A stretch of DNA of 31,888 nucleotides, from IMG/VR virus record IMGVR_UViG_3300037743_000407, positions 1 to 31,888 of that record; one strand, 5' to 3'. Each line of letters opens with the position of its first letter. Within the stretch, counting starts at the first letter, position 1. The notes under the pieces were generated by a model, which saw only the letters and a program-made list of their open reading frames with translations, was not told where the DNA came from and searched no databases. The translations under genes and the position numbers were made by a program. Shown here piece after piece: positions 1-31,888 of this stretch. This DNA is from a virus (lineage: Duplodnaviria > Caudoviricetes).

Positions 1-2
1 CG

Positions 3-572
3 ATCCCGCTCGAGCAGGCCGCGCTGCCGGCCTTCACCCCGGTGCCGCAGTTGCCGATGCACGAGGGCGCGTCGATCGCCGAGCAATCGGCACCGCCGCC
101 CGAGCGCCCGAAGCGCTCGAACGCGGCGGCCGAGATCCCGGCCAGCGGGCGCACGCGCGCCACGCGGGCCACTGAACAGCCGGCGCAGGGCGCCGACGAA
201 AGCGAGCCGGCGGATACACCGGAAGCGAGCGTCGGTGAGGAGATTCCCCCTGCGCCGGCGTCGCCGTCCGAGCGACCGCCGATCGAGGTCATGGTCGAGC
301 TGGCGGTCGAGGCCAAGGGTGGCGGTGATACCGGCCGGCAGGCTGTTGACGCCATCCGCACCCAGCTGGGTTACGAGCGCTGGGAGGACGCGCCGGCCGA
401 GGTCATCGCGCAGCTGACCGCCAAGGCCCAGAAGGCGCTCATGGACCAGGCCGAGGCGATCGCCACGTCGGACCCGGAGTACCCGAACGACGGCGAGCCG
501 CCCGGCGATTCGGAGCCCACCCCCGCCACCAAGAAGCCGGCGCGGCGATCGCGCGCCAAGAAGGAGAGCTGA
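3..572 (+). CDS. 5'-truncated phage protein, low-complexity Pro/Ala/Glu C-terminal part (position suggests an ssDNA-annealing recombinase)
   Basis: Frame of ORF 42..572 is open back to the window edge; lies directly upstream of ssb. Function inferred from position only. Confidence 0.5.
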   Translation: MPLEQAALPAFTPVPQLPMHEGASIAEQSAPPPERPKRSNAAAEIPASGRTRATRATEQPAQGADESEPADTPEASVGEEIPPAPASPSERPPIEVMVELAVEAKGGGDTGRQAVDAIRTQLGYERWEDAPAEVIAQLTAKAQKALMDQAEAIATSDPEYPNDGEPPGDSEPTPATKKPARRSRAKKES

Positions 573-575
573 TCC

Positions 576-1049
576 GTGCTGAACCGATTCGAGGGCATCG
601 GGAACCTGGGAGCCGATCCACAACTCTCGTACACCCCGAACAACGTGGCCGTCTGCAACATGCGGGTCGCCGTCAACATCGGCACCAAGAACGCCCAGGG
701 CGAGTGGGAGAACGAGACCCTGTGGCTCGACGTGCCCACCTGGAACGAGGCGGCCGAGCGCAACGCGGAGCGGCTACGCAAGGGCCACCGGGTGTTCGTC
801 GAGGGCCAGCTGCGGCGACGCGACTACACGACGCGCGACGGCCGCGAGGGCACCGCCCTCGAGCTGCGCTTCGCCCGCGTGCTGAGCCTCGAGAAGCTCG
901 AGCGCGACGAGTCCGGCGCGCCGATCGACGAGCCGCCGATCGCCCAGGCGCGGCCGCGTGGTGCAGGCGACGCGGTGGCGGACGTGGCTGCGACGGCGGC
1001 TGATCCGGCTGCTGCTGTCGCCGCCGCCGTCGACGACATCAAGTTCTGA
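576..1049 (+). CDS. ssb: Single-stranded DNA-binding protein
   Basis: N-terminal IGNLGADPQL, W..V..W, LRKGHRVFVEGQL OB-fold motifs and acidic tail DDIKF. Confidence 0.95.
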   Translation: MLNRFEGIGNLGADPQLSYTPNNVAVCNMRVAVNIGTKNAQGEWENETLWLDVPTWNEAAERNAERLRKGHRVFVEGQLRRRDYTTRDGREGTALELRFARVLSLEKLERDESGAPIDEPPIAQARPRGAGDAVADVAATAADPAAAVAAAVDDIKF

Positions 1050-1057
1050 GGACCCCG

Positions 1058-1936
1058 ATGACCAGCCACCTCGACCTCGACACCTTGACCCTGCAGTCCG
1101 GCGGGCACAACTCGCCCGAAGCCGGCATGTGCGTCATGGAGGCCGTCGCCTACTTCGCGCACGAGCCGTTCAGCGATCACCCGAAGTGCGCCTCGCCGGT
1201 GCTGACCAACTTCCTGATGAGCTGGAACGACTCGCTCGGCGACGAACCACGACAGCGGCTCAAGCGCTTCATCCCGGCCCTGGTCGGCACGCGCACCACC
1301 CCGGAGGACGAGGAGACGCGAGCCTGGCTGGCCACTGACTGGCTGGTGCGCACCTTCACGCCGACCTGGCTGGATCGTGCCGGGTTGACCGACGACGCGG
1401 CCGCGCTGCGTGTCCTCGACGAGCTGACCAGCACGGAGCTGGCGGTTGCCGCGCGACCGATCATCGATGCGGCTCGGAAGAAGGCAACCGCCGCCGGGGC
1501 CGCCGCCAGGGCCGCCGCCAGGGACGCCGCCGGGGACGCCGCCTGGGCCGCCGCCTGGGCCGCCGCCTGGGCCGCCGCCTGGGCCGCCGCCAGGGACGCC
1601 GCCGGGGCCGCCGCCTGGGCCGCCGCCGGGGACGCCGCCGGGGACGCCGCCGGGGACGCCGCCAGGGCCGCCGCCGGGGCCGCCGCCAGGGCCGCCGCCG
1701 GGGCCGCCGCCAGGGCCGCCGCCTGGGACGCCGCCGGGGCCGCCGCCGGGGCCGCCGCCGGGGACGCCGCCGGAAAGCAGAAGGGCTACAGCGCACAGTA
1801 CGACGCGGCCTACAAGGCCGCCAAGCCGCTGATCGACGAGACGTTCGCGGAGACGGTCGCGACGCTGTCCGCATCGGCTGAGGAGCTCGTCGAGCGGATG
1901 ATCGCGGTCGGGCGGACGGCGGAGGTGGCGGTCTGA
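1058..1936 (+). CDS. Phage protein with AA(W/R/G)(A/D) tetrapeptide repeat region
   Basis: GAGG RBS upstream; globular N-terminus (GMCVMEAVAY..E.FSDHPKCASPVL...WND) followed by 23 tetrapeptide repeats. Confidence 0.8.
   Translation: MTSHLDLDTLTLQSGGHNSPEAGMCVMEAVAYFAHEPFSDHPKCASPVLTNFLMSWNDSLGDEPRQRLKRFIPALVGTRTTPEDEETRAWLATDWLVRTFTPTWLDRAGLTDDAAALRVLDELTSTELAVAARPIIDAARKKATAAGAAARAAARDAAGDAAWAAAWAAAWAAAWAAARDAAGAAAWAAAGDAAGDAAGDAARAAAGAAARAAAGAAARAAAWDAAGAAAGAAAGDAAGKQKGYSAQYDAAYKAAKPLIDETFAETVATLSASAEELVERMIAVGRTAEVAV
1490..1774 (+). repeat. Tandem 12-bp repeat GCCGCC(T/A/G)GGG(C/A)C, 23 full copies plus a partial copy
   Basis: Counted directly in the sequence. Confidence 0.95.
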
Positions 1937-2496
1937 TGGCCAGCACCGCCACGGCGCTCGACGACGAGCGCGCCGACTACGTCGAGTCGCCGGACATGAA
2001 GAAGATCGCGGTCGCCCTCGTGCGCCGTCATCCCACCATCCGGGCCGTGGTCGAGGACCTGCGCGTCGGCTACCGCCTTCGCCTGGGCGAGCCGTCCGGC
2101 GAGGGCGAGGAGGCCATCGCCAAGTGCCACAAGGCGCCGCCGCTGTGGCGCGACGAGTCGGGGCTCGACGTCGTGATCTGGGCCTGGCAGTACTGGTGGG
2201 AGGTGTTCGACGAGCGCCAGCGCGAGGCCCTGGTCGTGCACGAGCTATGCCATATCGACCGCACCGAGAAGGGCGGCGTGAAGCTCCGAAAGCACGACGT
2301 CGAGGAGTTCACCCTGGTCGTCCACGAGTACGGCGTGTGGGACGGGTTCAGCCGGCTGCGCGACTTCGGGCGCGCGCTGGCGCGGCACGCCGACGCCGAC
2401 CCCCGCAAGGTCACCCGCCTGCCGGCCGGGCGCGAGCGACGGCGGCCGGGCTCGCGACAGCCGCAGGGCGATGAGCCGCCGGTGGTGCACCCGTGA
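1936..2496 (+). CDS. Putative phage metallopeptidase
   Basis: HELCH (HExxH) motif followed by KHDVEEF..VV..YG, typical of the phage metallopeptidase family; TGATG coupling. Confidence 0.85.
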   Translation: MASTATALDDERADYVESPDMKKIAVALVRRHPTIRAVVEDLRVGYRLRLGEPSGEGEEAIAKCHKAPPLWRDESGLDVVIWAWQYWWEVFDERQREALVVHELCHIDRTEKGGVKLRKHDVEEFTLVVHEYGVWDGFSRLRDFGRALARHADADPRKVTRLPAGRERRRPGSRQPQGDEPPVVHP

Positions 2497-2771
2497 TGCA
2501 GCAAGATCGCGCTGTCGTCGAGCTTGCGCTCGGTCTGATCGAGACGCACGGCTTCACCCGCGGCGGCATGAAGCCCGAGACCGGTCTCGGCGTGGCTGCA
2601 GCGTTGTCGCTGGTAGCAACCGATGAGCTGTCGGCAATCCGGGCCGCGGCGCTGATCCGCGAGGCCAACGGCATCGACCACCTGGTGGACTGGGAGCTCG
2701 AGTCGGGGCGCACGCAGGCCGAGGTCGTGGACGCGCTCGAGCGCGCCGCTGGCCTGAGGTTCACGCCATGA
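2493..2771 (+). CDS. Hypothetical protein (DUF6197-like C-terminus)
   Basis: C-terminal W....GRTQAEVVDALERAA motif; coupled at both ends. Confidence 0.6.
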   Translation: MMQQDRAVVELALGLIETHGFTRGGMKPETGLGVAAALSLVATDELSAIRAAALIREANGIDHLVDWELESGRTQAEVVDALERAAGLRFTP

Positions 2772-2881
2772 CCTGGCCGACGCTGCTGCTGCTGATCAGC
2801 GGCTTCGTGATGATGCTGGCCGGGATCACCATCCTGCTGCGCGCCGCCGGCATCGACGATGACTGGGACCCGTTCCGATGA
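2768..2881 (+). CDS. Small single-pass membrane protein (37 aa)
   Basis: Hand-translated MTWPTLLLLISGFVMMLAGITILLRAAGIDDDWDPFR; ATGA overlaps at both ends. Confidence 0.7.
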   Translation: MTWPTLLLLISGFVMMLAGITILLRAAGIDDDWDPFR

Positions 2882-3219
2882 CCCGCTGCGCGGCGGCCTG
2901 CGGCCGCGACCTGCCCGACGAGGAGCTGATCGAGACCGGCGGCGTGCTGGTGTGCGGGCCGTGTCACGAGTCGATCGCCAAACAGGCCGAGCGTCGCGAC
3001 TCGATCGACGACGCCTGGCGGGCGGTGGAGATCGCCCGCGGTTACCGGGTCGTCGATCTCCACGAGCTTTCACCGACCGACGAGATGCCGCAGACGCTAT
3101 GGTTCGCGGCTGCCCGCCGCGGCGACGAGCCGAAGCCGTGCGTGCTGGGCTCGACGCCGGTCGAGGCCCTGCGCCGCCTGGCGGCCAAGCTCGCCGACGA
3201 GCGGTCGGGGGTGACCTGA
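2878..3219 (+). CDS. Hypothetical protein with N-terminal Cys4 zinc finger
   Basis: CAAAC...CGPC; ATGA coupling. Confidence 0.7.
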   Translation: MTRCAAACGRDLPDEELIETGGVLVCGPCHESIAKQAERRDSIDDAWRAVEIARGYRVVDLHELSPTDEMPQTLWFAAARRGDEPKPCVLGSTPVEALRRLAAKLADERSGVT

Positions 3220-3222
3220 CCG

Positions 3223-3519
3223 ATGACCATCGCGGAGGGCACACCGCACGATGGGCTCCGGGTCGGGGCCGACACCCGCCGTCGGGCGGCCGCCTCCGGC
3301 CGGCCGGTCAGCTACCAGGTCCTCGTCGAGCTCGGATGGTTCTGGGCGGCCGCCAGCGGCCAGACCCCGCACCTGGTGCCGCCCTACGGCGACGCCGCGC
3401 ACTGTGGCCGGCCGCTGAGCCGCGCCGACCGTCATCCCGTCACCCAGGGCATCGCCGAGCACGCCTGCGCGGTGTGCTGGAAGCGTGCCCTGGGTAACAC
3501 GCCGAGGAGGAGTCGATGA
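3223..3519 (+). CDS. Hypothetical protein, possible zinc binding
   Basis: H...HCG...CAVC; fills the gap between neighbours. Confidence 0.55.
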   Translation: MTIAEGTPHDGLRVGADTRRRAAASGRPVSYQVLVELGWFWAAASGQTPHLVPPYGDAAHCGRPLSRADRHPVTQGIAEHACAVCWKRALGNTPRRSR

Positions 3520-3728
3520 GCGTCGTCGATCCCCGCGTCCGGCTGACCTGCGACGTGCAGGAGCGCGGCGCGCACCACTCCACCTACTGCGGCGCCTCGG
3601 CTGCGGTGGAGCTGTCCACGTTGGTCGAGTGCGAGTCCGAACCCAGCGGAGCGCATGCGGTGACCTTCGCCATCTGTCCCCGCCACCTGGCCGCCATGCA
3701 GGCTGGCCAGCACCAGGAGGTCGCATGA
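3516..3728 (+). CDS. Hypothetical Cys/His-rich protein
   Basis: GAGGAG RBS; ATGA overlaps; C..C..C..CPRH. Confidence 0.65.
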   Translation: MSVVDPRVRLTCDVQERGAHHSTYCGASAAVELSTLVECESEPSGAHAVTFAICPRHLAAMQAGQHQEVA

Positions 3729-4151
3729 CCACCACCACCGGACCCCCCCGGTCCGCTACGTCTGCTCGAAGTGCGGCGGCCCTACGTCTGCTCGAAGTGC
3801 GGCGGCCCGAACGTCCACCTCGACGAGTCGCGGACCACCATCGATCCACGCTACCCGATCGGCCACTGCGATCGCTGCACGCCGGAGCCGAAGCCGCGCA
3901 TCAAGAAGGGCACCGGGCCGGGCACTACCCGCGAGGCGGTGTGGGTCACCTCGGCACGGCGGACCGTCCCGCTGCTGCGCGCCGACCTCGACGACCCGGC
4001 CGACCGCGAGCACCGCGCCAAGCTGGCCAGGATGCGCGAGCTGGCGGCCCGGCTGCACCCCACCACGGCGGCCCAGCGACGGAAGCGCTACAGCGAGGCC
4101 GAGCTCAAGGAGGCCAGCGCTGCCGTGGCCTGGCTGCGGAGGGCTGAGTGA
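3725..4151 (+). pseudogene. Zn-ribbon protein gene with disrupted 5' end (C7 tract plus 26-bp tandem duplication), or an assembly error
   Basis: AGGAGG RBS and ATGA start at 3725 are out of frame with the YVCSKCGG...HCDRC body (ORF 3771..4151). Confidence 0.55.
3756..3807 (+). repeat. Perfect 26-bp tandem duplication CTACGTCTGCTCGAAGTGCGGCGGCC x2
   Basis: Copies at 3756-3781 and 3782-3807. Confidence 0.95.
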
Positions 4152-4378
4152 TGGCCCGCCAGAGCCGTGTACACGACCCCAGGAGCTGCGAGCGCTGTCA
4201 TCAGGGCCTTCCACTTGACTCGGCACCCAACCGCCGATTCTGCCCGTCCTGCGCGGACGCGCGGCGGGCGCTGACCTACGCGCGCAAGGCCCACGACTTC
4301 GCCATCGACGCCGGGCTCGACTCGATCGCCGGGCGGCTGGGCGTCATCGTCGGCGAGCTGGAAGGGCCGGCGTCATGA
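4148..4378 (+). CDS. Hypothetical Cys4 zinc-finger protein
   Basis: CERC...FCPSC; coupled at both ends. Confidence 0.65.
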   Translation: MMARQSRVHDPRSCERCHQGLPLDSAPNRRFCPSCADARRALTYARKAHDFAIDAGLDSIAGRLGVIVGELEGPAS

Positions 4379-5061
4379 GCGGCATGCGCTCGCACCTGTT
4401 CGGCTGTGCGTGCAAGAGACACGCCGCCCGGGCATGGAACCGCCCCGAGCACTGGACGACCGCCGAGGTCGGGTATCTCGAAGCACGGTTCGGCCACACG
4501 TCGGTCGCGGCCATCGCCGGGCACCTCGGTCGTACCGAGGTCGGCGTACGGATCAAGGCCAAGCGGCTCGGTCTGCGCATGAAGGACGCGGGCTACACCG
4601 GCTCCGAGATCGCGCGGCTGATGGGCGTCGATATCACCACGGTGACCAAGTCTTGGATCCGCCGCGCTGGCCTGCGGTCACGGCGTCCCTATCGCCAGGG
4701 ACCGAACCGGGTGCACCTGGTATCGCAGCGCCACATCGAGGTCTTCATTCGCACCCGCGGCTGGTGGATCGACTGGGAGAAGGTGCCGGCCGACTCGCCG
4801 TTTCATGCGCTGGTGCAGCGGCACCGCTGGTACGGCAAGGCGCAGCTGCACCGCTTGACCGGGCGGCTGACCGTCGACGACGACATCCGCGCCGGCTTGA
4901 TTCGTGCCAGGAAGCGCGGGGCGCACTGGTACGTGCCCGAGTCGGAGATCCCGAAGATCCGGCGCCTGCCGGCCGAGCACATCGCCGAGAGCGTCTGGCG
5001 GCGCGAGCAGGTCCTGCGGGTGCGTCGCGAGCGCCGGCGCCGGCTGGCGGTGGCGTCATGA
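4375..5061 (+). CDS. DNA-binding protein with Myb-like and HTH domains
   Basis: WTTAEVGYL...IAGHLGRTEVGVRIKAKRLGL, then YTGSEIARLMGVDITTVTKSWI, and an excisionase-like C-terminus (IRAGLIRARKRGAHWYV). Confidence 0.75.
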   Translation: MSGMRSHLFGCACKRHAARAWNRPEHWTTAEVGYLEARFGHTSVAAIAGHLGRTEVGVRIKAKRLGLRMKDAGYTGSEIARLMGVDITTVTKSWIRRAGLRSRRPYRQGPNRVHLVSQRHIEVFIRTRGWWIDWEKVPADSPFHALVQRHRWYGKAQLHRLTGRLTVDDDIRAGLIRARKRGAHWYVPESEIPKIRRLPAEHIAESVWRREQVLRVRRERRRRLAVAS

Positions 5062-5336
5062 GGATCGGCACCGTGTGGACCACCATCCGCGCCCGACTGC
5101 CGTGGCGTCATCGTGAAGAGCGCGTGGTCGGCGTCGGCGAGGTGGCCTGGCTGATGCGCGGCGAGACGTGGCGGGCGGTGACCCGCGAGGAGCGGCCCGA
5201 CCTGTTCTTCGAGCCCGAGGTATGTCGCGGCTGTGGCTGCACTGACGAGCGCGCCTGCCCGGGCGGCTGCTTCTGGGTCGGCCGCGGGCTGTGCTCGCGG
5301 TGTGTGGCGGGTTCGGAGGGACCGATTGATGCCTGA
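5058..5336 (+). CDS. Cys-rich phage protein
   Basis: CRGCGCTDERACPGGCFWVGRGLCSRC motif; ATGA start. Confidence 0.75.
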   Translation: MRIGTVWTTIRARLPWRHREERVVGVGEVAWLMRGETWRAVTREERPDLFFEPEVCRGCGCTDERACPGGCFWVGRGLCSRCVAGSEGPIDA

Positions 5337-5676
5337 CCGCCCACCCGCAGCCGGGGAGCCGAGCACCGAGGCTGGACGGATCATGCGTGCAGACCTGCTT
5401 ATCCGGTGGTCGCGGGACGCCCGATGGGTGACTCAGCAAATTCTCGCCATTGAGGCCGAAGCCCGAAGCGGGGCGTTCCAGAAAGGCGAGGCTGCAATCG
5501 GGGCGATGCTGGAGGCCCGCTCCGTCAGAGCCGAACCACTGGACGTGGAGCGACTCGGCGCTGCAATGGAAGAGGCTTGCGACGCCCTCAGCGTGACCAG
5601 CCTTTGTCCAGCAGATGCGCCGATCCTGTTCGCCCGCCTCTCCGAGTCCCCCGAACCCAGCGGGGAGCGTCCATGA
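5329..5676 (+). CDS. Hypothetical protein (visibly lower GC)
   Basis: GGAGG RBS; ATG at 5329; overlaps both neighbours. Confidence 0.6.
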   Translation: MPDRPPAAGEPSTEAGRIMRADLLIRWSRDARWVTQQILAIEAEARSGAFQKGEAAIGAMLEARSVRAEPLDVERLGAAMEEACDALSVTSLCPADAPILFARLSESPEPSGERP

Positions 5677-5864
5677 GCCCCGCCACGATCGACGCCGTGC
5701 GCCGCGTCGGGCGCCTGCTGGACGACGAGGCCGAGCTGCGCGTCGAGGCCCGCCGGCTCGAGCTCGACCCGGCCCGCACCGCCAAGGCGGCCCGCCTGTT
5801 CCGCCTGGCCAGCGAGCTGCGCGCCGAGCGGCTCGGGCTGCTGGACCGATGGCTGACGCGCTGA
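5673..5864 (+). CDS. Hypothetical helical protein (63 aa)
   Basis: GGAG RBS; ATGA start; MSPATIDAVRR... Confidence 0.6.
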   Translation: MSPATIDAVRRVGRLLDDEAELRVEARRLELDPARTAKAARLFRLASELRAERLGLLDRWLTR

Positions 5865-5867
5865 GCG

Positions 5868-7112
5868 ATGCGATCCCAGCCGCTGCCGTCGGACGCTGCC
5901 CCGGACGCGATCGATGCGGCCTGGGACGCGCCGGAAACTGTACCGACGTCGGAACAGTTACCGGAGCTGGAGCCAGCGCCGATCAACGGCGCGCCGCTGC
6001 CGCGCTTCCCGAGCCCGGAGCCGGACCCTGCCGACCTGGCCGACTGGTCGACCGGCGCCGAGGCCCTCAACCGGTTGCCGCTGCGCACGCGCCTGCAGCT
6101 GACCGAGGCGCTGAGCGACAGCCGCTCGGCGTGGCGCGAGGAGCTGTCGAAGGCCGAGAGCCACGTCGATCGCCTGCGCTACGACACCGAGGCCATGCTG
6201 GCCTCGGAGATCGGGACGCGGCTCGGGTCGCGGACGCTGGCCGAGATGAGCATGGAGCCGCCGCCGCCGATGCCGCTCGGACGCCTGGATCCCCTCGGGC
6301 ACACCGTGCTGTTCGGCACCGGCGGGGTCGGCAAGGGCCTGCTGGCGGCGTGGTGGACGCTGCAGCTGAGCCGGCTCGGCGAGCGGGTGCTGATCATCGA
6401 CTACGAGAACCATCCCGACGAGTGGGCGCGGCGGGTATACGCCATGGGCGGCGCGCACCTGCTGGGCGACGTGCTGCACGTGGCGCCGCTGACGGCGGCC
6501 TGGGGCGGCAAACGCGGGGCGATCTGGGAGCAGGCCGACGACCTGCGGCGGCTGGCGGTCGAGTGGCGGGCGACCAAGCTGGTCATCGACTCGATCGTGC
6601 CGGCCTGCTCGGGGTCCGACCCGCTGAAGCCGGAGTCGGTGAGCCTGTATGCCGGGGCGCTCGAGCTCATCGGCCTGCCGGCGCTCAGCCTCGGCCATGT
6701 CACCAAGGCCGACGACCTGCGCTACCCGTTCGGCTCGGTGTTCTGGCACAACCTGAGTCGCGTCACGTGGAGCGCCAAGCGCAGCGGCGAGCGGATCCTG
6801 CTCACCCACCGCAAGCACAACAACTACGAACGCCAGGCGGCGCTGCTGGTCGAGGTCTCGTGGCTGGACGGGCTGCCGGTCGACGTGGCCGAGCGGCCGG
6901 CCGGCGAGGAGCTGGCGCAGCGCGTCTCGGTCGCCCTGCGCTCCGGGCCGCTAACGGTGCGCCAGATCTGCGAGCGGCTGGACGAGGATCTCGACGACGA
7001 GGATGCCGAGCCGACCAAGCCGGACAGTGTCAGCCGTGCCCTGCGACGCGGCCAGAAGGACCACCCGCCGCGCTTCGTGAAGGTTGGGTCGGATCGATGG
7101 GGAAACGGCTGA
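5868..7112 (+). CDS. RecA-like/AAA_25 ATPase, probable replicative helicase (RepA type)
   Basis: Walker A GTGGVGKG, VLIIDYE, Walker B LVIDS, LGHVTK, PFGSVFW; C-terminal HTH-like segment. Confidence 0.8.
   Translation: MRSQPLPSDAAPDAIDAAWDAPETVPTSEQLPELEPAPINGAPLPRFPSPEPDPADLADWSTGAEALNRLPLRTRLQLTEALSDSRSAWREELSKAESHVDRLRYDTEAMLASEIGTRLGSRTLAEMSMEPPPPMPLGRLDPLGHTVLFGTGGVGKGLLAAWWTLQLSRLGERVLIIDYENHPDEWARRVYAMGGAHLLGDVLHVAPLTAAWGGKRGAIWEQADDLRRLAVEWRATKLVIDSIVPACSGSDPLKPESVSLYAGALELIGLPALSLGHVTKADDLRYPFGSVFWHNLSRVTWSAKRSGERILLTHRKHNNYERQAALLVEVSWLDGLPVDVAERPAGEELAQRVSVALRSGPLTVRQICERLDEDLDDEDAEPTKPDSVSRALRRGQKDHPPRFVKVGSDRWGNG
5936..5959. promoter_or_regulatory. parS-like palindrome, copy 1 (AACTGTACCGACGTCGGAACAGTT)
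   Basis: 24-bp near-perfect palindrome; its reverse complement matches 12208-12231 at 23/24. Confidence 0.6.
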
Positions 7113-7318
7113 TGCTGTCCGGATTCCTGTCCGACCACGCTCATGACCGATTCGGCGTGCTGTCCGACCTGCTGTCCGACTTCGGCCCGTTTCACGCTCA
7201 AATCCTGTCCGACCAAATCGCTCGGACGGTCGGACAAGCGGAGACGACCGGTCGGACAGCCGGGCGCGCCTTTAGGCGCCTGCCCGCGTCCGCGCGCGCG
7301 CGTGAGGCTCGATCATGA
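7112..7318 (+). CDS. Possible 68-aa ORF running through the iteron cluster
   Basis: TGATG overlap at the start and ATGA overlap at the end; repeats read as LSD. Confidence 0.4.
   Translation: MLSGFLSDHAHDRFGVLSDLLSDFGPFHAQILSDQIARTVGQAETTGRTAGRAFRRLPASARAREARS
7115..7259. repeat. Iteron-like cluster, putative replication origin
   Basis: CTGTCCGAC at 7127, 7160, 7172 and 7205 (variant at 7115); inverted GTCGGACA at 7229 and 7251; directly after the helicase gene. Confidence 0.6.
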
Positions 7319-7500
7319 CGGCCGCAACACGCCGACCCTCGAAGCGCGCCACCCATGAGACCCGCGTGACCATGACCCGCGACCAGCTGCGCGCCGCGGT
7401 GGCCGCGGTGTTCTACCCCGCCATGCCGGCCTGGGACGAGGCCGGGCAGGTGCGCATCGACCGTGCCACCCAGCGGCTGATCGAGGCGGTGCGTCGATGA
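7315..7500 (+). CDS. Hypothetical protein
   Basis: GAGG RBS; ATGA coupling to the next gene. Confidence 0.6.
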   Translation: MTAATRRPSKRATHETRVTMTRDQLRAAVAAVFYPAMPAWDEAGQVRIDRATQRLIEAVRR

Positions 7501-7739
7501 GCGCGCTCGATCGCTTCCCCGGCGCGCCGAAGGGCGCCTACGTCTGTGAGGAGGGCTGGCTGATCGTCGGTGACGAGGCGTGGACCGAGGCCGAGTGGTC
7601 GACGCGTCACGGGCGGAGCACCGTCTCGTTCGGTCAGTCGAAGTACCTCAATCGTTACACCACCCAGACCGAGCGCCGTCTGGCACGGCTGCGCACCCGT
7701 CGTGAGTCCGCCCGTCGTCGTCGAGCAATGGCGTCGTGA
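7497..7739 (+). CDS. Hypothetical protein with basic C-terminus
   Basis: Coupled at both ends. Confidence 0.6.
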   Translation: MSALDRFPGAPKGAYVCEEGWLIVGDEAWTEAEWSTRHGRSTVSFGQSKYLNRYTTQTERRLARLRTRRESARRRRAMAS

Positions 7740-7972
7740 CCCCGGCCCCACGTCGCTGCGTGGTGTGCCGCGCCGTCGTCGCCGACCACACGCTAACTCT
7801 GCTCGCGCTGCGCGGCTACCTCGTCCACGGCTTCGATCCCGGCGAGCGACGCAGCGGTGAGCGGCGGTCGGCGACCTGGGGGAGGGCCCCCGGTGGCGGG
7901 GCCGCCGAGACCGGCGGGGTTAGCGCCTCGCAGCCTGTACAGGTTCCAGCTAACGGCGGGTTGCCGCGATGA
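7736..7972 (+). CDS. Hypothetical protein
   Basis: GTGA/ATGA overlaps; CVVC..H and ERRSGERR motifs. Confidence 0.5.
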   Translation: MTPAPRRCVVCRAVVADHTLTLLALRGYLVHGFDPGERRSGERRSATWGRAPGGGAAETGGVSASQPVQVPANGGLPR

Positions 7973-8292
7973 GCGCCACACCGCTGTCCGAGGTCACCCG
8001 CTACCTTGACCTGCCGCGCTGGCACGACCGGCGCGGGCACCCGTCGCTCGACACCGACGAGATCCTCGAACTGCGCCGCGCCGCCGCACCGATCCTGGCC
8101 ATGCCGTTTCACGGTGGCGATCGGGCGCTGCTGCTGCAGCAGCTCGCCGAGCGGTTCGGGATCAGCGTGCGCACGGTCTACCGCTATCTCGTCGGCGACG
8201 TCGTCGTGGTCGAGGTCGCCGGCTGGGTGGCGCTGTATCGGGTTCACGGGGGGGGTCCGCGACAGATGACCGCGTGGAGTAGGCGCCGATGA
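7969..8292 (+). CDS. HTH DNA-binding protein
   Basis: QQLAERFGISVRTVYRYL helix-turn-helix. Confidence 0.75.
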   Translation: MSATPLSEVTRYLDLPRWHDRRGHPSLDTDEILELRRAAAPILAMPFHGGDRALLLQQLAERFGISVRTVYRYLVGDVVVVEVAGWVALYRVHGGGPRQMTAWSRRR

Positions 8293-8825
8293 TCACCTTC
8301 ACCGTCCGCGGCATCCCCGCCCCGCAGGGCTCCAAGCGCGCGTTCCGCAACAAGTACTCCGGTCGCATCCAGCAGGTCGAGTCGAGCAAGCGCGTGGCGC
8401 CGTGGCGCTCGGATGTGCGCGACGCGGCCATCGACGCGGTGACCGAGGACCGCGACGGCATGGGCTGGATGCGCGACCCGCTCACCGGCCCGGTGGCCGT
8501 CGCGCTCGAGTTCCGGATGCCGCGGCCGAAGGGCCACTACGGCAGCGGGCGCAACGCCGCGGTGCTCAGGGCCAGCGCGCCGACCCGTCCAGCCGGCAAG
8601 CCCGACGTCGACAAGCTGGCGCGCGCGATCCTCGACGCCATCACGGCCATCGTCATCGCCGACGACGCGCAGGTCGTGAGTCTGACCGCCTCGAAGGTCT
8701 ACGCCGACGAGCACCGCCCGGTCGGCGTTCATGTCGTCGTCACCGACCTCGACGCTGCCATCACACCGCCCGACGTGGACACGGTCTGGTTCGGCGGCCC
8801 CCTCATCCCCACCGAAGGAGACTGA
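8289..8825 (+). CDS. rusA: RusA-family Holliday junction resolvase
   Basis: GIPAPQGSKR, F.MPRPK, KPDVDKLARAILDAIT, DDAQVV. Confidence 0.92.
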   Translation: MITFTVRGIPAPQGSKRAFRNKYSGRIQQVESSKRVAPWRSDVRDAAIDAVTEDRDGMGWMRDPLTGPVAVALEFRMPRPKGHYGSGRNAAVLRASAPTRPAGKPDVDKLARAILDAITAIVIADDAQVVSLTASKVYADEHRPVGVHVVVTDLDAAITPPDVDTVWFGGPLIPTEGD

Positions 8826-8827
8826 CC

Positions 8828-10174
8828 ATGCCCACTGCCACCACCCCGAAGCCGGCCGCCGATTCGGCGGCGAATGACTGGAAGCCCGAGCTGCGCGACG
8901 TCCCGATAGAGGCGATCGACATGGTCGACAACGTGCGCGCCGGTGCTGGCGACGTGACTGACCTGCGTGATTCGATCAAGGCGCACGGCGTCATCAGCCC
9001 GATCCGGGTCGAGTCGGCCGGCACTCGCGACGGCACCGCGCACTATGCCCTGGTCTACGGCCAACGCCGGCTGGAAGCAGCCCGGGCGGCCGGGCTCACC
9101 ACCATCCCGGCGCTGGTTGATGCCGAGTACCGGACCGGGTCGAGCCTCGTCGTCACCCAGCTGATCGAGAACCTGCAGCGCGAGGATCTCAACGCGCTCG
9201 ACACCGCGCGGGCGTACCGGACCCTGCTCGACAGCGGCATGACCCAGCGCCAGCTCGCCGGCGAGCTCGGCATCGCGCAGCCGACGATCGCCAACACCCT
9301 GGCCCTGCTCAAGGCGCCCGAGGAGCTGCAGGCGCGGGTGGCCGCCGGCGAGCTGACCCGCAGTCACGTTGAGGCCATCGTGAAGCTGCCGAGGGCCGAG
9401 CAGGCCGAGGTGGCGCGGCGGGTGGTCGAGCACAAGCTGTCCACGCGCGACGTCGAGGAGGAGATCACCCGGGCCGCCGAACGCCAGGCGCAGGCCGACC
9501 GAGCCCGTGACGAGCGGCGGGCCTTGGCCGACGCGTCCGAGGCGGCGCTGGCCAAGAAGAAGCGCGGCGGCACGAAGGAGACCGCCATCCTGTTCAGCTA
9601 TGACCCGCAGCTGAACCACGAGCTCAAGCTGCGCGGCTGGACGGTGCTTGACGAGCGCCCGGGCTACTACGGCGCGCCGGCTGGCTGCGATTGCCCGGGC
9701 TGGGCGATCGTTTGGAACTACACGGGCGCCAAGCAGGACTCGGTGACGGTGACCGCGCAGTGCATCAAGCCTGCCCACATCAAGGCGGCCAACGACGCGG
9801 CCGAGGAACAGCGGGCGAAGCAGCGCGCCGAGTTTGAGGCCAAGCACGCTGCCGAGGCGACTGCACGCGCGGAGACGGTTGAGGCCGCCGTCGTGGCTGT
9901 CACGGCCGACGCGGACCTGCGCAACCGGCTCGTGCTGCTGGCCCTCATCGAGCACATGGGTAACTGGGACGAGGACGTCATCGCCTTCCTCGACTCGGTT
10001 ACCACCGATGACGACGAGGGCACCAGCACCCGGGACCTCGTCGGCAGGCTCGATCGCGAGGTGGTCGAGGCCGGTGCGCTGCGACTGTTGGCGGTCAGTG
10101 CGATCGACACGGGCATCGAGCTCGCCACCCCGCCCGCGTCGAAGCCGGCGAAGCGGTCGAAGGTGAAGGGCTGA
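8828..10174 (+). CDS. parB: ParB/Spo0J-like protein with long C-terminal extension
   Basis: GAAGGAG RBS; SIKAHGVISPI, YGQRRLEAA, LIENLQREDLN, HTH TQRQLAGELGIAQPTIANTL. Confidence 0.88.
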   Translation: MPTATTPKPAADSAANDWKPELRDVPIEAIDMVDNVRAGAGDVTDLRDSIKAHGVISPIRVESAGTRDGTAHYALVYGQRRLEAARAAGLTTIPALVDAEYRTGSSLVVTQLIENLQREDLNALDTARAYRTLLDSGMTQRQLAGELGIAQPTIANTLALLKAPEELQARVAAGELTRSHVEAIVKLPRAEQAEVARRVVEHKLSTRDVEEEITRAAERQAQADRARDERRALADASEAALAKKKRGGTKETAILFSYDPQLNHELKLRGWTVLDERPGYYGAPAGCDCPGWAIVWNYTGAKQDSVTVTAQCIKPAHIKAANDAAEEQRAKQRAEFEAKHAAEATARAETVEAAVVAVTADADLRNRLVLLALIEHMGNWDEDVIAFLDSVTTDDDEGTSTRDLVGRLDREVVEAGALRLLAVSAIDTGIELATPPASKPAKRSKVKG

Positions 10175-10176
10175 CG

Positions 10177-10341
10177 ATGCCCGCGCCCCGTCCGGCTCCC
10201 ACCGTCGACCCGGTCCACGACTGCGAGCTGTGCCGTGCGCTGCTCGCCCTGGCCGAGTCGGCGGTGCGCAATCGGGCGGCGGCCGATGAGCGACGCGCTA
10301 CGATGCGGGTCGTGCCGGCCCGCGACGAGGAGGACGCATGA
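10177..10341 (+). CDS. Hypothetical protein (54 aa)
   Basis: Hand-translated MPAPRPAPTVDPVHDCELCRALL...; ATGA overlap with the next gene. Confidence 0.55.
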   Translation: MPAPRPAPTVDPVHDCELCRALLALAESAVRNRAAADERRATMRVVPARDEEDA

Positions 10342-10454
10342 CCATCTGGGAAGCCTTCGAGCTCGGCGCCGCGGTGATCGTGCTGGCGGTTGCCGCCGGC
10401 CTGGCGATTGTCATCGTCGGGGCCGCCGTGCAGGCCGCGGGGCGGCGACGATGA
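10338..10454 (+). CDS. Small membrane protein (38 aa)
   Basis: GAGGAGG RBS; MTIWEAFELGAAVIVLAVAAGLAIVIVGAAVQAAGRRR. Confidence 0.7.
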   Translation: MTIWEAFELGAAVIVLAVAAGLAIVIVGAAVQAAGRRR

Positions 10455-10543
10455 GCGAGATAGCTGTGGCCGTCATCATCGTTCCGCTGGCCGCTCTCGC
10501 TGGCGGATGGCTCGGTTGGGAGATGGGGAGACGCCGCCGATGA
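10451..10543 (+). CDS. Small membrane protein (30 aa)
   Basis: MSEIAVAVIIVPLAALAGGWLGWEMGRRRR; ATGA overlaps at both ends. Confidence 0.6.
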   Translation: MSEIAVAVIIVPLAALAGGWLGWEMGRRRR

Positions 10544-10890
10544 GCCATGCCACCGATGCTCTCAAGCGCCTCGACAAGCTGGCCCGCCAGCGGGCGCGGG
10601 CCGACGTCCACACCGAGCGCGACGCGTACGCCGTGCTCGACGTCGACTACCTGTACCGCCTGGCCCTCGAACGGCAGGCCAGGCTGGGCGACGCGCTGCG
10701 CGCCGACGGCGACCTGACGGCCGCGATCGACGAGGCGTACGTGGCCCGCGTGTGGGACGCGGCGGCCGACGTGGCCATCGCCCTGGCCTACCTGGCCGAC
10801 CGGGTGACGCCGCACGGGGGCGCCATCCTGCCGGCCGTCGAGAGCCGCATGGCGCCGGCCAATCGGGCCGAGCGGCGGCGGAAGCGGTGA
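10540..10890 (+). CDS. Hypothetical all-alpha protein (weak MazG-like resemblance)
   Basis: ATGA start; VWDAAADVAIALAYLAD resembles the MazG-type E.ADV helix. Confidence 0.55.
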   Translation: MSHATDALKRLDKLARQRARADVHTERDAYAVLDVDYLYRLALERQARLGDALRADGDLTAAIDEAYVARVWDAAADVAIALAYLADRVTPHGGAILPAVESRMAPANRAERRRKR

Positions 10891-10988
10891 CCTTCGATCT
10901 GATCAGCTTTGTGCTCGGGGCTCTCGTAGGCGCGGCCGTCATCTGCTTCGTCGTCGGCGCACTCGTGGACAGGGCGCTGCGTCGATGA
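10887..10988 (+). CDS. Small membrane protein (33 aa)
   Basis: MTFDLISFVLGALVGAAVICFVVGALVDRALRR; GTGA/ATGA overlaps. Confidence 0.65.
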   Translation: MTFDLISFVLGALVGAAVICFVVGALVDRALRR

Positions 10989-12538
10989 CCCTGCCCCGTT
11001 CCCTCGACGACCTGGCCGGCCTGCGCGCCGCGCGCTGGATCCGCGAGAGCACCGCCGAGCAGACCGACCGCTACGGGCCGGCCGCGCAGCGCGAGCACCA
11101 GGACCGCGCCATCGCTCGTCACGGCCTGGTCGACAGCGGCCTGGTCTGGCAGGTCGCCCACTCCGGGCGCACGATCGCCACGACGCCGGCCTTCGTCCAG
11201 ATGATGGCCGCCGCCGGCGTTGAGTTCGACGTCCTGCTGGTCGGCTACGTCAGCCGCTTCGCGCGCGACCTCGAGACCGCGGTCACCGCCCGTCGTCAGC
11301 TGCACGCCGCCGACGCCGCGATCCTGTTCTGCGACGATGGCATCCTGACCAGCGACGTCGACCAGTGGGAGCGCTGGGCGCGCGAGGCGGTCGAGGCCGA
11401 GGCCTACAGCCACCGCCTGGCGCGCCGCATCAGCGAGGGCTATGCGGCCAAGTTCCGGGGCGGCGACCAGGGCGGCTCGCCCGGGCTCGGGTTCATGCGC
11501 ACGCCGGCGCCCGACAGCCGGCTGGTCATCGACCCGGCCGCCATGCCGCGCGCGGTGGCGCTGTTCGAGCGCTACGCGATCGGCAGCGTGTCGATCGCCG
11601 AGCTGGCCGCCGACGACGGAGGGCTCGGGGTCGAGGGCGTGCGCGCCATCCTGGCCAACCCGCTGTACAACGGCTGGGCGGTCCGCCATCGCCAGCGGCC
11701 CGACGAGAGCCGCAGCGCGGCGCCGTGGCGCTCGAGCCCGCCGGTGGACGACGAGCTGTGGGCCCGCGTCCAGGCCGTGCGCGCCGAGCGCCATCGCGGC
11801 GGCGGCGGGCCCGCTCGCCACGTGCACCTGCTCGCCAAGCGCCTGTGGTGCGCCTGCGGCCGCCGGCTGCGGGCCGACGTCGCCCACCAGCGGCGCTCGG
11901 CGCCGATCCGCCGCTACCGCCACGACGATCGCTGCATGGCCTGGTCGACGTCGACCGTGCCTGCCCGCCGCCTCGAGGAGGTCGTCGATCGCCAGCTGCG
12001 CGAGCTGCGGCTCGACGCGGCGTGGCTCGCGCGCCTGCGGCTGCTGGCCGGGCAGGCGGTGCCCGCGCCCCAGAGCGGGGAGCTGCGCCGCCGGCAGCTC
12101 GAGCGCGAGCTCGAGGGCAAGGCGCGGCTGCTCGCCCGCCGCCAGCTGACGACCGAGGCCTTCGTCGCCGAGTCCGAGCGCATCCGCGCCGAGCTCGACG
12201 CGCTCGAAACTGTTCCGACGTCGGTACGGTTGGTCGATCCCGACGCGGCCATCGTCGCGCTGCGGACGCTGCGCACGGCCTGGCGCGACGCGGATCCCGA
12301 CGTGCGCCGGCGTCTGGTGCGCGCCGTCTTCGAGCGGGTCGAGGTCGTCGACCCCGCCGTTCCGGTCGCCCTCCACCAACGGCTCACCCCCTGGGCCCGG
12401 GCGCACGGGCTGGCCACCGCGCTGCCGGTGACGGTGGTTCTAGCGTCCCCGGCAGGGGCCGGGCTGTGGCGCGCCACAGTCACCATCGAGGGACGCGCCG
12501 AGGAGCTGGCCGCCGCGCGGCGGGTGCGCAGCGCATGA
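10985..12538 (+). CDS. int: Large serine recombinase (phage integrase)
   Basis: WIRESTAEQ catalytic Ser, FDVLLVGYVSRFARD, recombinase domain VRAILANPLYNG, P.VDDELW..VQ, zinc ribbon CACG...YRH...C, coiled coil. Confidence 0.93.
   Translation: MTLPRSLDDLAGLRAARWIRESTAEQTDRYGPAAQREHQDRAIARHGLVDSGLVWQVAHSGRTIATTPAFVQMMAAAGVEFDVLLVGYVSRFARDLETAVTARRQLHAADAAILFCDDGILTSDVDQWERWAREAVEAEAYSHRLARRISEGYAAKFRGGDQGGSPGLGFMRTPAPDSRLVIDPAAMPRAVALFERYAIGSVSIAELAADDGGLGVEGVRAILANPLYNGWAVRHRQRPDESRSAAPWRSSPPVDDELWARVQAVRAERHRGGGGPARHVHLLAKRLWCACGRRLRADVAHQRRSAPIRRYRHDDRCMAWSTSTVPARRLEEVVDRQLRELRLDAAWLARLRLLAGQAVPAPQSGELRRRQLERELEGKARLLARRQLTTEAFVAESERIRAELDALETVPTSVRLVDPDAAIVALRTLRTAWRDADPDVRRRLVRAVFERVEVVDPAVPVALHQRLTPWARAHGLATALPVTVVLASPAGAGLWRATVTIEGRAEELAAARRVRSA
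12208..12231. promoter_or_regulatory. parS-like palindrome, copy 2 (AACTGTTCCGACGTCGGTACGGTT)
   Basis: 23/24 identical to the reverse complement of 5936-5959. Confidence 0.6.
12427..12484. other. Candidate attP inside the integrase 3' end
   Basis: Two 28-bp arms around GG (12455-56); outer inverted repeat 10/11, inner 6/6; left arm resembles a tRNA 3' end on the minus strand. Confidence 0.7.
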
Positions 12539-12843
12539 GCCGCCGACGCCTGGTCGTCAACCGCACCAACTACGAGCTCGCCGCGCCACTGGCCGAGCAC
12601 GGCGCCGCGCTGGCCGAGCTGTACCGCCGCTGGGTGGCCGAGGAGCAGCGATTGACCATCGAGCTCGGCGCCGACGAGCCGCCGACCTTCGCCGACTTCG
12701 TGGCCTGGATCGTCGAGCGTGGCAACCGCCACCCCCACCGCCCGCCGGGCCGGCCCGAGCACCCGGGCGCGCGCCGCAACCGCTCACGGGCCGCCCTGGC
12801 GCGTCACCAGCGTGAGCGCGAGCGGCAGACCGCCTCGGCCTAG
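12535..12843 (+). CDS. Hypothetical protein coupled to the integrase (102 aa, basic C-terminus)
   Basis: ATGA overlap with the int stop; MSRRRLVVNRTNYELAAP... Confidence 0.7.
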   Translation: MSRRRLVVNRTNYELAAPLAEHGAALAELYRRWVAEEQRLTIELGADEPPTFADFVAWIVERGNRHPHRPPGRPEHPGARRNRSRAALARHQRERERQTASA

Positions 12844-12868
12844 GTTCTGTACTCCGCCCGGCTAGGGT
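12838..12868 (+). promoter_or_regulatory. Putative late promoter, copy 1: GCCTAGGTTCTGTAC-N8-GCTAGGGT
   Basis: Repeated with identical spacing at 20975-21005; TANNNT -10-like box; lies at a module boundary. Confidence 0.7.
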
Positions 12869-12902
12869 GCCGGGTCATGAGCGCACCGCCCGCTGTTTCG
12901 CC

Positions 12903-13184
12903 GTGAGCGAACACGATGCAACCAACGGCGTGCGGGTCGCCAGCGCGGAGATCTACCGCCTGCTGCTCGAAGCCAACGGGCGTGTGTCATCCGTGCAACA
13001 GACGATCGAACAGGTCGTGATGCCGACGCTGAAACGGCATGCGGCTGTCCTCGACACAAAGGCTGAAAAGAGCGTTGTCGAGGATCACGAGAAGGAGCTC
13101 GAGCGCATGAAGGTGCAGGTGTGGGCGATCAGCGCCGGCCTCATCGCTGCGGGCATCGGTGCCAAGGGACTCGGGTTTCTGTGA
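12903..13184 (+). CDS. Coiled-coil protein with C-terminal TM helix (XhlA/holin-like topology)
   Basis: VEDHEKELERMK then VWAISAGLIAAGIGAKGLGFL; start uncertain (12867 or 12903). Confidence 0.6.
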   Translation: MSEHDATNGVRVASAEIYRLLLEANGRVSSVQQTIEQVVMPTLKRHAAVLDTKAEKSVVEDHEKELERMKVQVWAISAGLIAAGIGAKGLGFL

Positions 13185-13489
13185 GCGAGCGGATGCGCGG
13201 CCTGCTGGACGAATTGCCCGGGGCCCTGCTGCTGGCGATCCTCACGGCCGTCGTGACCCTGTTGCTGCTGGTCGCCATCTCCCTGGTCGTCGGCGGTGAC
13301 AACGAGCAGCATCGCCTCTCGTCGCGCTGCTTTGCCAATCAGACAACCTCCCTCATTCGGGAGTTGATCCTGGCGTCGGACGCACTGCGCGAGCGTATCG
13401 ACCTGTCGGACTTCCCGCCCATCGATATCACCGGCATCGATTGCGACGTGGTGTTCAGGCAGCTCGATGCTGAGGTACCGCACCCGTGA
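13181..13489 (+). CDS. Membrane protein (N-terminal TM, two Cys in the soluble part)
   Basis: GTGA start; LLLAILTAVVTLLLLVAISLVVGG. Confidence 0.7.
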   Translation: MSERMRGLLDELPGALLLAILTAVVTLLLLVAISLVVGGDNEQHRLSSRCFANQTTSLIRELILASDALRERIDLSDFPPIDITGIDCDVVFRQLDAEVPHP

Positions 13490-13899
13490 TTCGAGCCCTG
13501 CTGCTGGTCGCCCTCCTCACCGCTTGCGCTTCCGTCGCGGCGGCCGATCGCTGTCCGCCCGGCTGGCCGGTGAAGTTCACCGCCAACGAGAGCGAGCTGC
13601 ACGTCATCGTGCTGTCGAAGGGGACGCGGTTCTGTGCGAAGGCATCGACGGGGTTCGTGTCGGGCGTCATCGTCGCGGACGGAGAGCGGAGCCTCGATAC
13701 CTACCTGCCGGAAGACGATCGATGGACCATCGTCGGGCCGCCCAATGAGTCCGTGCCCGGCCCGGTGCCGACCCCGCGGCCGACCCCGCGACCGACCGCG
13801 GCGCCACAGCCGACAGCGTCTCCGGGCGGGGGCTCGGTGGCACCCACTCCTGGGCCGCCTTTCCCCAGCATGCTGCCCGACGCGGCGATGGACCGATGA
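13486..13899 (+). CDS. Putative lipoprotein/secreted protein with Pro-Thr linker and LPDAA end
   Basis: Signal peptide with lipobox LTAC; PTPRPTPRPT; terminal MLPDAAMDR. Confidence 0.7.
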   Translation: MIRALLLVALLTACASVAAADRCPPGWPVKFTANESELHVIVLSKGTRFCAKASTGFVSGVIVADGERSLDTYLPEDDRWTIVGPPNESVPGPVPTPRPTPRPTAAPQPTASPGGGSVAPTPGPPFPSMLPDAAMDR

Positions 13900-14000
13900 G
13901 CGGCGACTTCCTGTGGGGCTTTGCGGCCGGCGTGGCTGCCACCCTGATCGCCGTGGCGGTCCTGGCCTACGCCAGCGTTGATCGGACGCTGCATCGATGA
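13896..14000 (+). CDS. Small membrane protein (34 aa)
   Basis: MSGDFLWGFAAGVAATLIAVAVLAYASVDRTLHR; ATGA overlaps at both ends. Confidence 0.65.
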   Translation: MSGDFLWGFAAGVAATLIAVAVLAYASVDRTLHR

Positions 14001-14458
14001 ACGCCGTCGCTCTGCTGCTGGCGCTGCTCGTGTCGCTGACCGGCATCGACCGCACCGTCGACCCGGGCCTGACCGCCATCGCCGAGCGTCGCGTGGTCGA
14101 GATCAGCGCTTGCCCCGACGTCCTAGAGCCGGACCCGGCGACTGGTGAGCTGGTGTTGGTGCCGGGACCGTGCTGGAGTCACGACGGCAGCGACCCATGC
14201 TGCAACGAGGTGCTGGCCTTCAACAGCGGCTATGCCGACCCGGTGACGCACCTCGCCGAGCAGTGGCAGGGCTCGCCGGTGCACTGGGCGATTCTGACCG
14301 ATCCGGGCTACACCGCCATCGGTTGCGCGGTCGCCTTCGTCGAGAACCGCGCGTACGCCGCCTGCGTGCTGGCCGGTGGCGGGCAGCCAGCGACAGCGCC
14401 GTCGCCTCCTCCACCGCCCCCGCCGGGCCTGCCCGACACTGCCATGGAGGCGCCGTGA
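13997..14458 (+). CDS. Secreted CAP/SCP-domain protein
   Basis: Signal peptide; WSH, NEVLA, WQGSPVHWAILTDPGYTAIGCAV; ends in LPDTAMEAP. Confidence 0.8.
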   Translation: MNAVALLLALLVSLTGIDRTVDPGLTAIAERRVVEISACPDVLEPDPATGELVLVPGPCWSHDGSDPCCNEVLAFNSGYADPVTHLAEQWQGSPVHWAILTDPGYTAIGCAVAFVENRAYAACVLAGGGQPATAPSPPPPPPPGLPDTAMEAP

Positions 14459-14742
14459 TGCCCAGACCGATCAAGACATCGAAGACGACCGGGATCTACG
14501 GTGCTCCACTCGGCCACGAGGACAGCATCGGCGGGCTGCCCTACTGGCGTGCGACCAATGAGTACGGCGGCGTCACGGTCTACTCGGTGTGGACCTTCAG
14601 CGAAGATGAGCGCCGGGCCATCGCCGAGGGCGCGAATCTCGTGCTCGGCATTCTCGGCGAGCCGATCCCGCCGGTCTCGATGAGCCTGCGCAAGGCCGAA
14701 GGCGCTTTCGCACCGACCGACGACGAGCCCATCGCGCCATGA
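14458..14742 (+). CDS. Conserved-looking hypothetical phage protein
   Basis: GGAGG RBS; SVWTFSEDERRAIAEGANLVLGILG..PPVS. Confidence 0.7.
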   Translation: MPRPIKTSKTTGIYGAPLGHEDSIGGLPYWRATNEYGGVTVYSVWTFSEDERRAIAEGANLVLGILGEPIPPVSMSLRKAEGAFAPTDDEPIAP

Positions 14743-14927
14743 GCATCTACCAGGTCACCACCGCCGACCCCGAGCACCCGAACCCCGGTGTGGTCGCCGA
14801 CGACGAGCTCGACGCGCTCGAACAGGCCACCGGCGCCGGGCTGCTGGACGACGGCGACGAGGGCATCATCGAGGCGATCGCCGAACCCGAGGGCCTCGAG
14901 GACTACGAGCCGGAGGGACCGGGCTGA
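14739..14927 (+). CDS. Small acidic protein
   Basis: Coupled at both ends. Confidence 0.55.
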   Translation: MSIYQVTTADPEHPNPGVVADDELDALEQATGAGLLDDGDEGIIEAIAEPEGLEDYEPEGPG

Positions 14928-15220
14928 TGGCCGTGTACGCGCTAGTCACGGTCCAGGGTCGCCATCGCGCGTATCGCCTGCCTGTGTGTGATCGCCATGA
15001 GGCCCATCGATCTTCTGCTGAGCGGCAGATCGGGTATCTGATGGCGTTTGTACGGCACGGAAGGATCAGGACCGCCGCGCCCGCCTGTGGCGTTACTCCG
15101 CAAACGTTCAAGAACGTTCTCAGCGAGCTCTATTGCCGCCTTGGTGTTGATGGTCACCTGGCAGCGCTGGTGGCTCTCGGCTGGCTTAGTGTTCCGGCTT
15201 CCGTGGGTGAGGCCAACTGA
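14927..15220 (+). CDS. LuxR-type HTH protein (no sensor domain)
   Basis: S.AERQ...AAPACGVTPQTFKNVLSELYCRLGV; visibly lower GC. Confidence 0.65.
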   Translation: MAVYALVTVQGRHRAYRLPVCDRHEAHRSSAERQIGYLMAFVRHGRIRTAAPACGVTPQTFKNVLSELYCRLGVDGHLAALVALGWLSVPASVGEAN

Positions 15221-16185
15221 TGACCTTCCCCGTCGACGACATCCTCCTCGGGCCGGCCAGCTTCGGCGGCCTGCACCGGCTCGACATGGTGATCGGCCAC
15301 ACCGGTGAGGAGCCGGGGTTCAGCCGCGACTACGCGGTCAAGACCACGATCTGGCAGCGCACCAATCCCGGGTCCTACAACTTCCGGGTCTACGACGCCG
15401 CCAGCGCCGGCTCACGCGGCGGCGTGCTGCTCACGGTGCCCTACCTGGTGGCCTCGGGCGGCATCAACCCGTCGTCCGCCTACTGGGCCCCGGGCCGCTT
15501 CCCGTTCCTCGAACGCGAGCTCGCCAAGGCCGGACCGTGCCCGAAGTCCGGCTGCGCGGGCCCCTACCGCAACCCGACCATGCACGCCGGCCAGATCAGC
15601 TTCACCGGCCGCACCGCCGACCTGGCGAGCAAGGCGCCGGCCAACTACGTGCGCGACGCGGAGCGGCTTATCGACTTCTACGACGGTCTGTCGATCCGCG
15701 GTCCTGCACCGCTCGTGCTGGTCATGCACGCCCACTGGCAGCGCAACCGATCCGATTGGGGCGCGTGGATGCACGCCCAGCTCACCGAGGAGGACGACAT
15801 GCAGCTCACCGACTGGCGCCCCGTCGAGGAGGACTGGACCACGAGGACCGGGCCCGACTCCGGCGCGTTCTGGACGGGCGGGCCCGAGCAGGGTGAGAAG
15901 AAGCACTTCACCACGGCGACCGCGGTCCACACGACCGCCGAGTCGAAGGACGGCGCGTGGCGTCTCGGGGTGGCGGCGGGCATCGCCGAGATCCTGTGCT
16001 TCCCGCGCGGCTCGCTGGCCAATCCCCGCAACCGCCGACCGCCGGCGCCCCTGTATGGCTACCAGGCGCCGCCATCTGTGGCCGACCTCACCGCCAAGGT
16101 CGCCGACCAGGTCGAGACCATCGGCCGCCTGTCGAAGCGCATCACCGCCAAGGACGCGCACATCGGCGCGTACCCGAAGGGCTGA
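15220..16185 (+). CDS. Putative endolysin (divergent Zn-amidase-like N-terminus, coiled-coil C-terminus)
   Basis: VIGHTGE, SYNF, MHAHWQ.NRSD resemble Amidase_2 His/His/Asp ligands; directly upstream of a holin-like gene. Confidence 0.55.
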   Translation: MTFPVDDILLGPASFGGLHRLDMVIGHTGEEPGFSRDYAVKTTIWQRTNPGSYNFRVYDAASAGSRGGVLLTVPYLVASGGINPSSAYWAPGRFPFLERELAKAGPCPKSGCAGPYRNPTMHAGQISFTGRTADLASKAPANYVRDAERLIDFYDGLSIRGPAPLVLVMHAHWQRNRSDWGAWMHAQLTEEDDMQLTDWRPVEEDWTTRTGPDSGAFWTGGPEQGEKKHFTTATAVHTTAESKDGAWRLGVAAGIAEILCFPRGSLANPRNRRPPAPLYGYQAPPSVADLTAKVADQVETIGRLSKRITAKDAHIGAYPKG

Positions 16186-16196
16186 GGAGACCCATC

Positions 16197-16418
16197 ATGG
16201 AATACCGGTTCGTCGTACTCCGCGAGGCCGCCTGGGCGGCGCTCGTGGCCCTCGCCATCGTCGTGCTCGAGGCGTTCGTCACCTTCGACCCGACGGCCAT
16301 CACCGACTGGACGACCTGGGCGGTCGCCATCGGCGCCGGCGGGGTCCGGGCCGCGGCCGCCGCGGTGCTGGCCGGCTTCACCAAGGGCTTCGTCCTGCGC
16401 GACGAGTCGGCCGGCTGA
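16197..16418 (+). CDS. Putative holin (2 TM, 73 aa)
   Basis: GAGGAG RBS; two hydrophobic helices with a DW turn; follows the endolysin. Confidence 0.7.
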   Translation: MEYRFVVLREAAWAALVALAIVVLEAFVTFDPTAITDWTTWAVAIGAGGVRAAAAAVLAGFTKGFVLRDESAG

Positions 16419-16434
16419 CCGCGACCACCGATGC

Positions 16435-17043
16435 ATGGACTGTCCGAGGGACCCACCCTGCGGCCGGCCGCACGTCACGCGGCACGGCGGGCCGTCGTGT
16501 GGCGCGCACCGCTCGGGCGACCGCGGCACGCCGTGCGCGAATCCGCCGATCCACGGCGGCCGGGTGTGTCACAAGCACGGCGCCGCGGCACCGCAGGTGA
16601 AGGCCTCGGCGCAGGCGCGGATGCGTGCCAAGGCCGAGGAGCTCATGCCGTCGGCGTTCGGTGCACTGCGCACGATCCTCGAAGGGCGCTGGAATCCGAC
16701 CGCCCAGGTGCGCGCCGCGCACGAGGTGTTCGACATCCTGAAGGCCACGGAGGTCGGCGCCGAGTCCGAGTCGAAGGGCGCGATCAGCGACCTCATGGAG
16801 CGGCTGCGTGCCGACGCTGAGCTACCCGAGCCCCAAACAGGCGGCGTCGATCCTGGGCTCGACCGCCCGGATCAACATCTGGGACGGCAGCGTGCGGGCC
16901 AGCAAGACGGTGGCGACCCTGATCCGCTGGCTCGACTTCGTCGCCCACGGGCCCGACGGCGAGCTGCTGCTGCTGGCGAAGACGGAGCGGACGCTGGCCC
17001 GCAACATCCTCCACCCGCTCGAACAGATCCTGGCACCCGGTGA
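16435..17043 (+). CDS. terS: Terminase small subunit (HGGxSTG-like zinc domain)
   Basis: CGAHR...PC......GGRVCHKHGA; directly upstream of and overlapping terL. Confidence 0.7.
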   Translation: MDCPRDPPCGRPHVTRHGGPSCGAHRSGDRGTPCANPPIHGGRVCHKHGAAAPQVKASAQARMRAKAEELMPSAFGALRTILEGRWNPTAQVRAAHEVFDILKATEVGAESESKGAISDLMERLRADAELPEPQTGGVDPGLDRPDQHLGRQRAGQQDGGDPDPLARLRRPRARRRAAAAGEDGADAGPQHPPPARTDPGTR

Positions 17044-18049
17044 CCTTCGCATCCGCTGGGGCGCCGGCGAGGCGACGCTGTGGGGGCGGCGCATGTACCT
17101 CGGCGGTGCCAACGACGAGAGCGCGGTCGACAAGATCAAGGGCGTCACGCTGGCCGGCCTGCTCGGCGACGAGATCAGCACCTGGCCGCCGAACGTGTTC
17201 AAGATGGTGCTCAGCCGGTTGTCGATCGAGGACGCCAAGCTGTTCGGCACCACCAACCCCGAGGCGCCGATGCACTGGTTGATGGCCGAGTACCTGAGCC
17301 GCGCCGACGAGCTCGACCTGGCGCGCTTCCACTTCACCATCGACGACAACCCGTTCCTGGCCCCGGCCTTCGTGGCGGCGCTCAAGAAGGAGTACACCGG
17401 GCTCTGGTACCGGCGCTACATCGAGGGCGAGTGGGTCGTCGCCGAGGGTGCCATCTACGACATGCTCGACGACCGGCGCCACCTGGTCGACGTGCTGCCC
17501 GAGCTGATCGAGACCTGGGACGTCATCGACTACGGCACCACCAACCCGACCGTGTTTCTGGCCCTGAGCCTCGGCGTCGACGGCCGACTGTACGTCCACG
17601 ACGAGTGGCGCTGGGACTCGGCCAAGAAGGGCCACTCGCTGACCGACGCGGAGTACTCGGGGCACCTGCGCGCCTGGCACGCCCGCCTCAAGCGCGAGCC
17701 GCGCTGGATCTACGTCGACCCCAGCGCCGCCAGCTTCAGCACCCAGCTGTGGCGCGACAAGGTGCGCGGCGTGGTCCCCGCCGACAACACCGTCATCGAC
17801 GGCATCCGCGAGGTGGCCATGCTGCTCGGGCTCAACCTGCTCAAGTTCCACGCGCCGACCACCGTCGATGCCTGGGGCGAGTTCGTCGGCTACGTGTGGG
17901 ACCCGAAGAAGCAGGCCAAGGGCGAGGACGCCCCGCTGAAGGTCAACGACCACGCCCCCGATGCCGTCCGCTACGGGATCCGCAGCACGCACACCGTCTG
18001 GCACCCCTGGATCAGCAGCCACGAGGAGACCGCCCATGTCGCTACCTGA
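16808..18049 (+). CDS. terL: Terminase large subunit (PBSX-like)
   Basis: DGSVRASKT Walker A, LGDEI Walker B, TTNP, IDYGTTNPT, VDPSAA, NDHAPDAVRY. Confidence 0.95.
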   Translation: MPTLSYPSPKQAASILGSTARINIWDGSVRASKTVATLIRWLDFVAHGPDGELLLLAKTERTLARNILHPLEQILAPGDLRIRWGAGEATLWGRRMYLGGANDESAVDKIKGVTLAGLLGDEISTWPPNVFKMVLSRLSIEDAKLFGTTNPEAPMHWLMAEYLSRADELDLARFHFTIDDNPFLAPAFVAALKKEYTGLWYRRYIEGEWVVAEGAIYDMLDDRRHLVDVLPELIETWDVIDYGTTNPTVFLALSLGVDGRLYVHDEWRWDSAKKGHSLTDAEYSGHLRAWHARLKREPRWIYVDPSAASFSTQLWRDKVRGVVPADNTVIDGIREVAMLLGLNLLKFHAPTTVDAWGEFVGYVWDPKKQAKGEDAPLKVNDHAPDAVRYGIRSTHTVWHPWISSHEETAHVAT

Positions 18050-19562
18050 TGGGGGCCGGTCGCCCTGGCCGCCCGAGCCGGCGCGTCCCGCCCTGCGGCT
18101 GATTCGCGAGTGGTCGGCGTGGTGGAGCGCCGACCCGGCCAACCTGATCGCCGTGTACGGCTCGACCGTCGGCGGCCAGGCGACGGCCATGGCGCCCAAG
18201 AACTGGTTCCGCCGCTTCTGGGAGCGCATCGCCGGCAGCGGCCAGAGCTTCGGCTCGCCCGAGGGGCGCCAGCGCGCCTACCTGCACGTGCCGCTGGCCA
18301 GCGACATGGCGGCCACCAGTGCGGCGCTGCTGTTCAGCGAGGCGCCGACCATCCGCATCGCGGCCGCCCACCTCGCCGGCGCGACGACGGTGGTCAAGGC
18401 CACCGAGGCCGAGCTGCAGCGCATCCGCTCCGAGGGCGGGCTCGACGCGCGCCTGCTCGAGGCGGCCGACTATGCCGCCGGGCTGGGCGGCGTGTTCCTC
18501 AAGCCGACCTGGGACCAGGACCTGGCCGACTACCCGCTGCTCGAGGTCGTGCAGCCCGACCAGGCGCTGCCCGAGTTCCGGCACGGGATCCTGACCGCCG
18601 CCACGCTGTGGCGCGAAGTCGACCGCACCGACAAGGAGGTCCTCCGCCATCTCGAGCGGCACGAGGTGGTCGATGGCCGCAGCTTCGTGCTGCACGCGCT
18701 GTACCGCGGCGACGACGAGGTCCTCGGCACGCGCATGGAGGACGCAGAGCTGCTGGCCAAGGTCGAGCTCGAGCCGAGCGTCGAGCTGCCGTTCGAGGGG
18801 CTCGGCGTCGGGTACGTGCCGAACCTGCGGCCCAACCACCGGCTGCGCGGGTCATCGCTGGGCGAGGCCGACTACGGCGGTCGCGAGGGCCTGCTCGACG
18901 CGCTCGACGAGGCGTACGCCTCCTGGATGCGCGACATTCGGCTCGGCAAGGGGCGGATCCTGGTCAGCCGCCAGATGCTCGACACCAACCGCCGCTTCGA
19001 CATGGACCACGAGGTGTATGCCCCGATCGAGATGCCCGGCGCCTCGGCCGGCACGCCGCTCAAGGATCAGATCAGCGCCGAGCAGTTCCAGATCCGCTAC
19101 GAGGCGCACCGCGACACGTGCCTGACGCTCACCGAACGCATCGTGTCGGGACCGTATTCGCCGCAGACCTTCGGGCTGCACATCGAGGGCCGCGCCGAGT
19201 CGGGCACCGCGCTCGACATCCGCGAGCGACGCACGTTCATGACCCAGCAGCGCAAGGCCGCCTGGTGGGGCGCCGCGGTGGCCACCGCCACCGAGCAGAT
19301 GCTGATCGTGGCGCGCCACGTGTTCAACCGGCCGATCGAGTCGATGCGCCCGAGCGTCGAGCTCAGCGACTCGGTGGCCACCGACGCCTACCGCACGGCC
19401 GAGACGGTCGACCTGCTGAACCGCGCCGAGGCCGCCTCGCGTCGGACGCTGGTCGAGATGCAACACCCCGACTGGACGCGCGAGCAGGTGCAGGTCGAGG
19501 TCGACGCCATCCTCGCCGAGCGCGGCCTGGCCGTCGCCCCGCCCGATGAGCCGCCGGTCTGA
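18036..19562 (+). CDS. Portal protein (A118/SPP1-like)
   Basis: GAGGAG RBS; follows terL; HVPLASDMA..SA.LLF.E, YVPN, LDALDEAY.SWMRD.RLGK, YSPQTFG, HPDW. Confidence 0.9.
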   Translation: MSLPDGGRSPWPPEPARPALRLIREWSAWWSADPANLIAVYGSTVGGQATAMAPKNWFRRFWERIAGSGQSFGSPEGRQRAYLHVPLASDMAATSAALLFSEAPTIRIAAAHLAGATTVVKATEAELQRIRSEGGLDARLLEAADYAAGLGGVFLKPTWDQDLADYPLLEVVQPDQALPEFRHGILTAATLWREVDRTDKEVLRHLERHEVVDGRSFVLHALYRGDDEVLGTRMEDAELLAKVELEPSVELPFEGLGVGYVPNLRPNHRLRGSSLGEADYGGREGLLDALDEAYASWMRDIRLGKGRILVSRQMLDTNRRFDMDHEVYAPIEMPGASAGTPLKDQISAEQFQIRYEAHRDTCLTLTERIVSGPYSPQTFGLHIEGRAESGTALDIRERRTFMTQQRKAAWWGAAVATATEQMLIVARHVFNRPIESMRPSVELSDSVATDAYRTAETVDLLNRAEAASRRTLVEMQHPDWTREQVQVEVDAILAERGLAVAPPDEPPV

Positions 19563-19576
19563 TTCGGCGCCGAACA

Positions 19577-20620
19577 ATGGCCATCGATCCGCGTCAGGCG
19601 ATCACCCTGGCCAGCGCGCTGCGCGAGCTGTACGGCTCGGCCGAGGACCGTGTGCTGCGCATCGTGGCCCGCCGCCTGGCGGCCGGCATCGATCAGCCGG
19701 GCTGGGCCGAGCGCAAGGCCGCCGAGCTGACCAGCGTGCGAGTCGAGCTCGAGCGCGCCATCGCCGAGCTCGACGTCGCCGGCCCCGAGCAGCTACGCCT
19801 GCTGGTCGAGCAGGCCCATCGCGTCGGGGCTGTGGCCGCGGCCGACGCGCTGGGCGGGGCGCTGGCGGTGCGCAGCAACCCGGCCGCCGTGCAGGCGCTG
19901 GTCGAGGCCACCGCCGGGCAGCTGCGCAACACGCACCTGCCGATCCTGCGCACCGCCACTGATGCCTACCGCGCCACCGTGGCCGAGGCGGCCGGCTTCG
20001 GAGTCACCGGCGTCGAGACGCGGCGTGAGACCGCGCGGCGCGCCATGCGACGCTTCGCCGACCGCGGGGTGACCGGCTTCGTCGACAGCGCCGGGCGCCA
20101 CTGGGACCTGTCGAGCTACACCGAGATGGCCACCCGCTCGGCGCTCGGCCAGGCGCACCTGACCGGGCACCTCGACCAGCTCACCGCCCGCGGCCACGAC
20201 CTGGTCCGCATCAGCGACTCGCCCGACGAGTGCAAGCTGTGCCGTCCGCACGAGGGCCGCATCTACTCGATCGGCGGCGTCAACCCGAAGTACCCGGCCC
20301 TCGCCGACGCGCGCGGGCAGGGCCTGTTCCACCCCAACTGCACGCACAGCCTGGCGCCCTACGTCCCGGGGCTGTCGCGACCGTTCGGCAGGACCGCCGA
20401 CCCGGTCGGCAACCGGGAACGTGCCCAGCACCGCAGCAACGAGCACCAGATTCGGCACTGGAAGCGACGCGAGTCGGTGGCCAGCGCCATGGGCGACCAG
20501 CGCGGGCAGGCCCAGGCGGCAGCCAAGGTCGGCGAGTGGCAGGCCGAGCAGCGTCGCTTCATCGCCGACACCGGGCGCCGGCGCGACTACGCCCGCGAGG
20601 CGGCCGGAGCGGCGCGCTGA
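19577..20620 (+). CDS. Phage minor capsid/head morphogenesis protein
   Basis: FVDSAGRHW.LSSYTEMATR, C.LC.P.EGR, GLFHPNCTH. Confidence 0.88.
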   Translation: MAIDPRQAITLASALRELYGSAEDRVLRIVARRLAAGIDQPGWAERKAAELTSVRVELERAIAELDVAGPEQLRLLVEQAHRVGAVAAADALGGALAVRSNPAAVQALVEATAGQLRNTHLPILRTATDAYRATVAEAAGFGVTGVETRRETARRAMRRFADRGVTGFVDSAGRHWDLSSYTEMATRSALGQAHLTGHLDQLTARGHDLVRISDSPDECKLCRPHEGRIYSIGGVNPKYPALADARGQGLFHPNCTHSLAPYVPGLSRPFGRTADPVGNRERAQHRSNEHQIRHWKRRESVASAMGDQRGQAQAAAKVGEWQAEQRRFIADTGRRRDYAREAAGAAR

Positions 20621-20796
20621 TGGCCACCGAGGAGGAGTGGACCTGCCTGCGCAAGCGCCGCTATCCGACCCGTGCCAAGGCTCGCTGGGTCGCGCGCCGC
20701 GCATCGCTCGAGATCGGCAAGGTGCGCGCCTACCGATGTCCGTTCGGGCCGCACTACCACATTGGACACCCACCCAGGGTGACCGAGCAGCGATAA
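20620..20796 (+). CDS. Small zinc-binding hypothetical protein
   Basis: C..KRRYPT...A...RAYRCPFGPHYHIGH; TGATG start. Confidence 0.7.
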   Translation: MATEEEWTCLRKRRYPTRAKARWVARRASLEIGKVRAYRCPFGPHYHIGHPPRVTEQR

Positions 20797-20803
20797 TGGC
20801 GGC

Positions 20804-20980
20804 GTGGCCATCGGCATCCGGATCGAGCTCCGCGACCTCCCGCGCCTCAAGCAGTTGATCTGGGAGCTGCGCCAGACCGAGCAGCGCCTGCGCGATGCCG
20901 GCCGTCCCGAGGCCGACGAGATCGAGCACATGCTCGATCGCTTCCTGGCCGATATCAGCCTCGACGAGCGGTCCGCCTAG
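20804..20980 (+). CDS. Hypothetical protein (58 aa)
   Basis: Hand-translated MAIGIRIELRDLPRLKQLIWELRQTEQRL...; stop codon lies inside the promoter motif. Confidence 0.55.
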   Translation: MAIGIRIELRDLPRLKQLIWELRQTEQRLRDAGRPEADEIEHMLDRFLADISLDERSA

Positions 20981-21005
20981 GTTCTGTACCCCCTCCTGCT
21001 AGGTT
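20975..21005 (+). promoter_or_regulatory. Putative late promoter, copy 2: GCCTAGGTTCTGTAC-N8-GCTAGGTT
   Basis: Matches 12838-12868; upstream of the scaffold and capsid genes. Confidence 0.7.
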
Positions 21006-21032
21006 CGCTCACGGACCGACCAGGAGGATTCC

Positions 21033-21731
21033 GTGGCGCTCATCAACCTGCTGCTTCTCGCCGTCTTCGCCGTCATCGGGCTGTTCACACCCGGCGAGGG
21101 TGGCGGCGATCCGCCGGCCGACCCGCCGGCACCGAAGCCGGGCGATCCGCCCGCGGATCCTCCTGGGCCGAAGCCGGCCGACCCGCCGGCACCGAAGCCC
21201 GGCGACCCGCCGGCCCCTCCGGCCCCGGCGCCCCAGGCGGGCACCAGCCTCGAGGACGTCCAGAAGCTGCAGCGGGAGCTGAACGAGGCCCGGACCCAGG
21301 CGGCCGGGTATCGCAACGCCGGGATCCAGGCGCTGGCCAAGGCGCTCGGCATCGACCTCCCCAAGGGCAAGGGTGAGGAGGGCCAGGAGGCCGCGCTCGC
21401 CCAGCTGCAAACCGAGATCACCACCCTGCGTGACGAGGCCCGCGGCGGCAAGATCGACGCCGGTCTCGAGCGGGTGTTCACCAAGCTCAGTGTCAACCCG
21501 CGGGTGGCACGCCCGTACATCGAACGGCAGTTGAAGGACCTCGACCCGAAGGCCGACGACTTCACGACCAAGCTCGAGCAGATCGTCCAGGCGGCGATCG
21601 ACGAGGAGCCCGCGCTCAAGGCGGCCCAGGCGGCCCGTCGCAGCGGTGGGGAGTTCAACGGCAATGGAGCGGCGTCCTCGGGCGAGACCGAGGACCCGAC
21701 GAAGCTCGCGGCCGTCGTGCCGCGCGGCTAG
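21033..21731 (+). CDS. Capsid scaffolding protein
   Basis: AGGAGG RBS; Pro-rich DPPA repeats, coiled coil, RSGGEF near the end; directly upstream of the capsid gene. Confidence 0.8.
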   Translation: MALINLLLLAVFAVIGLFTPGEGGGDPPADPPAPKPGDPPADPPGPKPADPPAPKPGDPPAPPAPAPQAGTSLEDVQKLQRELNEARTQAAGYRNAGIQALAKALGIDLPKGKGEEGQEAALAQLQTEITTLRDEARGGKIDAGLERVFTKLSVNPRVARPYIERQLKDLDPKADDFTTKLEQIVQAAIDEEPALKAAQAARRSGGEFNGNGAASSGETEDPTKLAAVVPRG

Positions 21732-21755
21732 TTCACCACCACCGGAGGCCCCTCA

Positions 21756-22943
21756 ATGGCATTCCTCACCGCCGAGCGCATCATCGCGACCGCGCTCGGC
21801 CTCCTGCGGCGCGAGAGCGCCCTGCCGGCCACGCTGTGGCGTGACGTCAGTCCCGACGCTTTCAACGGCGCCGCCGGCGACGTCGTCAACGTCCGGCTGC
21901 CGGCCTACGCGCCGGCGCGCACCCGGGACCTGCGCTCGGGCACGACGCGGACCAAGGACAAGCTGAACGAGCGCAAGGTCGCCGTGGCGCTGACCACCGA
22001 CATCTACAAGGACGTCGGCATCAGCGACGAGGAGATGAACCTCGACATCGCCGACTTCGGCGCCCAGGTGCTGACCCCGATCACCAACGGCGTGGTCGAG
22101 GAGATTACCTCACAGGTGGCCTCGGCCATGTCGGCAGCCGCCTACGCCAACGAGATAGGGTTCACCTATGCGTCGGACGACGCGTGGAAGGACCTCATCC
22201 TTCCGTCCAACGAGCTGCTCAACCGGGCGCACGTGCCGAAGATCAACCGCACCCTGGCGGTCGGGGCTGCGATCGAGACGGCTCTGCTCAGCACCGACCT
22301 GTTCGTCAAGGCCAACGAGTCGGGCGGTACGACCGTGCTCGAGGAAGCGACCATGGGTCGCAAGGCCGGCTTCACGGTGCTCAGCGCGCCCGAGCTGGCG
22401 CCCGACGAGGCGTTCGCCTACCACCGCACCGCCTACGCCCTGGTCAACAAGGCGCCGGCGGTGCCGACCGGCGCGGCCTTCGGCGCCATGCGCGCGTTCC
22501 AGGGCTTCGCGATGCGCGTGGTCCGCGGCTTCGACCTCGACACGGTCGAGGACCGCACCATCTTCGACTCGTGGCTCGGCGTGACCCCCGTCACCGACGA
22601 GGGCTTCTTCGACGCCAACGGCATCTGGGTGCCGGCCGAGGAGACTCTCGGCAGCGAGATCGCGATCCAGCTCTCGGCGGCGGCGGACGACATCATCGAT
22701 GCCACGGCGCACGGCTTCGTGGCCGGCGACCCGGTCGTGTTCACCGCGCTGACCGGTGGGGCGGGCCTGACCGTCGGCCAGGTCTACTACGTCATCGCCG
22801 CCAACCTGACGGCCGACGACTTCCAGGTCAGCGAGACCCCCGGTGGCGGGGCCGCCCTGTTCACCACGGACATCACGGCCGGCACGGTCCGCTCCGGCGG
22901 CGGCGTGCAGTTCGTCCGCGCGGTGAAGATCACCGGCAGCTGA
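21756..22943 (+). CDS. Major capsid protein (P22 coat-like) with C-terminal inserted domain
   Basis: GGAGG RBS; GD.V.V..PA, DF..QVL.P, VP...R.L.VG, G...GF.V, terminal FVRAVKI. Confidence 0.88.
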   Translation: MAFLTAERIIATALGLLRRESALPATLWRDVSPDAFNGAAGDVVNVRLPAYAPARTRDLRSGTTRTKDKLNERKVAVALTTDIYKDVGISDEEMNLDIADFGAQVLTPITNGVVEEITSQVASAMSAAAYANEIGFTYASDDAWKDLILPSNELLNRAHVPKINRTLAVGAAIETALLSTDLFVKANESGGTTVLEEATMGRKAGFTVLSAPELAPDEAFAYHRTAYALVNKAPAVPTGAAFGAMRAFQGFAMRVVRGFDLDTVEDRTIFDSWLGVTPVTDEGFFDANGIWVPAEETLGSEIAIQLSAAADDIIDATAHGFVAGDPVVFTALTGGAGLTVGQVYYVIAANLTADDFQVSETPGGGAALFTTDITAGTVRSGGGVQFVRAVKITGS

Positions 22944-22961
22944 GCCGGGGAGCCGAATGAC

Positions 22962-22997
22962 GGGGAGCCTCGCGTCCGACCGGGACGCGAGCTCCCC
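22962..22997 (+). terminator. Strong GC hairpin after the capsid gene (terminator or mRNA stabiliser; no U-tract)
   Basis: GGGGAGC-CTCGCGTCC / GGACGCGAG-CTCCCC inverted repeat. Confidence 0.55.
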
Positions 22998-23020
22998 CAC
23001 ACCGCACGCAGGAGGCTGAC

Positions 23021-23380
23021 ATGCCAGCGTTCACCTACACCGGCCGGGCCAATCGCCTGGTCCTCGCCGGCCGGACCCTTGTCCGCGGCCGGCTGGTCGA
23101 GCTCGACGGGCGCGCGGCCGACGCGGCCGCGGCTCACCCCGACGTCGTCGAGGGCGTGCCCAAGTCGAAGGCGCCGGAGACGGTCGAGCTCGCCGCGCTC
23201 GATGATGCGCCCCAGACCGGCACCGAGCTCCGCGCAACGTTGGCGGGTGCCACCAAGGCGCAGCTCATCGAGTTTGCCGAGGAGCGCGAGATCGATCTCG
23301 AGTCGCTCGGCAAGCGACCCAACAATGCTGACCTGGTCGAAGCGATCGCCACCGCGATCGAGGCCGAGGCGGGATCCTGA
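23021..23380 (+). CDS. Hypothetical virion-module protein with HeH/Rho-N-like C-terminus
   Basis: AGGAGG RBS; TKAQLIEFAEEREID...NNADLVEAI. Confidence 0.7.
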   Translation: MPAFTYTGRANRLVLAGRTLVRGRLVELDGRAADAAAAHPDVVEGVPKSKAPETVELAALDDAPQTGTELRATLAGATKAQLIEFAEEREIDLESLGKRPNNADLVEAIATAIEAEAGS

Positions 23381-23613
23381 TGCCTCGCCCGCGCTTCCGT
23401 TTCCGATCGGAGCACGCCGGCCTGACCATCGACGGGCTGGGCTGGCACGCCCAGTTCCGCGACGGTCGCTTCGAGACCGACAACGAGCACACCGCCATCG
23501 GCGTGCTCACCCGCGCCCGGCAACATCCCGAATACGGGATCGCGATCGTCCGCGGCTCGGACAAGCCGGAGCCCGCCGAGGCGCCGGCGCCACCGGCCCC
23601 GGCCGAGGGCTGA
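23380..23613 (+). CDS. Hypothetical protein
   Basis: TGATG coupling; QFRDGRFETD. Confidence 0.65.
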   Translation: MPRPRFRFRSEHAGLTIDGLGWHAQFRDGRFETDNEHTAIGVLTRARQHPEYGIAIVRGSDKPEPAEAPAPPAPAEG

Positions 23614-23614
23614 C

Positions 23615-24022
23615 GTGACGGCCTACGCCACCGCCGACGAGCTGGCGACGTACACGGGAGCCGCTGCTCCCGCGGACGCCGATCGCCAACTCCTGCGCGC
23701 CTCCGAGCTGATCGACGAAGTGGTCGGACACTCGGCGGCGGCGGCGTGGGCCAATCCACTCCCCGATCCGATCACGATCGCTCAGGCGGCGCTGCGCGAC
23801 GCGGCCTGCGCCCAGGTCGAGTTCTGGTCCAGCTTCGGCGAGGACCACGACGTCGAGGGCGTGCGCGGCAGCGTGCGGGTCGGCGCCGTCAGCATCGACC
23901 GTCTGCCCGACGACCTGGCGCCGCGCGCCTACCGCGCTCTGCGTAACGGTGGCTTCCTGTCGGCGCTGGTCGGCACGTCCGACGGCGCCGCAGCCGACAC
24001 GCTGGCGGCGATCGGGCCATGA
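23615..24022 (+). CDS. Head-to-tail adaptor
   Basis: YATADEL, LLRASELID, A.CAQVEFW, LAPRA...LR..G. Confidence 0.8.
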   Translation: MTAYATADELATYTGAAAPADADRQLLRASELIDEVVGHSAAAAWANPLPDPITIAQAALRDAACAQVEFWSSFGEDHDVEGVRGSVRVGAVSIDRLPDDLAPRAYRALRNGGFLSALVGTSDGAAADTLAAIGP

Positions 24023-24345
24023 GGGTCCCCGGCGTCATGCTGCGCGACACCCTGGTCGTCGAACCGTATGCCGGTCCGACCGGTGCCGGCGGGCCGTCGT
24101 TCGGGGCTCCGCTCGATCCGGCGCCGCGCGCCCACGTCGAGCCCAAACGGCGCATGGTGCGCACCGTCGACGGCGAGCAGGTGGTCACCGCCGCGGTCGC
24201 CTACCTGCGCCCCGGGCCGGTCATCCCGCCGCGCAGCCGGGTGACCTGGAAGGGCCGCACCCTGAGCGTGCTGACCGACGGCGAGATGCGCGACATGTAC
24301 CTCGAGCTCAACCTCGGTGGCGCCGGCGAGGGGGCGATGTCATGA
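24019..24345 (+). CDS. Head-to-tail stopper (head closure)
   Basis: V.PY.G....G..FG, RRMVR..DGEQV; position in the module. Confidence 0.75.
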   Translation: MRVPGVMLRDTLVVEPYAGPTGAGGPSFGAPLDPAPRAHVEPKRRMVRTVDGEQVVTAAVAYLRPGPVIPPRSRVTWKGRTLSVLTDGEMRDMYLELNLGGAGEGAMS

Positions 24346-24692
24346 CCGGCATCGGGCGCGTCGACTGGTACGGCGATCGCATCGTGGGCCTCGTCCACGA
24401 CCACGCCGCCGAGGTGCTGGGCGACGCCGGCGAGTTCCTGCTCGAGGAAGCCAACCAGACGGTGCCGATCGAGGAGGGCAACCTGGCGCGCTCCGGCTCG
24501 GTCGACGTCGACCGCGGCGAGTTGGCGGCCACGGTGAGCTACGACACGCCGTACGCCGTGCGCCTGCACGAGAACCCGCAGTACCACTTCCAGCACGGCC
24601 GCCGCGGCAAGTGGCTGCAGCTCACCCTGCCCGAGCAGCGGGCCCGCATCGAGCGCTTCCTGCGTGATCGCATGGAGGGCGCGTTCCGATGA
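24342..24692 (+). CDS. Neck protein (HK97 gp10-like/minor capsid)
   Basis: VPIEEGNLARSG, VSYDTPYAVRLHE, GRRGKWL. Confidence 0.8.
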   Translation: MTGIGRVDWYGDRIVGLVHDHAAEVLGDAGEFLLEEANQTVPIEEGNLARSGSVDVDRGELAATVSYDTPYAVRLHENPQYHFQHGRRGKWLQLTLPEQRARIERFLRDRMEGAFR

Positions 24693-25108
24693 TCGCCGAC
24701 CTCGTCGCCCAGGAGCTCCACGCGCGCGAGCTGGTCGACTACCGACCCGACGCCGCCGGCGGCGACTGCTTCCTCGATGACCTGCCGTCGGTGCCGGCCG
24801 CGGCGGTCGGGGTCTACGGCCGCGGCGGGCTGCCGGCCGATGCCGGCCTCGGCTATGACGAGCCATCCGTGCAGGTCGTGGTGCGCGGCGCGAGTGCCGA
24901 CCCGCGGCCGCCGCATGCCCGGGCACGTGCCATCTACGACGCCCTCCACGGGCTCCACCACCACGCGCTGCCGGGCGGGACGTTCCTGGTCAGCTGCGCG
25001 GCTGACCAGTCCGATCCGGTTCGCATCGGGCCCGACACCGACGGCCGCCACCAGTACGGCCTCAACTTCACGCTCGACGTTCGAGCCGCCACCCAGCACC
25101 GCGAGTAG
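24689..25108 (+). CDS. Tail terminator
   Basis: PSVQVVVRG, A.QS.P..IG.D..GR....NF. Confidence 0.8.
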   Translation: MIADLVAQELHARELVDYRPDAAGGDCFLDDLPSVPAAAVGVYGRGGLPADAGLGYDEPSVQVVVRGASADPRPPHARARAIYDALHGLHHHALPGGTFLVSCAADQSDPVRIGPDTDGRHQYGLNFTLDVRAATQHRE

Positions 25109-25122
25109 AGGAGAGCCGACCC

Positions 25123-25590
25123 ATGGCGGTCACCAAGTTCCTGAGCCGGGCGATGAAGTTCTACATCTCCACCGCGCCCGGCGTCGACACCATCGCCGGC
25201 ACCGCCGACGACACCTGGACCCAGATCAAGGGCCTCAACAGCCGCAGCCACTCGGACTCGAGCACCGACGCCGAGACGACCGGCGACGACTCCGACGGCG
25301 CGTCGGAGCACATGGTCGCCGAGCGCGCCGAGTCGTGGACGATCTCGGGGTTCAAGCTGCTCGACACCACCACCGGCGACCAGGACCCCGGCCAGGAGGC
25401 GGTCGAGGAGCTGGCGCGCGAGGTCGGGCCGGACAGCATCGGTCACATCAAGATCGAGTTCCCCGGCGGGGCGGCCGAGATCTTCCCGGCCAGCGCCAAG
25501 CTGACCAAGCCGGGCGGCGGCCACAACGACCCGGGCAACTGGGCGGTCACCCTGCGCAAGAGCGGCGTGACCACCTACGTCCCGGCGTAG
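25123..25590 (+). CDS. Major tail (tube) protein
   Basis: GAGGAG RBS; WTQIKGL, DPGQEAVE, GG.HND...W.VTL..SG. Confidence 0.85.
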   Translation: MAVTKFLSRAMKFYISTAPGVDTIAGTADDTWTQIKGLNSRSHSDSSTDAETTGDDSDGASEHMVAERAESWTISGFKLLDTTTGDQDPGQEAVEELAREVGPDSIGHIKIEFPGGAAEIFPASAKLTKPGGGHNDPGNWAVTLRKSGVTTYVPA

Positions 25591-25593
25591 GCG

Positions 25594-25974
25594 ATGGCCC
25601 CGCGCGTCGTCGACTTCGATGTTGCCCGCCGCGAGCGGAAGCGCGAGCCGGTCGTGCTGCGCATCGGCGGACGGGACTACACCCTGTCCGCCGGTGTGCC
25701 GGCCGGGCTGGCGCTCGACATGCTGCGCTACCGGGTGGCGGGCACCGACGATGTCGAGATCCCCGACGACGCGATCGGCACCATCGGCCGCCGCCTGTTC
25801 GGGCGCGAGAACTGGGAGGCCATCCTCGATGACGCCGGGCTCGAGCTGGGCGAGCTGCGCGATCTGATCGAGATGACCTTCCGCGCCCTCAACGGCGAGG
25901 ATGATGGCCCCCCAAACCGGGCGACGCGTCGGACGGCGCGCCGAGGTTCAGCTGGATCGAAGACTGGCGCCTGA
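25594..25974 (+). CDS. Tail assembly chaperone (gpG-like)
   Basis: Between tube and TMP; contains the slippery site. Confidence 0.8.
   Translation: MAPRVVDFDVARRERKREPVVLRIGGRDYTLSAGVPAGLALDMLRYRVAGTDDVEIPDDAIGTIGRRLFGRENWEAILDDAGLELGELRDLIEMTFRALNGEDDGPPNRATRRTARRGSAGSKTGA
25911..25917 (+). other. -1 programmed frameshift slippery heptamer C CCA AAC
   Basis: X XXY YYZ in the frame of the 25594 ORF; the -1 frame is open to 26222. Confidence 0.8.
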
Positions 25975-26222
25975 TCGAGGCCGACATGCAGGCCCACTAC
26001 GACCTCGATCTCGCCGATGAGGAGACGCTCGAGCGCATCAGCTGGCGCAGGCTGAACGTGCTGGTCGCCGGTCTGCCCCCCGACTCGGCGACCATGGCTG
26101 TCCTCCGTCAGCGCCGCAGGGTGGGCGACGTCGTCGCCGACGAGATCCTCGAGTCCGACGCCGAGGCCGACGAGTTCTGGCGGCAGCGGGCCCCGAAGCA
26201 TCTGCGCGGCGGGGTGCACTGA
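25917..26222 (+). CDS. Tail assembly chaperone frameshift extension (gpT-like)
   Basis: -1 frame reads ...WRLIEADMQAHYDLDL...ISWRRL.VLVAGLPPDS. Confidence 0.75.
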   Translation, partial: PGDASDGAPRFSWIEDWRLIEADMQAHYDLDLADEETLERISWRRLNVLVAGLPPDSATMAVLRQRRRVGDVVADEILESDAEADEFWRQRAPKHLRGGVH

Positions 26223-26310
26223 TGGCCGCCAGAGCTTTGTACACGACCGTTGAGGTGGTCACACCCCGCTCCGGGTGGAATGAGCCGTCCGCGCCGGCGA
26301 GGGCCGTCTG

Positions 26311-28461
26311 ATGGGGCTCAAGGTTGGCGAGCTTTTCGCGAGCCTGCGCCTCGACGACAAGGACTTCGACCGCGGCGTCGACAAGGCGGGTAGCCGCTTC
26401 GGTGGCCTGGCCGCCGGCGTGGCCAAGGGCGGGCTGATCATCGGCGGCGCGCTGGCCGGCATCGGCGTCGCCAGCGGCGTCATGGCCGCCGGCTTCGAGA
26501 CCGACATGGCCAACGTCGGCACCCTGCTCGGCAAGGACGGCGTGCAGCGCGTCGAGGAGCTCGGGCAGTCGGTCAAGGGCCTGTCGATGGAGACCGGCAA
26601 GCCGCTCGACGACCTGGCCGGCGGGCTGTACCAGGTGGTGTCGGCCTTCGGCGACACCGCCGAGAGCGCCGAGATCCTGCGCATCGCCGCCCAGAGCTCG
26701 ACCGCCGGCCTCGCCACCACCACCGACTCGGTCAACCTGCTGAGCGCGGTCACCAAGGGCTACGGCGACACCTCGGCCACCGCCGTGCGCAAGGCGTCCG
26801 ACCTCGCCTTCCAGACGGTGAAGCTGGGTCAGACCACCTTCCCCGAGCTGGCGGCCTCGATGGGCCAGGTCATCCCGCTGGCCGCCACCCTGGGCGTCAA
26901 GGAGGAGGAGCTGTTCGGCGCCATGGCCACGCTGACCGGCGTGACCGGCAACACCGCGGCGGTCACCACCCAGCTGCGCGCGGCCAACCAGGCGCTCATC
27001 AACACCAACCCCAAGATGCTCGAGCAGCTCAAGGCCATCGGCTTCGCCAACGGCGAGGCGGCCATCGAGAGCCTCGGCTTCCAGGGCACGCTCGACGCGC
27101 TGGCCGGCAGCGTCGACGGCGACTCCAAGAAGCTGGCCGAGATGTTCGGATCGGTCGAGGCGCTCGGCGCGGTGCTGGCGCTGACCGGCGCGCAGAGCGC
27201 CGACTTCACCAAGAAGACGGCCGCCATGGGCCAGGCGACCGGTGCCACGTCCGAAGCGTTCGAGATCCAGCAGGGGACCGTCTCGTCGATGATGGAGCGG
27301 GTGACGGCCGCCGCTGGCGTCCTCATGGTCAACCTCGGCGAGAAGCTGTTGCCCATGTTCCAGTCGATCCTGCAGTGGGTGCTCGACAACTGGGACGACA
27401 TCGCCGCGGTCTTCGACGAGGTGTTCGCGACTGTCGGCGACGTGATCACCTGGTTCGTCGACAACGTCTGGCCCATGCTGCTCAACAACTTCACGTTCCT
27501 CGTCGAGGAGGTCATTCCGCCGCTGGTGGCCGCCATCATGTGGCTGGCCGAGGAGATCATCCCCGCCCTGGCCGGCACGGTGACCGAGACTGCCGAGGGC
27601 GTGATGCCGATGCTGGCCGCGGCGTTCAGCTTCATCGCCGAGGAGATCATCCCGCTGCTGGCGGCGGCCTTCACCTTCATCGCAGAGGAGATCCTCCCCC
27701 GCCTGCAGGCAGTGTTCGCCGCGGTGGTCGAGTGGATCGTCGCCAACTGGCCGAACATCAGCTCGATCGTCGGCCAGGTGGCCGGCGCGGTGGGCACTGC
27801 CTTCGGACTCATCGCCGGCGTGATCGAGGCGGTGTGGCCGATCATCGAGGCCATCGCCTCGGTTCTGTTCCCGGTGGTCGGCGCCGCGGCGACCATCCTG
27901 CTGGCGGCCCTCGAGACGACGTTCAACGCCATCGGCGGCGTGTTCGAGGTGGTCGGCGGCACCGCGCGCCACGTGTTCACCGCCATGACCCGCCTATGGG
28001 GCGGGCTGAGCGGCTTCTTCGAGGGCATCTGGTCCGGCGTGGGTGGCGCGTTCAAGGGCGGCATCAACGTGGTCATCGGGCTGGTCAACGGGCTGATCGG
28101 CTTCCTGAACAACCTGCGGATCGACATCCCGCGGGTGACCATTCCCGGCACCGACATCGGCATCGGCGGCGGGTCGATCGACCCGTTCAACATCGGGCGC
28201 ATCCCGTACCTGGCCAAGGGCGGCCGGATCCTGCGCGACGGGCTGGCCATCGTCGGCGACGAGGGGCCAGAGCTGATGCACATGCGCGCCGGCGCCGAGG
28301 TCGTGCCGCTCGACCGCGCCGGCGGTGGTGGCAACGTGACGGTGCAGATGACCGTCCAGCCGCGGGCGGCCGTCGATGCCTACGACATCGGCCTCGAGGC
28401 GCGCCGCGCGGTTCGCCTCGGCCTGCGGCGACGAGCGTCGCTGCGTGGGGCGCCGGCATGA
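26311..28461 (+). CDS. Tail tape measure protein (TP901-family-like)
   Basis: KVGELFASL.LDD, TVKLGQTTF.ELA.SMG.V, amphipathic IAEEIIP repeats, IPYLAKGG...VGDEGPE. Confidence 0.93.
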   Translation: MGLKVGELFASLRLDDKDFDRGVDKAGSRFGGLAAGVAKGGLIIGGALAGIGVASGVMAAGFETDMANVGTLLGKDGVQRVEELGQSVKGLSMETGKPLDDLAGGLYQVVSAFGDTAESAEILRIAAQSSTAGLATTTDSVNLLSAVTKGYGDTSATAVRKASDLAFQTVKLGQTTFPELAASMGQVIPLAATLGVKEEELFGAMATLTGVTGNTAAVTTQLRAANQALINTNPKMLEQLKAIGFANGEAAIESLGFQGTLDALAGSVDGDSKKLAEMFGSVEALGAVLALTGAQSADFTKKTAAMGQATGATSEAFEIQQGTVSSMMERVTAAAGVLMVNLGEKLLPMFQSILQWVLDNWDDIAAVFDEVFATVGDVITWFVDNVWPMLLNNFTFLVEEVIPPLVAAIMWLAEEIIPALAGTVTETAEGVMPMLAAAFSFIAEEIIPLLAAAFTFIAEEILPRLQAVFAAVVEWIVANWPNISSIVGQVAGAVGTAFGLIAGVIEAVWPIIEAIASVLFPVVGAAATILLAALETTFNAIGGVFEVVGGTARHVFTAMTRLWGGLSGFFEGIWSGVGGAFKGGINVVIGLVNGLIGFLNNLRIDIPRVTIPGTDIGIGGGSIDPFNIGRIPYLAKGGRILRDGLAIVGDEGPELMHMRAGAEVVPLDRAGGGGNVTVQMTVQPRAAVDAYDIGLEARRAVRLGLRRRASLRGAPA

Positions 28462-29321
28462 GCCTCATCGTCGAGGGCCTGCAGCTGCACGACCGCCCGG
28501 GCGGCGTGTACTTCGACATGCTGACCGGCCGCCACGAGCTGCCGGCGTCGCGCTTCGCGACCTCGATGATCCCGTTCTGGGCCGGCCAGCGCCAGGACGT
28601 CTCGCTGGCTGACCGCCGCCGGATCGAGCTCGAGAGCCGCGTGCTGGCCATCCCCAACGCCGCAGCGCACCAGGCCTGGATCGACGATTTCAAGCGCCGC
28701 CTGGACCCGTCGCGATCGACGCCGGTCCTGATCCGTGACACCCTGCCGTCGGGGCTCGAGCGCTTCGGCTGGGCGTGGCCGCGGGCGCTCGACGTCGAGC
28801 GCGTCGGCGGCCGCACGGCGACCCCGATGCACGCCGCCTCGGTGGCACTCGAGGGGCTGGACCCGTTCTGGTATTCGCCGTACGGCGCGCTCGCGCTCGA
28901 TGACGACGTCGTCCTCGACGACGACGAGCTGCTCGACGCGGGCGGCGAGATCGTCGTCACCTCACCGATCACCGAGATCACCTTCGATGCCGGCGGCTCG
29001 GCCGAGGTGCAGCGCGTCCGGGTCCGCTTCGTCGGAGCCTCGAGCGCCGGCGTCGGAATCGAGAACCTGACGACGCCCGAGCTCGTCGGCTTCACCTCGA
29101 CCGAGGTCCTGGCCGGCGGCGATCGGATCACGGTCGACAACTTCCGGCGTCGCGCGCATCGCGACCTGGGCGCCGGGCTGGGCAGCATCCGGGCATCGAT
29201 GACGATGCGCGATGGCAACCGCCACGGCGAGTATCTGCGCCTGCTGCCGGGCTCCAACACGCTGCGCGTCCTCGGCGCGCCGGCCGAGGCCCGCATCTCG
29301 TTCTTCCGCACCTGGCTATGA
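28458..29321 (+). CDS. Distal tail protein (Dit-like)
   Basis: ATGA-coupled to the TMP; DPFWY and LLPGSNTL motifs. Confidence 0.75.
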   Translation: MSLIVEGLQLHDRPGGVYFDMLTGRHELPASRFATSMIPFWAGQRQDVSLADRRRIELESRVLAIPNAAAHQAWIDDFKRRLDPSRSTPVLIRDTLPSGLERFGWAWPRALDVERVGGRTATPMHAASVALEGLDPFWYSPYGALALDDDVVLDDDELLDAGGEIVVTSPITEITFDAGGSAEVQRVRVRFVGASSAGVGIENLTTPELVGFTSTEVLAGGDRITVDNFRRRAHRDLGAGLGSIRASMTMRDGNRHGEYLRLLPGSNTLRVLGAPAEARISFFRTWL

Positions 29322-29331
29322 GGAGCCGACG

Positions 29332-31170
29332 ATGACCATCCTGACCCCGCACCCCTTCGGCGGCCCGGTGACGTCGGCCGCTTTCAACGACCGGCTGACC
29401 CAGGTGGCGGCCGCCATCGACGCGGTGCTGGCGGCCGGCGTGGTCGAGACCTCAACGTCGCTTGACAGCCAGGCGCTCAGTGGGCAGGCGGTGCTCGACG
29501 TCGTCGACGAGACCGGCTTCCTGGTCGGCGACTCGGTCTTCGTCGGCGCGCCGGGCTCCGGGCTGCAGGAGAGCGGCACGCTCGCCAGCCTGGCGCCGCT
29601 GACACTCGACGCCAACCTCGCCAACACCCACGCCGCGGGCTCGCCGGTCAGTCGCTCCCCCGCCGAGCTGGTGCTGGCGCGCTCGATCCACGCCACTCTC
29701 GGCGAGCGCCTCGACGCCATCAACCGCGGCCGCAGCTACCCGCTCGGCGCCGCGGCCGACGGCGTGACCAACGACCACGGCGCGCTGCAGGCGGCCGCCG
29801 ACCTGGCCGGCGCCGACGGCATCTTCGCCGCGCCGCCGGGCGACTACTACATCGGCAGCTCGACGCTCGAGATCCACGGTGCCTGCGAGCTCGCCGGCGT
29901 GGTCATCCACTACGACGGCACCGGCGTCGCGCTGCGCGTCCGCAACGGGGCGGGCGCCACCCGCATCGACCGCAAGCGCCTCGTCCTGCCCGCCGTCACC
30001 AAGGACTCGCCGGATGCCGTGCTCGGCCGATCGCCGGCGCTGATCGGCATCCAGGTGTGGAACACGCAGACCTGTGACATCTACGTGCCGCTGGTCAGCA
30101 ACTTCGGGCTCGGACTCTACCTGACCGGTGACGGCGCGGGGAATGTCTACAACAGCTACTTCCTCGGGCACCTCAACAACAACCTGCGCGCCATCGAGAT
30201 CGTGCCGGGAGCCACGGGCGGCTGGGTCAACGAGAACACGTTCCTCGGCGGTCGATGCTCGATCAACTCCGGCGAGGGCGCGGCCATCACCGACTCGCGC
30301 TTCATCCGGCTGGTGGCGAGCTCCAACGACCCCAACAACAACCGCTTCGTCGGCGTGTCGCTCGAGGGCAACGGTCCGACCTTCACCGTCGAATGCTTCG
30401 GTTCGTACAACCAGTGGATCGGCTGCCGCTGGGAGGGCACCCCGTCGATCAAGTTCGATGGCGCCGACGCTCACTCGAACGTCATCGCCTATGGCTACGG
30501 CGCCACGGGCATCGTCTTCACCGAGGCCAACGGCGCACTGAAGAATCACGTTTTCAATCGCGCCCGGATCCAGGTCGAGGGCGAGGGTGGCGATGGGGTG
30601 TTCGTTGGGGCCAACGCGACCTCGAACAACAATCCGGTGTTCGCCACCCTGCCGGCCGGCGACGGCATCGGTGACGACGCCACGACCCGCTACGGATGGC
30701 GCGCCGGCCAGAGCCGCATGGAGGTGAAGGCCCTCGCTGACACCGGTCCGCGATTCCGGCTGACGCACGCCAGCGGCGACATGGATTGGGGGCCGGGCGA
30801 TGGGACGTTCGACGTGTTGCTTCGGCGGCTGGGAGCGAACGTCCTGCAGCTCAACGACGACCTCCGTGTGGCCGGCCTGATCGCCAACAAGACCAAGGCG
30901 GGCGCGTTCGTCGATGGTGACGCGCTGGGCGGCGCGGTCGACGGCATGATCGGGATCGACACCACCAATGACCGCATCTACTTCCGGCAGGGCGGAGTCT
31001 GGTCGTACGTCGCCAAGACCGCCGGTTTTCAGATCCCGGCCGACGAGCACGACTGTCCGAGCTGCGGCAAGCGGATGCGCAAGGGCCAGCGCGTGATCGG
31101 ACGCGTTGAGTCGACCATGGCCGACGGCGCGCTGCACGGGCTGTGGGAGCATCTCGAGTGTCCTGAATGA
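29332..31170 (+). CDS. Tailspike/receptor-binding protein with pectin-lyase-like beta-helix
   Basis: GAGGAG RBS; GAAADGVTNDHGALQAA...PPGDYYI entry motif; Asn-ladder repeats (NVYN, NENTF, NNNRF). Confidence 0.8.
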   Translation: MTILTPHPFGGPVTSAAFNDRLTQVAAAIDAVLAAGVVETSTSLDSQALSGQAVLDVVDETGFLVGDSVFVGAPGSGLQESGTLASLAPLTLDANLANTHAAGSPVSRSPAELVLARSIHATLGERLDAINRGRSYPLGAAADGVTNDHGALQAAADLAGADGIFAAPPGDYYIGSSTLEIHGACELAGVVIHYDGTGVALRVRNGAGATRIDRKRLVLPAVTKDSPDAVLGRSPALIGIQVWNTQTCDIYVPLVSNFGLGLYLTGDGAGNVYNSYFLGHLNNNLRAIEIVPGATGGWVNENTFLGGRCSINSGEGAAITDSRFIRLVASSNDPNNNRFVGVSLEGNGPTFTVECFGSYNQWIGCRWEGTPSIKFDGADAHSNVIAYGYGATGIVFTEANGALKNHVFNRARIQVEGEGGDGVFVGANATSNNNPVFATLPAGDGIGDDATTRYGWRAGQSRMEVKALADTGPRFRLTHASGDMDWGPGDGTFDVLLRRLGANVLQLNDDLRVAGLIANKTKAGAFVDGDALGGAVDGMIGIDTTNDRIYFRQGGVWSYVAKTAGFQIPADEHDCPSCGKRMRKGQRVIGRVESTMADGALHGLWEHLECPE

Positions 31171-31888
31171 GCCGCTACCGCGACTCGGTCCTGGCCACGC
31201 CCGGCCTGGTCGCCTATTGGCGGCTGGCCGACCTGCTCGACGCCGGCCCGGGAGGTCACGACCTGACGGCGGTCGGCGTGCCGCAGGCCGTCGACGGCCT
31301 GCTCACCGATGACCCGGACGGCGCGCAGCAGTTTCCCGGCGTCGACACCGATTACCTGCAGTCGCCGGCGCTGCCGGCGCTCGGGGCGGCGTTCACGCTC
31401 GCCGCGTGGATCACTCCCGGCGCCACGTCGTCCGGCGTGGTGCTCGGTCCCGGCACGTCGATCATCCGACCGTACCTGCGACACATCAATGACGACGTGC
31501 AGCTCGTGTGGCATGACTCGGGGGGCGTCAACCGCACCGTCACCAGCCCGACCGACGATGCCCCGCTGGGATCACCGGTCTTCGTGGTCGGCACCCACGA
31601 CGGCGTGACCGCGCGCATCTACGTCAACGGCACCGAACGCGCGACGGCGGCCTTCAACACGCTGGCGGTGGTGGGCTCGGCATGGCGGATCGGGCGCTGG
31701 GGCACGGCCGCGCTGCCGTTCAGCGGCGTCGTCGACGAGGTCGCCATCTTCGGGCGTGCCCTCGGCCCCGGTGAGATCGCGCATCTGTACCGCATCGGCA
31801 CCACCTATGCGCCGGCGGCCGCGCCCGAGGCGATCGAGGCCTGGGTCACCGAGCCCGACGGCACCTACATCGCCCACCTCGACCGCTC
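31167..31888 (+). CDS. LamG/concanavalin-like tail protein, 3'-truncated (absent from the ORF track)
   Basis: Hand-translated MSRYRDSVLATPGLVAYWRL...FTLAAWI...VVGTHDG..ARIYVNG...FSGVVDEVAIFGRAL; ATGA overlap. Confidence 0.85.
   Translation, partial: MSRYRDSVLATPGLVAYWRLADLLDAGPGGHDLTAVGVPQAVDGLLTDDPDGAQQFPGVDTDYLQSPALPALGAAFTLAAWITPGATSSGVVLGPGTSIIRPYLRHINDDVQLVWHDSGGVNRTVTSPTDDAPLGSPVFVVGTHDGVTARIYVNGTERATAAFNTLAVVGSAWRIGRWGTAALPFSGVVDEVAIFGRALGPGEIAHLYRIGTTYAPAAAPEAIEAWVTEPDGTYIAHLDR

What the first reader, a model, noticed from the sequence alone, without database searches (positions are those of the whole stretch)
12427..12484. attP-like site inside the serine integrase gene that carries a tRNA 3' end
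Seen: GGTGACGGTGGTTCTAGCGTCCCCGGCA-GG-GGCCGGGCTGTGGCGCGCCACAGTCACC. The two 28-bp arms are symmetric about GG at 12455-56, with an outer inverted repeat (10/11) and an inner one (CCCGGC/GCCGGG). Established: large serine recombinase attP sites have this two-part symmetry about a 2-bp crossover. Seen: the minus strand of 12441-12456 reads CCTGC-CGGGGAC-G-CTA. This fits tRNA positions 61-65 (T-stem), 66-72 (acceptor strand), the discriminator and a near-CCA, and the likeness ends exactly at the central GG. Inference: the phage integrates in the T-arm of a tRNA beginning GTCCCCG (Arg-like) and supplies a replacement 3' end. tRNA targeting is usually associated with tyrosine integrases. An intact site with phage genes on both sides implies this is the free or excised genome.
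Basis: partly seen in the sequence, partly recalled or inferred. Interest (0 to 1): 0.88.

Follow-up and report, generated by a model that had tools for sequence, protein, structure and literature searches.

The report
Phage integrase gene contains its attP
This phage's serine-integrase gene runs across its own attachment site, which copies the end of a host arginine tRNA gene, so inserting into that tRNA would repair the tRNA but swap off a conserved end of the enzyme, likely acting as a built-in switch; related elements are found in both states.

Summary
Confirmed. 12427-12484 is a dyad site centred on GG (12455-56) in the last 37 codons of a 517-aa large serine integrase. Its left arm matches tRNA-Arg(TCT) of Limnocylindria-type Chloroflexota over 14 bp, ending at that GG. 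Relatives occur in two states. In 82 of 181 loci a whole tRNA gene lies antisense over the integrase 3' end (8 tRNA types). In others the site is symmetric about tRNA positions 61-62 and the integrase carries a conserved tail. In-silico excision of 10 elements, one a 39.6-kb prophage, restores an in-frame tail each time. The tail is predicted to be folded and lies beyond the region aligned to solved integrases. An outer attP motif reappears 6 bp closer in the tRNA variable loop. No junction read of this phage and no activity were obtained. In print, each ingredient has a precedent (DsiB/tmRNA, rumA ICEs, tRNA-Leu AICEs, Mx8); I did not find the combination described. This scan noted the same design before on other DNA. 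What the tail does is untested. New variant of a known kind; interest 0.6.

The parts
10985..12538 (+). Large serine integrase gene, 517 aa, tail-bearing (attP) form
   Evidence: Pfam Resolvase E 2e-11; PHROG 95 integrase E 3e-46; AF2 model mean pLDDT 91.8 with best fold matches to serine integrase-att complexes
11048..11050 (+). Ser22, predicted catalytic serine
   Evidence: Invariant with R20, R91 and R94 in 85 tail-bearing sequences; position; role inferred from the family
12427..12454 (+). P arm of attP
   Evidence: matches the family attP/attR left-arm consensus
12455..12456 (+). Central dinucleotide GG = antisense of tRNA C61-C62; predicted crossover
   Evidence: Symmetry peaks here in 50 unique sites (13.6 of 25 pairs vs 5.7-8.2 when shifted); tRNA identity ends here or one base on in 43 of 50
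12457..12484 (+). P' arm of attP, including a perfect 16-bp palindrome at 12464-12479
12441..12456 (-). Replacement tRNA-Arg(TCT) 3' end (positions 61-76), ending CTA instead of CCA
   Evidence: 14-bp identity to host genes; in-silico integration gives an ARAGORN tRNA-Arg(TCT) in 5 of 5
12433..12437 (+). Outer motif GGTGG (-22..-18), predicted zinc-ribbon-domain site; its mirror is 12474-12478
   Evidence: Family consensus; best placed on the tRNA half-site at a 6-bp shift; binding inferred from PMC3783163
12457..12538 (+). Codons for the C-terminal tail (residues 492-517) that integration would remove
   Evidence: Tail type in 84 of 119 homologues; predicted strand 494-501 and helix 504-516, pLDDT 90-95
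12535..12843 (+). 102-aa ORF whose start overlaps the integrase stop; would be separated from the integrase by integration; function unknown
   Evidence: no Pfam or PHROG hit, no Atlas hit at 0.9 or above
16808..28461 (+). Phage packaging and structural genes right of the site (terminase, portal, major head, tape measure)
576..10174 (+). Phage replication and recombination genes left of the site (SSB, AAA_25, RusA, ParB-like)

Best explanation
The site is the likely attP of this phage's large serine integrase; it lies inside the integrase gene, and its left arm copies the 3' end of a Limnocylindria-type tRNA-Arg(TCT) gene. Steps: (1) the free phage makes a 517-aa integrase with a conserved tail (ORF shown; expression inferred). 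(2) It is predicted to recombine attP with the tRNA gene at the GG/CC of tRNA positions 61-62, binding an outer motif at 18-22 bp in attP and the same motif in the tRNA variable loop, 6 bp closer (inferred from family statistics and published structures). (3) The phage arm would restore the T-stem and acceptor strands; the CTA end would need trimming and enzymatic CCA addition (established tRNA biology, inferred here). (4) Integration would replace residues 492-517 by residues read off the tRNA antisense strand, keeping the whole canonical integrase core, and would part the next gene from the integrase gene (both states shown in relatives). (5) The swap likely tunes the integrase so that the tail-bearing form serves integration and the prophage form is quiet or excision-ready (untested, about 0.5 on its own). 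Excision restores the tail.
For: Two C-terminal classes among 119 homologues: 34 tRNA-antisense, 84 conserved tail, 1 other. The classes interleave on the tree (18 changes, 17 forced by well-supported branches), and the window's own clade (support 99) holds two forms with tRNA-Arg(TCT)-type ends. 82 of 181 loci have a tRNA gene antisense over the integrase 3' end. Symmetry is centred on tRNA 61-62 in 50 unique sites and is higher for cognate than for swapped arms (13.6 vs 10.4 of 25). The centre reads AG in L018 and L098, as in the tRNA-Arg(GCG) of L020. In 10 of 10 elements with both ends, in-silico excision restores an in-frame tail ending in Ala; outer symmetry is 7.5 cognate vs 5.0 non-cognate of 14. 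One of the 10 is a 39.6-kb prophage and 4 sit at tRNA-Arg(TCT). The motif shift peaks at 6 bp (score 4.15; all other shifts -0.72 or lower). The tail varies at synonymous positions and occurs in different reading frames relative to the tRNA.
Against: No recombination was assayed. No attL or attR of this very phage was found: the two runs that hold it have no contig over the site. The 14-mer is not specific: 16 of 30 inspected genome matches are not tRNA genes. The 6-bp shift differs from the 5 bp (LI) and 4 bp (SPbeta) in print. The label is still clustered on the tree (18 changes vs 29.7 shuffled). Tails of the Pro-CGG subgroup are divergent, and a strict motif matched only 18 of 50 sites. 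The final RSA/RTA residues may only reflect the overlapping start of the next gene. Loci are related and partly duplicated, so counts overstate independence.
Confidence: 0.9

Rival explanations
1. The site is attP and the target is right, but the tail swap has no regulatory effect on recombination: the tail only stabilises the fold or carries the start signals for the next gene, and both forms work like ordinary integrases with a separate RDF.
For: Alignments to solved integrases end at model residues 467-479, so the prophage form keeps the known core; its model is ordered to about residue 475. The stop overlaps an ATG or GTG start in 37 of 56 tail-bearing loci vs 6 of 82 integrated ones.
Against: The middle of the tail is conserved as protein and predicted folded. 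In SPbeta integrase the extreme C-terminus matters for excision, and the Mx8 swap lowers activity (as cited in PMC4701971).
Confidence: 0.35
2. The prophage form is inactive, so integration is close to one-way; excision needs a tail-bearing integrase from a tandem neighbour or an incoming element (the idea raised for DsiB).
For: Tandem arrays are common, and an inner integrase gene can run into the neighbour's tail. PMC3146451 proposes this.
Against: The core is complete without the tail; tail-bearing forms outnumber integrated ones among close homologues, which fits regular excision.
Confidence: 0.15
3. The window is not a free genome but an inner junction of a tandem array, or the real target is another locus that shares the 14-mer.
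For: Such inner junctions exist in relatives. The 14-mer also occurs outside tRNA genes.
Against: Replication genes on the left and structural genes on the right make one phage gene set with no tRNA in the window. The related phage L171 has the same order across its site. The nearest integrated homologues end in tRNA-Arg(TCT) antisense.
Confidence: 0.06
4. Chance symmetry in GC-rich coding sequence.
For: 72% GC; 82 centres are as symmetric overall.
Against: The pattern is unique in the window and is centred at the same tRNA position family-wide.
Confidence: 0.01

Closest known systems
DsiB of Dehalococcoides ssrA genomic islands (McMurdie 2011, PMC3146451; passages and section 5 read)
   Same: About 500-540-aa serine recombinase in Chloroflexota; targets the tRNA-like 3' end of an RNA gene; its gene overlaps the att site at its 3' end and has its stop outside the island; tandem arrays.
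   Different: Target is tmRNA with insertion placed mid T-loop; a second recombinase, DsiA, is present; islands, not phages; the authors saw divergent C-termini and no conserved tail. Here: tRNA genes, a crossover at 61-62, a single recombinase, a conserved tail. Sequence relatedness to DsiB was not tested.
Single serine integrases of streptococcal ICEs at rumA (Ambroset 2016, PMC4701971; passages)
   Same: att site inside the serine-integrase gene; integration exchanges the C-terminus.
   Different: Target is a protein gene, with reciprocal 3' exchange; conjugative elements.
Mycobacterium AICE serine recombinases at tRNA-Leu, and phiRSM (PMC3218068, PMC4471427; passages)
   Same: Serine recombinase integrating at a tRNA gene, called rare.
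   Different: phiRSM uses a small resolvase-type enzyme with attP between genes; no intragenic attP is mentioned for the AICEs in the passages seen.
Phage Mx8 tyrosine integrase (seen only as cited in PMC4701971)
   Same: attP inside the integrase gene; integration swaps the C-terminus and lowers activity.
   Different: Tyrosine family; 112 residues are replaced, not 26.
Canonical phage large serine integrases: LI/A118, Bxb1, phiC31, SPbeta (PMC3783163; bioRxiv 10.1101/2025.01.03.631226; passages)
   Same: Domain order and fold; about 50-bp dyad attP; 2-bp centre; outer motif closer to the centre in attB.
   Different: Here the shift appears to be 6 bp instead of 4-5, there is an extra C-terminal appendage, attP is in the gene and the target is a tRNA.

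Membership tests
Large serine integrases | N-terminal resolvase-type catalytic domain with conserved Ser and Arg residues | tested here: met
   PF00239 E 2e-11; R20, S22, R91, R94 invariant in 85 sequences
Large serine integrases | Recombinase domain, zinc ribbon and coiled coil | tested here: met
   Pfam PF07508 is not hit in this protein, but PHROG 95 covers 13-456, C289 and C291 are invariant, and the model aligns to Bxb1 over residues 13-478 (Z 13.9, rmsd 7.7, 365 aligned)
Large serine integrases | Short dyad attP with a 2-bp centre | tested here: met
Large serine integrases | Outer (ZD) motif nearer the centre in attB than in attP | tested here: met
   Peak at 6 bp on the tRNA-body half only; published values are 4-5 bp; the other attB half was not scored
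Large serine integrases | Unidirectional attP x attB recombination; RDF needed for excision | not testable with these tools
   No assay; no conserved RDF candidate among the neighbouring ORFs
DsiB / ssrA islands | Target is tmRNA | tested here: not met
   All 82 assigned targets are tRNA genes; that scan looked for tRNAs only, and 16 longer regions scanned for both gave no tmRNA
DsiB / ssrA islands | Recombinase gene overlaps the att site at its 3' end | tested here: met
DsiB / ssrA islands | Second small serine recombinase (DsiA) next to it | tested here: not met
   Only one resolvase-domain hit among 38 window ORFs scanned, of 211 listed; the contig is incomplete
DsiB / ssrA islands | Sequence clade with DsiB | not tested
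   No DsiB sequence was fetched

The most novel reading that the evidence does not exclude
The amputated tail is itself the directionality switch: with it the enzyme integrates, without it the enzyme excises or opens its RDF site. That would be a serine integrase whose direction is set by its own recombination event, with a target half-site read from the conserved tRNA variable loop, in a family that has moved among at least eight tRNA genes.
Probability: 0.22. Interest if true: 0.85.

Novelty: new variant of a known kind. Interest (0 to 1): 0.6.

Why it matters
Island-finding work long assumed that tRNA targets belong to tyrosine integrases (PMC4383910), so this family gives precisely mapped serine attP/attB pairs on conserved tRNA genes, of use as natural landing sites in uncultured Chloroflexota. 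It makes the open question raised for DsiB, whether the integrase works only on the circle, directly testable with two natural forms of one enzyme. It also nominates a host group for an unassigned phage, and explains recombinase annotations that end in FEPAT-like residues as prophage forms.

Tried and rejected
Reads: two sediment runs hold the phage, but no contig covers 12393-12532 and no loose end lies at the site; uninformative. A search of viral contigs with the single protein found no relative; the alignment found 22 loci. No close relative among annotated phages (2 weak hits). RNA folding of the site is not significant. No sigma-70 promoter or terminator match at 10500-13200. ORF 12535-12843 as RDF: no relatives in the fetched loci and no family; downstream genes differ across the family, so no support. 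Tail as a degradation tag (BPs-like, recalled): the terminal Ala can be explained by the overlapping start; not supported, not excluded. The profile search of cluster representatives was still queued at submission, so family size rests (554 hits among 8000 candidates scored). The first tree run did not finish; FastTree was used. The TIGER 2020 paper was not held. PMC9203015 (passages) and PMC12884075 (passages) added nothing on tRNA-targeting serine integrases. L142 is an integrated form with a changed T-loop that my filter put in the tail-bearing set (1 of 50 unique sites; that set also includes the window). 44 loci were left unclassified (cut contigs, frameshifts, or arms matching none of the 12 reference arms).

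Full report
Observation. The window is a whole 31,888-bp virus record with replication genes left and packaging and structural genes right of an integrase gene at 10985-12538, and no tRNA gene. The quoted 58 bases are correct. About 12455/56 the outer repeat is 10/11 and the inner 6/6; this is the only such centre among 31,808, and a looser pattern occurs once in the window and never in 8 simulated sequences. Overall symmetry (17/28) is reached by 82 centres, so it is the two-part pattern that is unusual. The GG begins the Gly491 codon.

The protein. It is a large serine integrase: resolvase domain, PHROG integrase over 13-456, invariant catalytic-region and zinc-ligand residues in 85 sequences, and a confident model (pLDDT 91.8) whose best matches are serine integrase-att complexes. 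Alignments to solved enzymes end at residues 467-479, apart from one poor alignment (rmsd 17) that reaches 512. Beyond that the model has a strand pair 483-487/494-501, with the crossover codon in the turn, and a helix 504-516.

Two states in relatives. Of the 119 best homologues listed (of 554), 34 end in residues that are tRNA read backwards, 84 end in a conserved tail and 1 in neither (70 of the 86 non-tRNA sequences, the query among them, by pattern, the rest by eye). The two kinds interleave on a tree of the core (18 changes, 17 forced; shuffled mean 29.7), and the window's clade (support 99) contains P0004 and P0005, whose ends match tRNA-Arg(TCT) antisense. I fetched 182 loci; 181 gave an integrase match. 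In 82, ARAGORN finds a whole tRNA gene on the opposite strand over the integrase 3' end: Arg-CCG 36, Pro-CGG 20, Arg-TCG 12, Arg-TCT 4, Val-CAC 4, Arg-GCG 3, Asp-GTC 2, Arg-CCT 1. 55 were classed as tail-bearing (one wrongly, L142) and 44 were not classed. Most named genome records are Chloroflexota, many of them Limnocylindria. These loci are related and some are duplicates.

Crossover. Among 50 unique tail-bearing sites (window included), 13.6 of 25 positions pair about tRNA 61-62, against 5.7-8.2 for centres shifted by 1-6; own arms pair better than swapped arms (13.6 vs 10.4); tRNA identity ends at the centre in 23, one base on in 20 and further in 7. The centre is AG where the matching tRNA-Arg(GCG) has that change. 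For 10 elements that I picked because both ends and an integrase were in hand, joining the ends in silico gave a symmetric site and an in-frame tail ending in Ala in all 10, in three different frames relative to the tRNA; outer-arm symmetry averaged 7.5 of 14 for cognate and 5.0 for non-cognate pairs. One integrase among them is frameshifted and several left ends are inner junctions of tandem arrays. One element (G013:C9, 39.6 kb, tRNA-Pro) is a prophage with terminase, portal, head and tape-measure genes, and tail genes related to the window's. The 37.6-kb element in G002 showed no other match to the window's proteins and looks like an island.

Target and host. The window's 14-mer occurs in 151 of 301 genomes of the class of G003, whose record is titled Limnocylindria; the reversed control occurs in about 17 by my count (six genomes in that tally are unpublished, and no other claim rests on them). 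Of 30 matches inspected, 14 are tRNA-Arg(TCT) and 16 are not tRNA genes. Modelled integration into five such genes gave a complete tRNA-Arg(TCT) each time and an integrase of 506-556 aa depending on the host. The phage supplies CTA for CCA; 44 of 50 tail-bearing sites encode CCA, but 10 of 66 integrated sites do not, so the lack seems tolerated, presumably through the CCA-adding enzyme (own knowledge). The host is inferred, not observed.

How the enzyme probably reads a tRNA. Both attP arms share GGTgG at 18-22 bp from the centre, and the tRNA half has GGTCG (variable loop) at 12-16. A profile from attP scores positively on 25 tRNA halves only at a 6-bp shift. Published shifts of the zinc-ribbon motif are 5 bp for LI and 4 bp for SPbeta, with variation expected (passages). 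This is inference from related sequences, not a binding test.

What the swap may do. The tail varies synonymously, is predicted folded and is lost on integration, where a model of P0004 is ordered to about 475 and disordered after 481 (the alignment is mixed there). So the prophage form keeps the known core. In SPbeta integrase the extreme C-terminus lines the RDF pocket and is needed for excision; in Mx8 the swap lowers activity (as cited). I therefore think a regulatory role more likely than not to be real in some form (about 0.5 for tuning of direction or activity), with a neutral tail (0.35) and a dead prophage form (0.15) as rivals. Integration also parts the next gene from the integrase: an ORF of 40 aa or more starts on the stop codon in 35 of 56 tail-bearing loci, and 13 of 22 such proteins scanned hit helix-turn-helix families at E 0.01 or better; the window's own ORF has no family. 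The repaired tRNA would be transcribed towards the integrase gene, which could damp it (untested).

What is known. DsiB already shows a large serine recombinase at the tRNA-like end of tmRNA with its gene overlapping the att site; rumA ICEs show C-terminal exchange; tRNA-Leu AICEs and phiRSM show serine enzymes at tRNAs, called rare; Islander 2014 said none was known. A large survey of these enzymes has no occurrence of 'tRNA' in its main text (PMC10083194); the 2025 TIGER note (whole text) and ProBord (passages) give no such family. Ten searches (listings and abstracts unless named above) found no description of a tRNA-targeting serine-integrase family with a conserved swapped tail. The TIGER 2020 paper was not held, and no supplements or databases were read, so such islands may be catalogued there. 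Earlier notes of this scan report the same design on other DNA; two of them are marked as partly fallen on later checks, without detail.

Verdict. A real attP with a correctly predicted tRNA target; it works like a canonical large serine integrase site, passes the sequence and structure tests for that family, is not a DsiB member, and differs in target, register and tail. New variant of a known kind; interest 0.6.

Noticed in passing
window 12464-12479: Perfect 16-bp palindrome inside the P' arm; not seen as a family feature in the printed sites.
   Followed up: partly
L171 (whole locus): A related phage (ParB-like protein 68%, CAP-domain protein 75% identical) carries a tRNA-Pro-type member of the same integrase family at the same position, suggesting exchange of the integration module.
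   Followed up: partly
L259 984-1094 (G001:C12): A Pro-type and an Arg-type att-like site stacked 110 bp apart, followed by a tail-like reading frame.
   Followed up: no
L262/L263 (G013:C9 about 408460-416450): In tandem arrays an inner integrase gene runs into its neighbour's tail and so regains a tail while integrated.
   Followed up: partly
attL sites, e.g. L201, L219: In one of the three frames the displaced CCA end can form a start codon in frame with the orphan tail, so the tail might be made as a separate peptide; no evidence of expression.
   Followed up: no
L087 2449-2646, L095 1504-1701: The gene on the integrase stop codon is an excisionase-type HTH_17 protein (E 4e-12), unusual beside a serine integrase; a possible RDF or regulator.
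   Followed up: no
window 1488-1773: Array of about 24 copies of a 12-bp unit inside ORF 1058-1936.
   Followed up: no
L020: A second tRNA gene (Ser-GCT) lies just beyond the targeted tRNA-Arg(GCG) on the same strand.
   Followed up: no
L110, L154: tRNA-Arg called CCG with an altered T-stem (centre AG) and changed anticodon arm at the integrase end; possibly decayed or a different isoacceptor.
   Followed up: no

Follow-up and report, generated by a model that had tools for sequence, protein, structure and literature searches.

Recombination is known to alter the expression or stability of a regulator in several temperate phages, including lambda with its sib retroregulation and the attP-in-repressor phages BPs and Brujita. 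These are tyrosine systems, which work through RNA decay or removal of a repressor tag and involve neither an integrase tail nor a severed operon. In the myxophage Mx8, a longer piece of the integrase is replaced on integration, and to our knowledge neither a coupled gene nor an early/late split has been described for it. In archaea, the tyrosine integrases of SSV1, pTN3 and pT26-2 are suicidal; in the sections of the review that treat them, the integrity of the gene is discussed as a directionality control, and the integrase halves are said to be exchangeable between elements (Badel 2021, PMC8371274). The part consulted of the Islander 2014 paper gives Mx8 and SSV as examples of integrases that reach across attP, and it states that no serine recombinase is known to target tRNA genes. 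Meanwhile, phiRSM1 and the Mycobacterium AICEs are presented as rare serine recombinases at a tRNA 3′ end in the relevant passages of Ghinet 2011 (PMC3218068).

Two further studies are closest to the questions raised here. According to the portion of McMurdie 2011 (PMC3146451) on DsiB, the 3′ end of this gene always overlaps the att site in ssrA, and its C-terminus depends on the state of the element. The authors considered that DsiB may reach its full function only in the circular form, and they left a state-dependent function open. In the sections of Shin 2025 (PMC12286644, PMC11722253) on recombination directionality factors (RDFs), these proteins dock on DNA-binding domain 2 of large serine integrases, most of them adding a strand. 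C-terminal extensions may block the RDF site, and RDF-less or alternative directionality was left open there.

The DNA analysed here (the window) is a virus record of 31,888 bp. Both contig ends lie inside reading frames, so the genome is partial. Early genes (SSB, RusA, ParB) are followed by the integrase and then by terminase, portal, head and tail genes, and the plus strand carries every major early and late gene scanned. Since 72 of 79 genome loci with related integrases are labelled as Chloroflexota, many of them as Limnocylindria, we infer a Chloroflexota host from the integrase relatives. The features of the integrase region are collected in Table 1.

Table 1. Features of the integrase region and of the second motif copy in the window
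Feature	Position	Strand	Basis
Large serine integrase, 517 aa, phage (attP) isoform	10985..12538	+	PF00239, PHROG 95, AlphaFold2, Foldseek
attP, imperfect palindrome; outer inverted arms 12427-12437 / 12474-12484	12427..12484	.	symmetry scoring
14-nt copy of the tRNA-Arg(UCU) 3′ end; would restore the tRNA on integration	12443..12456	-	tRNA match
Predicted central crossover dinucleotide GG, bases 1-2 of codon 491	12455..12456	.	symmetry centre; relatives' junctions
Swappable tail, residues 492-517: P′ arm, predicted strand 494-501, predicted helix 504-516, ATGA overlap	12458..12538	+	
ORF12535, candidate late regulator of 102 aa; three predicted helices, C-terminal half basic	12535..12843	+	
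Candidate late-promoter motif, AGGTTCTGTAC-N8-GCTAG, then GGT	12842..12868	+	second exact copy; L172
Nine-codon leader ORF, GTGA-coupled to ORF 12903-13184	12877..12906	+	sequence
Second motif copy, upstream of scaffold-like and major head genes	20979..21002	+	

The integrase gene product is a large serine integrase, as judged by Pfam, PHROG and predicted fold. Pfam reported Resolvase (E 2e-11), with Recombinase (PF07508) below the cut-off (19.3 vs 21.1 bits), and PHROG 95 is an integrase match (E 3e-46). S22 and the SRFAR motif are conserved, and the N-terminal serine recombinase catalytic domain is thus present. In addition, the zinc-ribbon residues C289/C291/H313 are invariant, and the AlphaFold2 model (pLDDT 93) contains a helical hairpin (coiled coil) at residues 366-408. 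The best Foldseek matches were the serine integrase-att complexes 9dxf/9dxd (E 7e-15), Bxb1 and phiC31. The catalytic residues, the zinc-ribbon residues and the coiled coil all lie N-terminal to residue 491. Matches in the ESM Atlas were unnamed and all under 0.9, single-protein scans of viral contigs gave no match, and no second recombinase, such as a DsiA/CcrA-like partner, was found among the 30 window proteins scanned.

The first-pass annotation placed the crossover in codon 491 of 517 (context LASPA-G), and the symmetry of the site agrees with this. Codon 491 occupies 12455-12457, and the palindrome is centred exactly on its GG. The inverted repeat arms pair at 10 of 11 positions, and 10 of 12 positions at distances of 17-28 from the GG are symmetric. 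A symmetry score this high was reached at 15 of 31,808 centres in the window and at 2 of 1,540 in the integrase gene. Among the 22 of 31 free-form loci in which the search pattern found the core, the family attP has on average 16.8 of 30 symmetric positions about the GG equivalent; control centres shifted by 1-3 nt gave 7.7-10.3/30, and integrated junctions (n = 79) gave 10.8/30. Judged on its sequence, the layout matches a serine attP, with about 50 bp of symmetry and a 2-bp crossover. Furthermore, the 14-nt stretch listed in Table 1, read on the opposite strand, gives the 14 nt that immediately precede CA in tRNA-Arg(UCU), and this match is exact in three of four such tRNAs taken from related loci. 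No U-rich terminator was found in the window 3′ of the restored tRNA; a T-rich run occurs within 150 nt in 18 of 95 integrated loci. Contigs from three DNA sequencing runs contained no piece spanning attP and no tRNA junction, and the integrated form of the phage itself was not seen in them.

Comparison of integrated and free homologues showed that both isoforms, both junctions and the crossover position are present in relatives. A script sorted 120 proteins (query included) by their tails into 68 with a phage tail, 33 with a tRNA tail, 9 unclassified and 10 unparsed, and the 9 unclassified proteins were phage-type by eye. At 96 of 171 loci, the integrase gene runs into an intact antisense tRNA; counted without dereplication, these tRNAs are 79 Arg, 8 Pro, 6 Val, 2 Asp and 1 Lys. 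Because these tRNAs were called as intact, the target tDNA is restored by the 3′ fragment that the element carries. Nine contigs hold both junctions. In these, the displaced phage tail follows the distant copy at attL, and the block shared by attL and attR stops 0-2 nt beyond the GG-equivalent dinucleotide; attP has 15-22/30 symmetric positions and attB 6-14/30. Three loci were left out of this count, namely L074, whose upstream copy is an attP-type remnant, and L150 and L146, whose upstream tails are remnants or degenerate. Integrase remnants lie upstream in two of the nine. The two-junction elements characterised are satellite-like or cargo islands of 4-44 kb and not full prophages.

The exchange is also visible between close pairs. 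The integrases P0042 and L090 carry opposite tails on bodies 98.6% identical over the last 140 aa, and L247 and L087, from the same MAG, carry opposite tails on bodies 96.4% identical over the same length. The tRNA-derived tails have 5-26 residues and use several reading frames. The integrase P0004 ends in about 15 tRNA-encoded residues, and with the tRNAs seen in these loci the prophage form of the phage studied here would end in the same way. The MAGs often contain tandem copies, and also integrase remnants that have attP-type junctions. Many attL junctions have an ATG, GTG or TTG in frame with the tail, and the CCA end makes it likely that these starts arise by chance. We regard the intragenic attP and the tail-swap architecture of the integrase as nearly certain. 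The two tail types and the junctions of relatives strongly support the initial proposal that integration would replace the last ~26 residues. The proposed antisense orientation of the tRNA to int is borne out at the same 96 loci, and from this orientation host tRNA transcription would point into int after integration.

The tail itself is predicted by AlphaFold2 to be folded to its end, with pLDDT 90-93 over its strand and helix. Covariation was computed on 117 free forms (Neff 88). Residues 500-514 are joined to 456-477, mostly to strand 462-467, in 7 of the top 40 pairs, against about 1 of 40 expected by chance for a residue range that was chosen after the fact. The tail is therefore predicted, with weak covariation, to pack on DNA-binding domain 2, at its last sheet. 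Among the tail pairs, the strongest is 485-497, which probably reflects the DNA palindrome and not a contact. In addition, residues 469-491 of the C-terminal extension stay in the protein after integration and might still cover the RDF site.

We propose that the tail exchange is a state switch, in which the element encodes each isoform only in the state that calls for its reaction, while the exchanged piece is predicted to sit on the directionality domain. We give this reading a probability of about 0.5. A lone prophage would encode the tail-less enzyme only and the free phage the full enzyme only, so each form would be made when its reaction is needed. The tail is predicted to extend the docking domain of directionality factors by a strand and a helix; with the tail at this position, the full form may favour integration, and the tail-less form may be excision-permissive. 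In a second layer, the position of attP between the early operon and the lysis/packaging genes would mean that ORF12535 and any read-through are reconnected only after excision, with ORF12535 as a candidate DNA-binding late regulator. Both layers would work beside a cI/cro switch and not in place of it. A stronger form of the proposal is an integrase with its own directionality control. Here the reaction would strip a strand-helix cap, so that excision needs no separate factor, and would disconnect the late regulator, so that lysis and packaging occur only after circularisation. This stronger form is doubtful.

The tail may instead be needed for a fully folded and active enzyme. The prophage form would then be weak in both directions, which stabilises lysogeny, and for excision the prophage would use what activity is left, a full-length enzyme encoded by a tandem or incoming element, or a tail supplied separately by attL. 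The structural appearance of the tail in the AlphaFold2 model and in covariation speaks for this reading, as do the tandem copies and attP-type remnants in MAGs and the in-frame starts at attL, although chance is the likely origin of the latter. It also matches the printed speculation on DsiB (in the passage cited from PMC3146451) and the logic of archaeal suicidal integrases (as outlined in PMC8371274). However, the catalytic and zinc-ribbon residues and the coiled coil precede residue 491, unlike in the SSV1-type splits. Furthermore, at least 68 of the 120 proteins are free forms, and such abundance indicates frequent excision. We consider a merely weakened prophage enzyme rather unlikely.

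Alternatively, the two isoforms may behave alike, and the tail may be a by-product that serves as attP arm, coupler and mild stabiliser, followed by whatever gene comes next. The first third of the tail (the first 8-9 codons) falls within the symmetric attP, and coupling constrains the last codons. The terminal Ala codon is GCA in 15 of 27 tails vs 70 of 1,435 in gene bodies, and the preceding Arg is AGG/AGA in 13 of 23 tails vs 61 of 1,414; this bias is accounted for by translational coupling. The tolerance for tRNA tails of very different length and frame, the high variability of the coupled gene and the cI/cro-like switch of relatives (see below) are likewise in line with a by-product. Against it, the middle of the tail, which lies outside the attP arm, keeps a hydrophobic strand, a Gly-Arg and an amphipathic helix with synonymous variation, and tail length clusters at 25-26 residues (42 of the 68 phage-type proteins). 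In 31 tails, the Gly uses four synonymous codons and the Arg five, in a set whose motif regex itself selected for Gly/Arg. Because of this selection, and because of the constraints from the attP arm and from coupling, conservation of the tail at the protein level is partly built in. By sequence and model, the phage tail is partly conserved as a protein, beyond its role as DNA, and we judge the by-product reading unlikely. The state switch remains our preferred reading.

The downstream gene bears on the second layer of the switch. The overlap of the integrase stop and the start of ORF12535 as ATGA, noted in the first-pass annotation, is plain in the sequence. A start overlapping the integrase stop was found in 31 of 34 free forms vs 6 of 79 integrated forms. 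A start at -4 before TGA is frequent by chance in GC-rich DNA. Integration had been expected to remove both the upstream transcription and the translational coupling of ORF12535. The loss of the upstream operon and of the ribosome that translates int stands as part of this expectation. However, at attL of relatives the last 26 codons and the ATGA overlap stay joined to the downstream gene, so the junction moves with the gene and is not cut.

The products of the coupled genes varied. Among 31 scanned, 14 were helix-turn-helix proteins (two of them excisionase-like HTH_17 and many LuxR-like), 3 were endonuclease VII, 4 were ParB or ParB-methylase and 10 had no family. This lack of conservation argues against a dedicated directionality factor. 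The occurrence of an endonuclease or ParB/methylase at this position counts against the regulator layer. ORF12535 itself had no Pfam, PHROG, PDB-sequence or viral-fold match, and no known DNA-binding family or fold was found for it in these searches. A scan of viral contigs with ORF12535 gave no match. Four close and six more distant relatives were recovered, most with Ala-rich termini; P0127 and P0132 were excluded from the alignment as repeat matches. Look-alike stretches in L021 and L101 led us to consider a ribbon-helix-helix protein, and this was rejected because the model has no strand.

The motif behind ORF12535 was also found elsewhere in the window. Its 24 nt (12842-12865) are repeated exactly once (Table 1), with 0.03 such repeats expected by chance. 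The first-pass annotation called this place a putative late promoter. The site has no match to the sigma-70 consensus, but the motif recurs upstream of head genes. In the related locus L172, the motif is kept after the stop of the ORF12535 homolog although the next genes differ. It is followed there by a leader of 19 codons, coupled in the same way as the nine-codon leader of Table 1. In both of the two loci with DNA, which may share it by descent, the motif thus stands behind ORF12535. It is absent from four of four related phages searched, whose integrase loci have no ORF12535 homolog. A motif scan of viral contigs returned 61 stretches; no homolog of ORF12535 or of the integrase accompanied any of them, and they were treated as chance.

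ORF12535 was initially suggested to be a directionality factor or a late activator. The first role would mean that coupling keeps it with the integrase as its RDF. It is small and helical, and coupling of its homolog to an integrase recurs in L172 and probably in one more contig. The parts of Shin 2025 that describe known factors present them as varied in structure, some of them purely helical. However, the homolog in L172 occupies the same position and is 66% identical, whereas the integrase there is only 32% identical and has a tRNA-Val-type core and target, which indicates that ORF12535 tracks the late motif and not the integrase. Furthermore, an HMM of ORF12535 had no other match among 171 integrase loci, no co-variation with the cognate integrase was seen in the L172 identities or in these loci, and integration would separate ORF12535 from its operon at the very moment that an excision factor is called for. 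An RDF role is thus quite improbable, and it is also disfavoured by the variation of the gene within the family. Since ORF12535 lacks a known family and precedes a motif repeated before capsid genes, the putative late-regulator role fits better. We hold it only tentatively, at somewhat less than an even chance, and an ordinary variable gene is equally credible.

The end of the tail could also be read as a protease tag, with a -SA or -TA terminus that destabilises the phage isoform and is removed by integration. In mycobacteriophages with attP in the repressor gene, integration reportedly removes a destabilising tag of the repressor. Although SA or TA ends 58 of the 68 phage-type tails, SA is kept in two loci without coupling and most ORF12535 relatives share Ala-rich termini, a tag is very improbable, because the terminal Ala stems largely from the ATGA/GTGA overlap, the preceding Arg from purine-rich codons, and the tail is predicted to be folded to its end.

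The second layer of the switch turns on the place of attP in the phage genome. Of 10 free loci scanned, 6 have a portal or terminase gene 3′ of the integrase in the same orientation, and two additional contigs share this order, which places attP at the early/late boundary. A lysin gene lies between the integrase and the portal or terminase in some free loci. With this gene order, integration would move the late and the early block to opposite ends of the prophage; among the relatives, no full prophage with this arrangement was recovered.

No CI-like repressor had been seen in the window. This is correct as an observation, and it is uninformative for a contig that ends inside reading frames. 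The closest complete relative, G031, whose integrase is 64% identical, has a divergent cI/cro-like pair some 11.3 kb upstream of int, in which an HTH_3 gene (148 aa) faces a partner of 77 aa, and divergent HTH pairs occur in three of five related phages. Only 11.0 kb of sequence precede int in the contig studied here, so truncation of the contig probably explains why no CI is seen. The implied idea that integration replaces CI is not supported in view of these pairs.

The family offers natural matched pairs, one body with two tails, on which the questions of Shin 2025 and McMurdie 2011 can be tested. Integrases of this kind that are cloned from prophages are the tail-less form, and screens may misjudge them. 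Should the tail prove to set direction, genetic circuits would gain a reversible recombinase encoded by one gene, and a set of serine integrases aimed at tRNA genes would become available. In addition, the phage layout suggests that phages of uncultured Chloroflexota have a checkpoint which makes late expression depend on excision.

Compared with known systems, the integrase shares with those of SPbeta, Bxb1, phiC31 and LI the fold, the domain order and a symmetric attP around a central dinucleotide. In these systems, as far as the cited passages describe them, the integrase gene does not contain attP and a separate protein determines the direction, whereas here part of the C-terminal extension is exchanged by the reaction itself. 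The archaeal SSV1, pTN3 and pT26-2 integrases have attP within int, as does the present one. According to the consulted sections on them, the SSV1-type enzymes are tyrosine recombinases cut into two large inactive parts (Int(N) and the catalytic Int(C)); by contrast, the present enzyme is of the serine family, and only 26 of 517 residues are displaced, with all catalytic parts intact in the remaining 491. Mx8 is also a temperate phage with attP inside int, a tRNA target and a C-terminus altered by integration, but its integrase is a tyrosine recombinase. The phiRSM1 and AICE enzymes resemble ours as serine recombinases at a tRNA 3′ end; phiRSM1 is resolvase-like, unlike this integrase, and neither an intragenic attP nor a tail swap is mentioned in the portion consulted of Ghinet 2011 (PMC3218068).

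The intragenic-attP serine design is not described in Yu 2025 or in the main text of Durrant 2023, where the word 'tRNA' does not occur in the part searched. In the literature covered, no phage serine integrase with a conserved swappable tail or an early/late split was found; Mageeney 2020, on regulated gene integrity, may bear on this point. The suggestion that a serine version may be undescribed needs to be narrowed, because DsiB was reported in 2011 to overlap attL and attP, while the phage version, the tail and the layout were not found in print. Like the present integrase, DsiB is a large serine recombinase of Chloroflexota with its 3′ end over an att site in tDNA. In the pages on DsiB, it is CcrB-like, has the partner DsiA, belongs to integrative-mobilizable islands and targets tmRNA. 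Going by description, the present family is set apart by tRNA-Arg targets (also Pro, Val and Asp) and by its occurrence in tailed phages and satellites. It goes beyond DsiB in the mapped 2-bp crossover, the conserved tail that is predicted to be folded, and the coupled downstream gene. In outline, a serine integrase that spans its att site and is swapped by the reaction is already in print with DsiB; the phage version, the mapped crossover, the structured tail, the coupled gene and the position of attP at the early/late boundary appear to be new.

Comparison of the window with L172, a related locus in which a homolog of ORF12535 lies behind a different integrase, showed that the tail end of the integrase gene, the coupled ORF12535 and the promoter-like motif are common to the two phages (window 10985-12843; L172 1098-2956). 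However, their integrases are only 32% identical and have different tRNA targets. Thus, the sequences suggest that tail modules are swapped between integrase bodies at attP.

In addition, attP stays inside the integrase gene in the subclades with a switched target (tRNA-Asp, tRNA-Val or tRNA-Pro) or a changed frame (loci L017, L018, L042, L070, L091, L114, L116 and L120); in some subclades, the tRNA-Arg core is unchanged and is read in a different frame. Meanwhile, several Chloroflexota MAGs (G025, G024, G030, G020 and G026) contained 4-8 tail matches each, and many of these matches were remnants of an integrase with the coupled gene behind them, which suggests tandem accretion at the tRNA.

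Features in the window and in L172
Feature	Position	Remarks
Promoter-like motif, non-sigma-70	window 12842-12868	5' of the lysis/packaging block
Promoter-like motif, second copy	window 20979-21002	5' of the head genes
Promoter-like motif	L172 2956-2985	kept in a phage whose integrase has a different target
Short leader ORF, 9 codons	window 12877-12906	GTGA-coupled to the following gene
Short leader ORF, 19 codons	L172 2991-3050	GTGA-coupled to the following gene
CAP (cysteine-rich secretory protein) domain gene	window 13997-14458	within the integrase-terminase block
Portal frame	window 17961-19562	weak C-terminal match to an Rv0078B-related antitoxin family (E 0.001, below the cut-off)

In both phages, the leader ORF starts 8 nt 3' of the TAG-G/T-GT hexamer of the motif. 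The short leader ORF after the motif possibly reflects leaderless translation or attenuation.

In the small satellite-like and cargo islands of the integrase family (L041, L120, L128, L237, L239, L241, L243, L248 and L259), a conserved LuxR-like HTH gene is coupled behind the displaced tail at attL, the far junction after integration. This gene is a better candidate than ORF12535 for a clade-specific excision regulator. At many attL junctions (L082, L237, L239, L245, L251, L242 and L243), the host base preceding the tRNA CCA complement forms an in-frame ATG, GTG or TTG. Given such starts, the displaced tail could conceivably be translated on its own into a free peptide of 30 residues; the in-frame starts are likely due to chance.

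In the ORF12535 relatives P0121-P0133, a basic helix comes after a shared RPxGRP motif, an AT-hook/NUMOD3-like arrangement. Furthermore, most of them end with an Ala-rich stretch that resembles protease tags.
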